From: Alphaproteobacteria bacterium
GTDB taxonomy: Bacteria; Pseudomonadota; Alphaproteobacteria; Caulobacterales; Caulobacteraceae
Length of the DNA: 43,722 nt
NCBI GenBank assembly: GCA_018826885.1
Contig: JAHJYN010000123.1
Span: 1-43,722, forward strand
Reading direction: 5' to 3'
Shown here piece after piece: positions 1 to 43,722 of this stretch. The stretch's first letter is position 1, and the number at the start of each line of letters is the position of its first letter. The notes under the pieces were generated by a model that was given only the letters and a program-made list of their open reading frames with translations, was not told the origin of the DNA and did no database searches. Both the position numbers and the translations under genes were made by a program.

Positions 1-36
1 GGCCGCGCTGGCGAGCAGGATCTTGGAAAGACGCAT
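1..36 (-). CDS. 5' end of a secreted protein running off the window (MRLSKILLASAA...), possibly a TonB-dependent receptor
   Basis: ATG at 36 with a GAGGGG SD 7 nt upstream (plus-strand CCCCTC 44-49). The 12 visible residues look like a Sec signal peptide. Product is a guess. Confidence 0.45.
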   Translation of the reverse strand, partial: MRLSKILLASAA

Positions 37-149
37 TGGGAAACCCCTCGAATGAATGTCTGGGTTACCCGCACACCGGTCTGACGCACCCGGCAACCCC
101 GGGACCAGTCGTCTAGTCGGGGTTTGCAATGTTAAGATGACGCAAATGT

Positions 150-167
150 TATTCGTTGTGACGAATA
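150..167. promoter_or_regulatory. Inverted repeat TATTCGT-N4-ACGAATA, candidate operator
   Basis: Perfect 7-bp arms in the AT-rich intergenic region. A minus-strand GCTATAAT (-10-like) lies at 203-210. Confidence 0.35.
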
Positions 168-232
168 GTCAGTCATCAGACGAAGTGGACCAGAAGAGAT
201 CAATTATAGCTAAAGTATAGAAATTGTATCAG

Positions 233-1033
233 CTAGTCCGAAGACGGATCAATCGTCACATTCAGGGTCTGGCCGCCGCGACGCACGGTCAGGGTCACGG
301 ATGCGCTGCCGCCGACTGCCTCGCCCAGGGCCCACAGGCGCTCGTCGCGGGTGAAGGGTTCGCCGTCGACGGCGGTGATGACGTCGCCCTCGCGCAGACC
401 GGCGGCCGACAGGGCGGGGATTTGCGCGCCCCGCCGCCAGACATAGCCCTGCACCTCGCCCCCGCTGGAAAGCGGCCGAAGTCCGGCGACAAAGGGGTCG
501 GCCTCGGGGGCCACCAGCCCCATTTCGGCCGCGGCCGTGGCAGCGTCCCCGGACAGGCCGATGGTGGAACCGCCCGGCGGCGGCGGCGGTGCCGGGATGG
601 AGATGTCCGCGAACTCCAGCCGTATGGAGCGACCTGAGCGGCTCAGCAGCACATGGTCCCGCCCGACCGAGGCCAGGACCAGATCGGGCGCGACTGTGTC
701 GCCGATGCCATAGGCGGCCTGGGTGCCGTCCGGCCCCTGCAGGATGGCGGTGCCCGATGCCCCGGTGCGCGTCCCGAACAACAGCCAGCCCTCGGCAGAC
801 AGGTCCAGAACGGCGGGTCCCTGACCCTGACGGAAGAAGGGGTCGAAGCGCGCGAAGACGGCGGGATCACTGAGCGGCCGGACCGGGTCTGCGGGCCCGG
901 GCGGCGTGCCCGCCGACAGGAAGACCGAGGCGCCGCCGGCGATCAGCACCGCGGCAAGGCCAAGCCCCAGGGCGATCTCGACCCCGCGCCGAATCGGCAG
1001 GGCGTCTGGCAGGGGCGGAACGGTCCGGCGCAT
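233..1033 (-). CDS. gspC: Type II secretion GspC/PulC-like protein with C-terminal PDZ domain
   Basis: N-terminal TM, HR-like domain (LFGTR...AILQGPDGTQAAYGIGD...V..DHVLLSRSG), Pro-rich linker, PDZ (AAGLREGDVITAVDG...LTVRRGG). Confidence 0.7.
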   Translation of the reverse strand: MRRTVPPLPDALPIRRGVEIALGLGLAAVLIAGGASVFLSAGTPPGPADPVRPLSDPAVFARFDPFFRQGQGPAVLDLSAEGWLLFGTRTGASGTAILQGPDGTQAAYGIGDTVAPDLVLASVGRDHVLLSRSGRSIRLEFADISIPAPPPPPGGSTIGLSGDAATAAAEMGLVAPEADPFVAGLRPLSSGGEVQGYVWRRGAQIPALSAAGLREGDVITAVDGEPFTRDERLWALGEAVGGSASVTLTVRRGGQTLNVTIDPSSD

Positions 1034-1084
1034 GGCCCGGCCTCTAGCCGCCGGATGTGACAGACTGCCGACATTCAGGCGCAG

Positions 1085-2668
1085 TCAGGACGACAGGTCC
1101 AGGATCTGCCCGGCCAGCGGCGGCAGATGGCCGGCCCGGCCCTCGCCGCCATTGACCCCCGTGACCAGCCGCCCTTCTGCGGGCGCGGGCCAGTCCAGCG
1201 GTTCATCGCCGAGGTTGAAGGCGCAGATCAGGCCCTGATCGCCGTCCTCGCGCCGGAAGACCAGCCGGGCGCCGTCGGCCTCGAGCACCGTCATCCGGCC
1301 GAGTTTCAGCTCTGGCCGGTCGCGACGCAGCGCGATCAGGCGGCGCGTCAGGGCCAGCATGGACTCCGGGTCCGCCTGCTGGACCGTCACCGCCCGCGCC
1401 AGATGCTGCGGGTCCATCGGCAGCCAGGGCTCGGTGACCGAAAAGCCGCCGTAGGGGGCATCCGGCGTCCAGGGCATGGGGGTACGGGCGCCGTCACGGC
1501 CGAGGGTCTGGGGCCAGTTGGCAATGGCCTCGGGATCGACCAGCCGCTCGAACGGCACCTCGGCCTGGGGCAGGCCCAGTTCCTCGCCCTGATAGACGAA
1601 GACATTGCCGCGCAGCGTCATCAGCAACAGCATGGCCAGCCGCGCAACCGCGTCCGGGTCGCGCCCGGCGGCCCAGCGACTGGCGACGCGCGGGGTGTCG
1701 TGGTTGGAAAAGGTCCAGCACGGCCAGCCCTCGTGCTTGGCCCCGGGCCAGCGGGCCACCGTCTCGGCCACCAGTTCCGACGTCAGCGCGCGCGCATAGA
1801 GGTAGTTGAAGCCATAGGCGCTGTGCAGGCGATCGCCGCCCTGGGTGAAGGCGTGCATCTCGGCCTCGGCCTCGGCGCCCACCACCTCGGCCACGAAGAA
1901 CCGGTTGCCATAGGTCTCGGCCAGTTGCCGCAGACGTTCAAGGAAGGCCGGGATCTCGGGCTGGGACTGGTTGTGCAGGTGCAGCTGGAAATCGAACGGC
2001 CGGGTGCGCGGGCCGGGCCGGGTATCGGGCGGATTGTCGGTCAGGGCCGCGTCGTGGATCGCGAAATTGATGGCATCCAGCCGGAAGCCGTCGACGCCCC
2101 GGTCCAGCCAGAAGCGGGTGACGTCCAGCAGGGCCTCCTGCACCTCGGGATGGCGCACATTCAGCTGCGGCTGGCTGGCGAGGAAGTTGTGCATGTAATA
2201 CTGGCCGCGCCGCGCGTCCCAGGTCCAGGCCGCGCCCCCGAATACCGACTGCCAGTTGTTGGGCGGCGAGCCGTCCGGCTTTGCATCCGCCCAGACGTAC
2301 CAGTCGGCCCGGTCATTGGTGCGGTCCTGACGGCTGGCGCGGAACCAGGCATGGGCGTCCGAGGTGTGGGCATAGACCTGGTCAATGATCAGCTTCAGCC
2401 CGCGCGCATGCGCCTCGGCGACCAGGGTGTCGAAGTCCTCCAGCGTCCCGAACAGCGGATCGACGGCGCAATAGTCCGAGACGTCATAGCCGAAGTCCTT
2501 CATCGGCGAGGCGAACACCGGCGACAGCCATATCCCGTCGACGCCTAGCCCGGCGATATGATCCAGCCGCCGGATCAGACCCTTCAGGTCGCCGATGCCG
2601 TCGCCGTCACTGTCCTGAAAGCTGCGCGGATAGACCTGGTACAGAACCGCGCCACGCCACCATTCCAT
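1085..2668 (-). CDS. GH13 alpha-glucosidase / oligo-1,6-glucosidase
   Basis: WWRGAVLYQVYPRSFQDSDGDGIGDL, GYDVSDY, catalytic GFRLDA / AE / SNHD, YQGEELG, RDGARTPM. Start reset to ATG 2668 downstream of an AGGAG SD. Confidence 0.92.
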   Translation of the reverse strand: MEWWRGAVLYQVYPRSFQDSDGDGIGDLKGLIRRLDHIAGLGVDGIWLSPVFASPMKDFGYDVSDYCAVDPLFGTLEDFDTLVAEAHARGLKLIIDQVYAHTSDAHAWFRASRQDRTNDRADWYVWADAKPDGSPPNNWQSVFGGAAWTWDARRGQYYMHNFLASQPQLNVRHPEVQEALLDVTRFWLDRGVDGFRLDAINFAIHDAALTDNPPDTRPGPRTRPFDFQLHLHNQSQPEIPAFLERLRQLAETYGNRFFVAEVVGAEAEAEMHAFTQGGDRLHSAYGFNYLYARALTSELVAETVARWPGAKHEGWPCWTFSNHDTPRVASRWAAGRDPDAVARLAMLLLMTLRGNVFVYQGEELGLPQAEVPFERLVDPEAIANWPQTLGRDGARTPMPWTPDAPYGGFSVTEPWLPMDPQHLARAVTVQQADPESMLALTRRLIALRRDRPELKLGRMTVLEADGARLVFRREDGDQGLICAFNLGDEPLDWPAPAEGRLVTGVNGGEGRAGHLPPLAGQILDLSS

Positions 2669-2746
2669 CACCGGTCTCCTGAAAGCGACCCCGACCATCG
2701 ACCGATTTCCCGGGGCGAGCAATCTGCAAGAGCAGGGGCCTCTGGC

Positions 2747-3493
2747 TCAATCGACTGCCGGTCGGGGCCACTCCAGATTCGCCGTATCGAATTCAAGAAC
2801 CTGATCGCCGGCCTCGTAGAATGTCAGCTGGACCTTGATCGTATCAACTGATTGAGCAGAAGCGACGAAGCGTTGGGCGTTGGTCACGAAGACGATGTTG
2901 CTCGAACCGTCGGCAGCATCGCCAGCAGAAAATGACTGCTGAGCACCCTCACCGAACCTGATCCGGATCGTACAGTTCCGGTAGCTGCGGCAGATGATCT
3001 GGCCATCTCCATTGAGCGCGACATAGACGTCCAGCCCGTAAGTCGGCGACTGTCGGATGCACAGCTCGGCTGTGACTGGCGAATAGGGCCAGGTCAGGCG
3101 GGCTCGATTGGTCGACGTGGTGCAGGCGTAACGAGTCAGACGATCTGTCATCGCGTCGCGGCGGTCGCGATAGGTCCAGTCCGACGCTGGAGGGGGAGGC
3201 TCAGCAGGAGCCACATCTGCGGCTGCTGACTCAGCGACCACGACCGCGACTTCTTCTTCGACAGTTGCCAGACTGCTCGGGGGCTCAACGTCGGTGTTAG
3301 AACATTGCGAAGCGGCAGCAAGTAGGATCATCACGCCGATAAAGCCGACGAAAATGACCCCGGTGTTCCGAAGACGGGATCGCCTATCCGCAGCAGCCTT
3401 ATCCGGCGATTGTTTTGCTTCGGTGCCCTCGGCTTCAAGCTCCGCCAATCGGGCCTTCAGGCGACGCAGTTCCTCTTCACGATTCTCGTCCAT
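2747..3493 (-). CDS. Hypothetical membrane-anchored protein with Cys-containing periplasmic domain
   Basis: Short coiled coil, one TM, Ala/Pro/Glu linker, globular domain with 4 Cys. G-rich SD. Codon usage less GC-biased than neighbours. Confidence 0.75.
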   Translation of the reverse strand: MDENREEELRRLKARLAELEAEGTEAKQSPDKAAADRRSRLRNTGVIFVGFIGVMILLAAASQCSNTDVEPPSSLATVEEEVAVVVAESAAADVAPAEPPPPASDWTYRDRRDAMTDRLTRYACTTSTNRARLTWPYSPVTAELCIRQSPTYGLDVYVALNGDGQIICRSYRNCTIRIRFGEGAQQSFSAGDAADGSSNIVFVTNAQRFVASAQSVDTIKVQLTFYEAGDQVLEFDTANLEWPRPAVD

Positions 3494-3789
3494 ATCCCCC
3501 CCCTCTCCGCGCGCTCGCGCGTAATGTCCTCCAGCAGACGTTCGCTGGTTCTCAGGCCTTCGGCCATTCAGCCTCGTCCAGCGGGCTGCCAGACTGCAGC
3601 ATGACCCGGCGGGTGGTCGAGCAGGATGCGTGCACTCGAGCCCAAGGTCCGACCCTGACAGCTATATCGCTGCTCGGCGGCCGACCAAAGCGATGACACG
3701 CGGTATTCTAGCTGCCTACAGCTTTCTGCGCTTCGATACTTTGTGATCACAGACTTTCCTGTGTCGGTAGAAACGGGCAGGGTCGGGGG

Positions 3790-4359
3790 ATGAGATCGCT
3801 GCTGGCCCGCCTCCGTCCTCTCGTGCTCGTGCTTGTTCTCGGCGGGCTGGTTCCGGCTCTGCCGGCGCAGGCGGCCGTGACCGTTACCTTCTATGGGCAT
3901 GAGGGCAACCGGGTGCAGAATGGCTGGCTGCTGTTTCCGCACGCCTTTGTTCACCTGCACGGCACGCTGGAGAGCAATGGCCTGCCGGTCGACTATGCTG
4001 TGGGGTTCACCGCCCGCTCGCCGGGCCCGCAGCTTCTGTTGTTCAGCGACCGCGGGATACTGAAACGGCCGGAGCCGGCCTATATCGCCGACGGGATCGC
4101 CTATCTCAGCGTGACCATCAGCGACGAGACCTATGAGGCATTGCGAAGCCGCTTCGACTATTGGGCCAGCGCCGAGGGCGGGACCTACAATCTGAACAGC
4201 CGCAACTGCATCGCCTTTGTCGCGGACGTTGCCGATGTCATCGGGCTGGCGCGGCCCGACGCTCGCACCCTCAGCCCCAACGGCTTTCTGAAGGACATGG
4301 TCGAGATGAATCCGCCGGGGTCGCTGGCGGGGATCGAGCCTCACGCCGTCGCGGGCTGA
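3790..4359 (+). CDS. Secreted hypothetical protein, probable permuted papain-like (NlpC/P60, PPPDE/LRAT-type) fold
   Basis: Signal peptide (...LPAQA|A), early His (PHAFVHL), late YNLNSRNC motif. Confidence 0.65.
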   Translation: MRSLLARLRPLVLVLVLGGLVPALPAQAAVTVTFYGHEGNRVQNGWLLFPHAFVHLHGTLESNGLPVDYAVGFTARSPGPQLLLFSDRGILKRPEPAYIADGIAYLSVTISDETYEALRSRFDYWASAEGGTYNLNSRNCIAFVADVADVIGLARPDARTLSPNGFLKDMVEMNPPGSLAGIEPHAVAG

Positions 4360-5504
4360 TCCTCAGGTCGCGTGCCCGCCAGTTCCTCGGCCGCGGTCAT
4401 CAGGTGATAGAGGCTGCTGGCCGGGGCGGGCTCGTCGATGAAGGTGCCGTCGGCGGTCATCCGATCGTGGAACAGGCCGGGCCGGTCGGTGGGCAGATAG
4501 GGCATCAGGCCCGCGACCGCCGCCGCGATCCGACCCTCGGCATGGGCGCGCTCATCCGCCGAGGTCGCCAGATCACGACGCTGGACCCAGGCCTTGATGC
4601 GCTCGGTCTGCGGCCACAGCCGAGCCACGGGTTCGCCGGGCTCAAGGTCAGGATCCAGACCGCCAAAGGCCACCCCGCGCGTCGCATCGACGCCCCGGGT
4701 TTCGCCCAGATCGACCAGTCGTCGACCGGCCGCCACGGCACCCGCATGGGCGCGCATATGCCCCCAGCGGGTCAGCAGCCAGCCCCATTCGAACTGATGG
4801 CCCGGCTCGATCTGGGGCTCGGCCCCCTGCGGCAGGGCCTGCCAGTCGCCGTCATAGTATTCGCGCACCGCGCCCGTCTCGGGATCGACGAACCGGTCCA
4901 GCGCCAGTCGGGCGATCCGGTCGGCCATGTCGCGCCACGGCCCGGCGTCTTCCGTCGGCAAGGCCGTGGCCCAGGCCAGCGCCGCCTCCAGCAGGTGCAT
5001 GTGGGGATTGGCCTTGAGCGGCCATGAGGGGGGAGAGTCCTCCTCATAGCCGGCGACCGGGTGGGCCCGCAGGTCCTCGAGCGCCTGACGCATCGACCCG
5101 GCGATGCGGATGACTGTGTCCGCATCCTCGGCGAGGGGCAGGGCATGGGCCAGTCCGAACAGGACGAAGGCCTGATCATAAAGGTCGGGCCGGTCGTCCA
5201 GCGGCTGCCCGCTTGCGTCCAGTCGGTACTGGACGAGGCCATCAGACCTCAGGAAGGCGGGCAGGGCGGCGAGGCCGTGAGCGACGAGGTCGCCCGCCGG
5301 ACCGGTCCAGCCCAGTTCCGGTGCGCGCGCAAAGACATAGATCTGACGCCCCAGCACCCGCGCGCGCCGGGGCAGATCGGCGGGCGAGCCGTCCGCATTC
5401 AGCTTCTCGAAGAAGCCGCCGTGCGTTCGATCCACCCCCTGCGCCGCCCACAGCGGCAGGGCCTGATCCCGCATCCAGTCGAGGAAATCGGCGCCGGCCC
5501 TCAT
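4341..5504 (-). CDS. AGE-family (N-acylglucosamine 2-epimerase / mannose-6-P isomerase-like) epimerase
   Basis: ALPLW..G.D...GGFFE, RARV.GRQIYVF, DLYDQAF, ANPHMHLLEA, EPGHQFEW.WLL, RLWPQTE, PASSLYH. Start at ATG 5504 or GTG 5558; the longer ORF overlaps legB. Confidence 0.88.
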   Translation of the reverse strand: MRAGADFLDWMRDQALPLWAAQGVDRTHGGFFEKLNADGSPADLPRRARVLGRQIYVFARAPELGWTGPAGDLVAHGLAALPAFLRSDGLVQYRLDASGQPLDDRPDLYDQAFVLFGLAHALPLAEDADTVIRIAGSMRQALEDLRAHPVAGYEEDSPPSWPLKANPHMHLLEAALAWATALPTEDAGPWRDMADRIARLALDRFVDPETGAVREYYDGDWQALPQGAEPQIEPGHQFEWGWLLTRWGHMRAHAGAVAAGRRLVDLGETRGVDATRGVAFGGLDPDLEPGEPVARLWPQTERIKAWVQRRDLATSADERAHAEGRIAAAVAGLMPYLPTDRPGLFHDRMTADGTFIDEPAPASSLYHLMTAAEELAGTRPEDQPATA

Positions 5505-5718
5505 CTGCGGCTGCCTCGGGGTGTTTTGGCCCCCCGGGGGCGAGCGCAGGCGCGACACATGGATTGCAACCAGACCGTTGAACTGGCGGGCATATAAACG
5601 TCTGGCCGAAAGCGGTGCAACCTCGACGGTCGGTGACTTCTGACCCGGCGTCGTTTGGGCCATGCTGACCGTCCGGAGCGAATCGCCGCTTCGGACCGCG
5701 GAAGGGACGACAGCCGCC

Positions 5719-6729
5719 ATGCAGCTGAACGGCAAACGCATCCTGGTGACCGGGGCGGACGGCTTCATCGGCTCGCATCTGGTCGAACGGCTGGTGCGCG
5801 ACGGACACCGGGTGCGGGCCTTTGTCCAGTACAACAGCTTTGGCCATCGGGGCTGGCTGGACCAGTCACCGGCCGAGATTCAGGACGACCTCGACGTCTT
5901 TGCCGGAGATGTGCGCGATCCTTATGGCGTGCGGACCGCCATGAGCGGCTGCGATGTGGCGCTGCATCTGGCCGCCCTGATCGCCATTCCCTACAGCTAT
6001 CATTCGCCCGGCGCCTATGTGGACACCAATGTCACCGGCACGCTGAACATTGTGCAGGCGGCCCGCGATCTGGGGGTCGAGCGCGTGGTGCCCACCTCGA
6101 CCAGCGAGGTCTATGGCACCGCCCGCTTCGTCCCGATGACCGAGGACCACCCGCTTCAGGGCCAGTCGCCCTATTCGGCCTCCAAGATCGGAGCGGATCA
6201 GATTGCGCTGAGCTTCCACGCCGCCTTTGGCACGCCCGTATCGCTGGTGCGCCCCTTCAACACCTATGGCCCGCGCCAGTCGGCCCGCGCCGTCATTCCG
6301 ACCGTCATCACCCAGCTGGCCGCCGGAGCCCGTCAGGTGAAGCTGGGCGCGCTGTCGCCGACGCGCGACTTCAGCCATGTGTCGGACACCGTGGCGGGCA
6401 TCATCGCGGTGGCCGAATGCGATGTGGCGATCGGTGGCGTGACCAATCTGGGCAGCGGCTTTGAGGTCTCGATCGGCGACACCGCCCGCCTGATCGCCGA
6501 GCGTATGGGCGTCGATATCGAGATCGTCAGCGAGGCTGAACGCCTGCGGCCCGAGGCCAGCGAGGTCGAGCGGCTGTTTGCCGACACCACGCGGGTGCAG
6601 ACGCTGACGGGCTGGCGTCCGGCCTATGCGGGGCTGGAAGGTTTCGGCCGGGGGCTGGACGACACCATCGGCTGGTTCCGGGACCCGGGCAATCTGGCCC
6701 GCTACCGTCCCGGCACCTACGCGCTCTGA
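5719..6729 (+). CDS. legB: NDP-GlcNAc 4,6-dehydratase, LegB type
   Basis: VTGADGFIGSHL, YNSFG..GWLD, HLAALIAIPYSYHSP, QSPYSASK, RPFNTYGPRQSARAVIP, RLRPEASEVERL. Confidence 0.88.
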   Translation: MQLNGKRILVTGADGFIGSHLVERLVRDGHRVRAFVQYNSFGHRGWLDQSPAEIQDDLDVFAGDVRDPYGVRTAMSGCDVALHLAALIAIPYSYHSPGAYVDTNVTGTLNIVQAARDLGVERVVPTSTSEVYGTARFVPMTEDHPLQGQSPYSASKIGADQIALSFHAAFGTPVSLVRPFNTYGPRQSARAVIPTVITQLAAGARQVKLGALSPTRDFSHVSDTVAGIIAVAECDVAIGGVTNLGSGFEVSIGDTARLIAERMGVDIEIVSEAERLRPEASEVERLFADTTRVQTLTGWRPAYAGLEGFGRGLDDTIGWFRDPGNLARYRPGTYAL

Positions 6730-6733
6730 GGGC

Positions 6734-7381
6734 TCAGCGGCGCTCCAGCGGCCGGGCGGGGTTGCCGACCACGGTTTCGCCGGGGGCCACATCCTTCGTC
6801 ACGACCGCCCCCATGCCGATCACCGCCCCCTTGCCGATTCGAAGGGGTTTGTCGGGCGTGCCCTGCCGCAGGATGGCGCCCGTGCCGACATAGACGTCAT
6901 CCTCGATGATCGTATTGCCGTTGATGCAGACCCGCGGGGCCAGGGTCACCAAGTCGCCGATGACACAGTCATGGGCGACATAGGCATAGATATTGGCGTG
7001 AAACTGCCGCCCGATCCGGACATCGGCGGTCAGGATCGTATGGTCGCACAGGATGGCGCCCTCGCCGACCTCGCACGGGCCGCGCCGCAGAGCGGTGGGG
7101 GCGATCAGCGACACCACCGGCCGGCCCGCCGCCCGCATCTCGGCATCGACCCGGCGGCGGACGGCGGCCTCGGCAATGGCGACGACGATGCCGTAGTCCA
7201 TCGGCACCCCGGCCAGCGGAAGGACGGGATGCCCGTTCACCGTCGGCTCATGCGCCTCCCCGTCCTTCGGCACAAAACAGACGGCGTCGGGCGAGCGGGC
7301 ACCCGCCGCGCGTGCCATCTCCCACGCCAGCGGCGCGACTTCGCGGCTGAATCCGCCGGTTCCGCAAATGGCGATCTTCAT
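6734..7381 (-). CDS. NeuD/PglD/LegH-family hexapeptide sugar acetyltransferase
   Basis: N-terminal GTGG Rossmann-like domain, left-handed beta-helix repeats, VAHDC, GAVVTKDV...VVGNPA. Confidence 0.85.
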   Translation of the reverse strand: MKIAICGTGGFSREVAPLAWEMARAAGARSPDAVCFVPKDGEAHEPTVNGHPVLPLAGVPMDYGIVVAIAEAAVRRRVDAEMRAAGRPVVSLIAPTALRRGPCEVGEGAILCDHTILTADVRIGRQFHANIYAYVAHDCVIGDLVTLAPRVCINGNTIIEDDVYVGTGAILRQGTPDKPLRIGKGAVIGMGAVVTKDVAPGETVVGNPARPLERR

Positions 7382-7466
7382 GGGATGGCGCTCCCCTCCG
7401 GGAATCGGACAAGACTGCTACCCTGACACCGTGACCGACTCTGGCAAGGCAGACTGTAACAGGCGC

Positions 7467-8621
7467 ATGGCGGAACCCGTGACCATCTGTGTGGTGAGCA
7501 GCGGCCGGGCTGACTATGGCCTGATCCGGCCGATTCTCGATGCCCTGCGCGCCGACCCGCGGACGGTGGGGCAGTTGCTGCTGACCGGCACCCATGCGGA
7601 TGACCGCTTCGGGTCTGAGGCCGACGGGCGGCTGCTGGCCGACGCCCTCGTGCCCATGCCGCTGGACGGCGACGATGCAGCCGCTGCCGCCCGGGGGGCC
7701 GCTGCCGTGCTGACGGGGGTGGTCGAGGCGCTGGAGCGGCTGAAGCCCGATGCCGTGCTGATCGTCGGCGACCGATACGAAATCCTGGCCGTGGCCCAGG
7801 CCGCCATGCTGCTGCGCCTGCCGCTGATCCATCTGGGCGGGGGCGATGTCACCGAAGGGGCGATCGACGAAGGCATCCGCCACGCGGTCAGCAAGCTGGC
7901 CCAGGTGCATCTGGTCACTCATGCCGAGGCCGCGCGCCGCCTGCGCCAGCTGGGCGAGGAGGACTGGCGCATCCATACGGTCGGCAATCCCTCGCTGGAC
8001 AGTCTGAGCGCCGCCGCGGCCATGCCGGATGCGGCGCTGGAGGGTCTGCTGGGCCGGCCACTGGGGGCCGACAATCTGCTGGTCTGCTTCCACCCGGTGA
8101 CCCTGTTGCCGGACGGGGGACGGGCCGAGTTCGACGCCCTGCTGGCGGCACTCGGCGAGCTGCCCGCCAGCACGCATCTGTGGATCACCCGGCCCAATGC
8201 CGACCCGGGCCATGAAGGGCTGACCGCGCATCTGACCGACTGGGCCGCCGGCCGATCAAATGCCTCGGTCCACGCGACCCTGGGCGCGGCCTATCTGCCG
8301 CTGATGGCGCGCTGCCGGGCGGTGGTGGGCAATTCCTCCAGCGGCCTGACCGAGGCGCCCTCGCTCGGCATTCCGACCGTCAATGTCGGGGTACGGCAGC
8401 AGGGCCGGCTGGCGGGCGAGACGGTGTTTCACTGCGTGGGCGAGGCAGCGGCCATCCGCGCGGCGCTGGCCCGGGCCATGGCGGCGGATCTTGCCGGCGC
8501 GATCAATCCTTATGGAGATGGAAAGACTGTACCGCGCATCCTGTCGGTCCTGACTTCCCTGCCCGAGCGTGACACCCTGATGCACAAGCGGTTTATCGAT
8601 ATCGAGGTCGCCGGTGGCTGA
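7467..8621 (+). CDS. neuC: Hydrolysing NDP-sugar 2-epimerase (NeuC/LegG)
   Basis: RADYGL, TGTH, GDRYE, GAIDEGIRHAVSKL, FHPVTL, VGNSSSG..EAPS, RQQGR, NPYGDG. Start reset to ATG 7467. Confidence 0.9.
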   Translation: MAEPVTICVVSSGRADYGLIRPILDALRADPRTVGQLLLTGTHADDRFGSEADGRLLADALVPMPLDGDDAAAAARGAAAVLTGVVEALERLKPDAVLIVGDRYEILAVAQAAMLLRLPLIHLGGGDVTEGAIDEGIRHAVSKLAQVHLVTHAEAARRLRQLGEEDWRIHTVGNPSLDSLSAAAAMPDAALEGLLGRPLGADNLLVCFHPVTLLPDGGRAEFDALLAALGELPASTHLWITRPNADPGHEGLTAHLTDWAAGRSNASVHATLGAAYLPLMARCRAVVGNSSSGLTEAPSLGIPTVNVGVRQQGRLAGETVFHCVGEAAAIRAALARAMAADLAGAINPYGDGKTVPRILSVLTSLPERDTLMHKRFIDIEVAGG

Positions 8622-9690
8622 CCGGGTCTTCATCATCGCCGAGGCGGGGGTGAACCACGACGGCTCGCTGGACGACGCGCTCGCCATGATCGACGTCGCC
8701 GCCGAGGCGGGGGCCGATGCGGTCAAGTTCCAGACCTTCCGCGCCGAGGCGGCCCTGACCGCCCGCGCGCTGAAGGCCGAGTATCAGGTGACCAATACCG
8801 GCGAGGGCGGCACCCAGCTGGACATGGTCCGGCGGCTGGAGCTGAAGCCCGGGGACCATCCGGCGCTGGTCGAGCGCTGCCGGGCGCGCGGCATCGCCTT
8901 CATGTCGACGGCGTTCGATATGGACAGTCTGGCGCTGGTGGCCGGGCTGGGCATGCCGTGGATCAAGATCCCGTCCGGAGACCTGACCTGGGGCGAGATG
9001 CTGATCGCGGCCGCGCGCGTGGGCCCGCCGCTGGCGGTCTCGACCGGGATGGCGACGCTGGAGGAGGTGCGGCAGGCCCTGGCCCTGATCGCCTGGGGCC
9101 GGATGCGCGAGGATCTGCCGCCCGATCTGGAGACGGCACTGGCCGCCTTTGACACCGAGGCGGCGCGGGCGGCCCTTCGAGGACAGGTGGTGCTGTTGCA
9201 CTGCACGACCCAGTATCCGGCGCCGTTATCAGCGGTGAACCTCCGGGCCATGGACACGCTGAGGGACGCGTTCGGCCTGCCGGTCGGCTATTCGGACCAT
9301 ACAATGGGGAGCAGCGTGCCAATCGCCGCCGTCGCGCGTGGCGCGGTCATGATCGAAAAACATTTCACCCTCAGCCGTGATCGTCAGGGGCCCGACCACG
9401 CCGCCTCGCTGGAGCCGGACGAGCTAGCCGCCATGGTCCGCGCCATCCGCGAGGTTGAGCAGGCACTGGGCCGGGCGGAAAAGGCCCCGGCCCCAGAGGA
9501 AATGGCCAACCGGATCGTCGCGCGCCGGTCGCTGGTCGCCACCCGCCCGATCCGCGCCGGAGAGGTGTGGACCCCCGACATGGTGACGGCCAAGCGCCCG
9601 GCCGATGGCATCGACCCCCACGCGGCCTTTGCCCTCTATGGGGTCGTGGCAAACCGCGATTATCAGCCGGATGAGGCGATCGAGCCATGA
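8614..9690 (+). CDS. neuB: Nonulosonic acid synthase NeuB, LegI type
   Basis: IIAEAGVNHDG, GADAVKFQTF, KIPSGD, LLHCTTQYP, GYSDHT, IEKHFTL, GPDH.ASLEP, C-terminal SAF domain. GTG start overlaps neuC. Confidence 0.93.
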   Translation: MADRVFIIAEAGVNHDGSLDDALAMIDVAAEAGADAVKFQTFRAEAALTARALKAEYQVTNTGEGGTQLDMVRRLELKPGDHPALVERCRARGIAFMSTAFDMDSLALVAGLGMPWIKIPSGDLTWGEMLIAAARVGPPLAVSTGMATLEEVRQALALIAWGRMREDLPPDLETALAAFDTEAARAALRGQVVLLHCTTQYPAPLSAVNLRAMDTLRDAFGLPVGYSDHTMGSSVPIAAVARGAVMIEKHFTLSRDRQGPDHAASLEPDELAAMVRAIREVEQALGRAEKAPAPEEMANRIVARRSLVATRPIRAGEVWTPDMVTAKRPADGIDPHAAFALYGVVANRDYQPDEAIEP

Positions 9691-10739
9691 ACCGTTGGCA
9701 ACGCACCCTGGTCGGCCCGGACGCGCCCCTGCGGCAGGCGCTGAAAGCCATCGATTCGGCAGGCGTCGGGATTGCACTGGTGGTCGATGACGGCGGTGTC
9801 CTGCTCGGTACCCTGTCGGACGGCGATGTGCGCCGCGCCCTGATCAACGGGGCGGACCTGGAGCAGGCCTGTCACCCGTTTGTGCACACCACACCGGTCG
9901 TGGCCCCGGATGGTCTGGAGGAGGGCGCGGCCCTGACCATGCTGCGGGCCCGCAAGCTCCGCCAGCTGCCGCGCGTGGACCATGCCGGGCGGGTGACGGG
10001 GCTGACGACTGTCGGCGACCTGCTGGATGTGCCCGAGCGACCCGAGGCCGTGGTCATCATGGCCGGCGGCCGGGGCGAACGGCTGGCCGAGCTGACCCGG
10101 ACGACGCCCAAGCCGATGCTGAACGTCGGCCCGCGCCCGATTCTGGAGACCATCGTCTCCAGCCTGGCCGTACAGGGGTTTCGTCGCATCTTCCTGTCGG
10201 TCAACTACAGGGCCGAGCAGATCGTGGCCCATTTCGGCGACGGCAGCGACCGGGGGCTGACCATCGGCTATCTGCGCGAGGACCAGCCGCTGGGCACCTG
10301 TGGGGCGCTGTCGTTGCTGCCAGCCGAGATCGGGGGGCCGGTGCTGGTCACCAATGGCGATGTGCTGACCCGGGTCGACTATGGCCAGGTTATGGACGGC
10401 CACATTCGCGACGGCGCGGCTGCGACGGTGGTCGTGCGGGACTATGAGATGCAGGTGCCGTTCGGCGTGATCCGGGCCGCAGACGGCCGGATCAGCGGCA
10501 TCGAGGAAAAGCCCAGCCAGGTCTTCAACATCAATGCCGGGGTCTATGTGCTGTCGCGGGCGGCGCTGGGGCTGATTCCGGCGAACCGGCCCTATGACAT
10601 GCCGATGCTGATCCAGGCCCTGATCGACGCGGACCAGCCGGTAAGACCGCACCGGGCCGAGGGCTACTGGCTGGATATCGGCCGCCCGCCCGACTACGAC
10701 CGCGCCAATGCCGAGTTCGGCGCCGTGTTCGGCGGCTGA
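9687..10739 (+). CDS. CBS-domain sugar-1-phosphate nucleotidyltransferase (PtmE-like)
   Basis: N-terminal CBS pair (GTLSDGDVRR), IMAGGRGERL, PKPML, EDQPLGT.G, NGDVLT, EEKP, YWLDIGRP. Confidence 0.88.
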   Translation: MNRWQRTLVGPDAPLRQALKAIDSAGVGIALVVDDGGVLLGTLSDGDVRRALINGADLEQACHPFVHTTPVVAPDGLEEGAALTMLRARKLRQLPRVDHAGRVTGLTTVGDLLDVPERPEAVVIMAGGRGERLAELTRTTPKPMLNVGPRPILETIVSSLAVQGFRRIFLSVNYRAEQIVAHFGDGSDRGLTIGYLREDQPLGTCGALSLLPAEIGGPVLVTNGDVLTRVDYGQVMDGHIRDGAAATVVVRDYEMQVPFGVIRAADGRISGIEEKPSQVFNINAGVYVLSRAALGLIPANRPYDMPMLIQALIDADQPVRPHRAEGYWLDIGRPPDYDRANAEFGAVFGG

Positions 10740-12152
10740 TCAGGCGCGGCGGCCGTTCGGCGTTTGGGCCGTCTTCGGGGCGCTCCGGCGACGGGTCCGT
10801 CCGGGACGCAGTTCTTGGGCGGCGCCCTCGAGGATGGCGCAACACAGGGCGAACACGACCGCGATGGTTTCGGTCCGGAGGGGATAATCCGCGGCCGAGT
10901 GGGCGGCGATCAGCAACAGCGCGACCGAGGCTGCGCGCTGGAGATCGCGGTCGGGATGGCTGCCCGCACGCCAGGCGCTCCACGACCTCCGTCCCCACCA
11001 GACAAATGTGGCGATGACCAGCGCTATGCCCGCCCAGCCGCCTTCCAGCCAGATCTCGAGATAATCATTGTGCGCCTGGTTGAAATAGGCGGCTCTCAGC
11101 GTCTCGACGGGCTCATAGGACCGGTAGACTGGATCAAAGGAGCCCATGCCGGAGCCGAACGGCAGGAAGTCCTGGGCGGCCTGGGCCACGATCAGCCAGC
11201 CATCATAGCGGCCCACGAGTTGGGACTCCCGATCAAAACGATCCAGAATGGGGTCTAGGGCAAACAGGCCGACAACGGCCAGGCCAATAGCGCCGCCGAG
11301 GAACAGCAGCAGGATGGCGGGCCCGGGTCGGCTCCGGCCCGAGGAAATCCAGCCGATCATGAGACCCCCGGCGAGCGCGGGAATGGCGGCCAGAACCCCA
11401 AAGCGCGACTGGATGGCCCCGAGCGCGACAATGATCAGGCCGATGACCAGCCCGCCGGCCCAGAGTCTGAGGTTCGCGCTTCGATCCCGGCTGTTGAGGC
11501 CCCTTCCGGCCAGGGCCGCGGCGAAGGGAATGGCCACGAGGGAGAGGGTCGCCATATGGTTCCGGTTGGCAAAGAAGCCGACCAGCGAGCCGAAATTGGT
11601 GGTTTCCCACGGATAGACCGCGCGACTGTTGAGCGTGATCTGGAGCGCGCCCAGCAGGATCGCGACGATCACAAAGCCAAGTACAATCCAGATAAAGCGC
11701 GCCAGCACCCGCCGTTCAAGGCCCATAGCGGCAATCAGCATGGCCAGCGGCGGCAGGATGGCCAGAAAGGCCTGCCAGGTCCGGTCAGGGGTCAGTGACA
11801 GCGGCAACCAGGCGGGGGCGATGCCCGCGAGCTCGAGCGCCGTGACGGCGCTCTCCCGTCCCGGCAGGGAGGCCCAGAATGAGAAGGGCAGAGGGATGAG
11901 TTGAACAAGAGGAAGCAGGGCGGCCAGACCCGCCAGCGACAGCAGGAACCGGTGGTCTCGCCAGACGCCTGTTGCGGCCAGACGATAAAGCCCCAGTCCG
12001 AGGACGGGCAGGGCGGCCAGCTCGATGGCGGCCAGAGGCACCAGATGCGCGCGGCTGGCTCCGCCCAGGAACAAAGAAAAAGCCAGCAGAACACCGGCCG
12101 CAATGGCCAAAGCATTCCACTGGCTTGTTCGTTTCAGAAACGACCCGCTCAC
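10740..12152 (-). CDS. O-antigen ligase / Wzy_C family membrane protein, possibly oligosaccharyltransferase-like
   Basis: Many TM segments, GFFANRNH, SRFG, P.GSGMGSF, QAHNDYLE.W.EGG, HSAADYPLR. Confidence 0.85.
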   Translation of the reverse strand: MSGSFLKRTSQWNALAIAAGVLLAFSLFLGGASRAHLVPLAAIELAALPVLGLGLYRLAATGVWRDHRFLLSLAGLAALLPLVQLIPLPFSFWASLPGRESAVTALELAGIAPAWLPLSLTPDRTWQAFLAILPPLAMLIAAMGLERRVLARFIWIVLGFVIVAILLGALQITLNSRAVYPWETTNFGSLVGFFANRNHMATLSLVAIPFAAALAGRGLNSRDRSANLRLWAGGLVIGLIIVALGAIQSRFGVLAAIPALAGGLMIGWISSGRSRPGPAILLLFLGGAIGLAVVGLFALDPILDRFDRESQLVGRYDGWLIVAQAAQDFLPFGSGMGSFDPVYRSYEPVETLRAAYFNQAHNDYLEIWLEGGWAGIALVIATFVWWGRRSWSAWRAGSHPDRDLQRAASVALLLIAAHSAADYPLRTETIAVVFALCCAILEGAAQELRPGRTRRRSAPKTAQTPNGRRA

Positions 12153-12180
12153 TTACGCACTCGGAAACTGAGCGGGATCG
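12141..12180 (-). terminator. Stem-loop between small peptide gene and ligase gene, covering the ligase GTG start
   Basis: Arms CCCGCTCA (12144-12151) and TGAGCGGG (12169-12176), extended by CGA/TCG. On the minus strand it is followed by TTTCTG. Confidence 0.5.
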
Positions 12181-12186
12181 AAACTC

Positions 12187-12417
12187 TTACGGGCTGGTCG
12201 GCGCGTCGTCGTCCGAAGCAACCGAGATCACACCCACCAGAACGGCGGTGCCGATCAGGAGGACGGGCAACGGGATGCCCATGAAGTCGTTGGCAGCTTG
12301 CGCACGGGCACCGACACGATCGCCGACGCGCTCAACAGCGCTGTTATTTCCGGCGGCAACGGCTTGGCCTGCGATCAAAAGCAGACCCACCGAGGCAGCA
12401 GCGATGGTCTTACGCAT
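12187..12417 (-). CDS. 76-aa secreted peptide: signal peptide, linker, hydrophobic helix, acidic SDDDAPTSP tail
   Basis: Strong SD (AAAGGGGAA), AVA|A signal peptidase site, fits cleanly between two genes, CGT/GCT/GTT codons of the kind seen in highly expressed genes. Confidence 0.85.
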   Translation of the reverse strand: MRKTIAAASVGLLLIAGQAVAAGNNSAVERVGDRVGARAQAANDFMGIPLPVLLIGTAVLVGVISVASDDDAPTSP

Positions 12418-12445
12418 GCAATTCCCCTTTGAACAAAATCATTAC

Positions 12446-12502
12446 GCGGGTTTCCCCGCTCCTGTGAGAATGTGTTTAGGTCGTTTGGGTTGCGCAAGGC
12501 AA
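12446..12502 (-). promoter_or_regulatory. Candidate internal promoter and 5'-UTR GNRA hairpin for the small peptide gene
   Basis: Minus strand TTGCCT-N18-TAAACA (12502-12473), then GCGGG-GAAA-CCCGC (12459-12446), in a 149-bp AT-richer spacer. Confidence 0.35.
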
Positions 12503-12566
12503 GTCAAAAAGCGCTCCAAAAGACCCAAAAAGTGACTCTGGGGCATCCTGTGGCGGATTGGCACCG

Positions 12567-13844
12567 TCACTGGACCGCCACAATCTCAAGGTGTGAAAAC
12601 CATATGACAAGGTCGGTCCGGCGCCCGGGGTTCTCGCCGACCAGCTGAAGCGACTGGCTGTCACACCCGTCGGCAGGCACCTGAAACTCCATGGAAAAGG
12701 GCGTCCAGGTCTCGCTCGCCGCGGCGGTAGATCTCGTCGGAGCACCAAAGACAGCTTCACCCGCCGGACGCGCAGCCCCCTGACAGACCAGCTGCCAAGA
12801 GAAGGTCATTTCGCTTGTCCCGAACTCCCAGCGGGATCGCCCGAGCAGTCGATAGCGCCCGGGCGGCAGCAGGGTTATCTGCCGGGCCAGCACATCCCGG
12901 CTCTGGCCGTTGTGGCCTATTCGAAGGGCACCCGAGGGGAGGGCGTCGGCATTGGTTGTGTCCGGCGGGCCTGCATCGGCCAGGGCCGCGACGGAATAGC
13001 CGGCACCAACCGCCAGATCCCAGCCAAAGGGCAGGATCGCGGACTCAGCCTCAAATCGTCCATCGATCAGGGTCTGTCCGGCCGTGGGGCGGTCGAGGGC
13101 CGTGCGGACCTGGCGAAGGGCCCCGATCTGGCCCGCCGAATAGAGGCGTTGATACAGCTGTTGAAGTTCGCCGTCGGAAAAGCGGCCGTCGCTGTCCGCC
13201 ATGACCATGGCGAGCTGGGCGGCAAGCGCGACGCCGCCGTCGCGCTGGTAGAGGCTGCTGATGAAGGCGGCACGCCACGGCGGACTGTCCGCCAGCTCAC
13301 CCGCGAGGAAGGGCACGGACCTGGGGTCTGTTTCCATGGCCGTGCCGAAAAGGTCGAAGACCTGCGGGCGCAGTTCAGCCCGCCGTCGCACCAGCGTATC
13401 GGCATGGGCAAAGGCAGATCCATAGTCCCCGCGCCGCAGGCGGTTGTCGATCAACCAGCTGTGCGAACTGTCATCGCGAAGACTCCAGTTGCCGGCGAGT
13501 GTGAGCAGGTCATCCGCCAGAGCCCGGTCGCCGGTCTCGCCCTCGACCAGGCCTACGACCCGCAGGGCCTGAAGGTTGAACGGCGCGCGCTCCAGAGCCA
13601 TGCGAGCCAGTGCATCGGCATTGTCCATCCGGCCTGCGCGCCATTCCGCTTCGGACGCCTCGGCCAGCACCACGGCAGATCCGGGACTGAGCCGCACGGC
13701 GTGCTCAGCCGGGGCCCGATCCGCGAGCGGCACCAGAACCACCTGCCAACCCAGCCAGATGAGCCCAATGGCCAGTCCGACGGCGCCATAGCCAAGAAGG
13801 GGCGAGGCCTTGGGCGGAATGGGCTCGTCCAGTCCGTCCGTCAT
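12567..13844 (-). CDS. Membrane-anchored TPR-like protein with C-terminal carbohydrate-binding-like jelly-roll domain
   Basis: N-terminal TM, helical repeats (ALARMALERAP.N..AL), C-terminal LIDGRFE...PFGW...LLPPGRYRL...WTPFSMEFQVP..C...IWFSHLEI. TGATG overlap with wzc. Confidence 0.75.
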   Translation of the reverse strand: MTDGLDEPIPPKASPLLGYGAVGLAIGLIWLGWQVVLVPLADRAPAEHAVRLSPGSAVVLAEASEAEWRAGRMDNADALARMALERAPFNLQALRVVGLVEGETGDRALADDLLTLAGNWSLRDDSSHSWLIDNRLRRGDYGSAFAHADTLVRRRAELRPQVFDLFGTAMETDPRSVPFLAGELADSPPWRAAFISSLYQRDGGVALAAQLAMVMADSDGRFSDGELQQLYQRLYSAGQIGALRQVRTALDRPTAGQTLIDGRFEAESAILPFGWDLAVGAGYSVAALADAGPPDTTNADALPSGALRIGHNGQSRDVLARQITLLPPGRYRLLGRSRWEFGTSEMTFSWQLVCQGAARPAGEAVFGAPTRSTAAASETWTPFSMEFQVPADGCDSQSLQLVGENPGRRTDLVIWFSHLEIVAVQ

Positions 13845-16075
13845 CAGGACTTGCGCCCTTTCACCTCGGACGAGGATTTGGCGCCATAATCATAATCATA
13901 GCTGTAGTCATAGCCCTCATTCCGGGTCTTGCTGGCCTGGAATTTGGTCAGCACCGCCCCGAGCACGTTAGCGCGGCCGAAGTTGAGCCGGCGAAGCGCC
14001 CCGAGCGCCTGACGCCGCCCCGTCCCGCGCGACTCCAGCACAAACAGGGTGCCTTCAACGGACGAGGACAGCAGCGGTGCATCGGCAAAGCCCAGCACCG
14101 GCGGGCCGTCGATCACCACATGATCATAGATGGCCAGCGCCTGATCGAGCAGGACCTGCAGTCGATCCCCGGACCAGAGCTCGGCCGGATTGGGCGGCAG
14201 GGGACCACAGGGTATGAAGTCGAGCGTGGCGAAGGGGGTTTTGCGAACCACGCCCTGCAGCTCGGCAGACCCGGACAGGAAATTGCTCATCCCCTGGCTG
14301 TTATCCATCTCCAGCACGCGGTGCATGGAAGGATTGCGCAGGTCGCCGTCGACCAGAAGCACCCGTTTGCCGGTCCGCGACAGGTTGAGCGCGGTGGCAA
14401 AGGCGGTGGTCGACTTGCCCTCGCCCGGCCGGGCACTGGTCAGCAGCAGCGACTTGGGCGCCCCATGCGAGGTGGTAAATTGCAGCGCTGTCCGGAGCGA
14501 ATAATAGGCTTCCGAGAAGGGCGACCTGACATCGCGCAGGGCCGAAATGGCATCCTCGTCCTTGGCGAGCAGCGGAATGTTGCCCAGCCCCGGCAGGCCC
14601 AGTTTTTCTTCCACATCGCCCGGAGTGGTGATCGAGTCATCCAGCGCCTCGATCAGGAAGGCGGCGACCACGCCCAAGCCTAGGCCCAGCACAAAGGCGA
14701 GGGCGAGGTTCAGAGGCAGTTTGGGGCTCGACGGGGTCTTGGGCGCAATGGCGCGGTCGATCAGGGAGACGTTGTTGGCGGTCACACCGCCCGTCACACC
14801 CACTTCCTTGTAGCGTTGCAGCAGGCCATCGTAGAGCTGTCGGCTGGTATCGAGCTCGCGCAGGAGGATGTTGTACTCCACGCTGCGATCGCTGAGGTCC
14901 AGAACGTCGGTGCTCAGGCCGTTGACGCGGCTTTGGAGGGCGCGTTCCTGATTGAGCGCGATCTCATACTGGGCGCGAATACCGTCGCGAATGGAAACAG
15001 CCAGACTGCGGATCTGGTTGTCGAGTTCGTCGATGCGGTTCTGCAGTTCGACCATTTCCGGATAGTCGGCCTGCAGCACGCTTGATTTCTGCTGATACTC
15101 GGCCTCGACCGCGACGCGCTGGGCGACCATGGCCTGAATCGCCGGGCTGGCAATGACTTCCGGGATCGACATCAGCGATGCGCCCCGGGCCTGACGCCAG
15201 CGCTCCTCGGCCGAAATCCGGTCCACGCGCGCTTGCGAGAGCGCTTCGTTGATCGTCGACAGGCTGTTGGCGGCCAGCGAGCGCTGGGCACCGGTCCCGG
15301 CATTGGTGCTGTCCTCCAGGCGGATGATCTGCTGATCGTCCGCATACTGGACCAGCTGGCGTTCCGTCGCTTCCAGCTTGGCCTTGGTCTCGGCGATCCG
15401 CTCCTCAAGGAACTCGCGCACATAGAGAGAGGCGTCGAACTTCCGATCGAGGTTCGACTGGATGTAGTTTTCGGCTATGGCATTGGCCATCCGCGCCGAG
15501 ACGGCAGCGCTCGGGCTGCTAAAGGTGATCTCGACGAGCCGGGAGTCGCGCTGCGAGGAAACGTCGAGGCCGTCGGCGATCAAGTCGATGACCATTTCGC
15601 GGCGCCGGGCCATCTGCTGGGCTGCCGTTTCACCGTCGCGGGCTTCGAACTCGCCGCCCATCTGCTCGATGAACACGTCGGAACTGGCGAGGCCGAGGCT
15701 GTCGATGACGCGCTCCGCCAGGGACCGGCTGCGGATCAAACCATATTGCGTCTGGAAGAACTCCACCGAAAAGCGGAGGTCGGCCGCGCCGGTCTCCTCG
15801 GAGTCCAGGACGCGGGTCGCTTCACGGTCAATCTGGACCGTGGCCGCCGCTGTATAGGTGGGCGGGGTCAAGAGCGTGATGACGAGGCCGATGACAACGG
15901 CCGCCAGCACCGAACCCGCGATCAGCAGCCGGTGCTTCATCAGCATCGCCCAGTATTTCGCGAGGTCCAGTTCGACTTCGCGTTCCACCGACTCACCGAA
16001 ATGATCGGAGCCTTGATCCCGCAGCGACGGTCCTGCCTGCATCATCTCGCCAGATCCGCGACCCTCGGCCATCAT
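13844..16075 (-). CDS. wzc: Polysaccharide co-polymerase / BY-kinase Wzc (GumC family)
   Basis: Wzz-like TM + P.YTA.A, periplasmic coiled coils, P..PSSP-TM2, Walker A GEGKST, A' VDGDLR, B VIDGPP, Tyr cluster GYDYSYDYDYG. Start reset to ATG 16075/16072 after AGGA. Confidence 0.93.
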   Translation of the reverse strand: MMAEGRGSGEMMQAGPSLRDQGSDHFGESVEREVELDLAKYWAMLMKHRLLIAGSVLAAVVIGLVITLLTPPTYTAAATVQIDREATRVLDSEETGAADLRFSVEFFQTQYGLIRSRSLAERVIDSLGLASSDVFIEQMGGEFEARDGETAAQQMARRREMVIDLIADGLDVSSQRDSRLVEITFSSPSAAVSARMANAIAENYIQSNLDRKFDASLYVREFLEERIAETKAKLEATERQLVQYADDQQIIRLEDSTNAGTGAQRSLAANSLSTINEALSQARVDRISAEERWRQARGASLMSIPEVIASPAIQAMVAQRVAVEAEYQQKSSVLQADYPEMVELQNRIDELDNQIRSLAVSIRDGIRAQYEIALNQERALQSRVNGLSTDVLDLSDRSVEYNILLRELDTSRQLYDGLLQRYKEVGVTGGVTANNVSLIDRAIAPKTPSSPKLPLNLALAFVLGLGLGVVAAFLIEALDDSITTPGDVEEKLGLPGLGNIPLLAKDEDAISALRDVRSPFSEAYYSLRTALQFTTSHGAPKSLLLTSARPGEGKSTTAFATALNLSRTGKRVLLVDGDLRNPSMHRVLEMDNSQGMSNFLSGSAELQGVVRKTPFATLDFIPCGPLPPNPAELWSGDRLQVLLDQALAIYDHVVIDGPPVLGFADAPLLSSSVEGTLFVLESRGTGRRQALGALRRLNFGRANVLGAVLTKFQASKTRNEGYDYSYDYDYGAKSSSEVKGRKS

Positions 16076-16261
16076 CACATCCTGATACTGAACGTACGCG
16101 CGCCTGCCCCGCGGGCGCTTCCAGAGGGCTGATACCGTATACTTACCCGGGGGGCGAGACGTGAAATCAATCGATTGGCGCATTGGGTGACGATTGGCGC
16201 CGCCACTGTCGCAGGCAGACCATACCGGCCAGCCGACACGGTCTTCCGAAACGGCCGGATA

Positions 16262-17290
16262 TCAGGGGATCAGGGGTTGGCGGGCCTCACGGAGGACCGC
16301 AATCTCTTCGGCCACGCCTTCCAGCGACTGGATGCGTTCGCCCGCCGAGGGGTGCCCCCACTGCACCAACCGCAATTGGGGAAGGCGTGCCGACAGCATG
16401 CGCCAGTAGGGTCCGGCCCGCGCGGGGTCGTAACCGGCCCGGGCCGACAGAAACAGGCCCACACGGTCGGCGTCCCGCTCGGCCCGGACCAGTTCCCAAG
16501 GCGCGACCCCCCAGTTGCCGAGCACATCGCGGGCGAGCCCGACCTCATCAAAATAGGCCCGGTGATCGAGAATATTATGAGCTAGTTCATGACCCAGAAC
16601 GACAGCAAGGTCGTCGTCCAGCGGGCTCAAAGCCGCCAGGGCTGAGCTGATGAACACCCGTTCGCCATCGCCCTTCGCATAAAAGTCCGGCGACGGATCA
16701 AGCTGGAACGGATAGGCGCAACCCGGAACACTGCCGAGCCGCAGGGTGAGGCGCTGGCCGTTCCGCTCCACCCCGAGTTCGGCCGAGCCGTCCTGGAGCG
16801 CGTCGGTCAATCGGGTCAGATTCGCGGACAAGCCGTCGAACCCTGCGGCCCCCACAGGGCCTCCTCCCATAAAGGATTGGCCGTCCGCAGAAAGGAGTAG
16901 ATCGCCAACTCTCAGGCCGGCGTCGGCGGCGGGACTGTCCGGTACGACGGCCGCAACGCCGGGCAGGTCGCCCTTTAGCTGCCAGTCTTCGCGGGCGGCG
17001 GCCCGCAAATAGTCCGCGTACTGGCTTTCGGCGTGGAGAAGCAGGCCGGTGATCGGCCCGGTTCTTGGACAAAGTTCGACATTGGCCACCGAGAGGCGGA
17101 ACCCCACGGCATTGACCCGGGCATCGAGTGCATTGAGCGCCTTCAGGCGATCCGAGGGCGTCTCGATGGCGACCCCTGAGCCATAGGCGTCGGGCGGAAC
17201 GGGGCCTTCGGTCCTACAGGCCACAACAAGCAAGCAAGCGCTGACGAGGGCAGCGGTCCGTGCGCAGGGGGGCGTCCCGCAGCTAGTCAT
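16262..17290 (-). CDS. M48-family Zn metallopeptidase with PDZ domain, probable lipoprotein
   Basis: LLVVAC lipobox-like, PDZ (V.PDSPAADAGLRVGD), GHELAHN (HExxH), E..ADR.G, AGYDP, HPS..ERI. Confidence 0.82.
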   Translation of the reverse strand: MTSCGTPPCARTAALVSACLLVVACRTEGPVPPDAYGSGVAIETPSDRLKALNALDARVNAVGFRLSVANVELCPRTGPITGLLLHAESQYADYLRAAAREDWQLKGDLPGVAAVVPDSPAADAGLRVGDLLLSADGQSFMGGGPVGAAGFDGLSANLTRLTDALQDGSAELGVERNGQRLTLRLGSVPGCAYPFQLDPSPDFYAKGDGERVFISSALAALSPLDDDLAVVLGHELAHNILDHRAYFDEVGLARDVLGNWGVAPWELVRAERDADRVGLFLSARAGYDPARAGPYWRMLSARLPQLRLVQWGHPSAGERIQSLEGVAEEIAVLREARQPLIP

Positions 17291-17299
17291 CTCCGGTGA

Positions 17300-17983
17300 C
17301 TACAGGAATCGGAAGACCGCAAGTGCAGGAAGAGCACGAACAGCCTGCTGCAATGCAGCGCTAAGACGGGATGCATCAACCACAATGACATCATCGCCCA
17401 GCACCACCGGATCGGGCGCCTCACCCGCCCTGATAGCCGCGAGATCAAACACCGCGAACTGTCGCTGGCCATCTATCGTGCGGAAGACCACCACGCTGCG
17501 CAGGTCCGCCTCTGTGACCGGTCCCCGAGCCATGGCGACGGCCTGCAGCAAGGTGGTTCGCCCCTGCATCTCGTAGACGCCGGGTTGGGTCACGGCGCCG
17601 TCGACGGTGATCTTCTGGCTCGCGGCCTCCAGCACCGTTACCGTCACTTGGGGATTGCGCAGATACTGCGCTCCGAGGCGAGCGGCAAGGGATTCGCCGA
17701 GTTCGTCGGGCGTAAGACTCTCGGCCTGAACAGTACCGATTAGCGGCATCTGGATGACGCCTGACGCGTCCACGCGGATCTCATCGAATGAGAGATCAGG
17801 TACACGGAATACGTTGATGCGTAACAGGTCATTGGCTCCAATGCGGTAGTCTTGCGACGAGCTTCCGCTCGCTGACGTGCTGGCGAGCAGCGAATCGGTG
17901 GAGATTGACCCTTCTGTCCGACCGCCCGAACTCGTGCAGGCGCCGAGGGCGAGGATCGAGATCAGCAGCAGAACAATGCGCAT
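17300..17983 (-). CDS. wza: Outer-membrane polysaccharide export lipoprotein Wza
   Basis: LALGAC lipobox, YRIG.ND.L.I.VF, VD.SG.I.MPLIG.V.A, YLRNPQVTV, SLBB (VDGAVTQPG.Y), GDDVIVV, amphipathic C-terminal helix. Start reset to ATG 17983. Confidence 0.92.
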   Translation of the reverse strand: MRIVLLLISILALGACTSSGGRTEGSISTDSLLASTSASGSSSQDYRIGANDLLRINVFRVPDLSFDEIRVDASGVIQMPLIGTVQAESLTPDELGESLAARLGAQYLRNPQVTVTVLEAASQKITVDGAVTQPGVYEMQGRTTLLQAVAMARGPVTEADLRSVVVFRTIDGQRQFAVFDLAAIRAGEAPDPVVLGDDVIVVDASRLSAALQQAVRALPALAVFRFL

Positions 17984-18204
17984 GGCGAACAAACTCCCGG
18001 TGGTCGGACCGCATGCAGAGGAAACGCCTGTATGCGACCGGCACCTGATAGCCCCCAATGGGGAAATGTGCCACCACCCCGGCTGAAACTGCGGATTTTT
18101 TTCTGGACCGACTGGGCAAGCTGAGGCAGCAGGCTCACGAATGTCTCGCGACGGGCCAGTCGAAGAGGGGCTCGGGAAGCGCACCGTCGAGTAAGTCAGG
18201 TTTG

Positions 18205-18240
18205 GGAGGTAAATTTGTCATATAAATATAAGTGGTTTCG
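18205..18240. promoter_or_regulatory. AT-rich core of divergent promoter region between wza and the biosynthetic operon
   Basis: GTAAATTTGTCATATAAATATAAG in a GC-rich genome, just upstream of the 18255 start. Confidence 0.4.
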
Positions 18241-18254
18241 CGTAAGAGGCTGAC

Positions 18255-20174
18255 ATGCGTGCATCTCTGACAGCGACCTGGGCGGCAAAGTACCTGATCC
18301 ATATCGGGGCGTTGTTTGTTGCCTTCCTGATGGCCTATGAACTGCGACGAGCCGTTCCCATCGAATGGTGGCTACAGGGCGGTGACGCGGTCCGCGTCAT
18401 CGGCTGGGCTGCGCTCTACGCCCTGATCGGCGCGGTCGTCGAGGCCGTCTTTCAGACCGAGCGGACCGCCTGGCGGTTTGCTTCGGTCCGGGACGTTGTG
18501 GCCCTGGGCCGGAACGTCGTCCTGACGGTGGCCTTCTTTCTGCTCGCCATCTTCGTGGTCGACCGGGGAGTGCAACTGCCCCGCTCGGTGATCCCGCTTG
18601 CGGCGGTTCTGAGTGTCTTGTTCCTCGTCGGCGTACGCCTGCTCTGGCGCCTGCCGCAGGAGTCTGAGCTCGTCCATCACCTTCTGCCTACCTGGTGGCG
18701 CAAGGTTTCGGCCCATCGGACGCCGCTCATACTGGTGGGCTCGCTGGCCGACGCCGACCGCCAGATCCGCCTTTTGCAGGCCGATGCAGACCAGCCCTAT
18801 CAGCCCGTCGGGATTATCACGCCGGACGTCGCGGAAGTCGGCATGAGGCTCCAGGGCGTCCCGGCGATGTTGTCGCTGGATGCATGGCGGGACCAGCATG
18901 TTTCGCTCCGCCGGCGCGACGAGCCGGTCCCAGGCATTCTGTTTCTGCAGGATCCTGTCCTCAGCTTTGGCCTGACACCGCAGCGCGTTGGCGAGCTGAA
19001 GAAGGCCGGCCACACTCTTCTGCGGCCCCACGTCTTGACCGAAGTCGGCGCGCCGGGCCCCCGGGCTGATCTGCTGACCGAAATCCCGTTGGAGGAATTT
19101 CTTCCCCGGCAGCCCATTTCCTTGCCAGCGGGCCCGGTCGAAGATCTGATCCGGGGCAAGCGCATTCTGGTGACCGGCGCAGGCGGCAGTATCGGATCGG
19201 AAATCGCGCGCCAGATGGTGCAGTTCGGCTGTGGCCACCTGACCCTGCTGGATCACTCGGAGTTCCAGCTGTTCGAGATTGACCGGGAACTGGGCGGTGT
19301 GAAGACCGCCATGACCCGCCGGGCCGTTTTGGCCAATGTGCGCGACGAAGCCCGCATTCGCGAGGTGTTCGACCAGGAACGCCCCGACATCGTCTTCCAT
19401 GCCGCGGCCCTCAAACACGTGGCCCTCGTCGAGAACAATCCGGCCGAGGGCGTCCTGACCAATGTCCAGGGCACCTGGAATGTGATCCGCGCGGCGATCG
19501 CGGCGAAGGCCGGGCAGTTCGTGCTGATCTCGACCGACAAGGCCGTCGACCCGTCCAATGTCATGGGGGCGACCAAGCGGATCGCCGAGACCCTGCTGGA
19601 GCTGGTCCCGGACAGCGAGACCCGCCTGTCGGCTGTCCGGTTCGGCAATGTGCTGGGCTCGGCCGGATCGGTTGTGCCCATCTTCCGCGACCAGATTGCC
19701 CGGGGCGGACCCGTCACCGTCACCCATCCGGACGTGAACCGCTATTTCATGACCATACCAGAGGCGGTTCAGCTGGTTCTGCACAGCACGGCGGTAAAGG
19801 CCGGTCGCGCGGATGAGGGCCCGTCGAAATTCCTGCTGGAGATGGGCGAGCCCGTCCGCATCGCCGATCTGGCCCGCCAGATGATCGAACTGAGCGGCAA
19901 AAAGCCGGATGTTGACATCAAGATCGAGTTTACCGGCCTCAAGAAGGGCGAGAAGATCGCCGAAATCCTGTCCGATGACGGCGAGGATCCCCGCCCCTGC
20001 GTGGATGGCATCCTTGAGGTAATGGGGCGAGGCGGCGGAGTGCGCCTGAACAGCGCGCGCTTGCAGACGCTCGTTTCGGCGGCGCAGGCAAACTCTGGGC
20101 ATGAGGTTACGATGCTTCTCGCCCAGTTGGTTGCGGCTGTGCGGGGCGGTGTCAAGGTTTCGTCCGCGTCATGA
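18255..20174 (+). CDS. Membrane-bound UDP-GlcNAc 4,6-dehydratase (WbpM/PglF/CapD family)
   Basis: 4 N-terminal TMs, VTGAGGSIGSEI, HAAALKHV, STDKAV.P.NVMGATKR, VRFGNVLGS.GSV, RYFMTIPEA, GEK. Confidence 0.93.
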   Translation: MRASLTATWAAKYLIHIGALFVAFLMAYELRRAVPIEWWLQGGDAVRVIGWAALYALIGAVVEAVFQTERTAWRFASVRDVVALGRNVVLTVAFFLLAIFVVDRGVQLPRSVIPLAAVLSVLFLVGVRLLWRLPQESELVHHLLPTWWRKVSAHRTPLILVGSLADADRQIRLLQADADQPYQPVGIITPDVAEVGMRLQGVPAMLSLDAWRDQHVSLRRRDEPVPGILFLQDPVLSFGLTPQRVGELKKAGHTLLRPHVLTEVGAPGPRADLLTEIPLEEFLPRQPISLPAGPVEDLIRGKRILVTGAGGSIGSEIARQMVQFGCGHLTLLDHSEFQLFEIDRELGGVKTAMTRRAVLANVRDEARIREVFDQERPDIVFHAAALKHVALVENNPAEGVLTNVQGTWNVIRAAIAAKAGQFVLISTDKAVDPSNVMGATKRIAETLLELVPDSETRLSAVRFGNVLGSAGSVVPIFRDQIARGGPVTVTHPDVNRYFMTIPEAVQLVLHSTAVKAGRADEGPSKFLLEMGEPVRIADLARQMIELSGKKPDVDIKIEFTGLKKGEKIAEILSDDGEDPRPCVDGILEVMGRGGGVRLNSARLQTLVSAAQANSGHEVTMLLAQLVAAVRGGVKVSSAS

Positions 20175-20293
20175 CATATCTGGTCATAGGGTCCGCAGGA
20201 TTTAGTGGATTTCACCTATCGAGGCGACGACTTGAAGCCGGGCGCCAGGTCGTTGGGATCGACTCTTTCACGTCGTATTGCGATCCCCGGCGC
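20171..20293 (+). pseudogene. Truncated relic of an NAD-dependent (UDP-glucuronate-type) epimerase
   Basis: MTYLVIGSAGFSGFHLSRRRLEAGRQVVGIDSFTSYCD aligns with the N-terminus of the 41041-42069 protein (23/37 identical by hand). The ORF then loses similarity (stop 20479). Confidence 0.8.
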
Positions 20294-20475
20294 GGGCTCG
20301 TATCGAAGCTCCACATCGTCTCAAAAGACATAGATAGGAGCGCCTGGCGCGATCGGGGGTCGAGATGCACCCGAGGGCTGAGTGCATCTCATGGTCTTAG
20401 GCGTCGAGGGGCAGAGCGGCCTACCGAGGTCAGAGCTCAAAGTGTTGGGAGTGAAGGGTATTGGAGTCTCGAACT

Positions 20476-21411
20476 ATGAACGGTACCGTGACAACCGCCG
20501 CGCCCAGTCTAACGCACCTCCAGCGACTTGAAGCTGAGAGCATCCACATTATGCGCGAGGTTGTGGCCGAAGCGCGCAAGCCCGTCATGCTCTATTCGGT
20601 CGGCAAGGACTCGGCGGTCATGCTGCATCTGGCGCGCAAGGCCTTCTACCCCGCGCCGCCGCCCTTTCCCCTGATGCACGTCGACACGACCTGGAAGTTC
20701 CGCGAGATGTATGCGCTGCGCGACCGTATGGCGCGGGAAAGCGGCATGGAACTGCTCGTTCATCGCAATCCCGACGCGGTTGAGCGCGGGATCAATCCGT
20801 TCGATCACGGTCCGCTGCACACCGACATGTGGAAAACCGAGGGCCTGAAGCAGGCGCTCGACATGCACGGTTTCGACGTCGCTTTCGGCGGAGCCCGCCG
20901 CGATGAGGAAAAGAGCCGGGCCAAGGAGCGGATCTTCTCGTTCCGAACGGCCAGCCACGGCTGGGATCCGAAGAACCAGCGGCCTGAGCTGTGGAACCTC
21001 TATAATGCTCGCAAGAAGAAGAGCGAGAGCATCCGGTGTTTCCCGATATCCAACTGGACGGAGCTGGATATATGGCAATACATCATGAAAGAGCAGATCG
21101 AGATCGTCCCGCTGTACTTCTCCGCTGAGCGCCCGACGTTTGAATATGAAGGCGGACTGTTCATGGCCGACGATATTGATCGGCTGGAAAAGGTGATGGG
21201 CACGAAGCCCGAAATTACGATGCGCTCGATCCGCTTCCGAACGCTGGGCTGCTTCCCACTCACTGGAGCGGTGGAAAGTACAGCAGCGACATTGGCTGAA
21301 GTGGTTCAGGAAATGCTACTAACCACGACGAGCGAACGCCAAGGTCGTGTGATTGACAAGGATGGCGGTGATGCGTCGATGGAGAAGAAGAAGCAGGAGG
21401 GCTACTTCTGA
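20476..21411 (+). CDS. cysD: Sulfate adenylyltransferase subunit 2
   Basis: [77 protein letters not shown]. Confidence 0.97.
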
Positions 21412-23351
21412 TGACAGACAGCACTAATGCAACTGCGGCGATCTACAAAACTGATGCGCTGATCGCTGAGGACATCGACGCCTACCTTGAACAGCACCAG
21501 AACAAGACAATGCTGCGGTTCATCACCTGCGGCAGTGTGGACGATGGAAAGAGCACGCTGATCGGTCGTCTGCTGTACGATTCGAAGATGATCTTCGAGG
21601 ACCAGCTCGCAGCACTCGAAAGTGACTCCCGGCGGATGGGCACGCAGGGCGAAGGCATAGACTTCGCATTGCTGGTCGATGGTCTTGCCGCAGAACGCGA
21701 ACAGGGCATCACGATTGACGTCGCCTATAGGTTTTTCGGGACAGAAAAGCGCAAATTCATTGTTGCGGATTGCCCCGGGCATGAGCAGTACACCCGCAAC
21801 ATGGTCACCGGCGCCTCGACCGCCGATCTGGCTGTAATCCTCATTGATGCTCGCAAGGGCGTGCTGGTGCAGACGCGCCGCCATTCGTATCTGTGCAACC
21901 TGATCGGCATCAGGAACATCGTCCTGGCGGTGAACAAGATGGATCTGGTCGAATACAGCCAGGACGTGTTCGACAAGATCGTTGCCGACTACAAGGCATT
22001 TGCGGACGAGATCGGGATCGAAAGCTTCACCGCGATACCTATCTCGGGGTTCAAGGGTGACAACGTCACGCTCGCCCCATCGGACAACACACCCTGGTAT
22101 CGCGGCCTTCCACTTATCGAGCATCTAGAGATGGTCGAGGTCAGCGCCGACGTCTGGCAGGCCCGGCCCTTCCGCATGTCGGTGCAAGGCGTCAGTCGGC
22201 CGAACCTGGACTTCCGCGGCTTTGCTGGTCAGGTCAGTTCGGGCGTCGTGAAACCCGGAGATGCCATCCGGGTGCTGCCCACGGGCAAGACATCCGTCAT
22301 CAGCCGGATCGTCACCATGGACGGTGAGCTCGACCAAGCCGTAGCCGGCCAGTCGGTGACCCTGTGCCTGGCTGACGAGATCGACTGTTCGCGGGGGGAT
22401 GTCATTGCCTCGGCGGACAATCCGCCCCAGGTCGCAGACCAGTTCCAGGCGTCAATCGTCTGGATGTCGGACGAGGCGCTGATACCGGGACGGGGCTACT
22501 GGCTGAAACTCGGGGCCCAGACGGTATCGGCGACGGTGCAATCGCCCAAATATTCCATCAACGTCAACACGATGGAGCATCTTGCAGCCAAGACGCTCGA
22601 GTTGAATGACATCGGGGTGGCCGAACTGACGACTGACAAGCCGATCGTGTTCGAAGCCTATGCGGCCAATCGGACGCTGGGCGGCTTCATTCTGATCGAC
22701 AAGCTGACCAACGCCACGGTGGGCGCGGGCATGCTGGATTTCTCGCTCCGGCGCGCACAGAATGTCCACTGGCAGTCTCTGGACATCTCGCGTGAGATGC
22801 GCGCGCGTGTGAAGGGGCAGTCCCCGCTGGTTCTGTGGTTCACCGGACTGTCCGGGTCGGGCAAGTCCACCATCGCCAATCTGGTCGAAAAGAAGCTCTA
22901 TAGCCTGGGCCTGCACACCTTCTTGCTCGACGGCGACAACGTCCGTCACGGGCTGAACAAGGATCTGGGTTTCGCCGAGGCCGATCGCATCGAGAATATT
23001 CGTCGCGTCGGCGAGGTCGTCCGTCTCATGTCCGATGCAGGCCTGATCGTGCTGACTGCCTTCATCTCGCCCTTCCGCGCCGAGCGGGAAATGGTCCGCG
23101 CTATGATGCCCGAAGGTGAATTCGTCGAGGTGTTCGTCGACACTCCGCTGGAGGTAGCCGAGGCCCGCGACGTCAAGGGGTTGTACGCCAAGGCCAGAAA
23201 GGGCGAACTAAAGAACTTCACGGGCATAGACAGTCCTTACGAGCAACCAAAGAACGCCGATATCCGGATCGACACTGCGGAGCATTCAGCCGAGGAAGCC
23301 TGCGAGCAAATCGTGGAGGCCTTGCGTCGCTCGGGTCGTCTGCATGGATGA
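21411..23351 (+). CDS. cysNC: Bifunctional sulfate adenylyltransferase subunit 1 / APS kinase (CysNC, NodQ-like)
   Basis: [37 protein letters not shown]; kinase domain [38 protein letters not shown]. Confidence 0.97.
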
Positions 23352-23384
23352 CGGCGCCCATTTCGGCCTCCCGAAGAGGGTCTG

Positions 23385-24161
23385 ATGGAGGATTTTCTTC
23401 TTTTCGCCGCGGTCGGATTCGCCGCGCAGATCGTGGATGGCGCCCTTGGCATGGCCTACGGCGTCGTCTGCTCGACAGTGCTGTTGAGTCTTGGCGTCCC
23501 GCCCGCGACCTCATCGGCCAGTGTCCACGCCTCGAAGGTGTTCACGGGCGCGGCGTCGGCCCTTTCGCACATTGCCCACCGCAATGTTGACTTCAAGATG
23601 CTGGTCCCGCTGGCGATAGCGGGAATGATCGGCGGCGTGGTCGGGGCTCTTGTGCTGACCAGCATCGACGGCGCCGCCATCAAACCCTACGTCATCGCAT
23701 GGCTCGGTTTCATGGGTCTGGTCATCCTGTATCGGGCCTGGCGTGGGGTGACTCCCCGTGTGACGCCGTTCAAGGGCCCCATTCCTCTCGGCCTCGCGGG
23801 TGGCACCCTCGACGCCATGGGCGGCGGTGGCTGGGGGCCAACCGTCACGACGACGCTCCTGGCCTCCGGGATGCCTCCGCGGCAGTCCATCGGCACCACC
23901 AACACTGCGGAGTTCTTTGTCGCCGTTTCCGTCTCCTCGGCCTTCATCTTCGCACTCCTAACGGGGCATTGGCAGGGCGCCGAGGGGATTAACGACCATG
24001 TCTGGGCGGTCTCCGGACTGATCTTCGGAGGCGTGGTCGCCGCGCCTCTGGCGGGCTGGATCACCAAGGTGCTGCCGACGCGTGGCCTGACATGGATCGT
24101 GGGCGTCCTGATATGCGCCCTCGCGCTCTACCAGGGCGCACAGATGATAGGATTGATCTAA
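23385..24161 (+). CDS. TauE/SafE-family sulfur-oxyanion permease
   Basis: GFAAQIVDGALGMAYG, SASVH, DAMGGGGWGP, IGT.N.AEF; multiple TMs. Confidence 0.88.
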   Translation: MEDFLLFAAVGFAAQIVDGALGMAYGVVCSTVLLSLGVPPATSSASVHASKVFTGAASALSHIAHRNVDFKMLVPLAIAGMIGGVVGALVLTSIDGAAIKPYVIAWLGFMGLVILYRAWRGVTPRVTPFKGPIPLGLAGGTLDAMGGGGWGPTVTTTLLASGMPPRQSIGTTNTAEFFVAVSVSSAFIFALLTGHWQGAEGINDHVWAVSGLIFGGVVAAPLAGWITKVLPTRGLTWIVGVLICALALYQGAQMIGLI

Positions 24162-24931
24162 TGATCGCCGTCACCCCCCGGGCCGCGGGCGAGGCCGCCG
24201 ATGCCGATCTGGCCGAACGCCTGGCGCGCACGGCGGGCGAACTGCTGTTGACCCTCCAACGGTCGGGTCACTTCGAGGGCCGGGCCCTAGGCGCCGCCGG
24301 CGATGCCGTCTCCCAAGCCTTTCTGTGCCGGGCCTTGGCAGCCGCGCGACCCGATGACGGATTGTTGTCAGAGGAGGCCGCCGCTGACCCTGAACGCTTG
24401 AGAAAGGCCCGAACATGGATTATCGATCCTTTGGACGGCACGCGCGAATATTCCGAAGGACGGACCGACTGGGCGGTCCATATCGCCTTGGCGATCAATG
24501 GCGAGGCGACGGTCGGCGCGGTTGCGCTTCCAGGACGCGGTCTGGTCCTGACCAGCGCCGCTCCCTTTAACCCGTTGCAGGCGCAGGATCGTCCGCGAAT
24601 GGTGGTCAGCCGGACACGACCCGGGGCTGACAGTGTGGCGGTCGCCCAAGCTCTCGATGCGGAGTTGATCCCGATGGGCTCTGCTGGAGCCAAGGCTATG
24701 AGCGTTGTCTGCGGCGAGGCCGAAATCTATCTGCACAGCGGGGGCCAGTACGAGTGGGACTCCTGCGCCCCGGTGGCGGTGGCCAAGGCATGTGGGCTCC
24801 ATGTGTCACGAATCGATGGGAGTCCCTTGATCTACAACTGTGCCGATCCGTATCTGCCGGACCTCCTTATCTGCCGCCCGGAGTGGGCGGACCGGACCCT
24901 TACACTGGTATCGGGGGTGACGCGCACCTGA
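24161..24931 (+). CDS. cysQ: 3'(2'),5'-bisphosphate nucleotidase (PAP phosphatase)
   Basis: LLSEE, WIIDPLDGTREY, DWAVHIAL, GSAGAK, QYEWDSCAP. TAATG coupling to the TauE gene. Confidence 0.92.
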   Translation: MIAVTPRAAGEAADADLAERLARTAGELLLTLQRSGHFEGRALGAAGDAVSQAFLCRALAAARPDDGLLSEEAAADPERLRKARTWIIDPLDGTREYSEGRTDWAVHIALAINGEATVGAVALPGRGLVLTSAAPFNPLQAQDRPRMVVSRTRPGADSVAVAQALDAELIPMGSAGAKAMSVVCGEAEIYLHSGGQYEWDSCAPVAVAKACGLHVSRIDGSPLIYNCADPYLPDLLICRPEWADRTLTLVSGVTRT

Positions 24932-25237
24932 GTGGCTCCCTTGGGGCGGGACCTCCGCTAGCTGGAGCTCTGTAACGGCACTTGTCAGGCCGGGAGAGAC
25001 AGGAAGGCGAGTGACGCCAGACGGGTTTTGATGCCCAGGACAACTGTGGGCGAATATCCCGCTGACGCAGGTGTTTTCCGGGCTAATGATAGAAGAGCAC
25101 GAGACTAATGGGGCAGGCTCATGTGCTTAACAGTAACGGCGGCAGAGAAACAGAAGGCCAATAAATCTCTCATAATAATCGCCTAGCAATTTGGTGGTGG
25201 GAGATCCCATGGTCGGAATGACTCGAAGGAAGACGCG

Positions 25238-26284
25238 ATGACTCCTCCAGAACGAAAAAAGCCTACACGCGTGCTGATCACGGGCGGAACCGGTTCTTTC
25301 GGAAAAACAATGTTGCGTGATCTCCTCACAGACGGAATCGAGGAGGTCCGCATCCTCAGTCGCGACGAGGAAAAGCAGGACGCGCTCAGAAACGAACTGC
25401 GCGATGATCGGGTGCGCTGTTATATTGGAGATGTACGCGACCGTGGCGCGGTGGATCGAGCCGTCCAGGGCGTAGATGCGATTTTCCACGCAGCGGCTCT
25501 AAAACAAGTGCCAAGCTGTGAGTTTTTTCCCCACGAAGCTGTCCTGACTAATGTGGTGGGTTCGGAGAATGTCATTCGATCCGCGATTTCTGCTAAGGTG
25601 CAGAGCGTGGTTTGCCTCTCCACCGACAAAGCCGTGTTTCCCGTTAACGCCATGGGCATGACCAAGGCGTTGATGGAGAAAACAGCGCAGGCCGCCGCAA
25701 GGACGTTGGGACCCGATGGCGACACCAGAATCTCGGCGGTCCGCTACGGCAATGTGATGTATTCGCGGGGCTCGGCGATCCCGCTGTTCGTGCGCCAGAT
25801 CAAATCGGGCAAGCCGATCACCGTGACCGAGCCGACGATGACCCGGTTCCTGATGCCGCTGCGCTACAGCGTGGCCTTGGTTCACCATGCCTTTCAGCAC
25901 GCCAACCAGGGCGATCTGTTTATTAAAAAAGCGCCGGCATCGACCATTGCCGACTTGGTCTCGGCGCTCAAAGAGTTGTTTGATGTCCCCAACCATCCGG
26001 TGGAGATCATAGGCTGGCGCCACGCCGAGAAGCTCTACGAAACCCTTGCGAGCGCTCAGGAGCTCGGCAGTTCTGAGGATATGGGAGAGTATTTCCGTAT
26101 CACTCTCGACATGCGGGACCTTAACTACAAGCCGTATTTTTCCGAGGGAGAGTCAGAGACAAAGCTGCAGGAGGACTATCACTCGCACAATACTGAACAG
26201 CTGGATGTCGCTGGGGTGAAGGAGCTGCTTCTGACTCTGCCGGAGATTCGGGCCGAACTGGAAAGCCGGGGCGGGGCGCGTTGA
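25238..26284 (+). CDS. fnlA: UDP-GlcNAc 4,6-dehydratase/5-epimerase FnlA (CapE/WbjB)
   Basis: ITGGTGSFG, SRDEEKQD, HAAALKQVPSCEFFP, LSTDKAV.P.NAMG.TKA, RYGNVM.SRGS, YHSHNT. Confidence 0.92.
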   Translation: MTPPERKKPTRVLITGGTGSFGKTMLRDLLTDGIEEVRILSRDEEKQDALRNELRDDRVRCYIGDVRDRGAVDRAVQGVDAIFHAAALKQVPSCEFFPHEAVLTNVVGSENVIRSAISAKVQSVVCLSTDKAVFPVNAMGMTKALMEKTAQAAARTLGPDGDTRISAVRYGNVMYSRGSAIPLFVRQIKSGKPITVTEPTMTRFLMPLRYSVALVHHAFQHANQGDLFIKKAPASTIADLVSALKELFDVPNHPVEIIGWRHAEKLYETLASAQELGSSEDMGEYFRITLDMRDLNYKPYFSEGESETKLQEDYHSHNTEQLDVAGVKELLLTLPEIRAELESRGGAR

Positions 26285-27405
26285 TGCGGATTGTCATAAC
26301 CGGGGCGGGTGGATTGATCGGCTGGCATGCCGGGGCCCGTATGCATGCAGCGAACTGCGCCGCCGGGTTCAAGGGTGAACCAGCCCCCTTCGAGATCGTC
26401 GCCCTCGATCACGCGGCCTTCGACGACGACGAAGCGCTCGCCGAGGCTTTGACCAGTGCGCAGGGCGTGTTGCATTTCGCTGGCGTCAATCGCGCGCCCG
26501 ACGAAGAGATCGAGGCGGCGAACCCGGCCATCGCCACGCGCCTTGCCTCGGCCTGTCGAAAAGTCGGTGCGACGCCGCATGTTATCTATGCAAACTCGAC
26601 CCATGCGGCCAGCGACACCCCCTATGGCCGGTCGAAGCGCCGCGCCGGTGAAATCCTGGCGCAGGAACCGGGGCGTTACACGGATCTGATCTTGCCGCAC
26701 ATCTTCGGCGAAGGCGCGCGCCCCTTCTACAACAACGTCACGGCGACGCTGATCGCGCAGATACTCGCCGGCGAGACGCCAAGCATCAACCCGGACGGTC
26801 GCGTGCAGTTGCTGCATGCCGGGGCCGCCGCGCAGGCCGCCATCGACGCGGTGCTCGCGGGCGCCACGGGACGGATCGAGCCAGCATCCCGCCCGACGTC
26901 GGTGCCCGATCTCTATGAGGCGCTGAAGCGCTTCCATGACGGATATCTGGCGAACATCTACCCGGACATCTCCGACCCGTTTGACCGCGACCTGTTCAAT
27001 AGCTACCGCGCCGCCACCTATCCGGGGGGCTGGCCCCGTCCGCTCCGCCTGCATACCGACCCGCGCGGCGCCTTGTTCGAAGCCGTCAAGGGCGGCGGGG
27101 GGGGGCAGACCTTCCTGTCGACCACACGGCCCGGCGTCACGCGTGGCGATCACTTCCACCTCAACAAGGTCGAGCGGTTCCTGGTCGTTCAGGGCGAGGC
27201 GATTATCCGCATCCGCAAGGTCCTGTCGGACGAAGTCTGGGAATACCGCGTTTCGGGAGACGCACCCGCGCCGGTCGACATGCCGACCCTGCATACCCAC
27301 TCGATCGAGAACACCGGCGATACTGACCTGCTGACACTGTTCTGGACGCACGACGTCTTCGATCCGTCCAGCCCCGACACTTTCGCTGACAAGGTGATGA
27401 AATGA
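26284..27405 (+). CDS. fnlB: SDR reductase + cupin epimerase FnlB (CapF/WbjC)
   Basis: ITGAGG.IG, HFAGVNR, YGRSK, IFGE..RPFYN, C-terminal cupin D.RG...E, T.PGVTRGDHFH..KVERF.V, HSIENTG. Confidence 0.88.
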   Translation: MRIVITGAGGLIGWHAGARMHAANCAAGFKGEPAPFEIVALDHAAFDDDEALAEALTSAQGVLHFAGVNRAPDEEIEAANPAIATRLASACRKVGATPHVIYANSTHAASDTPYGRSKRRAGEILAQEPGRYTDLILPHIFGEGARPFYNNVTATLIAQILAGETPSINPDGRVQLLHAGAAAQAAIDAVLAGATGRIEPASRPTSVPDLYEALKRFHDGYLANIYPDISDPFDRDLFNSYRAATYPGGWPRPLRLHTDPRGALFEAVKGGGGGQTFLSTTRPGVTRGDHFHLNKVERFLVVQGEAIIRIRKVLSDEVWEYRVSGDAPAPVDMPTLHTHSIENTGDTDLLTLFWTHDVFDPSSPDTFADKVMK

Positions 27406-28562
27406 CCAGGCTGAAGGTGATGACGATCCTTGGCACCCGTCCCGAGATCATTCGGCTGTCGCGGGTGATGGACCGTCTGGACCGCTACACGGACCACATT
27501 ATCGTCCACACCGGACAGAACTGGGACTACGAGCTGAACGAGGTCTTCTTCGAGGATCTCGGCGTGCGCAAACCCGACCACTTTCTGGGAGTCGGTGGCG
27601 GCACTCTGGGGGAAACTCTTGGCGGCATCCTGGCGCAGACCGAAAAGGTGCTGGCCGAGGAGCGGCCCGAGGCGGTGCTGATCCTCGGCGACACCAATTC
27701 GGCGATCTCGGCGATCATGGCGCGGCGGATGAAGATCCCGGTGTACCACATGGAGGCCGGCAATCGGTCGTTCGACCGCAACGTCCCCGAGGAGACCAAC
27801 CGCAAGCTGGTCGACCACATCGCCGACTTCAACCTAGTCTATACCGAGCACGCAAGACGGCACCTGCTTTCCGAGGCTATCCAGCACCGGCGCATCTACC
27901 TGACCGGATCGCCGATGCGCGAGGTGCTCGAACACTACCGTCCTCGGATCGAGGCTTCGGACGTGGTGTCGCGGCTTGGTCTCGTCAACAAGCGGTATTT
28001 CATCGTTTCGCTGCACCGCGAGGAAAACGTCGACAACACTCAACGGCTCGGCTCGTTGGTGGACACGCTGAACGCGCTGGCGGAAAATTACGACATGCCG
28101 ATCATTGTCTCGACCCACCCCCGCACGCGGAAACGGCTGGACGCCCTCGGCGATCGCGCACTGGACGCGCGCGTGAAATGGATGACGCCGTTCGGCTTCC
28201 ATGACTATAACAGCCTGCAGGTGAATGCATTTTGTGCCATATCCGATAGTGGCACCATCGCCGAGGAGGCCTCCATTCTGGGCTTTCCGGCGATCACCCC
28301 GCGTGACGCCATCGAACGCCCGGAAGGACTGGATGCGGGGTGCATAATCATGACCGGACTGGATCAAGGCGCGATCCTGTCAGGGGTCGATTCGATCACA
28401 CGGAGTTTTGCCGAACGTCAGGCCGCGGCCTTGCCGCAACCGGTTCCCGCCGACTACTGCATCACCAACACCGCCGAGCGGGTGGTCAATCTGGTCCTCG
28501 GCACTGCGCGACTTTCCAATGCCTGGGACGGAATTCGCTCGAACGGAAATGCGGGGCAATGA
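27402..28562 (+). CDS. fnlC: Non-hydrolysing UDP-sugar 2-epimerase FnlC (CapG/WbjD)
   Basis: KVMTILGTRPEIIRLS, HTGQNWDYEL, GDTNS, HMEAGNR.FD..VPEE.NR, HREENVD, SDSGT, ERPEG. Confidence 0.92.
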   Translation: MTRLKVMTILGTRPEIIRLSRVMDRLDRYTDHIIVHTGQNWDYELNEVFFEDLGVRKPDHFLGVGGGTLGETLGGILAQTEKVLAEERPEAVLILGDTNSAISAIMARRMKIPVYHMEAGNRSFDRNVPEETNRKLVDHIADFNLVYTEHARRHLLSEAIQHRRIYLTGSPMREVLEHYRPRIEASDVVSRLGLVNKRYFIVSLHREENVDNTQRLGSLVDTLNALAENYDMPIIVSTHPRTRKRLDALGDRALDARVKWMTPFGFHDYNSLQVNAFCAISDSGTIAEEASILGFPAITPRDAIERPEGLDAGCIIMTGLDQGAILSGVDSITRSFAERQAAALPQPVPADYCITNTAERVVNLVLGTARLSNAWDGIRSNGNAGQ

Positions 28563-29170
28563 CGCCGTCGAAGGGGCAACTGGCGCTGAAGCGCGCGCTT
28601 GACGTGGTGTTGTCGGGCGTCGCGCTGCTGATTTTATCGCCGTTGTTCCTGGGGCTCGCGCTGTTCATCAAGTTTCGCAGCCCGGGCCCGGTGTTCTTCC
28701 GGCAGTCCAGGGTGGGGCTGGGCGGCGAGGACTTGTTACTTCTAAAATTCCGCTCGATGCACAGCAACGCTGCGGCCCTGCCTAACGCCGCGACGACCCG
28801 GCGCGCAGACCCACGGGTGTTTCCCGGTGGAGAAGCGATCCGCAAATACAAGCTCGACGAACTCCCGCAGATCGTGAACGTCCTGCTCGGAGACATGTCG
28901 CTGGTCGGCCCTCGACCGACGGTGCGCGAGGATTACGAGCGGATGACCGACGAGCAACGCCGCCGCGTCAGCGTTCGCCCCGGCTTGAGCGGTCTCGCAC
29001 AGATCAGCGGCAACACCGCACTCAGCTGGCCCCAGCGTATCGTTCTGGATCTCGAATACATCGACGATCTGTCGGTCTGGAACGATATCAAGATTATCGT
29101 GCGGACCTTCGGGCTGATCGTCTCGGGGCGGGCCGATACCCACCCGGCAAGTGACGACGAGTGGAGCTGA
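28559..29170 (+). CDS. Monotopic initiating phosphoglycosyl transferase (PglC/WbaP C-terminal type)
   Basis: KRALD, SPGPVFFRQ.RVG, KFRSM, LDELPQ..NVL.GDMSLVGPRP, RPGLSGLAQ. ATGA overlap with fnlC. Confidence 0.92.
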   Translation: MTPSKGQLALKRALDVVLSGVALLILSPLFLGLALFIKFRSPGPVFFRQSRVGLGGEDLLLLKFRSMHSNAAALPNAATTRRADPRVFPGGEAIRKYKLDELPQIVNVLLGDMSLVGPRPTVREDYERMTDEQRRRVSVRPGLSGLAQISGNTALSWPQRIVLDLEYIDDLSVWNDIKIIVRTFGLIVSGRADTHPASDDEWS

Positions 29171-29173
29171 GCG

Positions 29174-30160
29174 ATGGCCGCACCGAGAATCATCTGCCTT
29201 GGGATGAACGAAGAAAGCGAAATGGCGATTGCCGCTCTGGTGTCTGCCGGAGCCGAGATTTGCGCGATTGCCGGATTACCGGCCGAGCGCGCGGGAAACG
29301 TCTCGGATTTCGTCGACCACGCCGCGGTCGCCTCGCGGCTCGGTGTCGTGTTTCTACCAGTATCCGACGTCAACGCGCCCGAGACCCTGACAGCATTCCG
29401 GGCCACCGGGGCCGAGATGCTGTTTGTTCTCGGCTGGAGCCAGCTCCTCGACGCGGCGACCCTCGAGACCTTTCCGCGCGGCGTCGTCGGCAGCCATCCG
29501 TCCGAGCTGCCCTACGGTCGCGGACGGGCGCCGATCCCCTGGACGGTTCTGGAGGACCGGCGCAGGAGCGCGGTGACCCTGTTCCGCATGACCAGTGGTG
29601 TCGATGACGGTGCGATTCTGAAACAGACGGCCTTCGAGATCCCGGACCGCCCGACTGCGCGGATCGTCTACAATCTCGTCGCCGAGACCCTCGCCCGCAG
29701 TTTCGCCGAACTCTATGGCGAATTCGCCGCGGGAAGCGTGACCGAGGTTCGCCAGGATATGGGGCGCGCAAGCTGGCGATCGAAACGGGTGCCAGCGGAC
29801 GGCTGGATCGATTTTCGGGCCGGGGCAGAGGCGATCGACCGGCTGGTGCGGGCGGTTTCCGACCCCTTTCCGGGGGCCTACTCCTATCTCGTCGGAGAAC
29901 GCGCGGTGTTTCAAAGTTCCAGCCCCGCGAGCGGAAACGATCTGCGGCGCAAGGGCATGCCGGGTCAGGTGCTGGCGCGACGCCAGGGCATGATCCTCGT
30001 TCAGGCGGGCGATGCCCCGCTCTGGCTCAGCGAGCCCAGCCTTCCGGCCGACCGTCCTGGCCGCGCGCGCCTCGGCGATCGCTTCGGATTTCACGTAGAA
30101 GATGAACTTTACGCCTTGCGCGAGCGCCTGGCAAAACTTGAGCAACGGTTGAACGAATGA
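29174..30160 (+). CDS. Sugar N-formyltransferase (Fmt/ArnA-like, two domains)
   Basis: GWSQL, HPSELP.GRG.AP..W, TLF.M..GVDDG.I, IDF...A..I.RLVRA...PFPGAY. Confidence 0.85.
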   Translation: MAAPRIICLGMNEESEMAIAALVSAGAEICAIAGLPAERAGNVSDFVDHAAVASRLGVVFLPVSDVNAPETLTAFRATGAEMLFVLGWSQLLDAATLETFPRGVVGSHPSELPYGRGRAPIPWTVLEDRRRSAVTLFRMTSGVDDGAILKQTAFEIPDRPTARIVYNLVAETLARSFAELYGEFAAGSVTEVRQDMGRASWRSKRVPADGWIDFRAGAEAIDRLVRAVSDPFPGAYSYLVGERAVFQSSSPASGNDLRRKGMPGQVLARRQGMILVQAGDAPLWLSEPSLPADRPGRARLGDRFGFHVEDELYALRERLAKLEQRLNE

Positions 30161-30861
30161 TTCTCAACTCACGCAGAACCCTGGTTGTCGTCGCCCATCC
30201 CGACGACGAAACACTGGGCGCCGGCGGCACGATCCGCCGGCTGGTCGATGCGGGCGCGCAGGTTGACCTTCTGATCGCCACCGACGGCTCGTCGGCCCAG
30301 TTTGAGAACGACATGGAGGCGCGCAACCGCCGCAGTTCTCATCTCGACAGGGCCTGCGAGATTTTGGGAATTAGCCGCCGCATGGTGCTCGATTTTCCCG
30401 ACATGCGCCTCGACACCGTTGCCCATATCGAGCTGAACCGGGCGATTGGCCAGGCGGCCGACGCGGGCAACTACGACACCATTCTGACCCACCACCCCGG
30501 CGATGTGAACATGGATCACAGGCAGGTTTTCAACTCAGTAATGGTGGTCGCGCGACCGGTGCCCGGTGCTATCATCCGAACCTTGGCGACGTTCTTCATC
30601 AACTCCTCGACTGAATGGGGAGCGCCGCACGCGAACGGCGCCTTCTCTCCGAACCTTTTCGTCGACGTCGACAGGACGATTCACCAGAAGCTGGCCGCGC
30701 TCGCAGCCTATGAAGACGAGTTGCGCCCCTGGCCGCATCCGAGAAGCGTAGAGGCAGTCCGGGCCAGGGCGCAGACCGTCGGCAGCGAAGTCGGTGTCGG
30801 CCACGCCGAGGCCTTTCAGCTGATCCGCGGGCTGGTCGGAGAACCGGGGGTGACCAGATGA
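30157..30861 (+). CDS. PIG-L/LmbE-family N-deacetylase
   Basis: VVAHPDDETLG.GG, THHPGD...DH, K..AL..Y..E, PHPRS, AEAF. Confidence 0.9.
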   Translation: MILNSRRTLVVVAHPDDETLGAGGTIRRLVDAGAQVDLLIATDGSSAQFENDMEARNRRSSHLDRACEILGISRRMVLDFPDMRLDTVAHIELNRAIGQAADAGNYDTILTHHPGDVNMDHRQVFNSVMVVARPVPGAIIRTLATFFINSSTEWGAPHANGAFSPNLFVDVDRTIHQKLAALAAYEDELRPWPHPRSVEAVRARAQTVGSEVGVGHAEAFQLIRGLVGEPGVTR

Positions 30862-31757
30862 ACGCAGACAACGGGAGCCGCGACGAGCCCCTCGGCTTCA
30901 CGCCGCTGGTGATCGTTGGCGCAGGCCGTTCGGGCACCAACGCCCTGCGTGATGCTCTGACACGACTGTCCGGATTCGCCACCTGGCCGTGCGACGAGAT
31001 CAACCCCATCTGGCGGCACGGCAACCTGGACTGGCCGAATGACGAGATTCCGCCCGAGCGGGCCACGCCGGCGGTTCGACGCTCTGTCCGAAATGCGTTC
31101 CGTCGCATCTGGCGGCAGCAGGGCCGGCCTGAATTCGTCGTCGAGAAGACATGCGCCAACACCCTGCGCGTGCCGTTCGTCGATTCCATTCTACCCGAGG
31201 CGCGCTACATCCATATCGTTCGCAACGGCATCGACATCGTCGCCTCGGCGCAGAAACGCTGGCGCGGCGAACTCGAGATGCCAGGCCTGCCCTACTTCCT
31301 GGCCAAGGCTCGCTATGCGCCGATCGGCGACCTGCCACGGTATGCGGTCTCGGCCCTGCGGAACCGGTTGGCGGTCCGTCTGGGCCGGAAGGAACATTTC
31401 GATTCATGGGGGCCGCGCTTTCAGGGAATCGAGGCGCTATCAGATGCGCCACTGGACGAAATCGTCGCGCGGCAGTGGGCCGCCTGTGTCCGGGCCAGCG
31501 ATGAGGCCTTTTCGGCAATCGAGCCGGGCCGGGTCTTGCAGTTGCGCTACGAAGACTTCACCAACGACCCCGCTGGCAGCCTGACCCTGGTTGCACGTTG
31601 GCTGGGAACCGCTCATGCCGACGATGCCCTTGCATCGGCTGCATCGTCGGTCCGGGCGACCTCGGTGGGAAAAGGTATGGCGTTGGCCGAAACGCTGCCT
31701 GCCGCGGTGCGGAATGTTCTTGATGCACCGATGCGTGCGCACGGCTATTTGAAGTAG
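30858..31757 (+). CDS. Sulfotransferase 1
   Basis: 5'-PSB IVGAGRSGT, VEKT..N, 3'-PB HIVRNG.D...S, LRYEDF..DP. Confidence 0.88.
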   Translation: MNADNGSRDEPLGFTPLVIVGAGRSGTNALRDALTRLSGFATWPCDEINPIWRHGNLDWPNDEIPPERATPAVRRSVRNAFRRIWRQQGRPEFVVEKTCANTLRVPFVDSILPEARYIHIVRNGIDIVASAQKRWRGELEMPGLPYFLAKARYAPIGDLPRYAVSALRNRLAVRLGRKEHFDSWGPRFQGIEALSDAPLDEIVARQWAACVRASDEAFSAIEPGRVLQLRYEDFTNDPAGSLTLVARWLGTAHADDALASAASSVRATSVGKGMALAETLPAAVRNVLDAPMRAHGYLK

Positions 31758-31766
31758 GAATTCATC

Positions 31767-32897
31767 ATGCGGATTTGGCTTTCTAGGCCGCACATGTCCG
31801 GACGCGAGCGGGTTTATGTCGAGCAGGCGTTCGACAGCAATTTCGTCGCCCCGCTTGGGCCGCAACTCGACGCCTTCGAGTCGTCGGTGTCCGAGTATCT
31901 GGGAGGGGGCCTCCAATGCGTCGGACTGTCCTCGGGCTCGGCGGCGCTTCACCTTGCGCTTCGGCTGGTTGGGGTCGGGCCCGGCGACGAGGTCTGGATT
32001 TCGTCGATGACCTTCGCCGGGGGAATCTTTCCCGTGCTCTATATGAACGCCACGCCGGTGTTCTTTGATCTCGATCCGGCGACCTGGACCATAGATGTCG
32101 CACAGCTTGGCGCGGCGCTTGCGCAAGCTGCGCGTGATGGGCGTTTGCCCAAGGCGATCGTGCCGACCGACCTTTACGGACAAAGCGTCGATCTCGACGC
32201 GCTGGAAGATCTGGCGCAGCGATACGGCGTCAAGCTCGTGGTGGATTCTGCCGAAAGCCTGGGAGCGTCCTACAAGGGCGGACGTAAGTGCGGCACCGGC
32301 GGCGACGCATCGATCTTGTCCTTCAACGGAAACAAGATCATCACCACATCGGGCGGCGGGATGCTCGTAACCAGGTCAAAGGAGATTGCGGATAGTGCGC
32401 GATTCCTGTCGACACAGGCGCGCGATCAAGCGCCGCATTACGAGCATTCTACCTTCGGCTACAATTATCGCCTGTCGAACATCTGCGCGGCCATCGGCGT
32501 CGGCCAGATGGAGGTGCTTGACGACCGCGTCGCAGCCCGCCGGCGAATTAACGAACGCTATCGCGCCGGACTCAACCGGCCTGGCATCGCTTTCATGCCC
32601 GAACCCGAGGGGTACCATTCCTCCCGCTGGCTTACGGCGATCACGGTCGATCCGGCGATCTGCGGCCTGACGCGCGAAGACCTCCGCGAAGACCTCCTGA
32701 CGCACCAGATCGAGTCCCGGCCGCTGTGGAAGCCCATGCATATGCAACCGCTGTTCGAGGGTGCGCGGTATGTCGGTTCAGGGGTCGACGAAGCGATGTT
32801 CGCGAATGGCCTGTGCCTGCCTTCAGGCAGTGACATGAGCGAGGTTGAACAGTCCGAGGTGATCGACCGGATCAGCGCGAGGCTCGACCGGGCCTGA
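31767..32897 (+). CDS. DegT-family sugar aminotransferase (PglE/EpsN-like)
   Basis: IWLS.PHM, SSGSAALHLAL, DSAESLGA, SFNGNKIITTSGGG, GYNYRLSN, ESRPLWKPMH.QP, GLCLPSGS. Confidence 0.92.
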   Translation: MRIWLSRPHMSGRERVYVEQAFDSNFVAPLGPQLDAFESSVSEYLGGGLQCVGLSSGSAALHLALRLVGVGPGDEVWISSMTFAGGIFPVLYMNATPVFFDLDPATWTIDVAQLGAALAQAARDGRLPKAIVPTDLYGQSVDLDALEDLAQRYGVKLVVDSAESLGASYKGGRKCGTGGDASILSFNGNKIITTSGGGMLVTRSKEIADSARFLSTQARDQAPHYEHSTFGYNYRLSNICAAIGVGQMEVLDDRVAARRRINERYRAGLNRPGIAFMPEPEGYHSSRWLTAITVDPAICGLTREDLREDLLTHQIESRPLWKPMHMQPLFEGARYVGSGVDEAMFANGLCLPSGSDMSEVEQSEVIDRISARLDRA

Positions 32898-32901
32898 CAT
32901 C

Positions 32902-34113
32902 ATGAAAGTGCTGCTCACTCATCGCTACTTCTGGCCCGATACGGCGCCCTACGCGATCATGCTTCGCGCGATCGGCGACGCCTTGGCCGAAACGGGGCAC
33001 GAAGTGCACACCTTCTCGTCGATCGCATCCTATCGTGTGTCCGCGGACCCGGGCGCCCGACGCGAAAAATTGGGCGCGCTGAACGTCAATCGCGTGTGGG
33101 CCTTCTCCGGCGAGAAGACCAACCTGTTGAAACAGTTGGCAAATGTCCTGATCTACTCTGTGGCCTTGTTTGCCGAGGTACTGCGTGTGCGGCCCGATGT
33201 GGTCACCGCGTCGACCTTTCCGCCGATCGCCGCCGCCTGGTCGGCCAGCCTCGCGGCGCGACTGGCGGGTGCGAAATTCGTTTACCACCTGCAGGACATT
33301 CACCCCGAAGTGTCGCAGATTAGCGGCGGCCGGCTGGGGCGTGGCGTGGCGATGCGCCTGCTGCGCTGGATGGACAACCAGACCCTGCGCCGCAGCGATG
33401 CGATCATCGTCCTGTCACAGGATATGGCGGAGACCCTGGCGGCACGCGAGCTGGGCGACCTGCCGCTGCATGTGATCAACAATTTCTCGCTGGACCTGGC
33501 GGGCGACACCAGGGCGGCGCCGCCAGAGGCGCTGTGCAAGGCCCCGGGCAAACGGCGCATCATCTTCGCCGGCAATCTTGGTCGCTTCCAGAACCTGGAC
33601 TTGCTCGCCGAGGGCGTGTCGCAAGTTTTGGCCCATGAACCGGACCTCGAACTGCTTTTCCTTGGCGACGGCGTCATGGTGGCCGATCTCAAGCGGCGCT
33701 GGGGCCGCAACCCGCAGATCCGGTTTGCCGACTTCCTGCCTTTCGAACAGGCGCGCGAACTGATCCGCGACAGCGATGTCGGCCTGGTCTCCTTGTCGCC
33801 CGGAATCTATCGCGTCGCTTTTCCCTCGAAAGTCATGACCTACCTCGGCCTCGGCGTGCCCATCCTCGCGCTGGTCGAGCCGCAAAGCCAGTTGGCCCGC
33901 TCCCTTGCAGCGTCCGGACTTGGCGCGTTCCCCGAGACCGGCGCCCCCGAAGCCGTGGCTGCAGCCCTTGAGGGGCTTCTGGCGCAAGGCATCCGGTCGG
34001 AAGCGGTCTCGGATTGGTACGAAGCCAATGCCGGATTCGACCGGGTTACGGCGCAATGGAAACAGATCCTCGCGGACTTCGTACGGCCGTCCGGAAGAAG
34101 AGCGACGACATGA
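32902..34113 (+). CDS. GT4 glycosyltransferase, WbuB-like (candidate L-FucNAc transferase)
   Basis: RYFWPD, ST.PP, YHLQDIHPE, FAGNLGRFQ.L, GDG, AFPSK..TYL..G.PI. Confidence 0.85.
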   Translation: MKVLLTHRYFWPDTAPYAIMLRAIGDALAETGHEVHTFSSIASYRVSADPGARREKLGALNVNRVWAFSGEKTNLLKQLANVLIYSVALFAEVLRVRPDVVTASTFPPIAAAWSASLAARLAGAKFVYHLQDIHPEVSQISGGRLGRGVAMRLLRWMDNQTLRRSDAIIVLSQDMAETLAARELGDLPLHVINNFSLDLAGDTRAAPPEALCKAPGKRRIIFAGNLGRFQNLDLLAEGVSQVLAHEPDLELLFLGDGVMVADLKRRWGRNPQIRFADFLPFEQARELIRDSDVGLVSLSPGIYRVAFPSKVMTYLGLGVPILALVEPQSQLARSLAASGLGAFPETGAPEAVAAALEGLLAQGIRSEAVSDWYEANAGFDRVTAQWKQILADFVRPSGRRATT

Positions 34114-35249
34114 CAGGGACCCCGCGGCATCTGGTGATCGATGGCCTGAATCTGACGCGCGGCGGCGGCGTCGTCGTGATGGAGAGATTGGCCCGGGCCT
34201 TCAAAGCTGCCGGCTATGAGGTGACGGTGTTGACCGCTCGCGAGCTGCCGGGCGTGGATCTGGAACAACACGGAATCAGATGTCTGGTCCGGAAGGAGGC
34301 CAGCGGCGCAGTGCGCGCATCGCTATTCCGCCGGTTCCAGCTCTCGGCCCTGGTCAAGCGGATCGGCGGGGATGCGCTGTTGGGATTCAACTACTTCAGT
34401 CCCGTCACTATCCCTCAGGCGACCTACCACATAAACGTCATCCCGTTTCTGGACTTTCCGGCGCGTCGAGCCGCTGTCGGACTCGGACGGGCCGTAATGC
34501 AGAACCGGATGGCCGTCGCGGCTCTTCGCAAGTCCACCATCAACCTGTTTGAGTCGGAGCACGTGCGCGACCTCGCATCCGCGACGGTGCAACGGATCCA
34601 CAACCCCGTGGTGGCCCATATCGGGGTGAAATTCACCGCACACACCGCCGCCAGCGCCGCCAACCGGCTAACCGGCCCGTTCATCACGGTGACCAGCGGG
34701 GCCCGGCACAAGCGCAACGATCTGACGGTGTCCTTCTTTCGCAAGCTTCTGATGAAGGACCCTCTCGCGCGCCTCGAAGTCGTCGGCGACCCCGAAGCGA
34801 TCCGCGCCGGTTTGTCCGTGGATGACTGCCGGTTCCTGGATGAATGCGGGTTGGCCCGCTTTCGGGGATACATTGCGCATGACGAGCTTTTTGCGCTGCT
34901 CTCGCAGGCGCGCGGCCTTGTGACCTTTTCCGAACTGGAAAGCTTCTTCATGGTCGGGATCGAGGCGATGGCCGTTGGCTGCCCGGTGATCGGAGCTGAC
35001 AACTCCTCGATCCGTGAAAGCTTGGGCGATGCCGGTCTCCTGGTGCCGTCGGGCGATGTCGACAGCGCTGTTGAGGCGGCGCTCGGGTTGGACACCGCCG
35101 GCGACTTCGAGCGGCTGGGGGTTGAGAGCCGGGCCTGGGCCAGCCGCTTCGACGCCGAGCGGTGTGCGGCTGAATTTGTAGAAAAATTTGAACGTGGCAT
35201 CCCTGCCGTGGCAAGGCGCGAACACGATCACGAGGACGTATTCAAGTGA
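34110..35249 (+). CDS. GT4 glycosyltransferase
   Basis: GGG N-terminal loop, HKRN, S.LESF.M..IEAMA.GCPVI...SSI.E..GDAG. ATGA overlap. Confidence 0.87.
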   Translation: MTGTPRHLVIDGLNLTRGGGVVVMERLARAFKAAGYEVTVLTARELPGVDLEQHGIRCLVRKEASGAVRASLFRRFQLSALVKRIGGDALLGFNYFSPVTIPQATYHINVIPFLDFPARRAAVGLGRAVMQNRMAVAALRKSTINLFESEHVRDLASATVQRIHNPVVAHIGVKFTAHTAASAANRLTGPFITVTSGARHKRNDLTVSFFRKLLMKDPLARLEVVGDPEAIRAGLSVDDCRFLDECGLARFRGYIAHDELFALLSQARGLVTFSELESFFMVGIEAMAVGCPVIGADNSSIRESLGDAGLLVPSGDVDSAVEAALGLDTAGDFERLGVESRAWASRFDAERCAAEFVEKFERGIPAVARREHDHEDVFK

Positions 35250-36163
35250 GTCTACCCCAGCGGATCAGGGCCTTTGTGCAACGCAACCGCGGCGCAGTGC
35301 TGCGCAACGCATGGCAACAGGCTGTCGTCCGGGTCTGGGTCCGCTACCGGTTGTGGCGCGTGATCGGCCCGCTCATGAAACCGCGCGAACCCGAGTCCTG
35401 GGTGTTCATGGGGGGATGCTACAATTCGGGCACGACGATCCTGCGCGAGATGATCGGAGCCCATCCCGAAGTCGCCTCGCTACCGCGCGAAGGCGTCGAA
35501 ATGACCGACGCCTTCCCTGATCTCGAGGCGGACGGATGGGTCCGGATGTGGTTCCGGGATGCCGCTAGGTCCGATCTGTCCCATAAGGATCCCGTTGCCC
35601 TGGCGCGTCGCGCGAAGCGCGATTGGTCCCCGTGGTGGCGTCGCGGTGCGCGTGTTTTCATCGAAAAATCGATTGTCCACGGCGCCTGGATGCCGACCCT
35701 CGATGCCGGCTTCCCCAATGCGCACTTTATCGGCGTGATCCGTAATGGCTACTGCGTCTGCGAAGGCATCCGGCGGCGGGCTCGGCCCTATGGCGCCGCG
35801 CGCGAGATTCTAGGCCGGGATGAATATCCCATTGACGAGGTTGGTCGGCAGTGGGTGTTCGCCAACCAGGTTCTGATGCGCGACAAGTCCCGGGTCCGCA
35901 ACTACCGGGAAGTCCATTATGAAGACTTCACCGCGCGGCCAGTCGAGACCCTACGGGCCCTGTTCGCATTCATCGGCGTCGATCCAGATGCAGTGACGAC
36001 GGAGCCCGATGGGACCATCGTCATCGGGGCGCGTCAGTTCCGGATTCGAAACCAGAACGCCGAAAGCCTCGCGCGTCTCAACGATGACGACCGGGTCGCA
36101 TTGGGAGCGGTGATCGACCCGCTCATGAAGCAGTTGGGCTATCAGGAAGGAGGCCGGTCGTGA
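35246..36163 (+). CDS. Sulfotransferase 2 (atypical PAPS motifs)
   Basis: FMGGCYNSGTTIL...IG.HP, IEKS, VIRNGY, HYEDF...P...L..LF.FIG. Confidence 0.8.
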   Translation: MSLPQRIRAFVQRNRGAVLRNAWQQAVVRVWVRYRLWRVIGPLMKPREPESWVFMGGCYNSGTTILREMIGAHPEVASLPREGVEMTDAFPDLEADGWVRMWFRDAARSDLSHKDPVALARRAKRDWSPWWRRGARVFIEKSIVHGAWMPTLDAGFPNAHFIGVIRNGYCVCEGIRRRARPYGAAREILGRDEYPIDEVGRQWVFANQVLMRDKSRVRNYREVHYEDFTARPVETLRALFAFIGVDPDAVTTEPDGTIVIGARQFRIRNQNAESLARLNDDDRVALGAVIDPLMKQLGYQEGGRS

Positions 36164-37044
36164 CCAAAGGACGAATTCGCCTGTCCCTGGATTTCGAATG
36201 CGGATGGGGCGTGGCCCAGGGGGGCGACTGGAGAGGAGTCGAGGCCGCCGGCGTCTATCGTGATCTGCGCCCCGCCTTGCGCCGGTTCGCGGAACGGCTT
36301 GACGAACTGGAGCTGTCCTTTACCTGGGCGGTGGTCGGCGGCATGGTCGACGAACCCGGGCACAGGGATGTCTCGCATTTGCGCGGCGGGTTTGCCCGCG
36401 ACATGGCCGTCTTCCTCGCCGAGGCCGAAGAGCCGACGGTCGATGGCCGCGATCTTCTGGACATCGTAACCGGCCTGCGCACCCCTCAGAGCTTCGGCAC
36501 TCATACCTATACGCATCTGCTGTTCTCGGATCCTGAACAGGGCGCTGACGTGATCGCCGAGGACCTTGCGCGGGCGGGTGCAGTCAACCGCCGTCTCGGC
36601 CTAGCGGCCACCCGCCTAGTCTTTCCGCGCAACCATTCGGGGCATCTGGAAAAGGTCGCCGAGGCCGGGATCACCCATGCCCGGATGCCCCCTGTAAACG
36701 CGCCCGACCCGACGGCGCGCCCGGGACCTTTGCAACGGGCGATTTCGCTCGCCACGCGGCCGATTGCATCCGTTGTCGAAACCAAAGATCGGACTGGAGT
36801 GACGCTACACTTTGCCAGTGAATTGCTGAACTGGGGTGCATCAGCGTCGCCAGTCAAACGTGCTCTCATTCGCCGGCGAAGGGAACTCGCGGTCGAAAAG
36901 GCCGTCGGCGGCGAGGATATCCATTTCTGGATTCACCCGTTCGATTTGGTTCAGACCAAGGGTCTGGGCGAAGAGATGAGGGAGTTGTTGTCAACGATGG
37001 CATCCCTGCGGGACCGTGATCTCATCGAGATCGGTGGGTTTTGA
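36160..37044 (+). CDS. Polysaccharide deacetylase (CE4/NodB-like)
   Basis: LSLDFE..WG, TWAVVG, GTHTYTH, VFPRN, HFWIHP. Confidence 0.8.
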   Translation: MTKGRIRLSLDFECGWGVAQGGDWRGVEAAGVYRDLRPALRRFAERLDELELSFTWAVVGGMVDEPGHRDVSHLRGGFARDMAVFLAEAEEPTVDGRDLLDIVTGLRTPQSFGTHTYTHLLFSDPEQGADVIAEDLARAGAVNRRLGLAATRLVFPRNHSGHLEKVAEAGITHARMPPVNAPDPTARPGPLQRAISLATRPIASVVETKDRTGVTLHFASELLNWGASASPVKRALIRRRRELAVEKAVGGEDIHFWIHPFDLVQTKGLGEEMRELLSTMASLRDRDLIEIGGF

Positions 37045-37994
37045 TGGCCGTTGCTCCTTTTTTCATCGTGGGTTGCGGTCGGTCCGGGACCACCCTGCTC
37101 AAGTCGATCGTGTCGGCGCATCCCGCGCTTTTCGTGATGCCTGAGACTTTCTTCTTCAGAAGCATCTCTCCAAATATTCCCCGCTGCGGATTAGAGCCGT
37201 GGCGCGCTGCATCGGGTTGGTGGCTCGCGGATATGGGCATTACTCCGGACGGCCTCGAACCGGCCGTGAAGGCGAGAATGGCCTCAGGCGCCTCTAGGGA
37301 ATGCTCTGTGCTTGGGGCGATATTCGACTTTCACGCAGCCGCGAACCCTGGCGTGGCAATCGGCGAAAAGACGCCCGACCATGTCAATCACATTGCGCGC
37401 ATCCGCCAGTGCTTTCCGAACGCCAAGATCATACAGATCATCCGCGACCCGCGTGCGGTTGTCGCGTCGTTTCGAAAAGTCAAAGTGGGTTCGAACGCCA
37501 TTGCCGACATCACGGCGGAATGGGCGCGAACTGAAGAGATTCTCGAGCTTAACACTGATAGCAATCAGTTCCTCGCATTGCGCTACGAAGACTTGGTATC
37601 CAATCCGGAAGCGCAGATCCGCGAGGTTTGCGCGTTCCTTGGCGTTGAGTGGACAACGAAGGTGTTGAATTTTCACAGTCGCAAGGACGCCAATTATGCG
37701 CCAGAACAGGCGCATCACGAGAACACTCGAAAGCCGTTGTTCTCCGACAGTGTAAATAGCTGGCGAGATGTGTTGTCCCCCAATGAGGTTGGACTGATTG
37801 AATCGGCGCTGAGTGCCGGCATGCAGAGGCAAGGCTATTCGCTGGAGGGCGGCAAGGTGGCTTTACCATCCCTGCAGATGGGACTTAGCCGGTTGGGCGG
37901 GCTCGCGCACCGATTCCTCGTGCGGATTCCGAGGCAACGAATTAAGGCTGTCAAAGCGCGAAGGCGCCTTGCTCGTGAAAGCTCACGGGGATGA
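37044..37994 (+). CDS. Sulfotransferase 3
   Basis: PFFIVGCGRSGTTLL...HP....PET, GEKTP, FP.AKII.IIRDPR.V..S, LRYEDLV.NPE....VC.FLG. Confidence 0.92.
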   Translation: MAVAPFFIVGCGRSGTTLLKSIVSAHPALFVMPETFFFRSISPNIPRCGLEPWRAASGWWLADMGITPDGLEPAVKARMASGASRECSVLGAIFDFHAAANPGVAIGEKTPDHVNHIARIRQCFPNAKIIQIIRDPRAVVASFRKVKVGSNAIADITAEWARTEEILELNTDSNQFLALRYEDLVSNPEAQIREVCAFLGVEWTTKVLNFHSRKDANYAPEQAHHENTRKPLFSDSVNSWRDVLSPNEVGLIESALSAGMQRQGYSLEGGKVALPSLQMGLSRLGGLAHRFLVRIPRQRIKAVKARRRLARESSRG

Positions 37995-39559
37995 ACGCGC
38001 TTTTCCGCGCCGAGCGCGGCAGAATCCTGTCGAACTACGCGCAGCTGTTTGGCGGTCTCCTGATCGGGCTTCTTGTTACGCGCATGCTGTTGGGCGCCGG
38101 GGAGCAGTTATTCGGCGTTTATATTACGATCACGGTCGGCATGGGTGTTTCGATCATGCTGACCGAACTGATGCGCATGGGGTTTGTCCCCGTGCTGGGC
38201 GCCAGTGTTTTCCAAGGAAAAGTCGTCGACATTCCGGAGTTTCGCGACGACCTCTTCGCCGCCTTCGTGATCTCAATTTGTGCTGCGATCCTTGGCGCCG
38301 GAACCATGGTGCTGCTTGGCGTCTGGCTGCTTTCGGATCTGGCTTCGCCCGCGCTGGAGAGGGCGGCCTGGACGTTTCTCTGGCTCAGGATCGCGATGAT
38401 GGGCGCCATCGTCTCTCTGACACCAGCTATGGCCGTGCTTCTCGTCAGCGGAAGACAACCCTTGTTCAATTTCTTCCTGTTTTTGGAAAGGCTAAGCGAA
38501 TTCGCGGGCGTTGCGATTCCATTGTGGCTGCTCACAGGGGCAAACTATTCTGAAGCTGATCGTTTGGCGCAGATCGGAATCGGCATTGCCGCGCTGACCG
38601 TTGCGACCTACCTCGTGGCCACGGTGGCTGCGTTTGCACCGGGACCGGAGTTCCGTCCGCGGTTGAGAATGCCGCGACCGAGCGTCATCCGCCTCATGCT
38701 GAAACGGATCGGATGGAGCAGCCTGCAAACAATCTCCATGAACATGTATGTGCGACTTGACGTGCTGATCGTGGCAGCCTTCCTCGGACCGGTCGGAACC
38801 GTCGCGCTTGGCGTCGCCATTCGCTTGATGGGATATGTGCGGCAGGCCACGATCGGATTGGTGAACGGGCTGGATGCGACATTCGCCAATCTTCACGGAC
38901 AGAAGCGCCGCAAAAGGGGTCAGGATGATGAAGGCCGGGAAACGTCGCTACGGCTCCTTGCCATGTCCACCTCCTTGCAGGGAGGCGTCGTATTCCAGCT
39001 GGGCGTTCTACTATTGATGCTCAGGGAAGACATCGTGCAGCTCTGGATCGGTGATCTCTTGGGGGGAGCGGGTCTGGCCAGTTCGGTCAATGAGATCGCG
39101 GCCTTGTCCAGCCTTATGATCATCGGCATCGGGTTCCGGAGCCTGAACCTGGGCTGGATGACGGCAATGACCGGAAGCGGAAACGCAAGGCATTTCACGC
39201 CATGGTTGCTGCCTGGAGCGCTGGGCAATGTCGTGATCCTTTTGGCCTGGGCCTATCTATGGCCTAAGACCTTCTCGGTTATGTCTGTCGGGTGGGTATT
39301 TCTCGCTTTGCAAGCGATCACCCATGTCTTCATTATCCCGATTGTCAGCGCTCGCTCGTTCAACTGTAAAGTATTGCATCTTGTAAGACCGCTCTTGTTG
39401 CCTCTCATACTAGCCGCCGTGACCTGTGGCGTTGCGCTGGGCTTAAAGGCACTTCTCGCCGATCTTCCGAAAGGGTGGAACGCCGTTGGGGTAGTGATTG
39501 CAGTCTCTGCGGGCTTTGCGCTGAGCTTGTTGATGACGCTTCGTCAAAGGCCCACTTGA
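37991..39559 (+). CDS. wzx: Oligosaccharide flippase (Wzx/MOP family)
   Basis: 522 aa with many TMs, LG...FGVY, D.LIV..FLG, LWIG; position in the cluster. Confidence 0.75.
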   Translation: MNALFRAERGRILSNYAQLFGGLLIGLLVTRMLLGAGEQLFGVYITITVGMGVSIMLTELMRMGFVPVLGASVFQGKVVDIPEFRDDLFAAFVISICAAILGAGTMVLLGVWLLSDLASPALERAAWTFLWLRIAMMGAIVSLTPAMAVLLVSGRQPLFNFFLFLERLSEFAGVAIPLWLLTGANYSEADRLAQIGIGIAALTVATYLVATVAAFAPGPEFRPRLRMPRPSVIRLMLKRIGWSSLQTISMNMYVRLDVLIVAAFLGPVGTVALGVAIRLMGYVRQATIGLVNGLDATFANLHGQKRRKRGQDDEGRETSLRLLAMSTSLQGGVVFQLGVLLLMLREDIVQLWIGDLLGGAGLASSVNEIAALSSLMIIGIGFRSLNLGWMTAMTGSGNARHFTPWLLPGALGNVVILLAWAYLWPKTFSVMSVGWVFLALQAITHVFIIPIVSARSFNCKVLHLVRPLLLPLILAAVTCGVALGLKALLADLPKGWNAVGVVIAVSAGFALSLLMTLRQRPT

Positions 39560-40879
39560 ATGACGTACAATGTGGCCCACCAACGGGGCGGATCGTCGCC
39601 TAACATGACCCTGCGAGGGGTGAGCGGAGTGCTGGCAACCTCTGCCGTGCTGCTCGCGCCGTTTACCTGGAGCTATATTGGATCGATCGGCGGCGTTTTG
39701 ATCCGCGCGGTCGATATATTGTTGCTGATGTCGCTCCTGGTCATGGCCCTAAGGCTTCGGCTGGCGATTTTGCCCATTCTTGTGCCTGCCTGCTTGTTCG
39801 GATTGATCTGCCTGAGCTTCCTGCGGGCGATAATTCACAACGACCCGGAGTCGACGGTTTCGGCCCTTAAGATCGGCTACTATCTGATTTCAGTGCTGGT
39901 TCTGGCGACAACTTTCCGGGAAATGGCAAGCAACCGCGACCATAAATCCATTCTGTATGCGCTACTTTTGGTTTCACCTATCCTGATCATATTTCTGATC
40001 GGGGTGGGAGAAATTTTCCTTAACTTGCTGCAATCACGATCACTTTTGAGCATGTCGCAGGTCATGTTCCGGGGCTGGAACGAACTGTTTTCACAAAACC
40101 TGTTTGGGGTCTCTGATTTCCGTCAGGTCGTGGGGGTCGAGTTTCGCAATTCGGCCGGGATGGCCTTCATGGTCGCAGCCCTCTTCTTCTTTATGTGGGA
40201 TGGAAAGATCAATCGAGCTACGACCATTATACTGATGGTCATCGCGGCGATGATGTTCTCACGATCAGTTTGGTTGATTCAGCTTTTATTCTTCGCCCTA
40301 GTGATTCTGCGCGGACGAGGTGCCAGCCGCGCCGCATGGCTGTTTGTCATACTGTGCGGTGCGGTCGCGGCCTTCCTCGCTCCGGCATTCAACGAGGCTC
40401 TTTCAGATCGCATTAATTCGCCCCTAGGCCGATCCGAGATGCTCGACGCCGCACTGAGCGAGTTCAACTCGTCCGTCCTTTTCGGTAGAGCCGAGGGGGC
40501 ACGGGTCGTTCTGGGCGATGGTGAATACAATGACGTGCACAACGTGCCGCTAGCTTTCGCACTGAAAACCGGGATCCTCGGCTTTCTGCTATCCGTGACT
40601 ATCGCATTAAGCTTCCTCGCGACTGCGGTCTCCCGGACAGTTCTGCTGTTCTCCCGCAAGCCGGTCGATCATAAGCGAACGATCGTAGTGATCCTGTTGT
40701 CGACCATCTTGTTTGTGCGACCGCTGGTCTCTGCCAGCCACGACATCTATTTCTCTATCGGCGAGTGGTGTGCACTGGCGATACTCCTGGCGTTGCAGAA
40801 AGAGTTGGGTTGCCAGCGTCGTATGCAGGCGGCCCAAATTGCACAGCCCGCGGTAAGCAGGGGGCATCGTCAGCGGTAA
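39560..40879 (+). CDS. wzy: Repeat-unit polymerase Wzy (putative)
   Basis: About 10-11 TMs, FSRS, R...FG...VHN..L......G.LG Wzy_C-like loop, directly after wzx, low GC. Confidence 0.68.
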   Translation: MTYNVAHQRGGSSPNMTLRGVSGVLATSAVLLAPFTWSYIGSIGGVLIRAVDILLLMSLLVMALRLRLAILPILVPACLFGLICLSFLRAIIHNDPESTVSALKIGYYLISVLVLATTFREMASNRDHKSILYALLLVSPILIIFLIGVGEIFLNLLQSRSLLSMSQVMFRGWNELFSQNLFGVSDFRQVVGVEFRNSAGMAFMVAALFFFMWDGKINRATTIILMVIAAMMFSRSVWLIQLLFFALVILRGRGASRAAWLFVILCGAVAAFLAPAFNEALSDRINSPLGRSEMLDAALSEFNSSVLFGRAEGARVVLGDGEYNDVHNVPLAFALKTGILGFLLSVTIALSFLATAVSRTVLLFSRKPVDHKRTIVVILLSTILFVRPLVSASHDIYFSIGEWCALAILLALQKELGCQRRMQAAQIAQPAVSRGHRQR

Positions 40880-40887
40880 CCCATGGC

Positions 40888-40910
40888 GGAGCTTTCTCAG
40901 CAGAAGCTCC
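40888..40910 (+). terminator. Possible terminator hairpin after wzy
   Basis: GGAGCTT(T)CT-CAGC-AGAAGCTCC, 9 bp with one bulge; weak U tract. Confidence 0.35.
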
Positions 40911-41040
40911 TTACGGTCTTGCATCTTGGGACTCCTGTGACCCTAGCGATGCTGGTTGAACAAGTACGATTAAGCGCGATGCGCGGGCGGCCACTTGGCG
41001 GATGGTCCGAACGCACTGTCCGTTCAAGCGAGCAGGGGCC

Positions 41041-42069
41041 ATGAATTCTATCTCACTGTCCAAGATATCAACCCGCTTCCTAGTCACCGGCACCGCCGGC
41101 TTTATCGGCTTCCATCTGGCGCGCCGCCTGCTCGAGGATGGCCATCAGGTCGTCGGCGTCGACAACTTCTCGGACTATTACGACATCACGCTCAAGGACG
41201 GGCGCAATGCCATCCTCGAAGGTTATGAGGGCTTTCGGGTCGAGCGCGTCGCGCTGGAGGATGCCGAGGCCCTGAACGCCGCCTGGGAGAAGGCGAAACC
41301 CGAGGTCGTGGTCCACCTGGCGGCGCAGGCGGGCGTCCGCTACAGCATCGACCATCCGGAGGTCTATGTGGCCTCGAACCTGGTCGGCACCTTCAATGTG
41401 CTGGAATGCGCGCGCCGCCATCCGGTCAAGCACCTGCTGGCCGCCTCGACCAGCTCGGCCTATGGCGCAAATACCGAAATGCCCTTCCGCGAGACGGACA
41501 AGGCGGTGCACCCCATGACCCTGTACGCCGCCACCAAGAGCGCGACCGAGCTGATGGGCCACTCCTATGCCCACCTGTTCGGCACGCCGACCACCTTCTT
41601 CCGCTTCTTTACCGTCTATGGCCCCTGGGGCCGGCCCGACATGGCGCTGTTCAAATTCGCCAAGCTGATGCTGGAGGGCAAGCCGATCGAGGTCTACGGC
41701 CAGGGCGAGATGTCGCGCGACTTCACCTTTGTTGAGGATCTGGTCGAGGCGATCGTGCGACTGGTCGATGTGGTGCCCGGCACTGCCCCGCCGGTCGAGG
41801 GCGATACCCTGTCCCACGCGGCCCCGTTCCGGCTGGTCAACATCGGCGGCGGCAAGCCCAGCCCGCTGATGGACTATATCGCCGAGCTGGAGAAGGCGCT
41901 GGGCAAACAGGCGGACAAGCAGTTCCTGCCGATGCAGGACGGCGATGTGCCCGACACCACCGCCTCGCCCGACCTGCTGGAACGCCTGACCGGCTACAAG
42001 CCCGAAACCCCGATCAGCGTCGGCGTACCCGCCTTCGTGGGTTGGTTCAGACAGAGGTATAATTTGTAA
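41041..42069 (+). CDS. UDP-glucuronate 4-epimerase (LspL/WbgU-like SDR)
   Basis: [60 protein letters not shown]. Confidence 0.92.
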
Positions 42070-42154
42070 GAGGTGGGTGGGATTGATCGTCGAGCCCGCA
42101 TGTCGCGGCCTGTGAGATTGGCCAGCCGGACCGATCCACCGAGAGGGAGCCCCG

Positions 42155-43330
42155 ATGCCTAACACCCCCTTTTCGCCCTGGCCCAGCTTCAGCCCCGAGG
42201 AGGTTCAGGCCGTTGCCGACGTCGTGGCGTCGAACCGCGTCAACTACTGGACCGGCGATCGCTGCCGCACCTTTGAGACACGCTTCGCCGAATGGGCCGG
42301 CACCAAGCACGCCATTGCACTGGCCAATGGCACGGTCGCGCTGGACGTGGCGCTGAAGGCGCTGGGCATCGGGCCGGGTGACGAGGTCATCACCACCCCG
42401 CGCACCTTCCTCGCCTCCGCCTCCTGCATCGTCACGGCGGGGGCTGTGCCGGTGTTTGCCGATGTCGATCCCGACAGCCAGAATATCACCGCCGACACCA
42501 TCCGGGCTGTGATGACCGAGCGGACGAAGGCGGTCATCTGCGTCCATCTGGGCGGCATGCCGTGCGACATGGATCCGATCATGGCGCTGGCGGAAAAGCA
42601 CGACCTCAAGGTGATCGAGGACTGCGCCCAGGCCCACGGAGCCCGCTATCGCGGCCGCAGCATCGGCTCGATCGGCCATGTCGGGGCCTGGTCCTTTTGT
42701 CAGGACAAGACCATGACCACCGGCGGCGAGGGTGGCATGGTGACCACGGACGATCCCGCCCTGTGGGACTTCATGTGGTCGTACAAGGACCACGGCAAAA
42801 GCTGGGGGGGCGTCTATGAGCGCTCGCACCCGCCGGGCCCGCGACTGGTCCACGACGGCTTCGGCACCAACTGGCGCATGATCGAGATGCAGGCCGCCCT
42901 CGGCCTGATCCAGCTGGAGCGCATGGCCGGGTGGACCGCGCGCCGCACCGAGATCGCGCTGAAGCTGGCCGAGGCCTGCGCGCCGTTTCCGGTCGTGCGG
43001 GTGCCCCTGCCGCCCGAACACGTCACCCACGCCTGGTACCGGTTTTATGCCTTTGTGCAGCCAGACCATCTGGCTGAAGGCTGGACGCGCGACCGCATCA
43101 TCGAGGAGATCAATGCGCTGGGTGTGCCCTGTTTCCACGGCTCGGCGTCCGAGGTCTATCTGGAGGCGGCGTTCGACGGTACCGGCTGGCGACCGCCCCA
43201 GCGTCTGCCGGTCGCGCGCCAGCTGGGCGAGACCAGTATCGCCTTCCTGACCCATCCGACCCTCACCGACGACGAGGTGGCGAAGACGGTCGAGGCGATC
43301 CGCACCGTCCTCGGCCGGGCGTCAGCCTAA
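42155..43330 (+). CDS. DegT/DnrJ/EryC1/StrS sugar aminotransferase
   Basis: PWPSF, VNYWTG, NGTVAL, EDCAQAHGA, WSFCQDK.MTTGGEGG, GTNWRM.E.QA, HPTL. Confidence 0.93.
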   Translation: MPNTPFSPWPSFSPEEVQAVADVVASNRVNYWTGDRCRTFETRFAEWAGTKHAIALANGTVALDVALKALGIGPGDEVITTPRTFLASASCIVTAGAVPVFADVDPDSQNITADTIRAVMTERTKAVICVHLGGMPCDMDPIMALAEKHDLKVIEDCAQAHGARYRGRSIGSIGHVGAWSFCQDKTMTTGGEGGMVTTDDPALWDFMWSYKDHGKSWGGVYERSHPPGPRLVHDGFGTNWRMIEMQAALGLIQLERMAGWTARRTEIALKLAEACAPFPVVRVPLPPEHVTHAWYRFYAFVQPDHLAEGWTRDRIIEEINALGVPCFHGSASEVYLEAAFDGTGWRPPQRLPVARQLGETSIAFLTHPTLTDDEVAKTVEAIRTVLGRASA

Positions 43331-43722
43331 GCTTTCAGCCGCTGCCGCAGGGCTTCCAGCCAGACGGGCAGGGCGGCGCAGGCGATACCGGCGATGTCGG
43401 CGATCCAGTCCTTCCAGTCCGCATCGCGGCCGACATAGCTCTGGACGATCTCGATCCCGCCCCCGGCGAGGATCAACACCGCGATGAGGATCCCCCGTGG
43501 CATGCGGGGAAGGGCCAGCGACAGCAGCAGGGTCAGGACGAAGAAGGACAGGAAATGGCCGGCCTTGTCCCACGGGATCAGGCCCGGCCCGTCGCCGGGC
43601 GGCTCGAACGCCAGCCACAGGGTGGCGAGGGCGGAGACCAGCGTGGCCAGCCGGATCCCCCACAGGACGAGCGACGCGCCGGGCGAGGGCGCGTCGACAC
43701 TTGCGGCTTCAGTTTCACTCAC
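43327..43722 (-). CDS. VanZ-like membrane protein (start at or beyond window edge)
   Basis: WDKAGH..SF..L, IEIVQ..VGR.A...DWIAD..G. Confidence 0.8.
   Translation of the reverse strand: MSETEAASVDAPSPGASLVLWGIRLATLVSALATLWLAFEPPGDGPGLIPWDKAGHFLSFFVLTLLLSLALPRMPRGILIAVLILAGGGIEIVQSYVGRDADWKDWIADIAGIACAALPVWLEALRQRLKA

What the first reader, a model, noticed from the sequence alone, without database searches (positions are those of the whole stretch)
10740..17983. Candidate peptide-anchored capsule system: wza - PDZ/M48 protease - wzc - TPR/CBM - small peptide - ligase/OTase
Seen: four extra genes are embedded in the co-oriented wza/wzc export run. The ligase-like gene begins 34 bp after a 76-aa secreted peptide gene. 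The biosynthetic cassette already has its own Wzx and putative Wzy (37991-40879), so this Wzy_C protein need not be the polymerase. Known: dedicated O-oligosaccharyltransferases sit right behind their substrate gene (pilA-tfpO/pilO, comP-pglS), and PglL-type enzymes carry motifs resembling the ANRNH and HSAADYPLR seen here. Inference: the enzyme moves Und-PP-linked glycan onto Ser/Thr in the peptide tail (SDDDAPTSP), the M48 protease trims the pro-region, and the TPR/CBM protein scaffolds the handover. This would be an exosortase-independent analogue of PEP-CTERM/EPS systems. I know of no description of this unit.
Basis: partly seen in the sequence, partly recalled or inferred. Interest (0 to 1): 0.82.

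Follow-up and report, generated by a model that had tools for sequence, protein, structure and literature searches.

The report
Peptide anchor for bacterial sugar capsules
Many alpha-proteobacteria carry, with their capsule-export genes, a set made of a sugar-transfer enzyme, a protease and tiny secreted proteins that nearly all have a serine one place from their end; the enzyme likely hooks the capsule sugar chain onto that serine, which would be an undescribed way of tying a capsule to a cell.

Summary
Confirmed and extended. The six genes are real, and the 76-aa peptide belongs to an unnamed family: signal peptide, pro-region or small Cys domain, hydrophobic helix, polar/acidic tail and a Ser in the penultimate position (120 of 120 close, 134 of 147 distant homologs). 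The tail is modular and sits directly upstream of the ligase in Brevundimonas, other Caulobacteraceae, Hyphomicrobium, Methylocystis and a Bradyrhizobium plasmid. In 101 Sphingomonadaceae genomes ligase and peptide co-occur (57 both, 6/3 single, 35 neither) although mostly unlinked; the M48-PDZ protease follows the short form only (14 of 15 versus 0 of 11 Caulobacteraceae genomes). The ligase has the WaaL fold, PglL-type motif residues, occurs in genomes lacking lipid A genes, and a second polymerase candidate is often present. A complex prediction gave weak support for peptide-ligase binding. Best reading (0.55): an O-oligosaccharyltransferase likely attaches the Wzx/Wzy polysaccharide to that Ser, anchoring the capsule. 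Main difficulty: default topology would leave the Ser in the cytoplasm; the phylogenetically corrected ligase-peptide test is not significant; nothing is shown experimentally. Not a PEP-CTERM, PglL or TfpO/TfpM member. No description found in ten literature searches.

The parts
17300..17983 (-). wza: short OPX lipoprotein (Poly_export + SLBB, C-terminal amphipathic helix), 227 aa from the ATG at 17983
   Evidence: Pfam PF02563, PF10531; beside the ligase in 37 of 40 sphingomonad loci and 58 of 80 named loci
16262..17290 (-). PDZ-M48 zinc protease with lipobox-like Cys; HELAH motif and downstream Glu/Asp invariant in 10 homologs; predicted processor of the short peptides
   Evidence: co-occurrence
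13844..16183 (-). wzc: polysaccharide co-polymerase / tyrosine autokinase
   Evidence: within 10 kb of the ligase in 40 of 40 sphingomonad loci
12567..13844 (-). membrane-anchored TPR solenoid plus CBM4-like beta sandwich (425 aa), no curated family; predicted periplasmic partner of ligase/Wzc
   Evidence: model pLDDT 90.9; Foldseek hits to TPR and CBM4-2; 66 of 80 named loci
12424..12430 (-). ribosome-binding site AAAGGGG of the peptide gene
   Evidence: sequence
12187..12417 (-). 76-aa secreted peptide: signal peptide 1-22, pro-region, hydrophobic helix, acidic tail, penultimate Ser; predicted glycan acceptor
12280..12351 (-). pro-region (residues 23-46) with conserved Arg-x-Gly/Ala; predicted M48 substrate
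   Evidence: motif in 122 of 134 short forms; absent from long forms, which lack M48
12220..12276 (-). hydrophobic helix (residues 48-66)
   Evidence: hydropathy; crude insertion estimate -1.2, like a true membrane span
12193..12195 (-). codon of Ser75, the near-invariant penultimate serine; predicted attachment site
   Evidence: 120 of 120, 134 of 147, 25 of 25 long forms end Ser-Pro (rows selected for Ser/Thr)
10740..12152 (-). Wzy_C ligase, 470 aa, WaaL fold; R250, R315, H361 plus N198, G333, G335, H418, D422, P424; predicted O-oligosaccharyltransferase
39560..40879 (+). second, unrelated multi-membrane Wzy_C-like protein; candidate repeat-unit polymerase
   Evidence: sub-threshold PF04932; no tblastn match to the ligase
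37991..39559 (+). candidate Wzx flippase (522 aa, about 10 hydrophobic segments), no family hit
28340..29170 (+). initiating phosphoglycosyltransferase (Bac_transf) of the linked repeat-unit cassette

Best explanation
The ligase gene, the TPR-CBM gene, wza, wzc, the M48 protease gene and a family of small secreted proteins with a penultimate serine form one conserved unit, in which the ligase likely transfers the capsule polysaccharide from its lipid carrier onto that serine, so that the hydrophobic peptide would serve as the capsule's membrane anchor. Shown by sequence: the unit, the invariant serine, the modular tail, the link of M48 to short forms, the WaaL-type fold and active-site residues. 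Inferred, step by step: (1) the peptide is exported and its signal peptide removed; (2) in short forms the lipoprotein M48 protease removes the charged pro-region, leaving an uncharged ~30-residue helix plus acidic tail, while long forms keep a small Cys-containing domain and need no M48; (3) the tail is presented on the periplasmic side; (4) the ligase ends Wzy polymerisation by moving the chain from undecaprenyl-PP to the serine; (5) the TPR-CBM protein and Wzc/Wza hold or move the glycopeptide so that the chain stays cell-bound. Scattered paralogs (1-6 per genome) would be interchangeable anchors.
For: Penultimate Ser 120/120 and 134/147 while neighbours vary (P, D, A, N, G last); Thr replaces it in 3 long forms, keeping a hydroxyl. 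Same tail on unrelated N-terminal parts directly upstream of the ligase: 22 of 72 named loci with upstream room, 42 of 80 within 10 kb; blind detector gave 34 Ser of 45 hits there against 6 of 55 in the window's genome and 1 of 6 in 20 loci of other Wzy_C proteins. Genome-wide: Sphingomonadaceae 57 both, 6 ligase only, 3 peptide only, 35 neither; Caulobacteraceae 15 of 15 short-form and 11 of 11 long-form genomes are among the 39 ligase-positive of 161. M48 in 14 of 15 short-form and 0 of 11 long-form genomes, 11 of 19 short-form and 0 of 23 long-form loci, adjacent to a peptide gene in 9 sphingomonad genomes; peptide-M48 independent pairs median p 0.03. WaaL fold Z 21.1, rmsd 4.9, 360 aligned; residues that PMC3643930 lists as PglL-not-WaaL match by motif spacing. 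LpxB 0 of 4 and Kdo transferase 0 of 4 in ligase-positive sphingomonads. Second polymerase-type gene (EpsG or other Wzy_C) within 10 kb in 8 of 59 loci scanned. Complex prediction: weak support, score 0.58, best control 0.07 (ligase replaced), partner pLDDT 62-63, runs agree in at least 80% of contacts; passes at 0.60 or under were 18 of 157 solved and both of the 2 of 215 mismatches that passed. TfpO/TfpM precedent: ligase-family enzyme behind its acceptor gene, acting at a C-terminal Ser/Thr, TfpM moving long polymers (PMC9829042 passages).
Against: Topology: signal peptide plus one helix would by default leave the tail in the cytoplasm, away from the periplasmic active site; the short-form helix scores -1.4 (median of 134), similar to Wzc's spans (-2.4, -1.7), though long forms score +0.7 (crude recalled scale). 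Ligase-peptide independent pairs on the recA tree: only 5 supported pairs, 4.3 same way, 0 opposite, median p 0.125. 11 of 39 ligase-positive Caulobacteraceae genomes showed no tail protein by either profile or locus scan; G021, G645, G705 have peptides but no ligase or TPR-CBM hit. TfpO/TfpM use the last residue, here the Ser is penultimate. The PglL-type motifs are shared by a sister ligase clade without such peptides, and H418 is kept in only 61 of 91 family rows. PF15864 and Wzy_C_2 stay far below cut-off. No experimental data.
Confidence: 0.55

Rival explanations
1. The peptide is a small membrane subunit or regulator of the Wzc/ligase/TPR-CBM complex with its tail in the cytoplasm; the ligase transfers the polymer to a lipid (for example a glycosphingolipid or ceramide) and the conserved Ser is a binding or phosphorylation site; M48 turns the peptide over.
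For: Default topology and a helix as hydrophobic as real spans; explains co-occurrence equally well; some ligase-positive genomes lack a detectable peptide.
Against: Tail is net negative in 111 of 134 short forms, against the positive-inside rule; Ser/Thr interchange points to a hydroxyl; up to 6 scattered paralogs suit an abundant substrate better than a subunit; gene order acceptor-then-enzyme as for TfpO/TfpM/PglS.
Confidence: 0.2
2. The ligase does glycosylate the Ser, but only with short repeat units, and the processed peptides form a glycosylated surface layer or filament (pilin- or phage-coat-like) that is separate from the Wza-exported polymer.
For: Size, pro-region, dedicated protease and multiple paralogs resemble pilins; one homolog has a precomputed TrbC/VirB2 hit (P0395); TfpO transfers only short glycans (PMC9829042).
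Against: No assembly ATPase or secretin seen in the loci; the ligase stays with wzc in 40 of 40 sphingomonad loci; no NCBIfam pilin hit among 22 family members.
Confidence: 0.13
3. The Wzy_C protein is the repeat-unit polymerase (Wzy) and the peptide and protease are accessory.
For: It lies in the export operon; PMC11340318 calls a Sphingomonas gene in a comparable position wzyB, and its deletion makes cells denser; a second polymerase was found in only 8 of 59 loci of 20 kb.
Against: One conserved clade (92 rows, support 96) serves cassettes with very different sugar genes (pseudaminic acid, rhamnose, fucose, sulfated sugars); WaaL fold ranks above SEDS polymerases; the window and the cluster in PMC11340318 (EpsG gene two places away) hold another polymerase candidate; several genomes carry it away from any wzc.
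Confidence: 0.09
4. It is an ordinary WaaL that puts repeat units on lipid A-core.
For: WaaL fold; the window's genome has LpxB and Kdo transferase.
Against: Present in 63 of 101 Sphingomonadaceae genomes; LpxB found in 0 of 4 and Kdo transferase in 0 of 4 tested ligase-positive ones; does not explain peptide or protease.
Confidence: 0.03

Closest known systems
TfpO and TfpM O-oligosaccharyltransferases with their cognate pilins (PMC9829042, passages read)
   Same: Wzy_C enzyme of 420-470 aa without the PglL C-terminal domain, encoded right behind its acceptor gene; acceptor site a Ser/Thr at the C-terminal end; catalytic His conserved; TfpM moves long polysaccharides.
   Different: Acceptor is not a type IV pilin; Ser is penultimate, not last; the enzyme is fixed in a wza-wzc operon with a TPR-CBM protein and an M48 protease; acceptors are multi-copy and modular.
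PEP-CTERM/exosortase systems and other tripartite C-terminal sorting signals (10.1101/2023.06.07.544157 and 10.64898/2025.12.21.693542, passages read)
   Same: Short C-terminal hydrophobic domain on varied N-terminal parts, several copies per genome, co-occurring protease, link to a Wza/Wzc locus with a TPR protein and a ligase-like gene.
   Different: Order inverted: helix, then polar/acidic tail, then the conserved residue; no Arg cluster; protease is a soluble-domain M48-PDZ, no exosortase found in 5 of 5 genomes; the tail would be kept and modified, not cut off. The 'sphingomonadales_eps' cluster of epsSMASH is the exosortase-linked one.
PglL/PglS general O-oligosaccharyltransferases (PMC3643930, passages read)
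   Same: Motif residues listed as PglL-specific (N180, G316, G318, H400, E404, P406) have counterparts N198, G333, G335, H418, D422, P424.
   Different: PF15864 and PF11846 far below cut-off; about 100 aa shorter; acceptor site terminal rather than internal.
Group 1 (Wzx/Wzy, Wza-Wzc) capsules retained by the lectin Wzi; LCP-anchored capsules of monoderms (PMC13721041, passages read)
   Same: Same export core.
   Different: That review lists non-covalent Wzi capture, a glycolipid anchor (groups 2/3) and peptidoglycan attachment; no peptide anchor. No Wzi or beta-barrel partner was noted in these loci.
Caulobacter crescentus capsule locus CCNA_00162-00168 (PMC4241560, passages read)
   Same: Wzc next to an O-antigen ligase-like gene, both needed for capsule, with a separate polymerase (CCNA_00470) elsewhere.
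   Different: In a genome with that arrangement (L107) the 162-like gene is a BBP2 beta-barrel, not TPR-CBM; its ligase falls in a sister clade (E about 1e-23); no tail peptide or M48 in the 20 kb; the protease there is HvyA (C93).
Sphingomonas sp. LM7 cluster B, cell-associated polysaccharide (PMC11340318, parts 1-3 of 9 and passages read)
   Same: RS19300 ('wzyB') lies two genes before wzc and two after an EpsG gene, fitting the common ligase-wza-wzc order; deletion removes a cell-bound, buoyancy-giving polysaccharide.
   Different: Orthology to this ligase could not be checked (no sequence available); the paper treats it as the polymerase and mentions no peptide or protease in the passages seen.

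Membership tests
PEP-CTERM-type tripartite sorting signal | cluster of basic residues after the hydrophobic segment | tested here: not met
   tail net negative in 111, neutral in 17, positive in 6 of 134 short forms
PEP-CTERM-type tripartite sorting signal | signature motif before the helix and a curated CTERM model hit | tested here: not met
   no NCBIfam hit near cut-off in 22 members; best PEFG-CTERM E 0.08
PEP-CTERM-type tripartite sorting signal | cognate exosortase in the genome | tested here: not met
   PF09721 in 0 of 5 Brevundimonas-type genomes 91-100% complete; sphingomonads not tested
PEP-CTERM-type tripartite sorting signal | C-terminal location, modular, multi-copy, co-occurring protease | tested here: met
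TIGR03097 exosortase-associated O-glycosylation ligase | model score above cut-off | tested here: not met
   2 of 15 members hit, best E 9e-7; window protein none
PglL/PglS | PglL_A (PF15864) and C-terminal Wzy_C_2 domain | tested here: not met
   best E 0.071 (3 of 15) and 0.0025 (5 of 15); window protein 9.8 bits against cut-off 28.5
PglL/PglS | PglL-not-WaaL residues | tested here: inconclusive
   counterparts by motif spacing, no PglL sequence aligned; also present in a sister clade; H418 in 61 of 91
TfpO/TfpM | acceptor gene directly upstream, Wzy_C, 420-470 aa, catalytic His | tested here: met
   (H361 in 90 of 91)
TfpO/TfpM | acceptor is a type IV pilin with Ser/Thr as last residue | tested here: not met
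   no pilin family hit; Ser penultimate
TfpO/TfpM | phylogenetic placement with TfpO/TfpM | not tested
   no TfpO/TfpM sequence was fetched
any O-oligosaccharyltransferase | transfer of glycan to protein Ser/Thr | not testable with these tools
   needs glycoproteomics
WaaL O-antigen ligase | GT-C fold with Arg/Arg/His site | tested here: met
   7tpj Z 21.1, rmsd 4.9, 360 aligned; R250, R315, H361
WaaL O-antigen ligase | lipid A-core acceptor made by the host | tested here: not met
   LpxB 0 of 4, Kdo transferase 0 of 4 in single-contig ligase-positive sphingomonads; the window's own genome has both
Wzy polymerase | sole polymerase of the cassette, varying with the repeat unit | tested here: inconclusive
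   second candidate in the window and 8 of 59 loci; ligase conserved across different sugar cassettes
CCNA_00162-00168 capsule locus | beta-barrel partner, 620-aa ligase, HvyA | tested here: not met
M48 zinc protease | HExxH plus downstream Glu | tested here: met
   H234, E235, H238, E271, D275 invariant in 10 of 10

The most novel reading that the evidence does not exclude
A widespread alphaproteobacterial capsule class is covalently built on a dedicated ribosomal peptide: an M48-PDZ protease matures a ~30-residue hydrophobic peptide into a lipid-like anchor, a dedicated oligosaccharyltransferase caps its penultimate serine with the whole Wzx/Wzy polymer, and the helix-acidic tail-Ser-X end is a new, inverted C-terminal signal that can be grafted onto any secreted domain. 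It would replace lipid A as the polysaccharide carrier in LPS-less sphingomonads.
Probability: 0.45. Interest if true: 0.92.

Novelty: categorically new. Interest (0 to 1): 0.82.

Why it matters
How Wzy-dependent chains are released from undecaprenyl-PP and kept on the surface of Gram-negative cells is an open question; the review read here (PMC13721041) lists only non-covalent Wzi capture. This unit names an enzyme, an acceptor residue and a maturing protease, so the question becomes testable with one point mutation. It occurs in 63 of 101 Sphingomonadaceae and 39 of 161 Caulobacteraceae genomes searched and in Hyphomicrobium, Methylocystis and Methylosinus records, and gives a role to a large set of 'hypothetical' 70-90-aa proteins. 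An enzyme that accepts very different polymers and a tail of about ten residues would also be a new tool for glycoconjugate engineering. The parts belong to known enzyme families and the chemistry resembles TfpO/TfpM, so if only short glycans are transferred it shrinks to a new variant of a known kind.

Tried and rejected
Orthology to the C. crescentus capsule locus: rejected. Sequence search of the ligase profile against solved structures: 0 hits. Promoter scan 10600-18400: 0 sigma-70-like sites, terminators at chance level. RNA runs: no RNA holder listed. Protein Atlas: not answered, so no Atlas evidence either way. Fifteen weak short-form hits (E 3e-5 to 1e-3, signal-peptide half only) and the weak hits (E above 0.007) were dropped as noise before counting; two partial M48 hits (E about 1e-40, ligase-negative genomes) were counted apart; two ligase hits at 1e-23 to 1e-25 belong to the sister clade and were not counted. 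Fisher test (p 2e-17) is not relied on because kin are not independent; the recA tree held 89 of 101 genomes (11 not fetched, 1 not parsed) and is weakly supported. Earlier findings of the scan: 5 look-ups, nothing. Literature: 10 searches gave no description of the unit; subscription journals are mostly not searched, and the supplements of PMC11340318 could not be read, which leaves the LM7 orthology open. No tree with WaaL, PglL, TfpO, TfpM or PglS sequences was built.

Full report
Observation. The six genes lie as described on the minus strand, with 34 bp between the peptide stop and the ligase start. Pfam gives Wza, M48+PDZ, Wzc and Wzy_C; the peptide and the 425-aa protein hit no Pfam family, and NCBIfam nothing near a cut-off. 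Homolog names point to Brevundimonas. The rest of the window is a repeat-unit cassette (initiating transferase, glycosyltransferases, three sulfotransferases, cysDNC, Fnl and Leg-type genes) with a second Wzy_C-like membrane protein below cut-off and an unassigned Wzx-like protein.

The peptide. It has a ribosome site and evolves as a protein (84 synonymous, 32 non-synonymous changes against four homologs). All 120 listed close homologs have Ser in the penultimate position while the last residue is D, P, N or V. Among 177 distant members, 147 passed a detector for signal peptide, C-terminal helix and polar tail that ignores tail letters; 134 of these have penultimate Ser, against 7, 20 and 49 at the last, third-last and fourth-last places. 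Short forms carry an Arg-x-Gly/Ala pro-region (122 of 134) and a tail that is net negative in 111 of 134. Long forms of 125-210 aa put a small two-Cys domain before the same helix and tail; three end in Thr-Pro. The tail is therefore a modular C-terminal signal.

Synteny. In the first relatives the peptide precedes the ligase in most close loci, and where it does not, a copy lies a few kb away, often beside the M48 gene. Of 80 named loci from GTDB (Sphingomonas, Caulobacteraceae, Hyphomicrobium, Methylocystis, Methylosinus, Filomicrobium, Amorphus and others), 66 hold the TPR-CBM gene, 60 wzc, 58 wza; 42 hold a tail protein, and in 22 of 72 with room it is the gene directly upstream. The blind detector returned 34 Ser among 45 hits in these loci, against 6 of 55 in the window's genome and 1 of 6 in 20 loci of more distant Wzy_C proteins. 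An unannotated long form precedes the ligase on Bradyrhizobium plasmid NZ_CP094524. In 40 sphingomonad loci wzc was present in 40, wza 37, TPR-CBM 29, a peptide in only 8 and M48 in 1: there the peptides lie elsewhere.

Genome-wide co-occurrence. In one draw of 101 Sphingomonadaceae genomes the ligase was found in 63, the peptide in 60 and M48-PDZ in 63: ligase and peptide together in 57, ligase alone 6, peptide alone 3 (one has a ligase fragment at a contig end), neither 35; ligase and M48 59; peptide and M48 57. M48 lies within about 350 bp of a peptide gene in 9 of these genomes (places). On a recA tree of 89 of them each trait changes 16-20 times; independent pairs on supported branches gave ligase-peptide 4.3 of 5 the same way, none opposite, median p 0.125, and peptide-M48 median p 0.03. 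In 161 Caulobacteraceae genomes 39 have the ligase at E below 1e-90; all 15 with strong short-form hits and all 11 with long forms are among them; two more have a tail protein by locus scan, 11 have none detected. Strong M48 hits occur in 14 genomes, all short-form; none of the 11 long-form genomes has one, and the named loci agree (11 of 19 against 0 of 23). Among 37 genomes of the window's genus, 13 have ligase and short form, 2 ligase and long form, 3 peptide only (two of them 78-80% complete; G021 complete, also without TPR-CBM), 19 neither.

The ligase. Its model (pLDDT 83.5) matches WaaL first (Foldseek E 1.9e-6; Z 21.1, rmsd 4.9, 360 aligned, ahead of SEDS proteins at 15.7). Across 91 family rows R315, N198, G333, G335 and S249 are invariant, H361 and P424 in 90, D422 in 87, R250 in 85, H418 in 61. 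By motif spacing these correspond to the catalytic and PglL-specific residues listed in PMC3643930; no PglL was aligned, the PglL profiles stay below cut-off, and a sister clade shares most of the motifs. The family is one side of a branch with support 96, apart from the CCNA_00164-like and HfsC-like proteins (the family was itself defined by the profile). Ligase-positive sphingomonads lack LpxB (0 of 4) and Kdo transferase (0 of 4), so lipid A-core is not the acceptor there. The same clade sits beside pseudaminic acid, rhamnose, fucose and sulfation genes, and an EpsG or second Wzy_C gene lies within 10 kb in 8 of 59 loci, which argues against it being the polymerase without excluding it.

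The other parts. The 425-aa protein folds as a membrane helix, TPR solenoid and CBM4-like sandwich (pLDDT 90.9) and often overlaps the ligase start by a few bases. The M48 protein keeps HExxH and the downstream Glu in 10 of 10 homologs. A three-chain prediction scored the mature peptide against ligase plus TPR-CBM at 0.58, best control 0.07 (ligase replaced), partner pLDDT 62-63, runs agreeing in at least 80% of contacts; the tool rates this weak, since at 0.60 or under only 18 of 157 solved complexes and both passing mismatches of 215 were found.

Mechanism. Most likely the ligase ends polymerisation by moving the chain from undecaprenyl-PP to the penultimate Ser; M48 likely removes the charged pro-region of short forms to leave a lipid-like helix; TPR-CBM likely holds the glycopeptide at Wzc/Wza. 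The chief difficulty is topology. A signal peptide and one helix would leave the tail in the cytoplasm, and on a crude recalled insertion scale the short-form helix (median -1.4) is close to real spans (Wzc -2.4, -1.7), though long forms (+0.7) are not. The acidic tail and the helix's closeness to the C-terminus make full export or inversion plausible (inference), but this must be measured. I put the unit's functional link at about 0.9, glycosylation of the Ser at about 0.65 and anchoring of the long polymer at 0.55.

Comparison with the known. It works like TfpO/TfpM (PMC9829042, passages) joined to a group 1 export core, and is organised like a C-terminal sorting system (10.1101/2023.06.07.544157, passages), but fails the defining tests of each: no basic cluster, no exosortase in 5 of 5 genomes, no pilin, Ser not last. 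The C. crescentus capsule locus (PMC4241560, passages) is a different unit. Sphingomonas LM7 cluster B (PMC11340318, parts 1-3 and passages) may be a member with a matching phenotype, loss of a cell-bound polysaccharide, but orthology is unchecked. The review PMC13721041 (passages) lists no peptide anchor, and the epsSMASH Sphingomonadales cluster (10.64898/2025.12.21.693542, passages) is exosortase-linked. Ten full-text searches found no description; subscription literature is largely outside them. That sphingomonads use glycosphingolipids instead of LPS, and the positive-inside rule, are recalled knowledge.

Verdict. A real, widespread, apparently undescribed unit with a precise testable prediction; mechanism inferred. 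Interest 0.82.

Noticed in passing
L107:5503-6138 and 6105-15368 (G196): Locus with the CCNA_00162-00168 arrangement: BBP2 barrel, Wzc, 642-aa ligase, transferase, HvyA-like C93 protease, phosphatase, Wza. Directly upstream lies a secreted Ala/Pro-rich 211-aa protein with a C-terminal Cys pair and no Pfam hit; it could be the acceptor of that sister ligase and the unknown HvyA target.
   Followed up: partly
L127-L146: A sister clade of Wzy_C proteins (E 1e-20 to 1e-33) in many alphaproteobacterial families lies near wzc in 16 of 20 loci and shares the N-x-N and H-x3-D motifs but has no Ser-X tail proteins; its acceptor is unknown.
   Followed up: partly
L436:9199-9681, P0414, L099:2901-3356: The N-terminal domain of long forms weakly resembles the LapA retention module (NF033682, best E 1.6e-5, below cut-off), hinting at a plug that keeps the polymer threaded in the export pore.
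   Followed up: no
L191, L196, L201, L202, L204, L206, L209-L212: In many sphingomonad genomes one or two peptide genes sit at a conserved place beside a tatC-like gene and an amidohydrolase-like gene (identified by eye), far from the capsule locus.
   Followed up: no
L377:9096-9452: Methylocystis variant directly upstream of the ligase whose tail extends past the Ser and ends with a Cys pair around it, like the disulfide loop of pilin acceptors.
   Followed up: no
window 20461-24931 and 30858-37994: cysD, cysNC, TauE, cysQ and three sulfotransferases with a formyltransferase and PIG-L deacetylase: the polymer is predicted to be a sulfated amino-sugar polysaccharide.
   Followed up: no
window 5662-10739: Legionaminic-acid-type genes (legB, neuC, neuB, CBS-nucleotidyltransferase) converge on the ligase; the aminotransferase found after legB in relatives (L051, L054, L055) has no counterpart hit here, where a 266-aa ORF without Pfam match lies.
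   Followed up: no
window 20171-20479: 102-aa fragment of an NAD-dependent epimerase, probably a gene remnant.
   Followed up: no
P0177, P0167, P0220, P0409: Database names for peptide homologs are wrong-looking ('ferrochelatase', 'ABC permease', 'acyl-CoA synthetase'); most are 'hypothetical protein'.
   Followed up: no
G627:C12:970305-971708; G652:C1:1773096-1774451: Ligase in two pieces (G627, which also lacks a peptide hit) or with an internal stop (G652).
   Followed up: no
L084-L087, L092, L098, L100, L114, L115: In one Caulobacteraceae genus the ligase often stands alone, away from wzc and without a detected tail protein.
   Followed up: partly
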